A stretch of 64,000 nt of DNA, from positions 40,780-104,779 of the forward strand of contig NIVC01003307.1 in assembly GCA_002269645.1 (NCBI GenBank), read 5' to 3'. Position numbers and translations under genes: made by a program. The notes under the pieces were generated by a model. That model worked only from the letters and a program-made list of their open reading frames with translations. It did no database searches and was not told the DNA's origin. Below, one piece after another: positions 1-64,000 of the stretch; position 1 is the first letter of the stretch; each line of letters opens with the position of its first letter. Source of the stretch: Macrostomum lignano (lineage: Eukaryota).

Positions 1-333
1 GCTTCCATTTAGTCTGCTTCCACCTGATCTGCTTCCATTTAGTCTGCTTCCACCTTGTCTGCTTCCACCTTGTCTGCTTCCATTTTGTCTGCTTGCACCT
101 TGTCTGCTTCCATTTAGTCTGCTTCCACCTTGTCTGCTTCCACCTTGTCTGCTTCCACCTTGTCTGCTTCCACCTTGTCTGCTTCCACCTTGTCTGCTTC
201 CACCTTGTCTGCTTCCACCTTGTCTGCTTCCACCTTGTCTGCTTCCACCTTGTCTGCTTCCACCTTGTCTGCTTCCACCTTGTCTGCTTCCACCTTGTCT
301 GCTTCCACCTTGTCTGCTTCCACCTTGTCTGTT
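1..333. repeat. 15-bp tandem repeat (GCTTCCACCTTGTCT)n, left part; intronic to the OXSM-like gene
   Basis: Exact 15-bp periodicity; the same unit resumes at 2671-2843 after an inserted element. Confidence 0.95.
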
Positions 334-1107
334 CCCTCTGGTAAATAAAACAGATAACACCACAAGATAATTTGCGAATCTTGTCAGATTCACTACCGAT
401 TTCCTTGTTTGAGGTGCGAAACTGGTGAAACCACCAGATTCGTCACCAGGTAATTTTAGTGTTATCTGATTTGTCTGTTATCTGGTGAGTTATCTGAATT
501 TCACCAGATAACATGGCCCGAATCTTGCTGAGTAATCAGATTACACGACAAGATTCGCCACCAGGTAATTTTTTGTTTTCTTGTTTGACTGTTATCTGGT
601 GAGTTATCTGAAATTCGCAGGATAACATGGCGCGAATCTTGTTTGAAAGACAGATAACAGTACAAGATTCGCCACCAGATAATTCTCTGTTATCTTGTTT
701 GATTGAATCTTGTTTGAATCGGAATTTCACAGGATAACATGGCGCGAATCTTGTTTGAAAATCAGATAACAGTACAAGATTTAAATCGAGATAACTGTGT
801 GTCATCTAGTCTGTAAGAAACCTGTGTGAATCTGAAATTTACCGGATAACATGATGCGAATCTGGTTTGCAAACCAGATAATGGAAAATATTTCAATCAA
901 GATGTGTTATCCGGTTTGTAAGACCCCGTTGTACTTTTCACCCAGAATTTTTTCCAGAATTTCGTGATCCAGACCCGATTTATTAATTGATTTCCAAGTG
1001 AAGGCCCGGATCAGCATTTTTGGCCCGGAATAGCCCCTTTTTCCGGAAATGTGATCCTGCAAAAGTTCGGGAAAAAGGAAAGCTGTTCCGGCTGCATTTT
1101 CCAAAAT

Positions 1108-1760
1108 GAAATCAATCCTCGCTTCTGTTGTGGCTCAAGGCAGCTTTTATAAGCTGACCTGCGATGGATAATCAATCCTCGCTTCTGTTGTGGCTCAAGG
1201 CAGCTTTTATAAGCTGACCTGCGATGGATAATCAATCTTCGCTTCTAGTGTGGCTCAAGGCAGCTTTTATAAGCTGACCTGCGATGGAAATCAATCCTCG
1301 CTTCTAGTGTGGCTCAAGGCAGCTTTTATAAGCTGACCTGCGATGGATAATCAATCCTCGCTTCTAGTGTGGCTCAAGGCAGCTTTTATAAGCTGACCTG
1401 CGATGGAAATCAATCCTCGCTTCTGTTGTGGCTCAAGGCAGCTTTTATAAGCTGACCTGCGATGGATAATCAATCCTCGCTTCTGTTGTGGCTCAAGGCA
1501 GCTTTTATAAGCTGACCTGCGATGGATAATCAATCCTCGCTTCTAGTGTGGCTCAAGGCAGCTTTTATAAGCTGACCTGCGATGGAAATCAATCCTCGCT
1601 TCTAGTGTGGCTCAAGGCAGCTTTTATAAGCTGACCTGCGATGGATAATCAATCCTCGCTTCTAGTGTGGCTCAAGGCAGCTTTTATAAGCTGACCTGCG
1701 ATGGATAATCAATCCTCGCTTCTGTTGTGGCTCAAGGCAGCTGATGAGCTGACCTGCGAG
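1108..1760. repeat. 59-60-bp tandem repeat, ~11 copies, inside the TIR element
   Basis: Unit AATCAATCCTCGCTTCTGTTGTGGCTCAAGGCAGCTTTTATAAGCTGACCTGCGATGGAT, with an internal CAGCTT-TTAT-AAGCTG palindrome. Confidence 0.95.
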
Positions 1761-1814
1761 GGGTAAAGTGCCATATATCAGCAAACGCTAGCGCTCGTAA
1801 TGTGAGGCCGTGCC

Positions 1815-2520
1815 ACAAACAAGATAACAAAAAGGATAACACGATGTTTCCCTGCAGGATTCGCATGAATTACCCGACTGTTACCTGGTCAACGAATCCT
1901 GTTTGCCAGACAGGATAACAAACAAGATAACAAAAAGGATAACACGATGTTTCCCTGCAGGATTCGCATGAATTACCCGACTGTTACCTGGTCAACGAAT
2001 CCTGTTTGCCAGACAGGATAACAAACAAGATAACAAAAAGGATAACACGATGTTTCCCTGCAGGATTCGCATGAATTACCCGACTGTTACCTTAGTCAGC
2101 GAATCCTGTTTGCCAGACAGGATAACAAACAAGATAACAAAAAGGATAACACGATGTTTCCCTGCAGGATTCGCATGAATTACCCGACTGTTACCTGGTC
2201 AACGAATCCTGTTTGCCAGACAGGATAACAAACAAGATAACAAAAAGGATAACACGATGTTTCCCTGCAGGATTCGCATGAATTACCCGACTGTTACCTG
2301 GTCAACGAATCCTGTTTGCCAGACAGGATAACAAACAAGATAACAAACAGGATAACACGGTGTTTCCCTGCAGGATTCGCATGAATTACCCGACTGTTAC
2401 CTGGTCAACGAATCCTGTTTGCCAGACAGGATAACAAACAAGATAACAAACAGGATAACACGGTGTTTCCCTGCAGGATTCGCATGAATTACCCGACTGT
2501 TATCTGGTCAGCAAATCCTT
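1815..2520. repeat. 103-bp tandem repeat, ~7 copies, inside the TIR element
   Basis: ACAAACAAGATAAC recurs at 1815, 1918, 2021 and onward. Confidence 0.95.
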
Positions 2521-2670
2521 TTTGAATCTTGTTTGAAACAAGGAAACGTAAGATTTCGTCACGCAAACAAGATTCATACAAGATAACATTTTGCATAACC
2601 GGAATAGGGCATGTTATCTTGTTTGAGCGAATGTTATCTTGTGGTGTTATCTGGTTTATTTACCAGAGGG

Positions 2671-2843
2671 TTTCCACCTGATCTGCTTCCATTTAGTCTG
2701 CTTCCACCTTGTCTGCTTCCACCTTGTCTGCTTCCACCTTGTCTGCTTCCACCTTGTCTGCTTCCACCTTGTCTGTTTCCACCTTGTCTGCTTCCACCTT
2801 GTCTGCTTCCACCTGATCTGCTTCCACCTTGTCTGCTTCCACC
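2671..2843. repeat. 15-bp tandem repeat, right part
   Basis: Same unit as 1-333; ends at a polypyrimidine tract and splice acceptor. Confidence 0.95.
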
Positions 2844-2855
2844 TTTTTTTTGCAG

Positions 2856-3283
2856 CAGCTTGGCAGCGGCCGCTCGCCCTCCAGGTTGGCCACGTGAACG
2901 CGCACGCCACTTCGACTCCGATTGGCGACTCCGCCGAATGGCTGGCCATCGAGTCGCTGCTGAGCGGCGTTGACGCCTCCGTCATCCAGCCAGGCTGCCT
3001 GGTGGCTTCGTGCAAAGGCGCCCTCGGCCACCTGATCGGAGCTGCCGGCGCTGTGGAGGCCGCGCTGACTGCGCTGTCCTGCCAGACTGGCCGCGTGCCG
3101 CCCACGGCTAATCTGGCGCGGCCCGACCTGCCGACAGCGTCGGAGTCGCTCCGTCTGGTGCCCGACGGTCCGCCGGCGGATTGGCCGACTAATCCAGCGG
3201 ACGGTCGGCGGGTTGCTCTGAGCAACAGCTTCGGGTTCGGTGGCGTCAACGCTTCGCTGTGTATTGCCAGTTACCTGCCCTGA
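2856..3283 (+). CDS. OXSM: Terminal coding exon of a beta-ketoacyl-ACP synthase (mitochondrial OXSM/FabF type); upstream exons lie outside the window
   Basis: Translates HVNAHATSTPIGD...SCKGALGHLIGAAGAVEA...VPPTANL...ALSNSFGFGGVNASL, the hallmark KAS II C-terminal motifs. Preceded by TTTTTTTTGCAG (alternative acceptor CTCCAG at 2884); stop TGA at 3281-3283. Confidence 0.85.
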
Positions 3284-3374
3284 TTGTGCATTTGACAATT
3301 GAACCGGATTTCCATTCGCTGATTTGCATTGCTTTTTGGCTCGGTTTTATAATGTGTATTAATCTGATTGCTCC

Positions 3375-4104
3375 TGTACAAGATGGGTTCCTTGTGTACA
3401 AGATGGGTTCCTTGTGTGCAAGATGGGTTCCTTGTGTACAAGATGGGTTCCTTGTGTACAAGATGGGTTCCTTGTGTACAAGATGGGTTCCTTGTGTGCA
3501 AGATGGGTTCCTTGTGTACAAGATGGGTTCCTTGTGTACAAGATGGGTTCCTTGTGTACAAGATGGGTTCCTTGTGTACAAGATGGGTTCCTTGTGTACA
3601 AGATGGGTTCCTTGTGTGCAAGATGGGTTCCTTGTGTACAAGATGGGTTCCTTGTGTGCAAGATGGGTTCCTTGTGTACAAGATGGGTTCCTTGTGTACA
3701 AGATGGATTCCTTGTGTACAAGATGGATTCCTTGTGTGCAAGATGGATTCCTTGTGTGCAAGATGGATTCCTTGTGTGCAAGATGGATTCCTTGTGTGCA
3801 AGATGGATTCCTTGTGTGCAAGATGGATTCCTTGTGTACAAGATGGGTTCCTTGTGTACAAGATGGGTTCCTTGTGTACAAGATGGATTCCTTGTGTACA
3901 AGATGGGTTCCTTGTGTACAAGATGGATTCCTTGTGTACAAGATGGATTCCTTGTGTACAAGATGGATTCCTTGTGTGCAAGATGGGTTCCTTGTGTACA
4001 AGATGGATTCCTTGTGTGCAAGATGGATTCCTTGTGTACAAGATGGATTCCTTGTGTACAAGATGGATTCCTTGTGTGCAAGATGGATTCCTTGTGTACA
4101 AGAT
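3375..4104. repeat. 20-bp tandem repeat (CAAGATGGGTTCCTTGTGTA)n, ~36 copies
   Basis: Direct 20-bp periodicity; it explains the many overlapping repetitive ORFs here. Confidence 0.95.
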
Positions 4105-5200
4105 GCGATCATGCAGTCGTACAAGATTGACTCCTTGTGTACAGGATTTGATTATGCTATTGTACAAGAGAAATTTCTTGTGTACACGATGCCATTTTGC
4201 CATTGTAAAAGATAAGATTAGTGCTCGTTTTGACGACCCTTCAGTTCAATGCGTTTTGTAAATCAATATAGATTCCGGTATGACAAAATTGACTTGAATT
4301 TTACAAGATTTGTGACAAACTGCAATATTGACTAAATTTATAGAGAACTACATCGATGTAAATTTGTACAAGCTTAATTACACACGCAGCTTGCAATGAA
4401 CGTACATTAATTTGGCTGGGAGTAAATCATTTTGCAACAGTTGTCTTCACAGTGCATGCGTGTAAATAAATATGTACGCATTGAAAGCTTCCCGTTCAAG
4501 CAGGCGCATCATCTCCTATTCCACGTGCTGGTATTCGATTCCATGTAATGCGGCCGGCTAGCTAATATCCCAGCCTGACATAATACACTGGCCGAGACAG
4601 CGAGAGAGAGACACGAGAATCTCGGATTCTCAAGTTTCCAGCGGGTTGGAACTAAAAGAGAAAAGAGAGAGAGAGAGAGCCGATGGAGGGGGGCCCAGAC
4701 TGACTGCCAGCCAGGCTCTTTTTCTTGCTTGACATTTGAGACGGCCTTTTTTCCTGTTCCAATGCGAGTTTATTCTCTTCCCCTACCGCCTCTTCCTCCT
4801 TCCCACCCCCCCCCCTATCGCCTTGCGCTCAGGAAGCCAGCTGTTGATCACAGGACTTTCCTGTGCGTCTGTGTGCGACGATTCATCTGCGGCCTTTATG
4901 CATATAGAATCTTGGCCTGATTATCGATGTCATTTAAATGAAAACTTGAATCTTTCTTTCTTTTTGCTCGACCTAGGGCTTGTTTTTTGTTAGTCAAGAT
5001 GGTGGAGACGTTAAATATCAGTCTATTATGTAAAGCCAGCTTGTGGATGCGAGCTGTGTACTCGTAGCTACCAACTGAATTAAAAGTTCGGAATTAAGAT
5101 AGCAATTACCTTCGCAGACATGTAAGATTGTTTTAAAAACATGCACTTGTACAATTATTTGCCAATCTGGAGTAAGATCGCAGGTTTTTTTCTATACTGG

Positions 5201-8200
5201 TCAATGTACACTAGCCAGTCCTTGGGGTGTTGGGCGGCTGGGGTAAGAGGTAATTGATTGGCTTCTGTGGCGTTTTAGAATTTTATATGCTTGCTAATGT
5301 ACATTGGCCACTAGCCTGTCCTTGGGGTGTTGGGCGGCTGGGGTAAGAGATAATTGATTGGCTTCTGCGGTGTTTTAGAATTTTATATGCTTGCTAATGT
5401 ACATTGGCCACTAGCCTGTCCTTGGGGTGTTGGGTGGCTGGAGTAAGAGATAATTGATTGGCTTCTGCGGTGTTTTAGAATTTTATATGCTTGCTAATGT
5501 ACATTGGCCACTAGCCAGTCCTTGGGGTGTTGGGCGGCTGGGGTAAGAGATAATTGATTGGCTTCTGCGGCGTTTTAGAATTTTATATGCTTGCTAATGT
5601 ACATTGGCCACTAGCCAGTCCTTGGGATGTTGGGCGGCTGGGGTAAGAGATAATTGATTGGCTTCTGCGGCGTTTTAGAATTTTATATGCTTGCTAATGT
5701 ACATTGGCCACTAGCCTGTCCTTGGGGTGTTGGGTGGCTGGGGTAAGAGATAATTGATTGGCTTCTGCTGTGTTTTAGAATTTTATATGCTTATGTACAT
5801 TTTATATGCTAATGTACATTGGCCACTAGCCTGTCCTTGGGGTGTTGGGCGGCTGGGGTAAGAGGTAATTGATTGGCTTCTGCAGCGTTTTAGAATTTTA
5901 TATGCTTGCTAATGTACATTGGCCACTAGCCTGTCCTTGGGGTGTTGGGCGGCTGGGATAAGAGATAATTGATTGGCTTCTGCGGCGTTTTAGAATTTTA
6001 TATGCTTGCTAATGTACATTGGCCACTAGCCAGTCCTTGGGGTGTTGGGCGGCTGGGGTAAGAGATAATTGATTGGCTTCTGCGGCGTTTTAGAATTTTA
6101 TATGCTTGCTAATGTACATTGGCCACTAGCCTGTCCTTGGGGTGTTGGGTGGCTGGGGTAAGAGATAATTGATTGGCTTCTGCGGTGTTTTAGAATTTTA
6201 TATGCTTATGTACATTTTATATGCTAATGTACATTGGCCACTAGCCTGTCCTTGGGGTGTTGGGCGGCTGGGGTAAGAGATAATTGATTGGCTTCTGCGG
6301 CGTTTTAGAATTTTATATGCTTGCTAATGTACATTGGCCACTAGCCTGTCCTTGGGGTGTTGGGCGGCTGGGGTAAGAGATACATACATACATACATGTA
6401 CACCGCCGCAAAAGAAAGCAAAAGGAAAAGGGGGCAGCACGGGACGGAAGAGCAAAAAAAAGGGGGAAAAGAAACGGAAATGTGAGAGCGTGGCGGCAGT
6501 GTCAGAGCACTCTCCTTCTGGCTTGCTCCCTGAAGGCAGCCGCAGCGTTGGTCTGGCCGATGACACCGGCGTCAGCCAGCAGGCAGTCCACGTACCGGCG
6601 CGTCCTGGCCTGCCTCGGCGCCAGGGGCCCCGCAGCGTGAGCAGCAGGACGTCCTGCACCGGTTCAGGGCAGTAGGTTTCGGCGCGGATCACGTGGCCCG
6701 CCAGCTGCAGCCGCCGCCGCCGGATGGTCTCGCTGGGTGGTCGCAGGCCGGCTCGTCGTAGAGGGCCGCGTTCGAGACCACCTCAGGGTAGGAGATGCCG
6801 AAGGCCGCGCGCAGCAGGCTGGAGTGGGCCGCGTCCAGCCGCTTCTCCAGCGTCTCGGTCAGCGTCCACGTCTCGGCGTTGTAAGTCAGGACGGTCTCGA
6901 CCACCGCCTGAAACAGCCGAGACCTCAGGCGATCTGGCAGCGCGGCGCTCTGCAGAACAACCCGGACTGAGCGGAAGGCCGCCCAAGCCAGGCCTCTGCG
7001 TCGCGCCAGGTCCTCCTGAACGCTGGGCACCAGACCGCCGAGGTACGTGAAGCGCGTGCAGCGGGGTAGAGGGGCCGCGTGACCGTCTGCGCCGCGGCAG
7101 GTGATATTGGCAGGCAGCTCCGCTGGCACCGTCAGGACCTCCGTCTTGTCGGTGTTAACAACCAGGCCGACCGTAGCCGCTATCGCCACCAGGCTGTCCA
7201 GCATCCGCTGGGCTCCATCCGCCGTGGAGGCCAGCAGCGCCAGGTCGTCGGCATAGCCCAGCAGCGACAGTCTCTTCTCTGGATGGCGGCTGCTCGTGCG
7301 CCTGCACAGCATGAAGCCGTCGGCGTCGGATGGAAGCGCAGTCCGCAGCACCCAGTCGTAAGAGATAATTGATTGGCTTCTGCGGTGTTTTAGAATTTTA
7401 TATGCTTGCTAATGTACATTGGCCACTAGCCTGTCCTTGGGGTGTTGGGCGGCTGGGGTAAGAGATAATTGATTGGCTTCTGCGGTGTTTTAGAATTTTA
7501 TATGCTTGCTAATGTACATTGGCCACTAGCCTGTCCTTGGGGTGTTGGGCGGCTGGGGTAAGAGGTAATTGATTGGCTTCTGCGGTGTTTTAGAATTTTA
7601 TATGCTTATGTACATTTTATATGCTAATGTACATTGGCCACTAGCCTGTCCTTGGGGTGTTGGGCGGCTGGGGTAAGAGATAATTGATTGGCTTCTGTGG
7701 CGTTTTAGAATTTTATATGCTTGCTAATGTACATTGGCCACTAGCCTGTCCTTGGGGTGTTGGGCGGCTGGGGTAAGAGGTAATTGATTGGCTTCTGCGG
7801 TGTTTTAGAATTTTATATGCTTGCTAATGTACATTGGCCACTAGCCTGTCCTTGGGGTGTTGGGCGGCTGGGGTAAGAGATAATTGATTGGCTTCTGCGG
7901 CGTTTTAGAATTTTATATGCTTGCTAATGTACATTGGCCACTAGCCTGTCCTTGGGGTGTTGGGCGGCTGGGGTAAGAGGTAATTGATTGGCTTCTGCGG
8001 CGTTTTAGAATTTTATATGCTTGCTAATGTACATTGGCCACTAGCCTGTCCTTGGGGTGTTGGGCGGCTGGGGTAAGAGATAATTGATTCGCTTCTGCGG
8101 TGTTTTAGAATTTTATATGCTTGCTAATGTACATTGGCCACTAGCCTGTCCTTGGGGTGTTGGGCGGCTGGGGTAAGAGGTAATTGATTGGCTTCTGCGG

Positions 8201-8410
8201 TGTTTTAGAATTTTATATGCTTGCTAATGTACATTGGCCACTAGCCTGTCCTTGGGTTGTTGGGCGGCTGGGGTAAGAGATAATTGATTGGCTTCTGCGG
8301 CGTTTTAGAATTTTATATGCTTGCTAATGTACATTGGCTACTAGCCTGTCCTTGGGGTGTTGGGCGGCTGGGGTAAGAGATAATTGGCTTCTGTGGGGTT
8401 TTAGAATTCT
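5201..8410. repeat. 100-bp tandem satellite, interrupted at 6383-7357 by a LINE fragment
   Basis: CTAGCCTGTCCTTGGGGTGTTGGGCGGCTGGGGTAAGAGATAATTG... recurs at 100-bp spacing (5311, 5411...) and resumes at 7358. Confidence 0.95.
6383..7357 (-). mobile_element. 5'-truncated RTE-like non-LTR retrotransposon with 10-bp TSD
   Basis: Minus strand encodes the RT C-terminal half (DWVLRTAL...GYADDLALL...NTDKTEVL...FTYLGG). (TGTA)n tail at 6383-6400; TSD GTAAGAGATA at 6373-6382 and 7358-7367; frameshift near 6700. Confidence 0.9.
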
Positions 8411-8992
8411 GTGCAAGTGTTATTGATGCAAAAAAAACAATTATAAATAGATTCTTCAGTAAAACTAATTTACGAACACAAAAATATTTCAATCGAGGAT
8501 TGTAAAATGAGTAGTGTTTTTGTATTCCACATTGTATTGATATTTAAAAATCTCATGTGGATTTTATACATTGTTCAGAATCGATGGAAAAATACTACAC
8601 AGGAAAATACAGATACTATATTATGTGTGGCATCAAAATGTTAGTTCTTGTGACCTAAGCTCAAATTATTGACAGAAAAGCTCGAGTGATTGAACACTGT
8701 ACAGTGTACACAGGACTACCTAAAAAGTGCAGACCGTCAAGCAGACACTATAAACAAACAGCAAAACAAAGACTTATATCGGACCAAAAAGTGCAATCAC
8801 GAGTTACACAGACGGACATGGGGAACGCTGCAGTGTGCTCAACAGTACAACAGAAAAAATTGCAGACAAAAAACGACCGAGAAAGCCGGAAAAGCCGCGA
8901 TAATCTGCAACTCCTATTGGGGCTCATTCAGGACGCAAAAAGGGTTTACGATCAGTTGTAGTTTTAGGGAGAATTGTGGCTTCTTATCGATC

Positions 8993-10957
8993 TCAAGCGG
9001 TCGGTGACACGGGTGTCGACAAAGGCGTAGCAGTTCCAGTCTGGCGCTGCTGCTCCTGCTGCTGTTGTGTTTGCTGTCGCGGAGCCTGTAGTTGCTGCGG
9101 CTGCTTCGGCCGGCTGCACTTGCGAATCCCGGCCTGCCGGACCGCGGCCTGGTGGTCCAGCCGGTATTTGTCACGAATGGACTGGATCTTGCCCGCTGGC
9201 AGGGCGCCGCCGCACCCGGCTGCCCCAGTTGGCTGCTCGTAGATCTGGCGGCGCCGGCGCATCAGGTAGTCTTCGGCTGGGGACGGACTCGCCGAGTTGT
9301 TGTTCATCGGACAGTCGCTGTTCAAGCCGTCCTCGTGCGCTGCCATCATCGATGCCGCTTCGCCGGTGCCAAGCTTTGGCATCGTCAAGTCCATTGCCTG
9401 CGACGGCGACGCGATGTCGGCGTTGTTGAACCGGACTACGGCAGGGGCGACAGCCGCCGCTGAGGCTGGCTGAGAGTCCAGGTCCAGGCAGTAGCGCCTG
9501 GTTGCTTCCGCCTGAGACGCAGCCGGCAGGCTGGTGGCACTGCATGATGTCGGAGTCGCTGCCGCCGATGTCGCTGCCGCCGATGTCGCTGCTCCCGATG
9601 TCTGCACTGCGTCGATCCCGGTCGTCTTGCCGCAGCTACCGGCCGGGTGCCAGCCGTGTTCGCTGAGGATCCGCAGAATCTCCGGCGCTTCCTTGAACAC
9701 CGGGATAGGAATCGGTACCGGGAACGGCACTGGGATCGGCGCCAGGCGTGGTACGAAAACGGCGCCATCGATTGAGCAGTTCATTGCCGACGAAGCTGGC
9801 GGTTGCGACTGCGTTGGAACTCGGGGTGGCGCGGGAGGCGGCGCCGGCGGCGGTGGAGGCGGGGGCAACAGCGGAGCTTGCGGCGGTGGCGGTTGCGGCT
9901 CCAAACCCGATGATGCCGAAGACGAGACCGCCGTCGCTGCAGCTGCCGCATTCGCCAATCGCTGTGACGCCAACAGGGCCGCTGCCGCGGTGGCCGTCGG
10001 ATCCGTCGGTAAGCACCCGTTCAGCGGGTACGGTGGCATCAAGTAACCGTCCAGCGGTGCGGGGCCGCCGCTCGCGCCGCCGCCACCTCCGCCAGAACCG
10101 GCTACCAGGGCGCTAAACCAGAGGTGGCGCAGCATCTCTGCCGACGGCGGGTGCGGCGGCGGGTGCGGCGTAGGCAGCATCTGCTGGTGGTGAAGCGCGT
10201 TGTGGTGATGATGCAGGGCCTGATGGTTGGCGTAGCCGTTCTGCTCCGGCTCGGAGTTTGAGTGAGCGGAGGCGGATCTGCGGCAGTTCCCGGAGACCGC
10301 GGCTGCTCCTCCAGTTCTGCGCGTCCGATTGACGGCTGTTGCGGCTGCCGCGCTAGCAGAGTTGGAGCCCGACAGCAGGCCGTGGAAGCGCAGCGCGACC
10401 ATCGGGCTGCCGCCAACGCCGCGCTCAGAGTCGTCTCCTGTTAGCGGCCTCGGCGGAGGCAGCGGCGGCAGTGGAGGCGGAGGCGGAGGCTGGCGCTGCT
10501 CCGTGGACGCCGCCGCCGCCGCTGCCGCCTCCGCCATCTCCTGCATGGCGATCTTCCGGACATTCTTCTTGAAGCAGCGGGCACAGTCGTCGCCGCAGAA
10601 AAGCAGCCGCTCATTTTCGGCATAGTCAACGCTCACCGTCTGCTGCCGGGTCTTCTTGCACCAGTCGCAGATGGTCTGGCTCTTGAACAGGGCGCGCCTA
10701 GAAGACAGGAAGCATTTCTCCGAGCAGAAGCGCTTCTGGCCGGAGTTTTCCGTCTCCACGGCGAACTGCAGGCTGCTGCGTCGCTGATGGCACCAGTGGC
10801 AGAACTTCACCGGAGCCTCCGGCTCAGTTCCCGAAGCTGGAGCTGGAGGCGGAGCGCCTCCGACTGAAGACGCGCCGTCGCTTCTTGACGGAGACACCTG
10901 CTGCTGCTCCGTCTCTGAGTTGCTGTTGCAGCTGCTGCTTTGCTTGAGAGCCTTCAT
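8993..10957 (-). CDS. SOBP: Sine oculis-binding protein (SOBP/Jxc1)-like FCS zinc-finger protein, 654 aa, single coding exon
   Basis: Two FCS fingers: CHWC...FCSEKCFLSSRRALFK and CDWCKKTR...FCGDDC, matching the SOBP FCSEKCFAACRRAYFK / CDWCKH pattern from memory. Proline-rich PVPFPVPIPIPV segment, AMDLT motif, open 1965-nt frame. Confidence 0.85.
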   Translation of the reverse strand: MKALKQSSSCNSNSETEQQQVSPSRSDGASSVGGAPPPAPASGTEPEAPVKFCHWCHQRRSSLQFAVETENSGQKRFCSEKCFLSSRRALFKSQTICDWCKKTRQQTVSVDYAENERLLFCGDDCARCFKKNVRKIAMQEMAEAAAAAAASTEQRQPPPPPPLPPLPPPRPLTGDDSERGVGGSPMVALRFHGLLSGSNSASAAAATAVNRTRRTGGAAAVSGNCRRSASAHSNSEPEQNGYANHQALHHHHNALHHQQMLPTPHPPPHPPSAEMLRHLWFSALVAGSGGGGGGASGGPAPLDGYLMPPYPLNGCLPTDPTATAAAALLASQRLANAAAAATAVSSSASSGLEPQPPPPQAPLLPPPPPPPAPPPAPPRVPTQSQPPASSAMNCSIDGAVFVPRLAPIPVPFPVPIPIPVFKEAPEILRILSEHGWHPAGSCGKTTGIDAVQTSGAATSAAATSAAATPTSCSATSLPAASQAEATRRYCLDLDSQPASAAAVAPAVVRFNNADIASPSQAMDLTMPKLGTGEAASMMAAHEDGLNSDCPMNNNSASPSPAEDYLMRRRRQIYEQPTGAAGCGGALPAGKIQSIRDKYRLDHQAAVRQAGIRKCSRPKQPQQLQAPRQQTQQQQEQQRQTGTATPLSTPVSPTA

Positions 10958-12140
10958 TGCAACCTTGGCGTGCTCGAAGGCTGTCTGGAGAAGTGAAATC
11001 GGGGGAGGTTGGCCGCGGTGAAGATTTGACTGTTGTCCGCTCCAGCCAGCCGCTTATTTATCTGGCTCGATCCTCCACCCGCCCCTCCTCCGAAAGTCGT
11101 GGATTCCAACTAACGGATGAGGATGAAAGTCCCGGGACTAATTTTTTATTGGCAATTGCTTTCGCCAGTTCCACCCCCTTACCGCCTTTGCCTTTGCCTG
11201 TGCTCTGGCGTCGCGGCAAGGCGCAAAAAGAGAGGCTGTTTAACGGATCGAATAACTTGCAGACGCGGAATCTTCAAAGCAGGTAGCTGGGCGAGTTCCC
11301 GACTTATAATCACTTTTGCTGGTCCATTTTTTTCAGATCTGGTTGGAAAAGCAGAGACGGCCGGTTGCTTTTTTGTAGAAGAAGATTTTCTGCAGTTATT
11401 CGAGCTCCGCTTAGCAATAATTGCGCACAGTTGGCGGTCCAGAGGAGACGGAAGATTTGGGATAAAAAAAAAACACACGCGCTACCTCCGAGGCAACGGA
11501 TGAGTGCGCAATCGCTTCGCGTAATTCAATATCCTTCTGCATCAGCCCCTAATTGGGCTGTGTCCACAGGCTCGCAAGCAGTTTTGCCAGCAATTTTGCC
11601 AATTTTCCCGGGGATAATTTGTGCAATTTCTTGCAACTACTAACTTTTTTCGCTAGTTCATTTCTCTTGGCTTTGCGCTATTCGAAAATCTCAGTTGAAA
11701 AAAGTTGCATAGAAGAAAATAGGAAGTTTATTCCCAGTGCCACGGGCTGGTCGGTCGCCGCTCCCTGACACGCAATACTCTGCTCCCCGCTCTCTCGGCC
11801 GGGTGAAAGCTGCCTTCGCCACTGCTGTCTGCACTGCTGCCTCCCCTACAGCCCGCCCGTCTCAGCTTTCTCCTCGCCGTATCGGGTTTCCCAGCCCCCG
11901 CCGGCCCTCCCCGAGTTCGCTGCGAACGGAACGGAGGTACCGGGGAGGGCGGCACCCCCCCCCCAGGAAACTGGAGAACCCAAGGAAAACAAAAGCGAGA
12001 GAAGAGGGGCTGAAGGGTGGAGGAGAAGTCCTATATAGTTGCTGTCAGAAGGGTGTTGAGGCAGAGGCGCCCCGTAATCTGAGAGATCCTTCAAAGACCG
12101 CACATGAGGTGTTACCTGACCCTGGCCTGCCTCTTCTCTT

Positions 12141-12144
<4 letters not shown>

Positions 12145-12210
<66 letters not shown>
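12145..12210. repeat. (CT)n microsatellite
   Basis: Seen directly. Confidence 0.95.
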
Positions 12211-12213
<3 letters not shown>

Positions 12214-12423
12214 CTAGCAGTGTCCTTCTTCCAGTCTATGGGCCCATTCGAACCTTGACAACAAGGATCGTCTGTTTTAAAATTGGCTTAACTATTTAGG
12301 TATCTCAGAGATCTCGTAGTATAAGGTTACTGTAAATACTGCATCTAAGGGTGCATCTGTGCACCATATCTACCGTATTGGATGTCTTCTATGCTGATGC
12401 AGACTCCTGGCTAAGTGTTCAAG

Positions 12424-12865
12424 CACAATCCAGTGCTGACATCCTCAGACCACTCTGGTGTGTGTCTGAGCAGCCCTACACTGCACAATCCAGTGCTGAC
12501 ATCCTCAGACCACTCTGGTGTGTGTCTGAGCAGCCCTACACTGCACAATCCAGTGCTGACATCCTCAGACCACTCTGGTGTGTGTCTGAGCACCCTACAC
12601 TGCACAATCCAGTGCTGACATCCTCAGACCACTCTGGTGTGTGTCTGAGCAGCCCTACACTGCACAATCCAGTGCTGACATCCTCAGACCACTCTGGTGT
12701 GTGTCTGAGCAGCCCTACACTGCACAATCCAGTGCTGACATCCTCAGACCACTCTGGTGTGTGTCTGAGCAGCCCTACACTGCACAATCCAGTGCTGACA
12801 TCCTCAGACCACTCTGGTGTGTGTCTGAGCAGCCCTACACTGCACAATCCAGTGCTGACATCCTC
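12424..12865. repeat. 60-bp tandem repeat, ~7 copies
   Basis: Unit CACAATCCAGTGCTGACATCCTCAGACCACTCTGGTGTGTGTCTGAGCAGCCCTACACTG. Confidence 0.95.
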
Positions 12866-14394
12866 TCGGCCTCCTTGTTCACTGCAGCCGAAGACTTGAA
12901 GGTTTCGGGTGCTCCGAACGCTTTTAAGGAAACTAGAACTAAGAGAATCGAGACACCCAATATGCCTAGGGAATGACAGGGAGCAAGGGCACGGCTGAGA
13001 GGGTTGGGGCTTGAGCGGATTGCGTTACACAGCAAATACAAGCTAAGGCAGTAAAGAGGTGGCTGGAGTAGAGGGGGGCAAGGACTAGAGAAAGGTTGCT
13101 GCCGCCCTTCCCTCTCCGGGTCTCGGTGTCAGGTTCGGCCCCCTAGAAATTAAGTGGAATAGGAGGGCGGAGGGTGGGGTGCAGCGTAATCTGAGAAGCC
13201 GGTGTTGGCTCACTCACGGACGGGTTCAGCTCAGCGCACTCGTCTACGGAGGGGGCCCGTTGGACGCTATCCGACACTGGCGAGCTTCCGAGAGAGGGAG
13301 AGACAGGGTGTTAGCAGTGTGGCCGGCTCTGACACTCACTCTCGCTTTCCAAATTTCATAGTCTATCTTATATTAAGCTTGAGAATAGCAATAATGCTGG
13401 TTACAGGTGGTGGGAACTATGCCGACAGACAGACTAACAGCACAACCTCTTGCGCATTATATATGTATTCTCGTGTGACAGTTTTACTGGCTTCTGTATT
13501 CTAAACTAAACACGGGTGTCAAAATGCGTGGGAGAGTATACTGTGTCATGCCTCGATTTATTCTCTAGTTAGGTGTCTGCATGGCAACATGAATATTCTT
13601 ACTTGGGGCGTAGCCGAGAACACGGATGTAACCCCTGACTTTCTTATCATTTCTAACTTGTTGGGTTGGCCTTCGCGCGTGACAAGGCCACAGTTTTCAG
13701 AACCGACCCAGTGACTTTAGAGGAAGGGAGTTACCGGTATCTTTTGCACGAATTGTTTGCTCCACGCTTCCAGAAGAGATCTTTATATTAGAAAACTATT
13801 TATTCCATAGAGTAAAACAAACTCACCGATTGAGATAATTTTGCAATAAACTGCCGAACAGACAAGGCTGGTCAATGTCGATTTAGTTCCTCTTGTCCGT
13901 TAGCCTGCCCCAGCACAGCATATATCCACACACCAGCGGCGGCCTACGGTGAAGTCCTGGGCCAATGGGCGTCCCTCTCTCTCTCTCTCTGAACAGCCCC
14001 GCCCTGCCCCCCTTCTCCCTTACACAACATGTCTGCCCCTCCGGTAACCCGATCCGTCTTAGTAAGTGATAGGCCTTCAGCCTCAAAGCCACTAGCTGGC
14101 TCTGCTGGGCGGGGGAGGCATCTCCTTCCTTCCATCCCCCCAATCCCGCTAAATGATCCCATTCCCCCATCTTCCCACCAATGCGTCAGTTTCCCTTCTA
14201 ACCCTTCTCCGCTTGCGATTCTCAGTTTCTCTCCAATACGCCGCGGCCATCGCTGAGCAGCCTTCGCCTCCTGCTCCCCCCCCCCCCGACTCGAATGCCT
14301 GAGCGAGTTGAAATCCTATCTGGTTTCACTCCCCGAAGCCTGCCGTGGCCGCACCCACAGCCACCCACCTGCCACCGAGGGCACCATGCGACCG

Positions 14395-14399
<5 letters not shown>

Positions 14400-14448
<49 letters not shown>
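14400..14448. repeat. (GA)n microsatellite
   Basis: Seen directly. Confidence 0.95.
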
Positions 14449-14453
<5 letters not shown>

Positions 14454-14659
14454 CAAAGGAAAGCGCAACTTGTTAATTACAACAATAAGACGATGCCACC
14501 TGATCCCCGAGGTCGAGCTTCGAGCCTTCAGCCTCCGCAACTGCTCTGTCTGCTTTTTGCCGCTTCATCAATTCTCCATGGTCCCAAAATTAGCCGCAAA
14601 AAAAGTTAGGAAAGCACGAGAGATTATTAGCTGCGGTATTAGGGGGCAAGCGGATGAGC

Positions 14660-15208
<549 letters not shown>

Positions 15209-15579
15209 GGACTGACTGGACTACAAATTGGTTGCAAGGTTTTGCAGGACTTCGGCATTCAGTCTGTGATTCTATAGCTCGTAAGCTACTCGTATTAGGT
15301 AAAATTCGTGAAGGATATCCAGAACTAACTACTACCATATACAATGAGTAGGCAGTGACGCATAGAAAATACTCTTAAGCGTATAGCTGCTATTATATAG
15401 CATTTCATTAGTTCGCTACTGTTGTCATTACAGAACTTCTGCATGCAAGTATAACTCATTTAAGATGCAGGCCAGGACCCTCTACAGGTAGATGAACAAC
15501 TCTTGGGGCAGTTGAGTCACCGGCCACACTGCTTGACCTGTCCGCGTGGCAGCTTGAGTCAGGATTAGGAGGTGGCTGT

Positions 15580-17700
15580 TGCTGAACAACAAAACAACAA
15601 AATACGATGTCAGTCAGTTAGCAGACAGCGTCACAAGGCGCGTTTCAAGGCCTGGGCGCGAACGTAGGCCGCGCCGCCGGCAGTGTCCGGGGCGCCGGCA
15701 TCAGCCAGCAAAGGCAGTCGACGAAACGCCGAGTACACGCCTGCCCGGTGCCTGTAGCGTCAGCAGCAGCACCTCCTGCACCGGCTGTGGGCAGTATGAC
15801 TCGGCGCAGATGATGTGGCCTGCCAGCTGGAGTCACCGACGGCGCAACAGTTCGCTGGGACGGGACAGGCCGGTTCGGCGATAGAGTGCCTCATTGGTGA
15901 CTCGCTCGTAGCCGATCTAGCCGCAACGCTCACCAGCCGGTCCAGCTGGCGTTGGGCGCCCTCGACGGTCGAGGACAGCAGGGCGAGATTATCGGCCTAG
16001 CCCAAAACGCTAAGCCGCCTTTCCGGTTGACCCGGCGTCGACCCACGCGTCGCAGCTCGACTGGCGGGTCCGCGCTTCCTCGATGACTCGGTGAAGAGCC
16101 AGGATCTGCGTCACTGTGCCACGATGGGGCCGGAAGCCGTTCTGCTCAGGACGCAGGTACGGGTCCAGCACGGGCTGCAACCGCGATAACAGCATCCGGT
16201 TGAACAGCTTCGCAGCGCAGGACTGAAAGCAGATACCTCGGTGCTCCTCAAGCCGCGTGGTGCACGGTTTCTTCGGAATAGCGACGATGTGCGCCGTGGT
16301 CCATTCGTTGGGTGCCGCCTCAACGAAAAACACGTGGTTCATCACACTGGCGACCTCGCTGGCCACACAGTGGAGTCGCAGCGCATCGATGGGCACCTCG
16401 TCCGGACCCAGCGCTTTCCCGCTCGGTGATTGTTGGGCAAGCCTCACAACGTCGGCTGTGCTGACTGGCGCTACATTAAAACTCTCCTCTGCCGGCAACG
16501 GCGTCTCCGGTGGCAGCCTCAGATCGTTTGGCAGCGGGGGCGACGGCGCGCTGACGATGGCGGTGAAGAACTTGAGCGGGCAAGGTTGAGCGGGATGCGC
16601 AGCTTCCGCCCGGTCAGAGCATTGATGGCGGACCAGGCCACGCGCTCTTTAGCGTCGGGTCCAGCGGAGGTGACAGCCTGGATGGCGTCATCCACAGCGC
16701 CCTGTTGCCGCTGCAGGTAGACAGCCGCCAGAGCCTCCTCCGCCTCGCGAGTTGGCCGCCTGCTCAGACGGAGCCTCTCCAGCTCTGCCCTCGCTTGCCG
16801 GATCGCAGGGTCGTCCCGCCAGACCGACTGTCTATGTTGGGCCGGTTGCATGAGTGGGACGGTGCTCACGAAGACGCACAAGCACGTGGTCGAGCTGTGC
16901 CTGCCTCCGCGTTTCTTTCTCCGCTTGCAGCCCACGAAGGTCGCGAGCCTGCCGGGTGGCTTGCGCAACCGGGTGTTGGCCGACACCATGTCCTGCCTCT
17001 CCAGGAAGTCTTCCAGCGCTCCGGTGTTTCCGTTCTCGCGCGGTGTCACAAACAGCGACCGCTCGGACCTACGCAAAACCGCGTTCAGGTCTCCGAGGAC
17101 GACCACTGTGTCACGCTGCGCCGTCTCCTCCACCTGGGCCGAGAGCTGCTCGAAGAAGACTTGAGCCTCGTCAGGTCGGGTGGCAGGAGGCGCATACGCG
17201 CAGAACAGGCGAGCGTTCCGGCCGCGAAGCCGGGCGTCGACCGAGGCTGCTGCAGCCTCGGTCCGATCAGCGCTCCAATTCCTCCACGGCCTCGTTGGTC
17301 CGCCGACGTGTACCAGAGGGTCCAGCCGGCGCCTAGGTCCTCACAGTGAATTCCCGGGTCGGCCCTGATGGACACCTCTTGCAGCGAGATGACATCGCAT
17401 CTGAGGTCGAGCGCTAGCTGCGGCAGCAGCCCTCTCCGCCAGGCGGCCTTGAGAGTGCGGCAGTTCAGCGTCCCGACCCGAAGCGTGCCTTTTGTTACGG
17501 CTGGGGCTTGATGACAGTGAGCCTCACGGTCCCCGGCGCCACCCGGAAGATCCGATTGGCTAAGTAAGGCAGCAGCTCGACGGGCGGAACCACGTTGCCG
17601 ACCTCGCCGGTTTCGCTTACGCCGACGTTCAACTCACCGGCGCTCGCTTCGCTGCCCTCTCTTGGTCTTGGCACTGTTGGCCGCCGAGGTGCCGAGGTGC
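15580..17700 (-). mobile_element. Degenerate, internally deleted RTE-like LINE (APE endonuclease plus RT fragments)
   Basis: Minus strand: VGTLNCRTL...DVISLQEV (APE, ~17380-17480); VVLGDLNA; ALGPDEVP...IVAIPKK...RGI...KLFNRMLLSRL...EQNGFRPHRGT (RT); (Y)ADNLALL and a C-terminal AGHII.AE.YCP.PVQ.VLLLTL segment homologous to 6383-7357. (TTGTT)-like tail near 15585-15602; stops and frameshifts. Confidence 0.85.
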
Positions 17701-17834
17701 AAATATAATAAGTCTGAGTCTAATAACTATAATAAATATAATAATACGACGTAAGTTGCTGAGCATAGCAGAGTCGCTGAGGAGGACCCCCAATATTCGA
17801 TGTTTTGGTATTAGTTAAATATCTCGTCAAATCC

Positions 17835-18304
17835 GGAGTCAGGGTGGTGCCTAATCGGGAGTCAGGGCGTGCCTAATCGGGAGTCAGGGCGTGCCTAATC
17901 GGGAGTCAGGGCGTGCCTAATCGGGAGTCAGGGCGTGCCTAATCGGGAGTCAGGGTGTGCCTAATCGGGAGTCAGGGCGTGCCTAATCGGGAGTCAGGGT
18001 GTGCCTAATCGGGAGTCAGGGCGTGCCTAATCGGGAGTCAGGGCGTGCCTAATCGGGAGTCAGGGCGTGCCTAATCGGGAGTCAGGGCGTGCCTAATCGG
18101 GAGTCAGGGCGTGCCTAATCGGGAGTCAGGGCGTGCCTAATCGGGAGTCAGGGCGTGCCTAATCGGGAGTCAGGGTGTGCCTAATCGGGAGTCAGGGCGT
18201 GCCTAATCGGGAGTCAGGGCGTGCCTAATCGGGAGTCAGGGTGTGCCTAATCGGGAGTCAGGGTGTGCCTAATCGGGAGTCAGGGCGTGCCTAATCGGGA
18301 GTCA
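17835..18304. repeat. 22-bp tandem repeat (GTGCCTAATCGGGAGTCAGGGC)n, ~21 copies
   Basis: Direct periodicity. Confidence 0.95.
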
Positions 18305-18648
18305 CGAAAAAATCTTTGCGCAGGTAGGAGACGAAAAAAGCCGCTAAAAGCACGATAGCACTCGACCAATTAGCCAATTACGTAAACAGGAAAATTGTCG
18401 GAGCAGCAAGGACGGCCAATTTGAGGAAATAAAACAAAAAAGTGATTTATTCGACAAAATAGTCTTTGACAAGAAAAAACTGCTAGAAAAGAGAAATTCT
18501 GACTAAATTGCCGCTAATTGCTGAAGAAATTATTTTTCCCAGCTGCTCAAAACCTCAATTTTCCAAATTGCCGCAATCACAATTTTCACTCAGGGATTTC
18601 TTTATAAATGCGGGACCGAAGGCCATTGCCGGCTGATTATGAAACGCG

Positions 18649-20676
18649 ATGCTCTGCCAAGCCCTGTTGCTGCTCATAGCGGCCGCTGCCGTCCGGTGCT
18701 GCGACACGGACGCCTGCACCGAGGACGGCGCCGCCATGCTGCTGAAGATGAACCGCTCCGCCGACCCGTGCTCCGATTTTTACAGCTACGCCTGCGGCGG
18801 CTTCAGCTCGGCGGCGGGCGCGGCCGGCCACTACGCCGGCCTGGACGGGCCGGGCTCGGCCGGCTCCGCCTACACCGACACCAGCCTGCAGCTGGGCGCC
18901 CAGACTGAGGCCCGGCTGTTCCGCCTGGTCACCGACTTGGCGACAGACGGCGGCGATTCCGGGGCTCCGGCCGCTGCCAGGCTGGTTGGCGCCACCTTCG
19001 CCAGCTGCCGGTCCTGGCACCGGAGCTCGGTTGCTAAGCAACGCGAGAGTCTGAGGTCGCTGCTGCATCGGCTGGCCCGGAACCGGCGCGAGTCGGGCAG
19101 CCTCGAGCAGCTGCTGGCCGCTCACGCCAGGTCAGGCTTCACCGGCCCGTTCCGCCTGGAGACAGGAGATTCTGGAGCCGGCTTCATCCGCCAGAGACGC
19201 TTCGGCTACGCCGGCAATTCGGCTGAACTCCGGCGCGCCCTGCGCCTGCTCCGCGGCGCCGGCTTTCCTGCGCGCAGCGCCATCGTCGCCAGCGCTGTGG
19301 CTGTCGATGTCGCCGAATTAATCGACACTGTCGAGCCCAAGGCACCGACAAAAAACGACGGCGAGATGTCAAGCAGCACCCTGGCTGAGCTGGACACGGC
19401 CTCCGCCTTCAACTGGACGATGTACGTGCGTCACCTGTTTAAGAAGATGAAGCTCCAGCTTCCGGAATCGTTCGAGCTGATGCATCACCGACTAAAGGGA
19501 CTCGAAGCTCTGCTGAAGCATCTCGGCAAACTGCCAATCGCCCAGGTGCAAGCCTTCCTCACCCTGGATGCCGTAGTGGAGCTGCAGGGCAGCCTGCTCA
19601 ACCTACACCAGCACCAGCACACTGACGACAGCCCCAGCCCCAGCCCCAGCTCCATGTCCAGCTCTAACAGCCAGCAGTTGTACATCAGGCGGCAGTGCCT
19701 GCACCTGGTGAAGCAGCTGCTCGGACCCGCCGTGGCGCATTTCTATCACCAGCGCTACCTGACCTCGGCCGCTCTGCCCACCGCGGCCAACGTTGCCGAC
19801 AACATTCGCTCGTCTATGGCCGAACTCGCGCTGGAATCCCCGGCGCTCGGCTCTGCGGCGGAGCGAGCTCGCGTGGCTGAGAAGCTGCACTCAACCCCCG
19901 TGTATCTGGGCTACGGCCGCCAGAGCTGGGGCCTGTCCGATCCGTCGGCACGGGAGGTCATCCGTCGGGTCCGATCCCGCAATGGCGCCCTGGAGGCCGC
20001 GGCGCTGGGCCTGGCGCTAGAATCCCGCGCTAGACAGAGGCTGGACTCGCTGTTGAGCTGCAGCAGGGGAGCGGAGGACCCGATCGAGCGCATGGACCCG
20101 TTCATCGCCAATGCGTACACTCTGAGCACTGCAAGCCAGGAGCGGTTCAGCGTCATCTTGCTGCCTCTGTCCTTGCTGCAGTCTCCCGCCTATCGACCCG
20201 ACTATCCGGCCTTCTCCATCTACGGCGGCCTGGGTCTCCAGCTGGGGCACGAGCTCGGGCACTCCCTGGCCAACTACGCTAAGCTGGAGCGACGAAATGG
20301 CGAATGTCGAAACGGCGGCGCAACCCGATGGGAGCGCCTGGCCGACTGGCTGGGCCTGAGGGCCGCGCACCGGGCCTACCGGACGCGGACACTCGTTGCT
20401 AAGGACGCCGTGCCCGCTGTCATGACAGCCGGTGGCGCCGGTTCAGGCAACGCAGCCGAGCGCCTGTTTTTTGTTCGCGCGGCCCAGGACTTCTGCGCCT
20501 GGGGCTCCGGCGCCGCGGAGGGCGCCGTGTTTAAAGCCGACGCTGAGCATCCGACCGCGAGCCGGCGGGTGAACGGCATGCTGAAGGACTCCGTGGAGTT
20601 CGGCCGGGCGTTCCGCTGCCCGGCTGGGAGCCCGATGAGGCCCGCTAAGAGACGGCAGCTGCTGGAGACCTGCTGA
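18649..20676 (+). CDS. Secreted M13-family (neprilysin/ECE-like) zinc metallopeptidase, 675 aa, intronless
   Basis: Hydrophobic N-terminal signal-like stretch; DPCSDFYSYACGG; ANAY; HELGH zinc motif; ERLAD (ExxxD); EHPT...RVNG; FRCPAGSPMRP. Confidence 0.88.
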   Translation: MLCQALLLLIAAAAVRCCDTDACTEDGAAMLLKMNRSADPCSDFYSYACGGFSSAAGAAGHYAGLDGPGSAGSAYTDTSLQLGAQTEARLFRLVTDLATDGGDSGAPAAARLVGATFASCRSWHRSSVAKQRESLRSLLHRLARNRRESGSLEQLLAAHARSGFTGPFRLETGDSGAGFIRQRRFGYAGNSAELRRALRLLRGAGFPARSAIVASAVAVDVAELIDTVEPKAPTKNDGEMSSSTLAELDTASAFNWTMYVRHLFKKMKLQLPESFELMHHRLKGLEALLKHLGKLPIAQVQAFLTLDAVVELQGSLLNLHQHQHTDDSPSPSPSSMSSSNSQQLYIRRQCLHLVKQLLGPAVAHFYHQRYLTSAALPTAANVADNIRSSMAELALESPALGSAAERARVAEKLHSTPVYLGYGRQSWGLSDPSAREVIRRVRSRNGALEAAALGLALESRARQRLDSLLSCSRGAEDPIERMDPFIANAYTLSTASQERFSVILLPLSLLQSPAYRPDYPAFSIYGGLGLQLGHELGHSLANYAKLERRNGECRNGGATRWERLADWLGLRAAHRAYRTRTLVAKDAVPAVMTAGGAGSGNAAERLFFVRAAQDFCAWGSGAAEGAVFKADAEHPTASRRVNGMLKDSVEFGRAFRCPAGSPMRPAKRRQLLETC

Positions 20677-20919
20677 TGAGGCGCTGCCCAATCGCCCAGC
20701 CTCTCTGAGCTTTTGAAACTGCGTTGGACGAAACGGAGACTTTTACTGTTGTTGTATTTGATGGCTTGTTGCTTCTGCCTCTGTTGTTGTTTTGTTGTTC
20801 CGTCTGTCGGAAAGTTGCTTAGTCGATTTGTTAGCACATTTTTTGGTCCTTTCAGTTGCTTCTGGACTTCCGTTGCTTTTTGCACTTCTCCAATTTTTCT
20901 TGATAAAGGCTGTTTACTG

Positions 20920-23900
20920 ATGAAGATTATTGATTGCTGAAGATTATTGATTGGTGAAGATTATTGATTGGTGAAGATTATTGATTGGTGAAGATTATTG
21001 ATTGGTGAAGATTATTGATTGCTGAAGATTATTGATTGGTGAAGATTATTGATTGGTGAAGATTATTAATTGCTGAAGATTATTGATTGGTGAAGATTAT
21101 TGATTGGTGAAGATTATCGATTGATTAAGATTATTGATTGCTGAAGATTATTGATTGGTGAAGATTATCGATTGATTAAGATTATTGATTGCTGAAGATT
21201 ATTGATTGGTGAAGATTATCGATTGATTAAGATTATTGATTGCTGAAGATTATTGATTGGTGAAGATTATCGATTGATTAAGATTATTGATTGGTGAAGA
21301 TTATTGATTGCTGAAGATTATTGATTGCTAAAGATTATCGATTGGTGAAGATTATTGATTGGTGAAGATTATTGATTGGTGAAGATTATTGATTGGTGAA
21401 GATTATTGATTGGTGAAGATTATTGATTGATGAAGATTATTGATTGATGAATATTATTGATTGATGAAGATTATTGATTGATTATGATTATTGATTGATG
21501 AAGATTATTGATTGGTGAAAATTATTATTTGGTGAAGATTATCGATTGGTGAAGATTATCGATTGGTGAAGATTATTGATTGCTGAAGATTATTGATTGG
21601 TGAAGATTATTGATTGGTGAAGATTACCGATTGCTGAAGATTATTGATTGATTATGATTATTGATTGATGAAGATTATTGATTGGTGAAGATTATTGATT
21701 GGTGAAGATTACCGATTGCTGAAGATTATTGATTGATTATGATTATTGATTGATGAAGATTATTGATTGCTGAAGATTATTAATTGGTGAAGATTATTGA
21801 TTGGTGAAGATTATTGATTGGTGAAGATTATTGATTGCTGAAGGGTATTGATTGGTGAAGATTATTGATTAATGAAGATTATTGATTGGTGAAGATTATT
21901 GATTGATGAAGATTATTGATTGCTGAAGATTATTGATTGCTGAAGATTATTGATTGCTGAAGATTATTGATTGGTGAAGATTATTGATTGGTGAAGATTA
22001 TTGATTGCTGAAGATTATTGATTGCTGAAGATTATTGATTGCTGAAGATTATTGATTGCTGAAGATTATTGATTGGAGAAGATTATTAATTGGTGAAGAT
22101 TATTGATTGATGAAGATTATTGATTGATTATGATTATTGATTGCTGAAGATTATTGATTAGTGAAGATTATTGATTGGTGAAGATTATTGATTGGTGAAG
22201 ATTATTGATTGGTGAAGATTATTGATTGCTGAAGATTATTGATTGGTGAAGATTATTGATTGGTGAAGATTACCGATTGCTGAAGATTATTGATTGATTA
22301 TGATTATTGATTGATGAAGATTATTGATTGGTGAAGATTATTGATTGGTGAAGATTACCGATTGCTGAAGATTATTGATTGATTATGATTATTGATTGAT
22401 GAAGATTATTGATTGCTGAAGATTATTAATTGGTGAAGATTATTGATTGGTGAAGATTATTGATTGGTGAAGATTATTGATTGCTGAAGGGTATTGATTG
22501 GTGAAGATTATTGATTAATGAAGATTATTGATTGGTGAAGATTATTGATTGATGAAGATTATTGATTGCTGAAGATTATTGATTGCTGAAGATTATTGAT
22601 TGCTGAAGATTATTGATTGGTGAAGATTATTGATTGGTGAAGATTATTGATTGCTGAAGATTATTGATTGCTGAAGATTATTGATTGCTGAAGATTATTG
22701 ATTGCTGAAGATTATTGATTGGAGAAGATTATTAATTGGTGAAGATTATTGATTGATGAAGATTATTGATTGATTATGATTATTGATTGCTGAAGATTAT
22801 TGATTAGTGAAGATTATTGATTGGTGAAGATTATTGATTGGTGAAGATTATTGATTGGTGAAGATTATTGATTGATGAAGATTATTGATTGATTATGATT
22901 ATTGATTGGTGAAGATTATTGATTGGTGAAGATTATTGATTGGTGAAGATTATTGATTGGTGAAGATTATTGATTGGTGAAGATTATTGATTGGTGAAGA
23001 TTATTGATTGATGAAGATTATTGATTGATTATGATTATTGATTGGTGAAGATTATTGATTGGTGAAGATTATTGATTGGTGAAGATTATTGATTGGTGAA
23101 GATTATTGATTGGTGAAGATTATTGATTGCTGAAGATTATTAATTGGTGAAGATTATTGATTGGCGAAGATTATTGATTGGTGAAGATTATTGATTGCTG
23201 AAGGGTATTGATTGGTGAAGATTATTGATTAATGAAGATTATTGATTGGTGAAGATTATTGATTGGTGAAGATTATTGATTGCTGAAGATTATTGATTGC
23301 TGAAGATTATTGATTGGTGAAGATTATTGATTGGTGAAGATTATTGATTGCTGAAGATTATTGATTGGTGAAGATTATTGATTGCTGAAGATTATTGATT
23401 GCTGAAGATTATTGATTGCTGAAGATTATTGATTGCTGAAGATTATTGATTGGAGAAGATTATTAATTGGTGAAGATTATTGATTGATGAAGATTATTGA
23501 TTGATTATGATTATTGATTGCTGAAGATTATTGATTAGTGAAGATTATTGATTGGTGAAGATTATTGATTGGTGAAGATTATTGATTGGTGAAGATTATT
23601 GATTGGTGAAGATTATTGATTGGTGAAGATTATTGATTGATGAAGATTATTGATTGATTATGATTATTGATTGGTGAAGATTATTGATTGGTGAAGATTA
23701 TTGATTGGTGAAGATTATCGATTGGTGAAGATTATTGATTGGTGAAGATTATTGATTGGTGAAGATTATTGATTGATGAAGATTATTGATTCATTATGAT
23801 TATTGATTGGTGAAGATTATTGATTGGTGAAGATTATTGATTGGTGAAGATTATTGATTGATGAAGATTATTGATTGATGAATATTATTGATTGATGAAG

Positions 23901-25770
23901 ATTATTGATTTATTATGATTATTGATTGATGAAGATTATTGATTGGTGAAAATTATTATTTGGTGAAGATTATCGATTGGTGAAGATTATTGATTGGTGA
24001 AGATTATTGATTGGTGAAGATTATCGATTGGTGAAGATTATTGATTGCTGAAGATTATTGATTGGTGAAGATTATTGATTGGTGAAGATTACCGATTGCT
24101 GAAGATTATTGATTGATTATGATTATTGATTGATGAAGATTATTGATTGGTGAAGATTATTGATTGGTGAAGATTACCGATTGCTGAAGATTATTGATTG
24201 ATTATGATTATTGATTGATGAAGATTATTGATTGCTGAAGATTATTAATTGGTGAAGATTATTGATTGGTGAAGATTATTGATTGGTGAAGATTATTGAT
24301 TGCTGAAGGGTATTGATTGGTGAAGATTATTGATTAATGAAGATTATTGATTGGTGAAGATTATTGATTGGTGAAGATTATTGATTGATGAAGATTATTG
24401 ATTGCTGAAGATTATTGATTGCTGAAGATTATTGATTGCTGAAGATTATTGATTGGTGAAGATTATTGATTGGTGAAGATTATTGATTGCTGAAGATTAT
24501 TGATTGCTGAAGATTATTGATTGCTGAAGATTATTGATTGCTGAAGATTATTGATTGGAGAAGATTATTAATTGGTGAAGATTATTGATTGATGAAGATT
24601 ATTGATTGATTATGATTATTGATTGCTGAAGATTATTGATTAGTGAAGATTATTGATTGGTGAAGATTATTGATTGGTGAAGATTATTGATTGGTGAAGA
24701 TTATTGATTGATGAAGATTATTGATTGATTATGATTATTGATTGGTGAAGATTATTGATTGGTGAAGATTATTGATTGGTGAAGATTATTGATTGGTGAA
24801 GATTATTGATTGGTGAAGATTATTGATTGGTGAAGATTATTGATTGATGAAGATTATTGATTGATTATGATTATTGATTGGTGAAGATTATTGATTGGTG
24901 AAGATTATTGATTGGTGAAGATTATTGATTGGTGAAGATTATTGATTGGTGAAGATTATTGATTGGTGAAGATTATTGATTGATGAAGATTATTGATTGA
25001 TTATGATTATTGATTGGTGAAGATTATTGATTGGTGAAGATTATTGATTGGTGAAGATTATTGATTGGTGAAGATTATTGATTGATGAAGATTATTGATT
25101 GCTGAAGATTATTGATTGCTGAAGATTATTGATTGCTGAAGATTATTGATTGCTGAAGATTATTGATTGGTGAAGATTATTGATTGGTGAAGATTATTGA
25201 TTGCTGAAGATTATTGATTGCTGAAGATTATTGATTGCTGAAGATTATTGATTGCTGAAGATTATTGATTGGTGAAGATTATTGATTGGTGAAGATTATT
25301 GATTGATGAAGATTATTGATTGATTATGATTATTGATTGGTGAAGATTATTGATTGGTGAAGATTATTGATTGGTGAAGATTATCGATTGGTGAAGATTA
25401 TTGATTGGTGAAGATTATTGATTGGTGAAGATTATTGATTGATGAAGATTATTGATTCATTATGATTATTGATTGGTGAAGATTATTGATTGGTGAAGAT
25501 TATTGATTGGTGAAGATTATTGATTGGTGAAGATTATTGATTGGTGAAGATTATTGATTGATGAAGATTATTGATTGGTGAAGATTATTGATTGGTGAAG
25601 ATTATTGATTGGTGAAGATTATTGATTGCTGAAGATTATTGATTGGTGAAGATTATTGATTGGTGAAGATTATTGATTGGTGAAGATTATTGATTGCTGA
25701 AGATTATTGATTGGTGAAGATTATTGATTGGTGAAGATTATTGATTGATTATGATTATTGATTGCTGAAG
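20920..25770. repeat. 17-bp AT-rich satellite (GAAGATTATTGATTGGT)n, ~285 copies, with higher-order blocks
   Basis: 17-bp period; rare variant monomers recur at multiples of 17 bp (646, 714/731, 1105). Confidence 0.97.
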
Positions 25771-26924
25771 GTCAATCGCTGAAGTATTTTGACTGCTGAA
25801 GAGTTTCTCTGCACATATTGTTGCCTCAGCTGTTACGCACTTTCATGCACCCGAAGTTTCAATGCGAGTTGAGTTGTCTGGTGTAGATTTAAATAAACCT
25901 ACTGAGACACCTTGGTCAGAAGTGTGTAAATGTTTCTCAACCAGAACAACCAACACAGACTACTGCCATTCGGTGTGTTGCTAGCCATCGAAATTTGTCG
26001 TTTTTTAGCAATAAAAATCTGCATTCGCGATACCTTCTTTTAATCGTCAGATCTTCGTTGCATCAGGAAACAGCTGGGATTTCGGTGTAGCTTAGGCTGC
26101 AAAATGATTCATTAAATCTCCTTGATTCCCGCCCCGTGTTTTCCCTGCTCGCGGCTCCAGCTGTGGCAACAGTTCATGTCAAGTTGCCATGCGGGGTGTC
26201 TGAAAACACGGGGGGGGGGAGAATGAAACCGATTGCCCTCCAGAAAAATATGAATTATTCAGAAGCTGACAAGAGAATCCGCTATGAAAGATCTGATCGC
26301 CTTTCCGTTGCATCATCCTCTGCCGGACGGACCGCCCACAGAGTGTCCGGGTCAAGGGTGTCCAATTGACTCCCATTGATGAAAAAAGCCAAGTCAGCCT
26401 TTGTCCCCCCGCGTGCTCTTGAACGGAACTAAAAAGTTAAGGCAATTGAAATTCGTGCATCGACATTAGGGCAGGGGATGCAACGGGAAGGCTTGAAGAC
26501 CTGACACTTGATGAGGCGCTAACTAACTAGCAAACAGCCTCGATCCGGCATCCTAGGCTTGGCTTTTTGCTGCCAGTGGACAAAGGGAAAAATGACCATC
26601 GAGTCAAAGAAAATCTGTCTGTCTCCCGAATCACAGCCTGTGTGCGGGTGTTTGTTTATACGCGAATCCGTTTGAAAAGAAAAGGGGGGGGTGGGTGGGC
26701 TGGGAATGCAAGCCGCGGCCTTCAATTGTCTGTCATGTTTTGGCTTTGATTTTCTAGCGCCGTAGAAGACGCGGAATTGATGACGGGCCGGACCACCCAC
26801 CGGTGCGGCCTGTCGTAATTGGAGCCTTTTTTACCGGTAGTTTGCTGTGTTTATAACAAAACTGTTTGGGGCGATGAGTCGTATTCTACAATACAATCCA
26901 ACAAAACTCACTATAAGATGCCTT

Positions 26925-27600
26925 TAGTTTATGACTTCACTCTTGTGTCTCACATCTAGTTTATGACTTCACTCTTGTGTCACACATCTAGTTTATGACT
27001 TTGCTCTTGTGTCTCACATCTAGTTTATGACTTCACTCTTGTGTCACACATCTAGTTTATGACTTCACTCTTGTGTCACATTTCTAGTTTATGACTTCAC
27101 TCTTGTGTCACATTTCTAGTTTATGACTTCACTCTTGTGTCTCACATCTAGTTTATGACTTCACTCTTGTGTCTCACATCTAGTTTATGACTTCACTCTT
27201 GTGTCACATTTCTAGTTTATGACTTCCCTCTAGTGTCACATTTCTGGTTCATGACTTCACTCTTGTGTCACACATCTAGTTTATGACTTCACTCTTGTGT
27301 CACACATCTAGTTTATATCGTCACTCTTGTGTCCCATTTTTAGTTTATGACTTCACTCTTGAGTCACACAACTAGTTTATGACTTCACTCTTGTGTCACA
27401 CAACTAGTTTATGACTTCACTCTTGTGTCACATTTCTAGTTTATGACTTCACTCTTGTGTCACATTTCTAGTTTATGACTTTACTCTTGTGTCAAACATG
27501 TAGTTCATGACTTTACTCTTGTGTCACACATCTAGTTTAAATCGTCACTCTTGTGAAACAGCTTTAGTTGCACCTACCGTTGATAAATTCACTCTTGTGT
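26925..27600. repeat. 32-bp tandem repeat (CTAGTTTATGACTTCACTCTTGTGTCACACAT)n
   Basis: Direct periodicity, degenerating at the 3' end. Confidence 0.93.
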
Positions 27601-28316
27601 CACAGCTTCTGCTCGGCAATTGCTAGTACTCTCCTAATAGACTTTGAAAGAGCCGGTTCCGCAATCTGCCGCTGGCCAATTTCAGGCAGGCTAACAGCAA
27701 ACCCGCAGACACCAAACGCGTGGACAGTCAAAGTGATTACAGAATTCAAGACAGGCTTGTGCAAAAAGTCAATGCAGATGCTATGCAAGCCCTCCCCAGG
27801 TAGCATATGGGTAGCCTGATATTTCCCGAGCCACATTCGGGGCATCATTTTTCGTTAACGCATTTCTCCTCTTCCCGCCTCTGCCCACCCCGGCGGGGAG
27901 GTTGGGGTTGGGCGTCACGGGGAGAATCTCCCCATCACCCCATACTCTCGATTTCTTAGAATGGCCCCCGCCGGGGGTTGGCCGACGACACAGAGGGAGG
28001 CCCCGGCGGTGGAACCTCCGCCAGACAGTCTGGCGACAGCGGGGCACCCGCGGCGCTTCTGGGAAGGGGGGGGGGGTTAGCGGCTGACACGGCAAGTCTT
28101 AAAAATGGCAAACAGCTGCCCAAGCATCTGTTTCCTGGAGACCCCGAGAATTAGCGCGCGCGGCCCGGCTAACGCCTGAAGCTTTTTTCCAAGGAAGCCA
28201 GCGCATCAATCGTTTTTACTACAGCAGCAGCAGCCACCGCTTTTAGTCCGGGAGGTCACGCAGAGGCGCCAAGTGATCCGAGGGAGAAGCTGCTGTGAAG
28301 AAGAAAATTTCGGCTG

Positions 28317-28373
28317 ATGGATCTTGTCTGCAACCGCGGCGATAGCGGCAGCCTTGGACTGAGTGTGAGCGGG
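28317..28373 (+). CDS. twist: twist, putative coding exon 1 (MDLVCNRGDSGSLGLSVSG)
   Basis: ATG at 28317; phase-0 donor GTGAGT at 28374 matches the phase-0 acceptor TTTGCCCAG at 28813. The in-frame ATG at 28847 is an alternative start. Confidence 0.6.
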
Positions 28374-28414
28374 GTGAGTCCCAGTGGCGACTGCTGCAAC
28401 TCACACAGTCAGCC

Positions 28415-28760
28415 AGGAGAATCTCACCCAATCTAAGAGACCCTCACCTCAGAATCTCACCCAACCCAACAGACCCTCACCTCAGAATCTCACCCAACCC
28501 AACAGACCCTCACCTCAGAATCTCACCCAACCCAACAGACCCTCACCTCAGAATCTCACCCAACCCAACAGACCCTCACCTCAGAATCTCACCCAACCCA
28601 ACAGACCCTCACCTCAGAACCCCAGCCAACCCAAGAGACCCTCACCTCAGAATCTCACCCAACCCAAGAGACCCGCACCTCAGAATCTCACCCAACCCAA
28701 GAGACCCTCACCTCAGAATCTCACCCAACCCAAGAGACCCGCACCTCAGAATCTCAGCCA
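28415..28760. repeat. 33-bp tandem repeat in twist intron 1
   Basis: Unit CCCAACAGACCCTCACCTCAGAATCTCACCCAA. Confidence 0.93.
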
Positions 28761-28813
28761 ACTTCATATACCTGCACGAAGACATTCGCTCAACACAAAT
28801 CCAATTTGCCCAG

Positions 28814-29067
28814 ACGGAGTCAAACCAGCGACACAGTCGTGGCCTGATGCCGGCAACGGCGGAGCCTGGAACCGATTCAAGCTTGTGCGTGAAGCTGGAA
28901 GCCAAAGGCTCTGGCAACGCCGCCTCCAGCAGCCGAAAAAGAAAGCGGAGCGGCTGCTCAGACGCCGCGTCGCACTCGGCAGCGTCTGACGCCTACGATG
29001 ACAGCGGCAGCTCCGCGAGGATGATGGCCAATGTGCGGGAGCGGCAGAGGACACAGTCCTTGAACAA
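28814..29067 (+). CDS. twist: twist coding exon 2 (NLS RKRKR and the bHLH basic region MANVRERQRTQSLN)
   Basis: ANVRERQRTQSLN is diagnostic of Twist; phase-2 donor GTGAGT at 29068. Confidence 0.92.
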
Positions 29068-29144
29068 GTGAGTTCATTTCAACCCCGCGTCCTGCATCGG
29101 CCGATCGGCTGTTTGCAAACTGGTGGCCACAGGAGCCCCGAGAA

Positions 29145-30425
29145 CGATATTTGATAATCCTACAATATCCTGCAAGATATTTGATAATCCTACAAGATAT
29201 TTGATAATCCTACAAGATATTTGATAATCCTACAAGATCCTGCAAGATTTGATAATCCTACAAGATCCTGCAAGATATTTGATAATCCTACAATATCCTG
29301 CAAGATATTTGATAATCCTACAATACGAGTATCCTGCAAGATATTTGATAATCCTACAATATCCTGCAAGATATTTGATAATCCTACAATATCCTGCAAG
29401 ATATTTGATAATCCTACAATACGAGTATCCTGCAAGATATTTGATAATCCTACAATATCCTGCAAGATATTTGATAATCCTACAATATCCTGCAAGATAT
29501 TTGATAATCCTACAATATCCTGCAAGATATTTGATAATCCTACAATATCCTGCAAGATATTTGATAATCCTACAATATCCTGCAAGATATTTGATAATCC
29601 TACAATATCCTGCAAGATATTTGATAATCCTACAATATCCTGCAAGATATTTGAAAATCCTACAATATCCTGCAAGATATTTGAAAATCCTACAATATCC
29701 TGCAAGATATTTGAAAATCCTGCAATATCCTGCAAGATACGAGTATTTGATAATCCTACAATATCCTGCAAGATATTTGATAATCCTACAATATCCTGCA
29801 AGATATTTGAAAATCCTACAATATCCTGCAAGATATTTGAAAATCCTACAATATCCTGCAAGATATTTGAAAATCCTACAATATCCTGCAAGATATTTGA
29901 AAATCCTACAATATCCTGCAAGATATTTGAAAATCCTACAATATCCTGCAAGATACGAGTATTTGATAATCCTACAATATCCTGCAAGATATTTGATAAT
30001 CCTACAATATCCTGCAAGATATTTGATAATCCTACAATATCCTGCAAGATATTTGATAATCCTACCTACAATATCCTGCAAGATATTTGAAAATCCTACA
30101 ATATCCTGCAAGATACGAGTATTTGATAATCCTACAATATCCTGCAAGATATTTGATAATCCTACAATATCCTGCAAGATATTTGAAAATCCTACAATAT
30201 CCTGCAAGATACGAGTATTTGATAATCCTACAATATCCTGCAAGATATTTGATAATCCTACAATATCCTGCAAGATATTTGATAATCCTACAATATCCTG
30301 CAAGATATTTGATAATCCTACCTACAATATCCTGCAAGATATTTGATAATCCTACCTACAATATCCTGCAAGATATGTGATAATCCTACAATATCCGGCA
30401 AGATATTAGATTATCCTACAAGATC
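29145..30425. repeat. 30-bp tandem repeat (GATATTTGATAATCCTACAATATCCTGCAA)n in twist intron 2
   Basis: Direct periodicity, ~42 copies. Confidence 0.95.
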
Positions 30426-30507
30426 CTGCAAAATCTTATGATTATCGTATTTTAACGATTGACAAATTTAGCACAAAATCTGCTACACTTTCTCCCCCAA
30501 CCCGCAG

Positions 30508-30928
30508 AGCGTACGAGGAGCTCAGGCGCATTATACCGACTCTGCCGTCCGATAAACTGTCGAAAATCCAGACTCTCCGACTGGCCACTCGCTACATCGA
30601 CTTCTTGTCCACTGTGCTGCGCTGCGGCGAGGACGCGGACGACCAGCAGTACCAGCACCAGCACCCGTATCACTACCATCAGCAGTTCCATCATCTGTCA
30701 GCAGCTGCTCATCATCATCAGCACCAGCCGGGCTTCTTCGGCGGACCGACGACTGCAGCATCGGCTATGGACTGCTGCGGCCCGATTTCTGCTGCCACGG
30801 CTGCGGCTGCCGCCGCCGCGGCGGCCGCTGCAGCGGCCAGCGGAGCCGGCGGCGGCGACCGGTTGGGCTACGCATTCGGAGTCTGGCGAATGGAAGACGC
30901 CTGGAAGTCGACTGGACTGCTCAAGTAG
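30508..30928 (+). CDS. twist: twist coding exon 3 (HLH and C-terminal WR motif)
   Basis: Acceptor CCCGCAG at 30507, phase 2. Translates [34 protein letters not shown]...[16 protein letters not shown]; stop TAG at 30926-30928. Confidence 0.95.
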
Positions 30929-31199
30929 GGAATCTTCAGCTCTCACACGGGTTATTGCTACTGGGGTAGGCATGTGACTGATCACGTGACCAAATTTTGC
31001 TCTCATTCAGTGTAAATTTTGCCATTGCTATTGATTTCAACCCCAAGAATATACCCCCCCCCCTCCGACTCTAATATTACTGGATTTAGCTGACCTTAGT
31101 GACACCAGTTACGTTTCATCTATAATACGTTAGTCGAAAGTCATAGTGTTGACCCACTCACTGTGAACGTACATATTATGACCGTCTAGAGCGCATGAA

Positions 31200-31835
31200 C
31201 GTCAAGGATGGTAATCTGTATGAGCCTCAAGGATGGTCATCTGCATGATCCTCAAGGATGGTCATCTGTATGATCCTCAAGGATGGTCATCTGCATGATC
31301 CTCAAAGGATGGTCATCTGTATGATCCTCAAAGGATGGTCATCTGTATGACCGTCAAGGATGGTCATCTGTATGATCCTCAAGGATGGTCATCTGTATGA
31401 TCCTCAAGGATGGTCATCTGTATGATCCTCAAGGATGGTCATCTGCATGATCCTCAAGGATGGTCATCTGCATGATCCTCAAGGAATGGTCATCTGTATG
31501 ATCCTCAAGGATGGTCATCTGTATGATCCTCAAGGATGGTCATCTGCATGATCCTCAAGGATGGTCATCTGTATGATCCTCAAGGATGGTCATCTGCATG
31601 ATCCTCAAGGATGGTCATCTGTATGACCTTCGAAGATCGTCAGTTGTATGACCCTCAAAGGATGGTCATCGTTATGAGCCTCAAAGGATGGTCATCGTTA
31701 TGAGCCTCAAAGGATGGTCATCGTTATGAGCCTCAAAGGATGGTCATCGTTATGAGCCTCAAAGGATGGTCATCGTTATGAGCCTCAAAGGATGGTCATC
31801 GTTATGAGCCTCAAAGGATGGTCATCTGTATGACC
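31200..31835. repeat. 25-26-bp tandem repeat (TCAAGGATGGTCATCTGTATGATCC)n
   Basis: Direct periodicity, lying between the convergent twist and SAC1 3' ends. Confidence 0.93.
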
Positions 31836-32194
31836 GTCCGGAATCAAGATAATCCACTTAGTAAATTTTTGTCACAAAAGATAAATGCATGTCTTGTTAG
31901 CACGCCTTAGTTGGCCCCCAGCTTAAATTAAATTTGAAAAACACCGCAAATACACAGTTAAAATTAAAAATGTATTCTTCAAGACTCATGATAGTGCAGA
32001 TGGGTATCGCACGCAAAAACAAATCAGAATCTATGAGTTTAAATTTGCATTTTATTTATTTGTTCGAAATATACAATACATTAACACAATTTACAACACA
32101 GTAGGAACAGGAATGAGGGCACTGATGATTCGGACCTGTGAGAATAGCAATTGCCAGCACCAGAACATTTGAATAACGAATAGAGAAAAAGGCA

Positions 32195-32343
32195 TCAAAC
32201 AGTTGATCGTTTTTGGCGACTGAATTTCTGGCCTAATCGGGGCCGGTCAACGAAGTCTTCGCCGTAGTAGAAAATGCCGAATATTGCCAACACCACAGAT
32301 GTGCACCAGAATAGCGAGAATAACATCTGCTCCGACCAGTGCT
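32195..32343 (-). CDS. SACM1L: SAC1 exon 7 (last): second TM helix and tail
   Basis: EHWSEQMLFSLFWCTSVVLAIFGIFYYGEDFVDRPRL...stop; phase-1 acceptor TTGCAG; AATAAA downstream (~32051-32060). Confidence 0.9.
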
Positions 32344-32396
32344 CTGCAACGTTAGGGAATTAAGCTAGCTTTGCTGTGTCCATGTGGCTGATATCC

Positions 32397-33525
32397 TCAA
32401 ACCCACTCAGCGAGTCTGAACAACCCCTCAAATCCCCGTCAGCGGGTCTGACAACCCCTCAAATCCCCGTCAGCGGGTCTGACAACCCCTCAAATCCCCA
32501 TCAGCGGGTCTGACAACCCCTCAAATCCACGTCAGCGGGTCTGACAACCCCTTAAATCCCCTCAGCGGGTCTGACAATCCCTCAAATCCCATCAGAGGGT
32601 CTGACAACCCCTCAAATCCCCTTAGCGGGTCTGACAATCCCTCAAATCCCATCAGAGGGTCTGACAACCCCTCAAATCCCCTCAGCGGGTCTGACAATTC
32701 CTCAAATCCCATCAGAGGGTCTGACAACCCCTCAAATCCCCTCAGCGGCTTTTACAACCCCTCAAATCCCCTCAGCGGGTCTGACAACCCCTTAAATCCC
32801 CTCAGCGGGTTTTACAACCCCTCAAATCCCCTCAGCGGCTTTAACAACCCCTCAAATCCCCTCAGCGGGTCTGACAACCCCTCAAATCCCCTCAGCGGGT
32901 CTGACAACCTCTCGAATTCCATCAGCGGGTCTGACAAACCCCCAAATCCCATCAGCGGGTCTGACAAACCCCCAAATCCCATCAGCGGGTCTGACAACCC
33001 CTCAAATCCTATCAGCTGGTCTGACAACCCCTCAAATCCCATCAGCGGGTCTGACAACCCCTCAAATCCTATCAGCTGGTCTGACAACCCCTCAAATCCC
33101 ATCAGCGGGTCTGACAACCCCTCAAATCCCATCAGCGGGTCTGACAACCCCTCAAATTCCATCAGCGGGTCTGAAAACCCCTCAAATTCCATCAGCGGGT
33201 CTGACAACCCCTCAAATTCCATCAGCGGGTCTGACAACCCCTCAAATTCCATCAGCGGGTCTGACAACCCCTCAAATTCCATCAGCGGGTCTGACAACCC
33301 CTCAAATTCCATCAGCGGGTCTGACAACCCCTCAAATTCCATCAGCGGGTCTGACAACCCCTCAAATTCCATCAGCGGGTCTGACAACCCCTTAAATCCC
33401 ATCAGCGGGTCTGACAACCCCTCAAACCCCCTCAGCGGGTTTTTACAACCCCTTAAATTCCCTCAGCGGGTTTTACAACCCCTCAAATCCCATCAGCGGG
33501 TCTGACAACCCCTCAAATCCCATCA
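32397..33525. repeat. 30-bp tandem repeat in SAC1 intron 6
   Basis: Unit CCCTCAAATCCCATCAGCGGGTCTGACAAC. Confidence 0.95.
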
Positions 33526-33567
33526 GGTTTAGAATGGGCCTTAATAGAAGAGCATTAAACAGCTCAC

Positions 33568-34107
33568 CTGGCGGCAGCAGAGCGCCCATAGTGAGCATAG
33601 TTAATCCAAACAGCAGCACTGACGGCAACAGCCAGACTTTCCAATCGCGACCCTGAGCAAACGGACTCAACTCGCCTCGCTCCGGCAGGTAATTGCCCAG
33701 CAACAAATCTATAGCGTCCTGTCGCCAGCCGTCGTAGAAATTATTCCTAGCGTAGCGTACTGCGCTAAAATAGGCGTCGCGCAGGGCGCCGAATTTGGTG
33801 CGCCGGCCAGTCCGAGTGAAATCGGCCTTCAAAGCGCCGGTGCCGGCGTACTGCAAAGACAATTCGTCGGCATTGTCCGACCAGGCAAGCTTGATGACCG
33901 ATTCTAGAGACTCCGCGTCCGGATTGGTTTTGGATTCGCTACTATTACTACTAGTAGCGTTGTTAGCAAACAGAGCGGCATAGCCAAGATCGGCCAGCTG
34001 ACGGGCAAGGGCGCGCCTAGCCAGCAGGCACTGGGCAACATTGGTGCGGTCTAGACAGTCGATGCAGTTGACGCGAAATACCGAGTGCTGGGTGCGCTGC
34101 GGGGAGC
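33568..34107 (-). CDS. SACM1L: SAC1 exon 6 with the catalytic CX5RT motif
   Basis: VFRVNCIDCLDRTNV...WSDNADELSLQYAGTGALKADFTRTGRRT...NNFYDGWRQDAIDLLLG; phase-1 acceptor CCCTAG and phase-1 donor GTGAGC. Confidence 0.95.
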
Positions 34108-34347
34108 CTAGGGAGGAGAGGGGATGGCAATGTCAAAGCGACAAGTTAACTCGCAGCTAATATTTCTAAACGCGCGTGTACTGAAAAGAGTAGTGTGCCC
34201 GCAATAGGCCAGGACCGGTTACTGACTTCCTACTCAGCACTCTTCGTCAGCTAAACCTAAACCACAGAGCCAGAACCTCGCCTGTGGAAGTCCTTTTCAA
34301 CTAACAAACCATAGGGAATCCGCTTCACATTCTTTTCTTTCTGAATA

Positions 34348-35006
34348 TTGGTTTTGACAATCAATATGAGAAAATGGACAATCAAAATGAAAACAGCCGT
34401 AGATCTGCATGCAGCAGCTCAGCTCAGCTTCGCAGCAGCTGCGGCTTAGGCCAGACTTTTGACGATCGAAATGAGAATTGGACAATCAAAATGGCAAGGG
34501 GAGCAGTGTGCGCGTTTATTTGAATGAAATTTTAACAATAGAAACGAGAAATTGACAACAGAAATTCACGAATCTCCTCATCCACCTTGCACCTTGCTTC
34601 TTTTCGGCCTCCACGAGGCATACCGTTCATCCTTCCCTCATTCCTGTACAGCCTCACGATGCGATGAGCAGTTGAACTTGACAGCTGAAGGATTATTGCT
34701 GCGTCCTTGACCGGTGTGCCTCGATCTATTGCCTCGATGAGCCGACGTCTGTCATCTGGACTCACAGGTGGTGCCATCACCAGCAAACTGGAGAGATGGC
34801 TGAGAAAGATGGCTGGCTAATGCTTAAATGTGCTGCCTCGCTAAACTAACCGCGCGTTGCCATTTTGATTGTCCAATTCTCATTTCGATCGTCAAAAGTC
34901 TGGCCTAAGGCGCAGCTGCTGCGAAGCTGAGCTGAGCTGCTGCATGCAGATCTACGGCTGTTTTCATTTTGATTGTCCATTTTCTCATATTGATTGACAA
35001 AACCAA
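34348..35006 (-). mobile_element. Internally deleted Tc1/mariner (IS630-like) DNA transposon with 150-bp IR/DR-type TIRs and TA TSD
   Basis: 34348-34497 and 34857-35006 are near-perfect inverted repeats flanked by TA. Each TIR holds two ATGAGAA(A/T)TGGACAATCAAAATG direct repeats. The internal ORF 34532-34786 encodes an HTH (RRRLIEAIDRG...DAAIILQLSSSTAHRIVR...PRGGRK) but no DDE domain. Confidence 0.88.
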
Positions 35007-35128
35007 TAGTACGAGCTTGAATCTTTCTTTTTGAGCTCCACTAAACCCCCTCTGATCACCAAGCTTAAATCGTTATTAACTATAATTTGTCTAAAACACA
35101 TCGATAAAAGCTAGATCGAGTATTGTCT

Positions 35129-36558
35129 ATGGTTAAAGTCGCGTAAGCTAGCAGAATAATCGAAAATTTCAACTCAAATAAGCAATTTTAGCAACAGATA
35201 AGAACTCGAAAGCTTAATCTTTACGAGCGTAGTTATTTTATTTTTGCACAAAAGTCCAAATACCAACTGCAAGATATGTACGCCGGACTGAGCTACAAGA
35301 AGCAGTACCTGCTGCAGATCACAGACGCCAGCTTGAAGATGTTCAGCGACACGCGCGTCAAGGCCGCCTGCAACCGCACCAGCTGCGTGTTTGCCGTTAA
35401 AAACAAAATCCTCACCAGAAAGCTCGGAGGCACGCAGGCCATGCGATTCTGCATCTTCGAGATCAAGGGGCCGAGCGAGCTCAGCGTAGACAAGTGCAAT
35501 CGCATCATTGAGCAGCACTTTCCCGACTACAAGCTGCGCAAGGACTACAACGAGAAGGAGGTGGCCGTCAGCGTCAGGCTGAAGGTCGGGCAGTGGACGC
35601 CTGACAACACCAGCCTGTACTTCCTGAACCAGCGCTACGGGCTGGGCAAGGGCCGGCCCGGAGACCTGCAGAGAACTGGGCCAGAGGATGGAGATGGAGC
35701 CATGAAGCAGGGTGAGGAGCTCGTCATGACTCACACCTGAGCCTGAGTTCTGACGTGTGTTTTCGTTCAATATTGGTCTTTTTGGTCCTGTAAACAGATC
35801 CTGATCCACCTGACATGGCGCCCCAGCACTGCCAGATGCAGCCTGCAGATTCCTCCCGATCCACCTGACATGGCGCCCCAGCACCGCCAGATGCAGCCTG
35901 CAGATTCCTCCCGATCCACCTGACATGGCGCCCCAGCACCGCCAGATGCAGCCTGCAGATTCCTCCCGATCCACCTGACATGGCGCCCCAGCACCGCCAG
36001 ATGCAGCCTGCAGATTCCTCCCGATCCACCTGACATGGCGCTCCAGCACTGCCAGATGCAGCCTGCAGATTCCTCCCGATCCACCTGACATGGCGCTCCA
36101 GCACTGCCAGATGCAGCCTGCAGATTCCTCCCGATCCACCTGACATGGCGCCCCAGCACCGCCAGATGCAGCCTGCAGATTCCTCCCGATCCACCTGGCA
36201 TGGCGCTCCAGCACTGCCAGATGCAGCCTGCAGATTCCTCCCGATCCACCTGACATGGGACCTCAGCACCGCTAGCATTCTGCACCTCCCCCGCCCCGCA
36301 GGCAACTCGATAGTGGAGTCCCTGGCCCGGAGTCTTCAGCAAGACTGGCCCGGCGCAGGGGACCTGGGCGGAGGCGGCGGCCGCCGGCGCTCCGTCAGCC
36401 AGGGCCCGCAGCACCGCCGGTTCACCGGGGCCGCTGCGGCCGCGGCAGCCGAGGAGGAGGCCCTGAGTCGCTACATGGGATTTCGCGAGCGAGAGGAAAT
36501 TTTGAAAAATGAGATTAACAGGCTGGAGTCGTACCTGAGCAACCTGCAGCTGGCTTGA
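35129..36558 (+). CDS. Nested antisense gene of unknown function in SAC1 intron 5; exons 35129-35142 (tentative), 35233-35711, 36302-36558
   Basis: Open frame from 35198 to a phase-1 donor GTGAGG at 35712 joins a phase-1 acceptor CCCCGCAG at 36301 and continues to TGA 36558 with coding-like GC3 bias. The start is uncertain: ATG 35129 via a 90-nt GTAAGC..TAG intron, or ATG 35276. Confidence 0.65.
35803..36258. repeat. 55-bp tandem repeat, ~8 copies, in the intron of the nested gene
   Basis: GATCCACCTG recurs at 35803, 35858, 35913 and onward. Confidence 0.95.
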
Positions 36559-37674
36559 TGAAGGACTGCCCTGCTCCAACAGGTGAGCGCCAGCTTAAGA
36601 CAAGTTGGGACCAAATTTTGCAACCAGCTTTAACAATCCACCTCACTCATTGTCTGTGCTGAAGGCATGCAGCGGTGACTCAATTGAACCAACGGCCCAC
36701 TTGCTAAAACTTGTCGAGTCTTGCAGCATAACAAACAGTTGTATATTTTACGAATAGCATAATTTTTTTAGTCGAGTTCTTTGTTAAACACGCACTTTCT
36801 TTGTTATAAAAAGCCAGTTTTTTAGGCCAGTTGCTCTTTCCTATATATTCAGGTTTTTGTCAGGCGCGCATCTTTCATATTGCTTTATGGCCATCTTTTC
36901 TTCTGCTTCTCTTTATGATTATTAGCTAATCTGCAGGCAATAAGTTTCTTATTAGCAGGAACAAGCCTTTGTCTCTGCTCATTGTTTTGCAACGCTCTTT
37001 TTAAACTTCTCCGCTGTCATTTGGGGAGGTTTTCTGAACCAAAATCGTTGAAAACTTATCCAAATACAGTTTCTTTTTTGGTTTTCATGTGTAGTATTAG
37101 TACTTCAGTCCAGCACTTATTCTGCGCCACAGACACTAATAAGATGGCCCATTCGGCACATACATGCGCAACAGTCGGCCGAGTCGGCCGACCGATTTGG
37201 CGGCCAATCAAGGAAGTCGCAAAAATGCCCACCCGAAAACGCCCACTACGTAGTATTAGTACTAAGTAGCTGACGAGGCATTTTGACTTAATAAGACAGT
37301 CATAGTTACTCTTGCCGTTTACCCAAAGTTGCGTTAATTTTTCGTTGTTTTTTTTACATGTAAGTCGCATTTTTGGCCAAAAACTTCGTCGCATTTTTGT
37401 TAAAACTAAGTCGCAAGGCCGACCGAATTTTGGAGGTTGCGCATGTATGATTCGGCATCTTTGATTGGTCCTGTCAGTTCAGTAGCAAGAAACAATGTGT
37501 AGGCTATTTTATTGAAAGAATGGCACTTGAAGACCGACCTCCAGATGTCAACAACCTGCTATTGGCGCAAACGCAACCAGTAATGTACCGTACACGAAGA
37601 TGTACATGGACTAGAAATACACTGAAGGCAGTAAAGGCAGTTTTGTGGATGACGTGGTCAGAGGGATTTAGCTA

Positions 37675-38140
37675 GGGGATGTGGGATTCTTGAAATTGAG
37701 ATGGGGTGTGGGATTCTTGGAATTAGGATGGGGTGTGGGATTCTTGGAATTGAGATAGGGTGTGGGATTCTTGGAATTAGGATGGGGTGTGGGATTCTTG
37801 AAATTGAGATGGGGTGTGGGATTCTTGGAATTAGGATGGGGTGTGGGATTCTTGGAATTGAGATGGGGTGTGGGATTCTTGGAATTGAGATATGGTGTGG
37901 GATTCTTGGAATTGAGATAGGGTGTGGGATTCTTGGAATTAAGATGGGATGTGGGATTTTTGGAATTAAGATGGGATGTGGGATTTTTGGAACTGGGATG
38001 GGGTGGGATGGGGTGTGGGATTCTTGGAATTGAGATGGGGTGTGGGATTTTTGGTATTGAGATGAACTGTGGGATTCTTGGAATTGAGATGAACTGTGGG
38101 ATTCTTGGAATTGAGATTGGATGTGGGATTCTTGGAATGG
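37675..38140. repeat. 27-bp tandem repeat (GTGTGGGATTCTTGGAATTGAGATGGG)n in SAC1 intron 5
   Basis: Direct periodicity. Confidence 0.93.
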
Positions 38141-38258
38141 GAGCCTTGTCCAAAAGTGGCATTATATAAAGTGTTTTCAATAAACTATCAGATAGCTGAG
38201 CATATATAAAAATTTTCTGTGATAATAAGAAACACAAGTGCACATCCCGGTTGCTCAC

Positions 38259-38514
38259 CATCAGGAGCGGCCTGGAAATATCCCATAGAGTCAAAGTCTG
38301 GCTCAGTCCGCTCCAGCAGCAGACTAAGCCGGTCCCATCTCAACCGGCTGCACTCGCGATGAAAGTCGAAGTGCTCGTAGCGGAGACCATCAAAACGGCG
38401 AGTCACCTCTGTCAGGCTGCACATCCGGCTGAACTGGGCGCACAGTTCGCGTTCTTTGCCTACGGCGTCTAATAAATTGACAATTACCTGGTTGCCATAG
38501 CAACGGGTGAACAC
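38259..38514 (-). CDS. SACM1L: SAC1 exon 5
   Basis: VFTRCYGNQVIVNLL...YEHFDFHRECSRLRWDRLSLLL; phase-0 acceptor TTTCAG and phase-1 donor GTGAGC. Confidence 0.93.
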
Positions 38515-38585
38515 CTGAAAGAAATTAGGCTAATATATTTATATTGTTAGTCAGCAAAAAATAACAATATTTTTGCATTGCGCAG

Positions 38586-38671
38586 CCTCCATCAGCAGCA
38601 AATTATAAGTTTGCAGCATATTGCTAATAGTAGTTGCAATCAGATGAAACACGGATTGACATCATTGGAAG
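38586..38671 (-). ncRNA. Box C/D snoRNA, copy 1 (guide UCCGUGUUUCA, antisense to 28S rRNA UGAAACACGGA)
   Basis: Minus strand: CTTCCA stem, box C ATGATGT, guide TCCGTGTTTCAT, D' CTGA, ..., box D CTGA, TGGAGG stem. It ends ~70 nt from the 3' splice site. Confidence 0.85.
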
Positions 38672-38789
38672 ACTGACAGCTGAGTTATATATCAGGCCTA
38701 ATCTATCTTTTATAGATTAGACTTATATATTAGATTATAGATAGATTACGGGATAAGAGTTATTAGGATTAGGCTGAGACTAAGGATTA

Positions 38790-39925
38790 GGAACAGGATC
38801 TTTGGAATCGGTATTTGGGACTCATGATTGGGATTCTTGGAATCGGTATTTGGGACTCATGATTGGGATTCTTGGAATCGGTATTTGGGACTCATGATTG
38901 GGATTCTTGGAATCGGTATTTGGGACTCATAATTGGGATTCTTGGAATCGGTATTTGGGACTCATGATTGGGATTCTTGGAATCGGTATTTGGGACTCAT
39001 AATTGGGATTCTTGGAATCGGTATTTGGGACTCATAATTGGGATTCTTGGAATCGGTATTTGGGACTCATGATTGGGATCCTTGGAATCGGTATTTGGGA
39101 CTCATAATTGGGATTCTTGGAATCGGTATTTGGGACTCATAATTGGGATTCTTGGAATCGGTATTTGGGACTCATAATTGGGATTCTTGGAATCGGTATT
39201 GGGGACTCATAATTGGGATTCTTGGAATCGGTATTTGGGACTCATGATTGGGATTCTTGGAATCGGTATTTGGGACTCATAATTGGGATTCTTGGAATCG
39301 GTATTGGGGACTCATAATTGGGATTCTTGGAATCGGTATTGGGGACTCATAATTGGGATTCTTGGAATCGGTATTTGGGACTCATAATTGGGATTCTTGG
39401 AATCGGTATTTGGGACTCATAATTGGGATCCTTGGAATCGGTATTTGGGACTCATGATTGGGATTCTTGGAATCGGTATTTGGGACTCATGATTGGGATT
39501 CTTGGAATCGGTATTTGGGACTCATGATTGGGATTCTTGGAATCGGTATTTGGGACTCATGATTGGGATTCTTGGAATCGGTATTTGGGACTCATGATTG
39601 GGATTCTTGGAATCGGTATTTGGGACTCATAATTGGGATTCTTGGAATCGGTATTTGGGACTCATGATTGGGATTCCTGGAATCGGTATTTGGGACTCAT
39701 GATTGGGATTCTTGGAATCGGTATTTGGGACTCATGATTGGGATTCTTGGAATCGGTATTTGGGACTCATGATTGGGATTCTTGGAATCGGTATTTGGGA
39801 CTCATGATTGGGATTCTTGGAATCGGTATTTGGGACTCATGATTGGGATCCTTGGAATCGGTATTGGGGACAAATGATTGGGATTCTTAAAATCGGTGTT
39901 AGGGACTAAGAATTGGGATTCTTAG
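38790..39925. repeat. 35-bp tandem repeat (GGGATTCTTGGAATCGGTATTTGGGACTCATGATT)n between snoRNA copies 1 and 2
   Basis: Direct periodicity, ~32 copies. Confidence 0.95.
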
Positions 39926-40007
39926 GATTGAGAATCAGAACTAGAGAAGAACATTTATCCTCATATATAGCATAAGACTAAGCGACAAATCTCCCATATT
40001 TTTGCAA

Positions 40008-40097
40008 GGTGCTCAGTTATTAAAAATGTCAATCATTGGAGGTCAAAGTGACAGCTCCAATCGGATGAAACACGGATAATCACATCATTGCGGCACC
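40008..40097 (-). ncRNA. Box C/D snoRNA, copy 2
   Basis: GGTGC stem, box C ATGATGT, guide TCCGTGTTTCAT, D' CCGA, TTGGAG..CTCCAA hairpin, C' ATGATT, box D CTGA, GCACC stem. Confidence 0.9.
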
Positions 40098-40150
40098 GCC
40101 CCCCCCCTAAGTCAAGCTACTGTCAGATGGTAAGTAAAACAGGCGCTCAC

Positions 40151-40471
40151 CTGATCGCTAAAATGGGCAACAAACGCATCGAACTGTTTATCCCAATCTT
40201 GACTAACAGTAGGCGCTGGCTTGTACAATAAATTTGGATACTGAGACCAGATTAATGGCACTGAGCCACGAGTCTGGACAAAGCTAAACAGAGTCTGAGC
40301 ATTCGGATTAGCTGTTGGATTAGTCCCAGCTGACGAAGGCACCGACAGAATCTGTTCAGTTTCAACAAAATTAGCCGCGTAGCCATCCTCGTCGAGGCCG
40401 CGTGTGTAGTAGCGGACTCCGGCCCTGTGTCGGGAGCGCCGGCTAATCAGCGCGTAGTCTATGGTCCGGCC
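40151..40471 (-). CDS. SACM1L: SAC1 exon 4
   Basis: [35 protein letters not shown]...[23 protein letters not shown]; phase 0 at both ends. Confidence 0.95.
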
Positions 40472-40789
40472 CTGGCGGCGATTCGGTTTATTATGCCGTT
40501 AATTTACTTGCTTAATAGTAGTGCTACTAACAGTAGCAAGATTAAAATCATTATTATGCAATTGAAATATCTTTTTTGAAATAAAAAATTACGAAACTAG
40601 GCTTACTAAAGCGGTCCTAAGTTTGTCTAAACCTATGCTAGGGTCCTTCTGAGGAAGGGAGCAGATCAGATCAGTATGACTCTCGCGCCACAACTTCTGG
40701 TTCCATTCCACACTGATTTTGGACTTGTATGTGCACGAAAGTTGGCCAAGAGGTTGTTTTGCGATGCCTGGAGATTAGAAAGGCCTCAC

Positions 40790-41310
40790 CTTGAACGGCA
40801 CAGTCCTGACGCAGACAAAGCCGTGCACAACTGGCAGAGCAAATCTTGGAAAGCGTCTCAGCTTAATCAGAGAATTATAATTCCATACAAATCGATCGTC
40901 GGCTCGATCGCACAACGGTGTCGCATCAACAACAGCAGCAGCGGCCGCCGGTGTCGCCATGTAGTCAACCGATTCCGCCGCGTATCGACAGGCGCTTTGA
41001 AGACTGCGACTGAGATCTGTGGTGTAGGAGAAATAATAACCTGGCGTGCGTAGGGACTCGCGAACCAGCTGCAGGTAAATCTCGTTGTCAGCCGCGGCAG
41101 TCTCAGTTAAATGCAGGCTAGATCGGCAATACGGCAAAATGTCCGCAGACTCTACACGCCACAGACTGTGACCGCGCAGGTTGCCGACATGCCGACGGGC
41201 CTGCACTATCAACAGGTGAGGGCCAGACAGCAGCTGCAGGACGCCCCACAGGCCGTAGATTGTCGTCGGTGGTGTACCAACGATGAGGCGGGAGACAGCG
41301 GATGAGTCCA
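40790..41310 (-). CDS. SACM1L: SAC1 exon 3
   Basis: IYGLWGVLQLLSGPHLLIV...YYFSYTTDLSRSLQ...RADDRFVWN...FALPVVHGF; phase-1 acceptor ACCCAG and phase-0 donor GTGAGG. Confidence 0.93.
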
Positions 41311-41414
41311 CTGGGTTGGCGAGTGGTTGTGGGATTAGGATTAGGAATGAGAGGCAGTGGAAATTCTAAATTTCTAGCTGCTTGATCTTTGCATTTCTTT
41401 CTTTCTTTTGTGAG

Positions 41415-41915
41415 ATATGGAATTCGAAATTGAGATCGGGATTATCGAGAGTGAGATAAGGAATTCGGGATTAGAGATCGGGATTATTGAGAGTGAGATA
41501 GGGAATTCGGGATTAGAGATCGGGATTATTGAGAGTGAAATAGGGAATTCGGGATTAGAGATCAGAATTATCGAGAGTGAGAGGGAATTCAGGATTAGAG
41601 AATGGGATTATCGAGAGTGAGATAAGGAATTTAGGATTAGAGATCGGGATTATCGAGTGAGATAAGGAACTCGGGATTAGCGATCGGGATTATCGAGAGT
41701 GAGATAAGGAACTCGGGATTAGAGATCGGGATTATCGAGAGTGAGATAAGGAACTCGGGATTAGAGATCGGGATTATCGAGAGTGAGATAAGGAACTCGG
41801 GATTAGAGATCGGGATTATCGAGAGTGAGATAAGGAATTCGGGATTAGAGATCGGGATTATCGAGAGTGAGATAAGGAATTCGGGATTATCGAGAGTGAG
41901 ATAAGGAATTCTAAT
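41415..41915. repeat. 42-bp tandem repeat in SAC1 intron 2
   Basis: Unit GAGATCGGGATTATCGAGAGTGAGATAAGGAATTCGGGATTA. Confidence 0.93.
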
Positions 41916-41946
41916 CGGGGACTTAAATCCTTCTCAGAGCAGCGTT

Positions 41947-42039
41947 GTGACATCAGCAGATATCGAATATTGTCACTCATTGGAAGCCATGAAAGACTGC
42001 TCCATCGGATGAAACACGGATGTACACATCATTTGGCAC
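41947..42039 (-). ncRNA. Box C/D snoRNA, copy 3
   Basis: GTGCCA/TGTCAC stem, box C ATGATGT, guide TCCGTGTTTCAT, D' CCGA, TGGAGC..CTTCCA hairpin, C' ATGAGT, box D CTGA. Confidence 0.88.
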
Positions 42040-42099
42040 TGCTGTTAAATAGTAAACACCCCCTGCCCTAATTTCGTTAAACAGTACAGAAAGTTGGTA

Positions 42100-42203
42100 A
42101 ATCAGCGCTCAGCAAAAAAATTTAATGTCAATCAGTAGGAGAGCCAGGAAACCAGCTGATCCGCACATCTGATGAAACACGGAAAGACATCACTGCACTG
42201 ATT
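42100..42203 (-). ncRNA. Box C/D snoRNA, copy 4
   Basis: 9-bp stem AATCAGTGC/GCGCTGATT, box C GTGATGT, guide TCCGTGTTTCAT, D' CAGA, C' CTGATT, box D CTGA. Confidence 0.88.
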
Positions 42204-42258
42204 GCTTGTGAATTAGACATATCAATATTCTGCTTGTAAAAAAATACTGTCTACTTAC

Positions 42259-42350
42259 TAGTGATTGACATATCGCCTGTCTGCCTGTCAATAATAAGCG
42301 TTTCCAGGCCATTGTGCGGCTGAATAACAAACTTATCTGGGGTGTTGAAC
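42259..42350 (-). CDS. SACM1L: SAC1 exon 2
   Basis: FNTPDKFVIQPHNGLETLIIDRQTGDMSIT (compare SAC1 ITPEKFYVE...LTIDR); phase-2 acceptor TCACAG and phase-1 donor GTAAGT. Confidence 0.88.
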
Positions 42351-43166
42351 CTGTGAGTCAATTTTGAACAAGTAGAATAATATAGTAGAAGAAATACTTG
42401 AATCAAAAGTTTTGTACAGATATAAAAAGAAACAATGCCTTGTCTTGTCATCTAATTAGCACTATGTCTATATTTTTGAGTTGGCATTTTTGCAACTTAC
42501 CTTGGCCAGACCTCTTGCCTCCTGGCCAAATAAGCCAGGTTGGCTGGGTGTTGGGCATGTATATGTTAACACTATTAATCTTCTTGCTATTTTAAATATA
42601 CATATAATATATTTTTTCTTATTAATAATCAATATTTCTTAAAATTAAAATAGCTTACTTTACAAAGAATATATCATATAAAAGAACAAAAGTTGATTCT
42701 TTGTTTTATACTATAAAAATGTTATCAAATTTTATTATTAAAATGCCTAGTAATAGATTCAAACCAATTTTCCTTAGCTAAAAATTTTAAAGCCTATGGA
42801 ACTAGTATCCCAATAAATAACAACCATTTTTAAACAATTACTAGGCCCTAGCCATACACTTGAAGATGTTGTTTTTGAGGGAAAATTCAAAGTGTTTAAC
42901 AATATCAAATTTTTGCAATTTTTATCAAGAATTGATGTTAAGCCCAATTAGCATCTAATAGGCCTATTTTCACTTTTCTATTAGCACTAATACACCATTT
43001 TACCTCCAATTTTGAACAAAGTCTTCTTCAAAAGGAACAAGCAGAACTTCAATTCAAACACTTAGCTGGAAGAAGATGGAATCAGTGAATTTGAAGCAGA
43101 ATTCAATGAAGATATCATGGAACAACAGCCTTGGCAGTGCGCTATTGTAAGCAACAGTGACAGAGA

Positions 43167-43358
43167 CAGGGGCATAGCCAGGAATTTCCTATGGGGGGGG
43201 GATACACCAAGGTGAATTTTCTACAGGGGGATACACCAAGGTAAAACTACCATGACAGAGTCACATGGTAGCGTGTATAGCAACAAAGGGCAACAAGAAA
43301 GTTTTGGTCAGGCTCTTTGGGGGGATACATCCCCATATCCCCCCTCCCTACACCCTTG
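43167..43358. mobile_element. Possible short MITE relic
   Basis: CAGGGGCATAG start and CTACACCCTTG end form an imperfect ~11-bp inverted pair; G/C-run subterminal motifs; no convincing TSD. Confidence 0.3.
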
Positions 43359-44241
43359 GACCATATCATCAGGGCTGTTGATTGTGGGGATGACTTTGTG
43401 GCCCGTTAGAAAAGTTATGCACCTGCAGAGGCATAAAAGGTGAGCAAGGTGCACAAAAGAGGCACTTTAGTGGCCTATTTTGTGTGTGCTTTAGAAATGC
43501 CCTGAGTGCACCTTTTTGCCTAAATGTCATCAATATTTTTGAAAAGAGGCATAAAAGTTGTAAAATTGGTGAAGTGGTTAGGCAGTAGGTGAATTCTTAA
43601 TTTTGATTGGTTGCAGCAATAGGGGCAGTAAAGGTGTGGTGCATAAGGGGCACTGGAAGTGCACAAAAGGTAAACAGCAGGCTCACAAGTGAGGCACAGC
43701 AGGTGAAGGAAAGGTGCTAAAAGGGCACAGAAAGTGCATGAAAGGTGAATTAGAGGTGCATAAGGTGTACATGTGTGGCATAAATATGTATACAAGTGCA
43801 TTTCCAAAACACGCTTGAAAAAGACCCCTTAAGTGCCTCTTTTATGCACTTTGCTTATAAATATTTTTATTATTACTGCATCCAAAATTTTAGTGAATAA
43901 ACAAAACCTTTTACAAAACAAGGATTTGTAGAATATCAGGAAATTACACTTAGGATTTATTAAAAAATGGAGGCCAATTTCCAAATGTTGCTTCTGACTT
44001 TTCAGAATTTTTTATGAAGAAAATTTTTGTCTAATAGATGAATCACAATGAGTAGAATGCTTTAGGCAACTTTAGTTTGCTTGGGTCATTCTTGTTATCC
44101 TACTTGTATTATGCTATAGTTTTATAGCAGCTATACTTTAAACATACTTTAAACAAGGATGTTTATTGTTCTGGATGTGTCTTGTTTCAGCATTAGTAGT
44201 TACCAATAATTATACTTTATTCTATGATTCTATTAGTATAT

Positions 44242-47200
44242 TGTGGTGTTCGTGTGGCCAAGCAATCTAAAGTTTCTCTTGGCGGTCGTGTGTATTATAA
44301 AGAATAGAATACTCTCTATGGTACAAGCATAGATAAATGAAATGAATAGTCAGTCTGGGGATACCACATCCCTCCACCTTTAGTAAAATCAGTTCATTGT
44401 AGGGAAACGAACTGGCCTCCTCAGTACAGTCTGTGGTCGGAGTCCACTTCTGTGCATTGTTCTTGGATCACACTGTGGTATTTCGGATGCGTCCCTCTTT
44501 TCTCGCTGACTGTCGCTCATTCCTCCTCCACCAGAAAACGTTACCAGAGCCTTGTCAGATTCTGTGTCTGGGAATATCTTTCTGGCCTTGTTAACGTGGC
44601 ACTTCTTGATTGTGCCACTTTTGTTCTCCAGGATCAGCAGTCCTCCGACTTGCTTCCTTACATAGTATTGCTGTGTACCAAAAAAACTATCGTACTTGTT
44701 CTTTGCTTCCCTTTCAATCACTACTGTGTCACCTGTTTTGATGTCGCAGTCACGAGCGTTCCGATTAGCGTAGTTGGACATTTTTCTTTTGTAGTCGGCG
44801 TCTTTATCTTTCTGCTTAATCAAAGGATCTATTGTCTCGTTGTTCATTTGAGGAAGTTTTGTCCGCGTGCTCCACTGAAAGAAAAGGTTTGCTGGCGCTA
44901 CGCCTGTTGCTCTCATTGGTGTTGTTCTGTAGGTGTGCAAAAAGATTTGCAATTCCTCTTCAAAACTTGATCCATTCAAAATTCTGGATCTTCTGATGAC
45001 TTTGTTCAATGTTTCATTGAATCTTTCCACCTCCCCATTTGCTGCTGGGTGACGCAGAATTATCCGAGAGTGAATGACGCCTTGACTGTTAAGATATTCG
45101 TCAACAACTTTTGAACAGAAATTTGTTCCGTTGTCTGAGACGAGTTCTTTCATTGGTCCAAATAGTGATATCACTTTCTTTAGAATTTGCACTACGTCGC
45201 TTGCTTCTGTGCGCTTCATGATGAACACTAGAGGAAATCTCGAGTGGTAGTCGATGAAAACTAGCAGGTTGCTACCATTCGGAAGTGGTCCTTTGAAGTC
45301 CATTGCCACTTTGTCCCACGGCTTATCCGGAATTTCCGTTGGCACAATTGGGATCCGACTTCCTTTTTTTGTTGTGTGGATACACACATTGCATTTCTTG
45401 CAAAAGATCTCCACGTCTTTGCTTATACCAGGCCAAAATATGGTACTTTGCAGTCATTCTTTAGCTTTGGAAATGCCTTGATGTCCTTCATGGGCAATTA
45501 ACAGAGCTTTTTGTCGCAGACTCTTCGGCAAGACAATGCGGTCTTTGTACAGGAGAATTCCATTCTGCTCCGATAGTTTATTTCTTTCTGCAAATAGTTT
45601 GTTGTGCTTTTTCCATGTTTCTCCTGATACTATTGATTCCAGTGCCTCGACAATTTCATCATCAATCGCAGAATCTTTTCGGATCTGCTCTAAGCTCAGA
45701 GCTATGCTTACTGCGCATTCAAGTTTGCTGTTAATGAATGCAATGTCGCGTCGATTGCAGAGTGTGTCGTTTGGTGTTTTCACCGGTTGTCTTGACAAAA
45801 TATCTGCCTCATTGGTGTCGCCTGGTTTATATTTTATCTTAAAGTTGAATGGCTGCAATCTCATTGCCCAACGCTCAATTCTTGGTGGTGGTTTTGAGTT
45901 CGATGCAAAACATCCGAGTAGAGGTTTATGATCCGTTATTATGGTAAATTCGGCTGCTCCTTTGAGAAAGTGAGAAAATTTATCGCATCCCCATTTAATT
46001 GCCAATGCTTCTCGCTCGATTTGACTATATCGAGTCTCCACGTCTGTGAGAGTTCTACTGGCATAGCAAACTGGCTGTAGATTTCCATCTTTCTGCCGCT
46101 GAACCAAGATTGCACCAAGACTGACAGGACTAGCGTCTACTCGCAGCTGAGTTTCTCGCCCTGTTCCAAAGTACGCGAGCGTTTCCGTTAAGCTGATCGC
46201 TGCTTTGATGCTATTGAAAGAATTTTCTTGTTCTGGACCCTATTCCCAGGTTTTTCCTTTCTTTGTGAGGTCATTCAGAGGCTTCGACAAGGTTGCTAGG
46301 TTTGGTACGAATTGAGCAACAAATTGTGCTAGACCAAGAAACGATTTAACTTCACTTGGATTGCACGGTGGTTTGAACATTTGAATAGCTTCCGTTTTCT
46401 TCTCGTGGATAGTTATTCCCTTCTCAGTTAGAATAAATCCCATAAAAGTAGCTTTACTCATTCCAAATTTGCATTTTTCCTTTCCAACGGTCATGCCATT
46501 CTTCACGAGCCTTGCTAAGACCTGCTTTAGCCTGTTGTTGTGTTCCTTGATGTCCTTTCCATACACAATTATATCATCCTGAATATTTAGCAGTCCTTGT
46601 AAACCAGCCAAAACTTTTGTCATGTAGGCTTGAAGATAGAATGACGAGTTGACCCAACCCATTGGCAATCATTTGTACCTGTATAGCGGTTGTCCAGGGA
46701 TTCCTGTTGAGAATGTTGTCAGATGTCTAGATTCACTGTCCAGTTCAATTTGATGGAACATTTTCTTGCCATCAATGTAGCTGAAGCAGCTTGCTTCTCC
46801 CATATTGGTGAGCTGATCATCCAGAGATGGGATAGGAAATTGTAGCTTTTCCGTTGCCTCGTTTAAGTTTCGTAAGTCAATGGTCAGTCGTACCTTACCA
46901 GTCTTTCCTTTTGGGACGACAACGAGCCGCGAAAGCCATGCACTGGGACCATCAACTTTCTCTATGATTCCTGAGTTTTCCTGCTCTTCCAGTTCTTGTA
47001 GGAGTGCTTCTCTGAGATGGGCAGCTACTCTTGTTATCGATTGTGATGTCGGCATGCTTCCTTCCTTCAGAGCAATGGTCACTGCTGGCTGCATGGTCAA
47101 TCTACCAACTCCCTGAAATACCTCCTGATGATCTTTCAGAATTCGTTCGATTTCTTCGTTTTTCTTCTCAATCTGATTGATCGTTATCTGCAGCAAATTC

Positions 47201-48612
47201 AAATCGATGCTGTCTTGACATCCGAGTATTGTCTCAGCGTTGATACCACACGTCACGATAAATTTGATTTGCTTCCCTGAGTCTCCAGCCATCACAACCA
47301 GTGTTGTTGTTCCCAAGACTTCCAGCGCCTTTTTCGACATATAGGCATATAGTCTTGGCTTTTCTGATCTGTTTAGGACGGTATCCTTTGACTTCACCGA
47401 CTCCCACAATTTCATACTTATCAAACTTGCTGAAGATCCGGAGTCAATGAGCACTGTACTCTCAATACCATTGATCTTCACTTTGGCTCTTGCGCCTGCT
47501 GATTCCTTCGATTCAGTCATAGCGACAGTGTTGATCTCTTCATCATTCGGTTTGTTGTTGCCATTTTGCTCTTCCGGTTGCTCAGATATCTGAATATTTC
47601 TGGTTTTTATTCTGCTCCCTGTCTTTAGACATAGTCTACATGCTTGCTTGATGTGCCCTTTCTTATGGCAAAATTTGCATTCCATGTTACGAGCGAAGCA
47701 ATCCCAGGGACGGTGACCTGTTCTGTTGCATCTGTAGCAGACTCGATCAAACTTGTTGGTGTTTGGAGTTGATGTCCGCTTGTCAGTCTGTAGCTTGTTA
47801 GTTGGTCTGTTGTCGATTTTGCTGACCGTGTTGCGCGCCTCATTGGTTGGTTTTTCAATGTCTTTAGCCTGCGTTTTTGTTGCTTCAAAATTCTTGCTGA
47901 TTTCTACTGCCTTCTTTAAGGTGAGGTCAGAGCCTTCCTTTAGCAGCAGAGTCCTTAGCGGCTTTGACGTGCTCTTTAGGACTATCAGATCGCATAGCAG
48001 ACGATCCTCAAAGCTGAGCTTCACTGTACTCTCGTTTCCTCCAGGCTTGTACTTGACGTGCAAGTTGCAGTACTTTGCTGCACTTTTTAGACGACTGTAG
48101 AAGGAATCAAACGTTTCTCCCTCTATCTGGCTAACTGACAGCAGCTTGTAAGTCTCATGGACACTATTGGTTGCACCTTGGAATAGAGAGCTGAGCGCTT
48201 CCTTCGTTGCTTTGTAGCCTTGTTCATAGCTTACGGTTTGCAACAGCTTTCGGATTTTCGGCCCTGCTAGAAGCAAGAATGTAGCTTGCTTCTTTTCGTC
48301 GGCTATTCCTTGCACTTCCATGAACAGCTCGACTTCCTGCACATACTCGTTCCACTTATCTGCATTGTTGAGCAGATCTTCGTCTGGATCGAAATGCCCA
48401 ATGCTGTAGAACTGTGCTGAGGCCATCCTGCGAGGTATTTTCTCAATAGTACATCCGTAGCTTTTCTCTTTTCACCGTTGCCACCAATGTGGTGTTCGTG
48501 TGGCCAAGCAATCTAAAGTTTCTCTTGGCGGTGGCGTGTATTATAAAGAATAGAATATTCTATGGTACAAGCATAGATAAATGAAATGAATAGTCAGTCT
48601 GGGGATACCACA
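44242..48612 (-). mobile_element. Full-length Ty3/Gypsy LTR retrotransposon (probably Mag-like) in SAC1 intron 1
   Basis: LTRs at 44242-44368 and 48488-48612 (TG...CA); TSD TATAT; PBS TGGTGGCAACGGTG (48473-48486, probably tRNA-Leu); PPT AAAGGTGGAGGGA next to the 3' LTR; domain order gag-PR-RT-RNH-INT. Confidence 0.95.
44389..48426 (-). pseudogene. Single-frame gag-pol of the Gypsy element with three in-frame nonsense codons
   Basis: Two CCHC knuckles (CYRCNRTGHRPWDC, CKFCHKKGHIKQAC); protease LIDSGSS; RT IQDDII; RNase H DASPVSLGA/YASRTL/TDHKPL; integrase DFKGP..DNG..EVERFN. Stops at 46669-71 (YK*LPMG), 46240-42 (WE*GPE) and 45454-56 (KE*LQS), all in the same frame. Confidence 0.9.
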
Positions 48613-50796
48613 TATATAATACTAAAAACATGCTTTAACGTAAAAAGTAAAAACCATTTAATCTAGGATCATCTCTTTTTTATCTTTGTATAATTATACA
48701 AGTATTTTGGTGAAAGTTTTGCACTTTTGGGAAATATTTATTGCTAAGTTAGCTGTTTGGCACCTAAAATTTCATTTTTAAATACCAGAGGACCAGATTT
48801 ATAAAAAAGTAACTTCTATTACCCAAGTCTAGCATTCTAAAAAAAGAACTAGAAAAAAGAGCCACTTTAAATTTTTAGTACTAAAAGTGCTAGAAATGCC
48901 AGAATGTTGTCCAGCACTGGAATATACTAATATATTACAAAAAATCTATAAAAAATTAGAACTTTTGCAGAAGCAACACATATTAGATGGCATTAATGGT
49001 TATCTGGCTTTCTAAGAAATCCACTATTACCACTCCCTCAACATCATAGAAGATAGTCACCAAATCTTGCTGCAAACCTTTCCACATAGAACTTCTTGGG
49101 GCCCACTAAACTTTGTGGCAGCCACTACTTGGATTGGACCTTAGACTTGGGATTGTACTGAAATATCCATGTTTCATCCCTAGTCACTAAGCGCTAATAA
49201 AAGTTTTCTGAATCAGTATTCAAGCAGTTTAGCAGGTTGATAGCACACCCAGTGCATTAAACCCAATGTTCAAGCCATAATAGCCATAGGACTCAGTGGG
49301 TATTCTATGGTCAGGAAGGTGCGCTATGTGTGCCACAATAAATCCCTAGTCAATTTTTTAATTGTACACTGTATGCCAAGTAAAAAAGTGCTGTGCATGC
49401 TAAGAAACTTATTTTAAATTTTGATTTTTTTCTTTAATATTAATAAATAACAATTGTTGTAATATTTTAATTTTTTAGTATATAAATGCCTAACACCCAT
49501 TTGACCCATCTGAACTAGACAGGTAAAATAGCCATTGGCCAAGGTAAGTTGCAAAATTAAAAATGCAAAAAATAAAAAATTGGAAGAAAGGAAGGAGAAG
49601 AGAGAGAGAGGGAGAAAAGAGAAAAGAAACATAGAAAAAAAAAGAAAAAGGCAAGTCATATACAAAATGAAAATTAAGTTGCAATTGGAGGAACTAAGTT
49701 GCAATTGGGAAGAACTAAGTCACAATTGGGAGGAACTAAATTGCAAATCTGGACAAAACTAAGTTGCACCAGATAGATAAAATTTTGAGGTTGGGTATAT
49801 ATGCTTCAGAAAAATATTGTTTGTAAATTTAGAAAAAACTTTTTTGTACTGTTTGAATTGAATTGAACATTTGAAAAGGAGCACATACACTTTATATATC
49901 ACACCTTACATGTAAACTAAGATTTTACTATTGATTGTACCAAGTGTGGCATACTATATGCTATGTATATGTTATGTGCAATAGAAAATTCCTTTGTATA
50001 CACCACATTTTTGCATGAAATCTATTACTTTTTTGATTGTGGCAGGTAATTAGCTTGCTCAGACCAAGACAATCTACATCACAATAGAATGAGCATTGCC
50101 ATAGGAGATAGCCACTTGGATAGCAATATCATCTATAGTCATGCACCAATCTTGCTTAATCACCTGGTGCATAGCTACCACATTTTCTTCCATACATAAT
50201 GTTGTGGGCCTTTCTGATTATTGGGCATCTTCTATGGACTTTTAGCCATTTTTAAAAGCCTAAATCTAGTAGTAAATGGTTCAATCTGATGGAGCAGTGT
50301 CCCTATGGACCTTCTTCAAATTATCAATGATTTTGGCTAGCTTCCAACTAAGTTTACAAGAAACTTCAACTTAGTGCAAGCTTTGATTTTTTAGTTTTTC
50401 ATTGCTAAAAGGGTATACATACTATGATACATACTACATACTATGAAGGGTATGCATTATCATATATATAGATATTTATCACTTTAGAAAAACCAAAACT
50501 CTGTCAAATAAAGAACAAAAGGTGTTTTTTTCAAATGAAACTAATTGCAATTCAATACCTTTTATATTTTAGACATTACAACAAAATTATCATTACTATT
50601 TTATGTTACCTGTATATATATATTATTTGAACAACTTGAATATAAGCTTATATATATTTTTTATGCCTAATATATTAGTAATTAGGGCCTAGGCTGAATA
50701 ATTTATTGATAATTAATCATATTCATAACACTTCTTTCAGTTAAGGCCTACTAGTACTAAAAATTTAATAAATAAAGCATAGAAAAATGTACTTAC

Positions 50797-50819
50797 AAGC
50801 TTAAAACTTCATAAATCAT
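50797..50819 (-). CDS. SACM1L: SAC1 exon 1 coding part (MIYEVLS-L)
   Basis: ATG at 50819; YEVLSL resembles the SAC1 N-terminal YEQLKL; the phase-2 donor GTAAGT matches the phase-2 acceptor of exon 2. The seven exons sum to 1902 nt (633 aa plus stop). Confidence 0.72.
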
Positions 50820-53127
50820 TATGCAAATATCAGTGCTTGTAACATTTGATTCAAAATCAGTTGAACCTATGCACTGCTATATAGTATGCATGCAGGGCTA
50901 GTAAACTAGGGGGCAGGGGCCTAGTTATTTTTTTATAATCTAGCTTAGATTTAGTAGGCCTGGCCCTATCTAAGGTCTAGTAAGGCCTATTTATTAAACC
51001 TCGACAAGATTATATTAAATTTCGCATAGTTTAACTAACCACCTAGGCAGATGTAAATGATTGATAGGCCCATCATATCATACCCCGTTTTACTTGACAG
51101 ATTAGGGTAGCCAGAAGGGGCCTAAATTTAGGCATAACTTGAGTCAACTTAATTTGTTGGACAGGTAAATCAGTTAGCTATTGGCATGACCAAGCAGAGT
51201 GGGATACGTGATTTAATATAATGGAGGTGATGTTGGTAGTTTATAAGTCAATAAGCTGCCGTGGGGATAGGCTGAAAATATTCGACACGGATCCGTGAGA
51301 ATAAACTTGGAATTATCAGCACAGGACTGGCCTGGCAGGTTGTCGGTTGACCATTGAAGACTCAGTTTGACATCACTAGGTCTAGCAAACAGCCCATTTG
51401 ACAATACGTAGACAGCGCGCTATGCTTAGCCTCTTAAGGATGTATATTATTTACCAAATTCTTAATTAAAGGCTAGCTAAATTTACTTTCTCGCATGTCT
51501 AGCATCTTCGTGTATCTAGATGTCTCACAAATGACAAATGTCTCACAAAATAAAAATTGTTCAAATCGTGCAATAACATTAGAGTTATAACAAAGGCTCT
51601 GCAACTTCCGTATTGACATTATTAAAGTGTAATTAAATTTGGTAGATTGCAAACATTTAAAAGTAACTATAGAAAATATTAACGTTTATAGCTATAGTCT
51701 GTACGACCTATTTATCCAAAATTTAATTTCTGAAGGCTTAATTAAGTCCATATGCTAGCTTACAAATTTAGAACGTCCAGACTCTAAACTGTACGATGTG
51801 AGATGTGTTAGCGAGTAAAAATTAGCTACATAGCTCGAAACCTACACGAGTTATGCAAATGCAGTGTTTAACTGTTCTCCTTGCATGCATGTATCGGAAT
51901 TCCAGCTATTATATATGGCTTGACACAATCAACAAAGACGCATGATGCAGACCAAAAACCTCAACGCAGACTGATAAACGTAATCTAGATGCTCATATTA
52001 TCAAATTAGTTTAATTTAGTTAAATTTAATTTGTAAAAGTTTGTGTACACGAAGCAACTCCAAACTGTTGATCAAAGCAGCTATAATTTTACTGAATTAA
52101 TACAATTTCAATACCTAACACGTAGCTACTTGATTGGTCCTATACTAGGTGAAGGCAGGGTTACATTAAGTGCAAATACATTCTGCAAGGACTACTAGAC
52201 TAGACTATAACGAAGTGTTCCTAGTAGTCCTTAGCTTGATACATTCCTGGATGATGTATGGGCTATGAAATTTGTAGTAATAGTTTTGGGTCTATGAAAT
52301 TTGCTTGCCGAGGTTTGCCAGCCACAGTTGCAATGATTGGCATTGGTGCTCGCAACTTGTGCAAACCAGCTTTAGTGATCAGCCACCCCCTGCCTTTGTG
52401 CATCTGTGTGGGGCGGGCTGTACTTAGCCCCTCCCCGGCCTCCGCTGGCTATTAGCACGCTGTTTCAGCGGTGCGCTCACTGTTATGATTTGCTAAAATT
52501 TTTTTTCTTACGCGTTGACATTTAATTTTAATTTCCAATTTATCTCCTTTTAAATTGTCTTGTCTCCTTTGTCGTATATAGTTCGTCGGAGGCCGCTTCG
52601 CTTTGTGCGCTCCGCTTTGCTTTCGCTCTCGCTTGGCCAATTTGCTGTCTTCTGCATTCGTGGGGGCTGGTCACTAATTTCTTGCAGAACCTTAAATGAC
52701 CTATTATTGAGGTCTTGTATTTCCAATTTTCATTTTCTAAGATTCGTGGAAGTCGCCTATAGTGTTATGATTTTGTATGAGGATATGGCAGATTTGAAAA
52801 GCCCTAATGCGGAAATGGAATAATTTAGTTTTTTACTGGGAATACATTTTCAACAAAAATTGGACACAATTTCGAACAATGCACATATCGAATAGTCATT
52901 TCATACTTAGAATGAAACTCTATAAGCCTAGTTTGAAAGCTTAGTGTCAAGTCAGTTTACATCGATGCTGATAAGAATCCACTTGCAAAGCATCTGTAGT
53001 AGGTAATAATTGACTGACCAACTTCACAAGCACTCAAAACAAGCAAGCAGACAAGAAAATAATTCGGTAAATTAAAACCTTGCAATTGTGATTGCGAATT
53101 TCGGAATTTCTAGGAAGTAGACATCAA

Positions 53128-53255
53128 AATTCCGCAAGCAAAGTTCGGCAAGCAAAGTTCGGCAAGCAAAGTTCGGCAAGCAAAATTCCGCAAGCAAAGC
53201 TCGGCAAGCAAAGTTCGGCAAGCAAAGTTCGGCAAGCAAACTTCCCGCAAGCAAA
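53128..53255. repeat. 14-bp tandem repeat (GGCAAGCAAAGTTC)n
   Basis: Direct periodicity. Confidence 0.9.
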
Positions 53256-54045
53256 CGTCGTACTCCCTTTTCCAATATATGAGGTGGAATTGGTGCCATG
53301 TCGTTTTGTTATCTAACGTTGATCAGGGCAAACACGGCGAGTACAACGCACCCACCACCCCACAAGACAGTCAACACCCAGACAGCCCCCCTTCTTGCAC
53401 TAAGGGCGGTAAGCCTTCGCGGGCTCGCGCAAACTGATTCAAAGTGTTAAAAATGACAATATAAAAGTGATAAACAATGACATGCCGGTCTCAGCGACAA
53501 TGCGCTAGAGTAAGTATTTTGCAGAGTTAAACAATGGCCATAGACACTGTGCGCGACTAGGCAATCTACCATTGCTCACGCACCACTCACGACGCTTTAA
53601 TTGTTAAATCCCTAAGCAAGGCTTCATTGTTTTGGCGGAATTTTTTTTCAGAAAAAAGCGCAGAGCTCTTGAATCAAAGTCGTTTTTTACAACAATGCTC
53701 TCAGCTAATCGCTTGGCTGCTTCTTGAAGCCAGAGCGCTGAGCAGAAACAATTGCGCCATCTGGGATGGAGGAGGTGGTTGGTTCCAAGTGATTCCAAGC
53801 CTTCTAATGGAAAAGGCGGGAGGAGTTTAAAAGCAGGGGGATTATGAGCAGCAAAACAGCTCTCTCGTTGTTATGGATACGGCATCCCAACCACCTCCCC
53901 CCGAAGTGAAACTGCAAGCGATCAATACGCCGGGGGCGAGGCGATTGTTGAGTATATCTATACTCGCTACAAATTGCTGCAGAAGCAGAATTATTGCAAT
54001 TGCCTCGCAGAGCACAAAGCTTACAAGCACAGCAACCGAAGCGGT

Positions 54046-54923
54046 ATGGAGAGGCCTGTCTCAATCACACCCGTCTTGCTGGCCCTGTACTTCATCGCCA
54101 GCTTCTGCGTACTGAAAGTTCAATCCGCCAGTTCAAGCGAGTCTTTTCATGCACTTTTGTACTTTTAACATGTACCTTATCTGCTGAATTTTGCATAGCA
54201 CTTGGAAATTCTAAATCATCGAAATCGTTATGTGATCATCATACTTTCATTGCAACCAATCTGCCGATCTCTATACCTAATCTGCCAATCTTAGCAACCA
54301 ATCTGCCGATCTCTATACCTAGTCTGCCAATCTCGATGACCAATCTGCCGATCTCTATACCTAATCTGCCAATCTTAGCAACCAATCTGCCGATCTCTAT
54401 ACCTAATCTGCCAATCTCGATGACCAATCTGCCGATCTCTATACCTAATCTGCCAATCTTAGCAACCAATCTGCCAATCTCGATGACCAATCTGCCGATC
54501 TCTATACCTAATCTGCCAATCTCGATGACCAATCTGCCGATATTAGCAACCAATCTGCCGATCTTGGCAACTAATCTGCCGATCTTAGCAACCAATCTGC
54601 CGATCTCTTTAACCAATCTGCCTATTTCGGTAATCAAACTCCATAGCTTTCAATTCAAGTGCATCACAAGAGACAGAATCTGTTGAGACCAGCAGATCCC
54701 CCGGCACATTCCAGACACGGTGTTTCACAAGGTTTCCATCACTGGCGCCAGCTGCTCAGCGGTGGAAACGCCCACTTCGGGATTGAAAGCCCTGTTGGAG
54801 TGCGCCGTTCTGTGCGCCCAGAACAGCGCCTGTCTGTCCTTCATCTACAACGGAACGGACTGCGTCATCTCGAATCGAAACGACTGCTCCACAGTCAGCT
54901 CAACGCAGATGTTCATCAAATAG
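54046..54923 (+). CDS. Small secreted PAN/apple-domain protein; putative exons 54046-54108 (signal peptide) and 54696-54923
   Basis: Exon 2 encodes C...LECAVLCAQNSACLSFIYNGTDCVIS...C, a PAN-like Cys pattern. The upstream hydrophobic MERPVSITPVLLALYFIASFC fits a signal peptide. The donor (GTACTG) and acceptor are weak. Confidence 0.55.
54255..54630. repeat. 21-bp tandem repeat with alternating variants (..ACCAATCTGCCGATCTCTATA..)
   Basis: Direct periodicity; lies in the putative PAN gene intron. Confidence 0.92.
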
Positions 54924-54955
54924 TGACCGCGAGGAGCTTTGTGCCGCACCTGAAC

Positions 54956-54957
<2 letters not shown>

Positions 54958-55036
<79 letters not shown>
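54958..55036. repeat. (CT)n microsatellite
   Basis: Seen directly. Confidence 0.95.
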
Positions 55037-55039
<3 letters not shown>

Positions 55040-55394
55040 GAGACACAACGATGGCTCAAACCACTGACTATTTTCAAATTAAACAAATTTCTCTGAAGAA
55101 ATAAATTGACAAAATCAGCAAAGTCTGCAACTCGCTTATTAAGCTATTTATCGGATAAAGTTTGCTTACACATTCACTGACAGAGAACCCGTTTTGCAAA
55201 TAATTTATATACTTTTTGTACACGCGCACAGACGCACAGGGGAGACACAAATAAATGGAGAGAGAGATTGCGCAACTGCTGTGGCATGGTTGACAGGAAA
55301 GGAAATATAAAATTTGTAACTATAGTTTCCAAAAAACCAACCGAGAGTCGGCCTGCACTACGCAATAAGTCACAACGTACATTTCCAAACTGTA

Positions 55395-55770
55395 AATCTT
55401 AATGTACAATTCCAGCTGTACATCTCAATGTACAATTCCAGCTGTACATCTCAATGTACAATTCCAGCTGTACATCTCAATGTACAATTCCAGCTGTACA
55501 TCACAATGTACATTTCCAAATTGTACATCACAATGTACATTTCCAGATTGTACATCACAATGTACATTTCCAATTTGTACATCACAATGTACATTTTCAA
55601 TTTGTACATCACAATGTACATTGACAATTTGTACATCACAATGTACATTTCCAAATTGTACATCACAATGTACATTTCCAGATTGTACATCACAATGTAC
55701 ATTTCTTAACTGTAAATCTCAATGTACAATTCCAGCTGTACATCTCAATGTACATTTCCAAACTGCACAA
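55395..55770. repeat. 27-bp tandem repeat (TACATCACAATGTACATTTCCAAATTG)n
   Basis: Direct periodicity. Confidence 0.92.
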
Positions 55771-57070
55771 ATTGACAGTCACGCGACGCGCAAAAGCCAT
55801 AAAATTTAAGACCGCACTCTCAGCCGATTGAACTGTGACAATTATTATAATAAGACGAGGCATGATTTGTTCGAGAGATAAGAGAACAGGCTGACTAAAA
55901 CACAATTGCGAGTTTGTGCAACAGCTGAGGGCGGGGGGCACGCAGCGGGAGTGTAACAGTAGCAGAAAGTGTAACGTGAACAGAAAAACACAATAGCAAA
56001 CGAAAACATCGAATGGCCAACTGGTGATGCTGTTGATGAAGATCTAAGGGACTAAAAAGCGGATTCAAATATGCAGGACAATATTGGGATGTAAAAAAGC
56101 ATTGGTATTATATTATAGTTGCATTTTCCTCAGGTGCACAGTAAATGAATGAATGACAGCTGTATTAATTCTCTTGCGTGTGTGTGTGCGAGCGACATTG
56201 CGCTTGCCTTGCCAGACTAATACAAGCAAACAAACAAATGAATGAGAAAAATGCCATTTAAATCAACAAATAACTGTCTTACAGCTAGTTGGGGGTTAAT
56301 AAGTGCCAGTCTATGCATAGTATTAATAATAGTAACGGATTACAATTAGTTAATTATACATGAAAGCGAACAGAAACTAATAGAATAAAGCAGCTTATGC
56401 ACTAATATGTTATAGAGCAATAATAATAATAAAAATGCCTAAACACAACAAAATAATTGCCAATGTAATATTTTTAATAAACTAAAAATAGAATATAAGC
56501 TTAAGCACTATGAGTAAATAGACGGCTGTAAACCCAAGCAGCACAATGATACAAATCATCCTTATCATCATCAATTTGAATTGGGACAAAAATGAATCAT
56601 AATTAAATTATTTATTAAAACAAATCGAGGAGACCGGACAACAGCAAAATGCAATAATAAAATTATAACAAAACTGGAGATTGCCTCGCAAACGGGTGGG
56701 TGAAAAGCGGATAATATATGGGGAAATTGCTTGAACCAAAACTGGACTTTCTGCCCGGCTTGTGCCAAATAAAATTGAAGCGAAACACACACAGAGCAGC
56801 TGCGCACTTTTATCTCACAATTAGTTCACAAAAATATAATTATATACAATTAAAAAGTAAGACGGGCGAGGACAAAAAAGGTCATAGCAGATGCATTAAT
56901 TTCCTATTATTATTTATACTAAACCTGCTTGAATACACGGAAGAGAGGTGCCGAGAACTGAAGTGCAAACAGTTTTAAGTGTATAAATGGTAGGTATGTT
57001 TGCTATATATACTACTTACTATAAACTGCTGGGCAGTAGCATTTTAAAAGACGCTTCATTCAATATTAAA

Positions 57071-58399
57071 TCACTTTTTCGTGCTCAAGTCGAGCACCCC
57101 ATCAGATGAGTCGGCTGAGACTGAGGCGGCTGCTGCTGGAGCTGCTGGAGCTGATGAAGCAGCGGCAGCTGAGGAGGCAGCGGATGAACGCGGCTGGTGA
57201 CTGGCCGCTGCAGTCGACGCCGCCTGCTGCTGCAGCTTGGCCGGCCGCCGAGCCGACCGACTGCCGCTGCCGGCGTGCGACGACGATGAAGCCTGCGCTG
57301 CCGCCGCCGCCGCCGACGACCTGCCGTGATGGTTTGAAGACGCCGAGCCAGCCAACCGGCTGAGCTCCTTCGCCGAGGCTGAGGCGGCCAACAGGGCGGC
57401 CGATGAAGCGGAATCTTTGCCGCCGCCAGCTGCTCGGGCGTGATGACCGGCAATCGACGAGGCGGACGAGGACGAAGCCGAGCCAGCGGCGCCGGCGCTG
57501 CCCAGAGCGGCGGCCATGCCGTTGCCGAGCTGGGAGGCGGCCGCGGCGCCCAGATAATTGGCGTAGCCGCCCTGTGCGAGCAGCTGGCTGTAGAACAGCG
57601 GATTCGAATACGCGGCCGCGTACTGGGCATAAGCGGCTAGCAGGGCCGCCTGGCCGCCGTCGTCCATCCCGCCAGCTGACAGAGCGAGCGCCGCTGCTGC
57701 CGCCTGCTGTTGCTGCTGCTGCTGTTGTTGCTGTTGCTGCTGCTGTTGCTGTTGCTGCTGCTGCTGCACCGCGGCCAGCTGAGCGGCGGCAATGGCTGCC
57801 GCTGTGGAATTGGCCACCGCAGCCGAAGCTGACGTTGCAACGGAGGTCGGCACCGAGGCGGCCGCGACCGCCGATGCCGCCGACGACGACGATGTTGAAG
57901 TCAGGCCGGCCAGGGCGGCCAGCGAAGCGGCCGAAGATGCCGAGGAGGCGGAGGCGGTGGCGGAAGACTTTGCCGCTCGACTGGAGCTTTTAGTAGCCGA
58001 TTTGACCCGTTCGGTGCCGCCAGCTGATGATGCAGATGCCGCCTGAGACTGCTGCTGCTGATGCTGGTGCAGCGACTCCAGCAGCTTGTCTGTACTAGTC
58101 GACGACGCGTGGTGGCTGCTGCCTGTCGAAGTACCGGCGGCTGCAGCGGCAGCAGCGGCGGCGGCGGCGGATGACGCGTCCAAGCCGGAGGCCGGGCCCA
58201 TCAAGCCGGCGGCAGCGTAGGCAGCCTGATAGTACTGCTGCAGCGGATAATAATTTGGCATTAAGCCGTACTGCGAAGCTGAGAAGCCGGTCATCATCTG
58301 CATGTACTGTGTGTAGGCCAGGGCCTCCAGCGTCTGCTGCAGCTGGGTGGGATCCTGGCCTCTGGCCGTGGCCACACGGGCGTAGATCTCTTGATCCTC
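57071..58399 (-). CDS. CHD7: CHD7/kismet-like remodeller, last coding exon (Ala/Ser/Gln-rich tail ending GVLDLSTKK)
   Basis: The phase-0 acceptor CGCCAG at 58400 matches the phase-0 donor at 60125; open frame to TGA 57071-57073. Confidence 0.75.
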   Translation of the reverse strand, partial: EDQEIYARVATARGQDPTQLQQTLEALAYTQYMQMMTGFSASQYGLMPNYYPLQQYYQAAYAAAGLMGPASGLDASSAAAAAAAAAAAGTSTGSSHHASSTSTDKLLESLHQHQQQQSQAASASSAGGTERVKSATKSSSRAAKSSATASASSASSAASLAALAGLTSTSSSSAASAVAAASVPTSVATSASAAVANSTAAAIAAAQLAAVQQQQQQQQQQQQQQQQQQQQQAAAAALALSAGGMDDGGQAALLAAYAQYAAAYSNPLFYSQLLAQGGYANYLGAAAASQLGNGMAAALGSAGAAGSASSSSASSIAGHHARAAGGGKDSASSAALLAASASAKELSRLAGSASSNHHGRSSAAAAAAQASSSSHAGSGSRSARRPAKLQQQAASTAAASHQPRSSAASSAAAASSAPAAPAAAASVSADSSDGVLDLSTKK

Positions 58400-58679
58400 C
58401 TGGCGAGCGATAGTGTTGCATATTAATATAAGTTACTAAGGCTGAACTGCTGATACTACTTACTAGTTCAGTAGATAAAAACAGTAGTTACGTAGGATAC
58501 TGATACCAAACAGGGGGAGATGCGGCTTTAGCCAGTTTCATTGGTGACCGTCAAAAATGCGACACTACCTGTCACAATTGTGACCATCGTAGTGACCTTT
58601 CTGAATTAGGCTTGTTTAAGAAAAACATAAACGTCAAAATACGAACAAGTTGGTATCAGTGACCGTTTATTTGACAGTC

Positions 58680-59985
58680 AAACCCACAACCCACAACCAG
58701 ATGAACCCACAACCAGATGAACCCACAACCAGATGAACCCACAACCAGATGAGCCCACAACCAGATGAGCCCACAACCAGATGAGCCCACAACCAGATGA
58801 ACCCACAACCAGATGAACCCATCAGATGAGCCCACAACCAGATGAACCCACAACCAGATGAGCCCACAACCAGATGAGCCCACAACCAGATGAGCCCACA
58901 ACCAGATGAACCCACAACCAGATGAACCCATCAGATGAGCCCACAACCAGATGAACCCACAACCAGATGAACCCACAACCAGATGAACCCACAACTAGAT
59001 GAACCCACAACCAGATGAACCCACAACCAGATGAACCCACAACCAGATGAACCCACAACCAGATGAACCCACAACCAGATGAGCCCACAACCAGATAAGC
59101 CCACAACCAGATGAACCCACAACCAGATGAACCCACAACCAGATGAACCCACAACCAGATGAACCCACAACCAGATGAGCCCACAACCAGATGAACCCAC
59201 AGCCAGATGAACCCACAACCAGATGAGCCCACAACCAGATGAACCCACAACTAGATGAACCCACAACCAGATGAACCCACAACTAGATGAACCCACAACC
59301 AGATGAACCCACAACCAGATGAACCCACAACCAGATGAACCCACAACCAGATGAACCCACAACCAGATGAACCCACCAGATGAGCCCACAACCAGATGAA
59401 CCCACAGCCAGATGAACCCACAACCAGATGAACCCACAACCAATGAGCCCACAACCAGAGCACACACAACCAATGAACCCACAACCAGATGAGCCCACAA
59501 CCAGATAAGCCCACAACCAGATGAACCCACAACCAGATGAACCCACAACCAGATGAACCCACAACCAGATGAACCCACAACTAGATGAACCCACAACCAG
59601 ATGAGCCCACAACCAGATAAGCCCACAACCAGATGAACCCACAACCAGATGAACCCACAACCAGATGAACCCACAACCAGATGAACCCACAACCAGATGA
59701 ACCCACCAGATGAGCCCACAACCAGATGAACCCACAACCAGATGAACCCACAACCAGATGAACCCACAACCAGATGAACCCACAACCAGATGAACCCACC
59801 AGATGAGCCCACAACCAGATGAACCCACAACCAGATGAACCCACAACCAGATGAACCCACAACCAATGAGCCCACAACCAGAGCACACACAACCAATGAA
59901 CCCACAACCAGATGAACCCACAACCAATGAGCCCACAACCAGAGCACACACAACCAATGAGCCCACAGCCAGAGCACACACAAGC
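58680..59985. repeat. 16-bp tandem repeat (CCCACAACCAGATGAA)n in the CHD7 last intron
   Basis: Direct periodicity, ~80 copies. Confidence 0.95.
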
Positions 59986-60125
59986 GCACTCACACACGCG
60001 CTCACACAAGGTGTACAGCGCGGCCTTGACTTTCTAATTGTGAAGCATGTACAGTCTCTGTGCCTTGGGGCTTGGCCTTGATTTAAGCCAGTGTCATAAA
60101 ACCCAACCCTCCCACGCAAGCTCAC

Positions 60126-63100
60126 CCTCTCAATAGAATAGGGCACGTAGTCCTTGTGCTCAGTGAGGAATTTCTCCAGATCTCGCCGCTTCGGCGCCTT
60201 GTCCTGATAGATGAAGTTGCCAGTCTCCATGCTCAGCACCGGCACTCGGACTTCCATGCTTGAAGGATCTTGATGGCCCGAAGACGAAGACGATGAGGCC
60301 GAGGCGGCGCTGGCGGACGCGCCAGCAGCGGCTCCGCGATGATGATGCGAAGACGAGCCCCTGCCAGACGAACTGGAAGAACGCGACGCCGATTGTACAG
60401 CGGAGCTGCTGCCGCCGCCTGACGCTCCAGCTGCGGCTGCGGCGGCGGCGGCGGCAGCAGCGGCGGCCGCCGCCAAAGATGACGAAGACGATGTTGCAGA
60501 GGTTGAGACGGCGGGCATCGGCGCGGCCAGGTGATGGTCGAAGGCGCCAGAGCCGACCTGATTCAGGATAGCGGTCAGCCCGCTAGGCCCGGAGTCGTCG
60601 GCGCCAGACACGGTGGACTTGCTGCTCAGCAGGCGCTCGGCCAGGCTGTCAATCTTGCGCTTGCGACCGCGAGTCGGCTGGCTAGAGGACTGGTGGTGCT
60701 GATGATGATGATGATGCCCGGATGCTGAGGAGTCCACGGAGCCGCGAGCGGCGAATGAATCAATGGGCGTTGCCCGGCTGTCTGTGTCGGTGCTGGCCAC
60801 CGACTCTGAGTCGCTGGTCTTCCTGTGCCGGCCGTGCGGATGGTGCCTGGACCGGCCAGTCTGCCTGGATGACGGCGCGGGCGAGTCGCCGATGCCTCCG
60901 ACGCCGCCACCGGGACTGCTGGCTCGGGACGAGTCAAGCAGCAATTGTTGCTGTTGCTGTTGCTGCTGCTGCTGCTGCATAGCAGCTACAATCCGCCGGG
61001 GATTCGGCCATTCACCGTGAATGACGCAGTGGCACAGGGCCTCCAACCGCTGCGATATCGTGCGGTCTTTCGGCCAGCCGACTGCGATATTGGTGGCGAA
61101 TCGTATCGACCATTCGGGCTGCTGCTGCTGCTGAGCTGCTTGAGCAGTAGAAGAAGCCAATGTTCCAGCTTCAACAGATGACGCATCAGTTGTTGTTGGT
61201 TTGACTTCGCTGCTAGCCGCTTCATCTTTCGTAGTTTCAGCCTCCTCTTTCTTGGCTTCTGCCGGCTCAGCTGTTTCGGCTTTGACAGCAGCTTCCGACT
61301 CAGGAGCTTCCACTTTTGCGGATTTGTCCGCTTCCTCTTTGACCTCTTCATTCTTGTTGGCTTCAGTGTTTACTTCTGCATCCGTTCTGTTGCTGGCTTG
61401 ACAGCTTCCTCTTGTTGTTTAACCTGGTCAGTCTTAGTTGACTCCGCTGCATCCGTCTCTGGCGCATCGCTCTGCGCAGTTTCAGTTCCGGCTGCAGCCG
61501 CGGATTTCTCGCCAGCGTCTTCAGACTCGGCAACTTCGGCTTCGAGAGTCGGCGGCTGCTGATCCTCCGGCTGGGTGTCGCCAGTTGTCTGCGCCTGACC
61601 GCCAGCGGACGAAGTTGGCACCGTCGCAACGGTTGACGCTGTTGAATTAGCAGTAGAAGCAGTCGCAGGCTGACTGCCCATCTTAGCCAGGTAGGGATCC
61701 TCTTTGATGCGCTGCTGTATGGCGGTGGCCACCTGGTGAAAGGCCAGCTCGGGATCTGCTAGGACGCTGCAGTCGGTCCTGGCCAGGCCGTGCTTGGCCG
61801 CTCCGCGAAGCAGGTCCAGATCGTGCAGGCCCGGCTGCCACCACTCCGGCAGGTCGGGGCTCCGCTGAGCCAGCTTCAGCCGCTCCTCCAGCTGCGGATG
61901 GGGCAGAACCTCGTGCCGGATTCTGTACAGCAGGGCTAGGCGATTCAAACTGCGGCTAGCTCGATCCTCAGTTACTAGATCCGGGCCGAGCCGCCGCCGC
62001 AGGCTACAGAAGGCGGCGGCGGCTGCTCCGGCACGCGCAGTGCGGCCATCATAGCCTCGGAGGCTAAGGCCACTACAGTCTCGGACGCGCTGCGCAGGCA
62101 CGTGTCGCGGCACAGATGATAATAAGAATGAAAATAGGAAGTCAGTGCAGAGTCGGATTTCCGGTTGAGATTGCTTAGCGAGCGGAATCTCTCCCAGTTA
62201 TAGGAGGTCTGGCTGTCCAGCTCAACTCCAAAGCTGGCTAGCACTCTGTAGAAGTCGGCCTCTTCGCGCCGGGACCACTTCACCGCCACCTCCGGCTGCA
62301 GTACTGGCGGCGGCGCCGGTGCGGCCGCAGCGGCAGCAGCAGCGGCAGCCTGCATGTTGAGCAGCTCCTGTTGAGCTTTCTTAGCATTCTCAAGGTATTC
62401 AAGCGCCTGAGCCTGCTTCTGAAAGAGACCAATTAGTCTCCGAACTCGAGCGCTTAGATCGCCGCTTGATGGGAACACAAGCTCGGCCGCTGGAGAGGCC
62501 GCTTCTTCCGGTTTAACTAGCAGAGACTCCAGGTAGCTGGTGCTGCCGGCAATCTGCTCGTCTTTGGCGGCAGAAGCCGGCTTCTCCTCAGCTGTGGCCA
62601 CCGGACCGTTACTGGTGCCAGCCTCCGCCGCTGCTGACTCTGGCCGCTGCTCACCGCCGTCGGTTTTGTCTTCTGCGACGTCGTCGGGCATAGCGACATC
62701 TTCAGAGTCGGCGGCCGGCGTCGCTGCCGGCGCCGCGTCGGTCATGGTGGCGTCGGCGTCGGACTCAACGGCAGGCCGATCGTCAATAGCCGCCTCGGTG
62801 ACGCCAGTGTCTATGGTAGTGTCCGGCGCTTTCGTCTCAGCTTCCGGTTCCGCTTCTGGGTCGGCTTCCGCGTCGGGCTCGACATCGTCAAGGCCGTTGG
62901 CGTCGGCTTGGCTGGGCCGGCGCGCCGGGTCGGGCCGGTTGCCGTAGCCGGCTTGTCGCCGCTGCCGCCGCCGACGCCGCGCGGCTGACACCGTGACGCG
63001 AAGCACAGGCAAGGATCAGTGCGCACCAGGTTGTACCTGTCGAACCCGTGCTTATAGATACCAATTAATAGCGACTTGTCGGCTTCGTCGTCCCACCAGT

Positions 63101-64000
63101 CGACTGGTTTTTCAACGCCATCGGTGCAGGGAATGCTCAGCGGGATTTCGGTGTGATCGGCGTTGTCCATAATCTTAGCGGCGTGATCGCCGATGATCTC
63201 CCACTGCAGGAAGTACATCAGGCGGATTCGGTGCAGGATTTTGTTACAGGCCTTCTCCAGGTGTTTTAAAAAGCTGTCACAGTTGAGCACTCGCTCCGGG
63301 TCCAGGTCCTGCAGGGCGAGGTCGTGCTGATCGTAGCCACTCACAGAGTCTTCGTCTGTGGCGGCGGCGGCGGTGGAGGCGGGCGGACCGTCGCCAGGCC
63401 TTCGAGTCTTGCGATTCCGCGACGAAGGCGTACTGAGGCCGGAGTGCTTCAAGGCCGTCTCCTTCTTGCCATCCGGGTGCACCAGGTGCCAGGTGAAGCT
63501 GCGAATACGCGAATCGCCCGTGTAGAATCTCAGGCAGTAGGTGACTAAAGCTCTGCACAGGTTCTCAACTTCGTCAACGCTGAGCGCCTTTTTCAATTCC
63601 ACCCTGGCGGCAATCTCTGGCCAGCGGCCGTAGCCGAACGCCAGCAGGCATTTCTCCAGGCGGAACAGCTCCGTCCGGTCGTACAGCGGCTCGGCCTCTT
63701 TGCCAGATCCACCGCCAGCTGACGAGGAGGAGGCAACGCCGCCGTTGCTGCCGCCGAAAGCGGCGCCGTCCGCGGCGCTGACGGAAGCGTCGCCGGCACC
63801 ACTGGCACCACCGGCGCCGCCGCCGCCACCGCCTCTGCGCCGTTTGCTACGGCGTTCTCGCCTGCCGGATCCGCTAGAACAATTCGAATTCGAGTCGGAT
63901 TCGAACTCGGAACCAACTTCGTATGAGCCTTCGTTTAGCAACGTAGCGAGTAGTCTGCCGACGCTGCCTGGGCAGATCCATGATCAGGTCTTTGTTGCCC
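60126..64000 (-). CDS. CHD7: CHD6-9 family (CHD7/kismet) post-helicase exon: CR/SANT-SLIDE-like blocks and BRK domain; four apparent frameshifts; continues beyond the window
   Basis: [21 protein letters not shown]; [19 protein letters not shown]; [18 protein letters not shown]; [22 protein letters not shown]; [11 protein letters not shown]; [14 protein letters not shown]...[11 protein letters not shown]. Donor GTGAGC at 60125. Frame changes near 63935, 62900, 61990 and 61385. Confidence 0.88.

Follow-up and report, generated by a model that had tools for sequence, protein, structure and literature searches.

Probable SNORD126-type box C/D snoRNAs in SAC1 introns 2 and 4 of a flatworm, Macrostomum lignano

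Introduction

SNORD126 (RF01168), hosted in human by CCNB1IP1, is a box C/D snoRNA whose Rfam consensus reads AUGAUGA ... GUCCGUGUUUCAG|CUGA (D') ... CUGAUUAaACA (C') ... CUGA. Methylation of human 28S Am1323 (Am1310) is guided by SNORD126 (PMC9941101), an assignment also made in PMC10939407. The human RNA was initially classed as an orphan (PMC1636440), and methylation at its site is variable and tissue-restricted (PMC1636440, PMC10939407). The second closely related system is SNORD18 (U18, yeast snR18; RF00093), whose guide pairs with the same stretch of rRNA and also lies upstream of D'. Its D' box comes 3 nt earlier, which places the methylation on the A of CAC. In vertebrates, several intronic SNORD18 paralogs reside in one host gene, RPL4. 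The Drosophila snoRNA Me28S-A771 presumably targets the A equivalent to that of SNORD126, an equivalence that our literature search did not confirm and that we take as a lead only. In planarians, the sites listed by RiboMeth-seq are too sparse for this one to be placed (PMC11649923), and the literature search found no description of Macrostomum snoRNAs.

Here, a 64,000-nt stretch of the M. lignano genome (contig NIVC01003307.1, the window) was analyzed, for which a preliminary description had proposed four paralogous box C/D snoRNAs sharing one guide. We conclude that the four copies, A to D, are very probably ordinary SNORD126-type box C/D snoRNAs for the methylation of one conserved LSU adenosine. 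They would be so far unannotated members of a widespread and already known functional class, real but ordinary, and the oddities of the M. lignano set are local ones: the D'-C' interval contains an inserted hairpin, each of the two introns holds a pair of copies, and the host gene is SAC1. The M. lignano genome would thereby gain four snoRNA genes without prior annotation, and this flatworm model one predicted rRNA 2'-O-methylation site. Current understanding is left unchallenged; the value lies in the annotation and in a possible invertebrate example of two-snoRNA introns.

Four copies in the SAC1 gene

The 12-mer ATGAAACACGGA occurs exactly at 38644, 40065, 42009 and 42172 of the plus strand, i.e., four times against 0.24 expected in the window, and a count of five was reached in none of 100 shuffles. 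Three of these positions are as previously given, while the second had been placed at 40067, off by 2. A fifth match at 49166, with one mismatch, lacks the boxes and was put down to chance. On the minus strand, TCCGTGTTTCAT is common to all four copies.

The host gene is the M. lignano SAC1 phosphoinositide phosphatase on the minus strand at 32198-50819, with exons at 50797-50819, 42259-42350, 40790-41310, 40151-40471, about 38254-38514, about 33542-34108 and 32198-32344. A Pfam Syja_N match (E = 2e-75) and a known SAC1 protein of M. lignano with 98% identity bear out the earlier naming of the host. All four copies are intronic and in SAC1 sense orientation, as had been claimed, but they occupy only two introns, with two copies in each. 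Intron 2 (41311-42258, minus strand, 948 nt) holds copies A and B: A begins 55 nt past the 5' splice site, B follows another 55 nt after A, and 624 nt lie between the end of B and the 3' splice site, including a minisatellite with a 42-bp unit at 41410-41889. Intron 4 (38515-40150, minus strand, 1636 nt) holds copies C and D, with C 53 nt past the 5' splice site, a gap of 68 nt from the end of D to the 3' splice site and a minisatellite (35 bp x 32, 38802-39923) between the two. Repeats and mobile elements are very abundant in the region, and minisatellites like the intron 4 array fill other SAC1 introns and the flanks.

No additional copies were detected in the window, either by a scan of both strands for box C, box D and terminal stem or by nhmmer with a four-copy profile. 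The scanner matched A, C, D and only one other site in 128 kb (both strands), and shuffled sequences gave 0-4 matches. ARAGORN found no tRNA in the window.

Anatomy of the copies

Along the minus strand, each copy follows the order terminal stem, box C (RUGAUGU), guide, D', hairpin, C', spacer, box D (CUGA) and terminal stem. The box C/D anatomy proposed for the SAC1 sense strand was thus located in all four, with a degenerate C' in copy D. Copy A (42100-42203, 104 nt with the stem) has a 9-bp terminal stem (AAUCAGUGC/GCGCUGAUU), box C GUGAUGU at 42187-42193, the guide UCCGUGUUUCA at 42173-42183, D' CAGA, C' UGAUUGA and box D CUGA. Copy B (41935-42044, 110 nt, extended stem included) has box C AUGAUGU at 42026-42032, the guide at 42010-42020, D' CCGA, C' UGAGUGA, box D CUGA and an interrupted terminal or external stem of 5-7 bp. 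In copy C (40008-40097, 90 nt), box C AUGAUGU lies at 40082-40088 and the guide at 40066-40076, together with D' CCGA, C' UGAUUGA, box D CUGA, a 5-bp stem GGUGC/GCACC and a hairpin GGAG.../...CUCC. Copy D (38583-38675, 93 nt) carries box C AUGAUGU at 38659-38665, the guide at 38645-38655, D' CUGA, box D CUGA, a terminal stem of 6+3 bp with one bulge and a weak hairpin UUGC/GCAA (-1.4 kcal/mol). The D' series CTGA/CCGA/CCGA/CAGA noted before is that of D, C, B and A.

Box C close to the 5' end, box D close to the 3' end, a terminal stem joining the two and D' are present in 4/4 copies. The C' sequences of A-C are clear (CTGATTGA, ATGAGTGA and ATGATTGA), and that of D is degenerate (ATGCTGCA, read as AUGCUGCA). 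The U at position 7 of box C can base-pair with the nucleotide preceding box D (G, G, A, G). Taken as whole RNAs, the copies have unremarkable thermodynamic z-scores, which is normal for C/D snoRNAs.

Divergence between the copies and a second copy of the locus

All guide positions (12/12) agree among the copies, and their boxes hardly differ. Outside boxes and guide, the copies are near random in sequence, with stems identical at 0-5 of 10 positions and hairpins at 15-38%, in keeping with the high divergence reported earlier. Stems and hairpins still pair, which in our anchored manual alignments (used because MAFFT misplaced box D or box C) points to compensatory change. The spacer between box C and guide also differs between the copies (CUU, GUACA, GAUUA, CAA), which disfavors gene conversion. 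The four copies probably arose by DNA duplication inside SAC1, B and C additionally sharing their upstream flank, and would have been maintained by selection that acted on the boxes, the stems and the guide alone.

A second copy of the locus (L001; a haplotype or homeolog), 93-97% identical, carries the same four copies. Its flanks are locally nearly identical to those in the window, with too few differences for a comparison of constraint. In copy B of L001, a 46-nt deletion takes out C', the spacer and box D, showing that B is dispensable there. It is possible, though on balance unlikely, that the family is real but that some copies are decaying or inactive and only a subset makes a functional snoRNP. 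The deletion in L001 and the interrupted terminal stem of B would fit, as would the degenerate C' and weak hairpin of D and the location of A, B and C far from the distance of ~70 nt to the 3' splice site that favors splicing-dependent C/D processing in mammals. However, a long-inactive copy would have lost the 12-mer, box C, D' and box D, all of which are intact in 4/4 copies despite the near-random remainder.

Two snoRNAs per intron

The layout of the intron with C and D is retained in L001 with another number of repeats, the minisatellite having 32-41 units. Two snoRNA genes per intron, as seen for A and B in intron 2 and for C and D in intron 4, are the stated prerequisite for sno-lncRNAs (PMC4234469). 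The sno-lncRNAs of the Prader-Willi region and RPL13A likewise involve two snoRNA genes in one intron (PMC4234469). The SAC1 introns might therefore yield sno-lncRNAs besides or instead of free snoRNAs, which we consider improbable. Intron 4 has exactly the fitting layout, with C and D flanking the tandem array near both splice sites. The specific product expected from it, a sno-lncRNA of ~1.5 kb with C and D as its ends and the 35-nt minisatellite as its body, appears slightly less probable still. To our knowledge, sno-lncRNAs are documented in mammals only. The polymorphic length of the array and the similar minisatellites elsewhere in SAC1 make it look like genomic filler, and endonucleolytic separation is an equally available route for clustered intronic snoRNAs. 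If it existed, the product would be a satellite RNA stabilized as a snoRNP and would make the first non-mammalian sno-lncRNA, and its repeated unit might serve as a multivalent protein-binding platform.

Guide register and predicted target

Free box C/D snoRNAs of the SNORD126 type remain our preferred reading. In each copy the 11-nt guide UCCGUGUUUCA is followed by U and then by D'. Its predicted duplex with LSU UGAAACACGGA has 11 bp (-17.2 kcal/mol), where at least 10 nt next to D or D' with the target at position 5 are looked for in an antisense element. The D'+5 rule predicts as the target the middle A of GAAAC within CUUGAAACACGG, and its presence in the host 28S rests on the universal conservation of UGAAACACGGA.

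The register is identical to that of the SNORD126 consensus, all four copies carrying UCCGUGUUUCA-N-CNGA in the A1323/A1310 register, so the predicted target corresponds to human 28S Am1323 (Am1310). The preliminary description had arrived at the same adenosine and had equated it with human A1323, in agreement with the published assignment of that site to SNORD126 (PMC9941101). It had also placed the target 3 nt upstream of that of U18, and indeed the SNORD18 consensus (...UGGUCCGUGUUU|CUGA) is 3 nt shorter than copies A-D, its methylated base lying 3 nt downstream of their predicted target. An identity with SNORD18 itself was rejected, as it needs D' right after ...CCGUGUUU whereas the copies have CAU before D', and no alternative D' in the SNORD18 register was found in them.

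Architecture, guide register and predicted target are thus as in SNORD126, and the C' region (UGAUUGACA) may be similar to its UGAUUAaACA. The window copies differ from SNORD126 in a box C ending in U, in a D'-C' interval formed by a hairpin of 20-32 nt instead of about 6 nt in the consensus, in a spacer of 3-5 nt instead of about 13 between box C and guide, in the host gene and in the number of four. Sequence anatomy, host gene, family resemblance and guide register are direct observations for copies A-D. A check against Rfam, which the preliminary description had proposed, gave no support: across the whole window 0/4 copies reached any Rfam gathering threshold (55 bits for SNORD126), and searches with the region and with copies A and B returned no SNORD126 match even at E <= 10. 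A 19-bit match to SNORD83 is meaningless, being driven by box C and the stem.

From these features we infer expression, processing, snoRNP assembly and methylation as follows. After splicing or cleavage of the introns, the RNAs would be released and shortened to the ends that the snoRNP proteins (Snu13, Nop56, Nop58 and fibrillarin) cover. UCCGUGUUUCA upstream of D' would pair with the universally conserved LSU rRNA sequence UGAAACACGGA, the D'-C' hairpin would bring boxes D' and C' together, and fibrillarin would 2'-O-methylate the rRNA nucleotide that faces guide position 5, counted upstream from D', i.e., the middle A of GAAAC. Methylation of this 28S A is the most likely function of the copies. 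Upstream of box D the sequence is rich in A and U and not conserved, so a target for it is improbable.

Relatives in metagenomes and in other SAC1 genes

The pattern of box C, guide and D' is matched by at least 120 public metagenome contigs, several of which hold 2-3 copies, and ~70 of the 131 pattern matches are complete snoRNAs with a terminal stem of 4-11 bp. An HMM built from 51 environmental relatives only matches all four window copies (E = 8e-8 to 8e-5) and aligns A, C and D end to end, C' and box D included; the relatives had themselves been collected with a pattern that the window copies contain. Against SNORD126, the environmental relatives reach 25-33 bits. Resembling the window copies, the relatives (L008-L125) have box C RUGAUGU (30/51), UCCGUGUUUCA-N-CUGA, C' UGAUUA, box D and a terminal stem of 5-11 bp, and a few, among them L029 and L120, share the D'-C' hairpin. 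They are shorter (median about 77 nt), their D' is CUGA in 47/51 compared with CAGA, CCGA, CCGA and CUGA in the window copies, and the base before D' is U in 3/51 compared with 4/4.

None of the environmental relatives was found beside SAC1 exons: tblastn with SAC1 proteins gave no match on 120 contigs, so the use of SAC1 as a snoRNA host looks lineage-specific. Guide and snoRNA are also absent from a divergent M. lignano SAC1 paralog (L002, 54% identity). The comparison of SAC1 introns in other species, likewise proposed before, revealed neither guide nor snoRNA in SAC1 of Lineus, Owenia, Capitella or Ptychodera.

The metagenome relatives also bear on the target. An 11-nt guide can match other RNAs, and SNORD126 was itself once listed as an orphan (PMC1636440), so the copies might act on a non-LSU RNA or be orphans with a cis role in SAC1 splicing. 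This is very unlikely, since the guide matches perfectly and in the right register a universally conserved rRNA site with known methylation in human, and since many unrelated eukaryotic contigs from the environment, whose flanks are unrelated too, retain the same guide. The abundance of repeats and mobile elements in the region might suggest chance recurrence, antisense rDNA fragments, a dispersed repeat or a piece of a transposon. These readings are effectively refuted by the excess of the 12-mer over expectation, by an rRNA similarity that ends after 11 nt, and by the full box set and own compensating stem of every copy, with no extended repeat in common. As a SNORD126-type guide, the sequence belongs to a family that is narrow in Rfam and widespread among eukaryotic metagenome sequences, and this wide spread implies that methylation of the target A is old.

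Four predicted box C/D snoRNA genes with a common guide

As judged from their sequence, the four minus-strand copies A to D in SAC1 introns 2 and 4 are real but ordinary snoRNA genes, unannotated new members of a widespread SNORD126-type family, and their local peculiarities (a D'-C' hairpin, four copies at two per intron, SAC1 as host) are minor. The anatomy, the exon map and the Rfam register support the preliminary description, which had read them as SAC1-intron box C/D snoRNAs with a common guide. Its starting point, a 12-mer recurring in snoRNA-like copies, was confirmed by four exact plus-strand matches to ATGAAACACGGA (38644, 40065, 42009 and 42172) against 0.24 expected by chance in the window; three positions were reproduced, while the one reported at 40067 was off by two. 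Five matches occurred in none of 100 shuffles. A single one-mismatch match at 49166 was rejected as a fifth snoRNA, being without snoRNA boxes.

On the minus strand, all copies have the order 5' stem, box C, short spacer, UCCGUGUUUCAU, D', hairpin, C', AU-rich spacer, box D and 3' stem. Copy A (42100-42203) has a 9-bp stem (AAUCAGUGC/GCGCUGAUU), box C GUGAUGU, D' CAGA and C' UGAUUGA, and copy B (41935-42044) an interrupted stem of 5-7 bp with AUGAUGU, CCGA and UGAGUGA. Copy C (40008-40097) combines a 5-bp stem (GGUGC/GCACC) with AUGAUGU, CCGA and UGAUUGA; in copy D (38583-38675), the stem is 6+3 bp with one bulge, the first two boxes are AUGAUGU and CUGA, and C' is degenerate (AUGCUGCA). All the boxes, stems, D' guides and hairpins described earlier were thus found, with this one degenerate C'. 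The base preceding box D (G, G, A and G) could pair with the U at box C position 7. The hairpin adjoins both D' and C' in all four copies, its sequence differing from copy to copy (GGA/UCC, GGAG/(C)UUCC, GGAG/CUCC and UUGC/GCAA).

Anchored alignment shows a guide that is identical (12/12) for every pair of copies and boxes that are nearly so. Identity falls to 0-5 of 10 positions for the stems and to 15-38% for the hairpins, in agreement with the high divergence noted earlier. The guide identity was rejected as a gene-conversion tract because each copy has its own spacer from box C to the guide. A scanner for box C, a box D 45-135 nt away and a stem of at least four Watson-Crick pairs returned copies A, C and D and one match within a retroelement ORF from the whole window, and 0-4 matches from shuffled windows.

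SAC1 host gene and its introns

The exons flanking the copies encode a SacI-homology-domain protein (Pfam Syja_N, E = 2e-75) with 98% identity to Macrostomum lignano BOX15_Mlig019972g2 and about 42% to animal SAC1 proteins; the first two of these matches bear out SAC1 as the host. By the exon map, the gene runs from 50819 to 32198 on the minus strand. In intron 2 (42258-41311), copy A starts 55 nt past the 5' splice site and copy B 55 nt past A, followed by a 42-bp minisatellite. Intron 3 contains no snoRNA. In intron 4 (40150-38515), copy C lies 53 nt past the 5' splice site, a 35-bp x 32 minisatellite follows, and 68 nt separate the end of copy D from the 3' splice site. The upstream flank common to B and C (UUAGGG...GUGCC) indicates that the copies would have arisen by duplication at the DNA level, not by retroposition of mature RNA.

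Neither guide nor profile match was found in the divergent M. lignano SAC1 paralog or in the SAC1 genes of a nemertean, two annelids and a hemichordate, and no environmental snoRNA contig among the matches listed carried SAC1 exons. Nothing in the loci compared would favour SAC1 as a conserved snoRNA host.

Each successive SAC1 intron has its own minisatellite, with units of 42, 35, 27, 55 and 30 bp (41410-41889, 38802-39923, 37676-38138, 36000-36258 and 32395-33526, respectively); ATTCCAAGAATCCCA is common to the 35-bp and 27-bp units. On the downstream side of the gene, within 20921-25770 and 26925-31833, a 4.85-kb array of 285 copies of a 17-bp unit is followed by four further arrays with periods of 32, 33, 30 and 25 bp. 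In intron 5, a 152-nt inverted repeat pair (34346-35008, 99% complementary) surrounds an 84-aa ORF (HTH_23/HTH_28); the whole resembles the remnant of a small Tc1/mariner-type transposon. Antisense in the same intron, about 35270-36560 on the plus strand is the counterpart of a 228-aa gene annotated publicly on the second locus copy (L001 21661-22827, minus strand); the window ORFs 35276-35740 and 36145-36558 have no Pfam match, and the 55-bp repeat overlaps them.

A second copy of the locus

The second haplotype or homeolog, contig NIVC01003172.1 (L001), matches the window collinearly with 93-97% identity. Around the copies the two diverge too little for a constraint test. It has the guides of all four copies. 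Copies C and D are identical to those of the window, and the differences in copy A are 3 nt inserted ahead of C' and a single T within the spacer. In copy B (16100-16110), a 46-nt deletion between GCT microhomologies has removed C', the spacer and box D and left a perfectly paired 8-bp hairpin (GAGCAGCC/GGCUGCUC) with CUGA after it, so B is dispensable on that chromosome. The distance from C to D (about 1.42 kb in the window vs 1.74 kb) is consistent with about 32 vs 41 units of the 35-bp repeat.

SAC1 intron 1 also holds a Ty3/gypsy-like retroelement (about 44200-48700, minus strand) with gag-protease, RT, RNase H and integrase domains, its RT split over two ORFs and therefore frameshifted. 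It is not present in the otherwise collinear L001, so the insertion is polymorphic between haplotypes or homeologs.

Predicted rRNA target and processing

The guide UCCGUGUUUCA pairs with UGAAACACGGA in an 11-bp duplex (-17.2 kcal/mol). The latter is part of the conserved LSU segment CCCGUCUUGAAACACGGACC, which is established as universal and serves as the LR3 primer site. Under the D'+5 rule, methylation is predicted opposite the fifth guide position upstream of D', at the central A of GAAAC. The Rfam consensus of SNORD126 (RF01168; ...GUCCGUGUUUCAG|CUGA) has a register identical to that of the window copies, while that of SNORD18 (U18, RF00093; ...UGGUCCGUGUUU|CUGA) is three bases shorter. 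The predicted site therefore equals that of SNORD126 and lies 3 nt 5' of the U18 site, as proposed in the preliminary description. Its human equivalent, 28S A1323, also holds, since SNORD126 has been paired with 28S Am1323 (Am1310) (PMC9941101). A1310 is methylated in differentiated cells and little in cell lines (PMC10939407); SNORD126 was first described as an orphan, in CCNB1IP1 (PMC1636440).

The intronic RNAs would join Snu13, Nop58, Nop56 and fibrillarin, have their ends trimmed to the snoRNP-protected limits and direct 2'-O-methylation to a single LSU adenosine. In mammals, splicing-coupled processing is favoured by a certain spacing from the 3' splice site, which only copy D shows. As each of the two introns has a pair of genes, the RNAs would either be separated by endonucleolytic cleavage or stay joined in a long RNA with snoRNA ends; two snoRNAs per intron are the prerequisite for the latter (PMC4234469). 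Such an RNA from intron 4 would be mostly 35-nt satellite, for which a specific function is unlikely because similar satellites fill the whole locus.

Relatives in environmental sequences

None of the window copies reached an Rfam gathering score, nor E <= 10 against SNORD126. Scanning metagenome contigs with TGATG-N(2-16)-TCCGTGTTTCANCNGA matched at least 120 contigs. Among the 131 matches listed, about 70 are complete C/D snoRNAs, with C' UGAUUA 5-8 nt past D', box D CUGA and terminal stems of 4-11 bp; the remainder look like chance matches in bacterial coding sequence. Two or three copies occur on single contigs (L045, L048, L053, L077, L083, L104 and L122). None of the environmental snoRNAs among the matches listed reached the Rfam threshold, four scoring 25-33 bits against SNORD126 (gathering score 55).

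An HMM trained on 51 environmental sequences only, with the window copies left out, matched all four of these at E = 8e-8 to 8e-5; as the copies contain the scan pattern, only their agreement in C', box D and stem counts as independent evidence. A, C and D align over the whole length between box C and box D, C' included, around an insertion of 14-26 nt that corresponds to the hairpin. Box C with a final U is the commonest environmental form (30/51), while the U preceding D', fixed in Macrostomum, is rare there (3/51).

Copies A to D have no conserved second guide of the kind found upstream of box D in two environmental subgroups, AGUCUUCUUUCCCUGU in L008, L010, L012, L032, L078, L085 and L118 and (A)UCUGUUUGACU in L013, L063, L081, L106, L116 and L121. 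From this conservation, both subgroups probably guide a second site.
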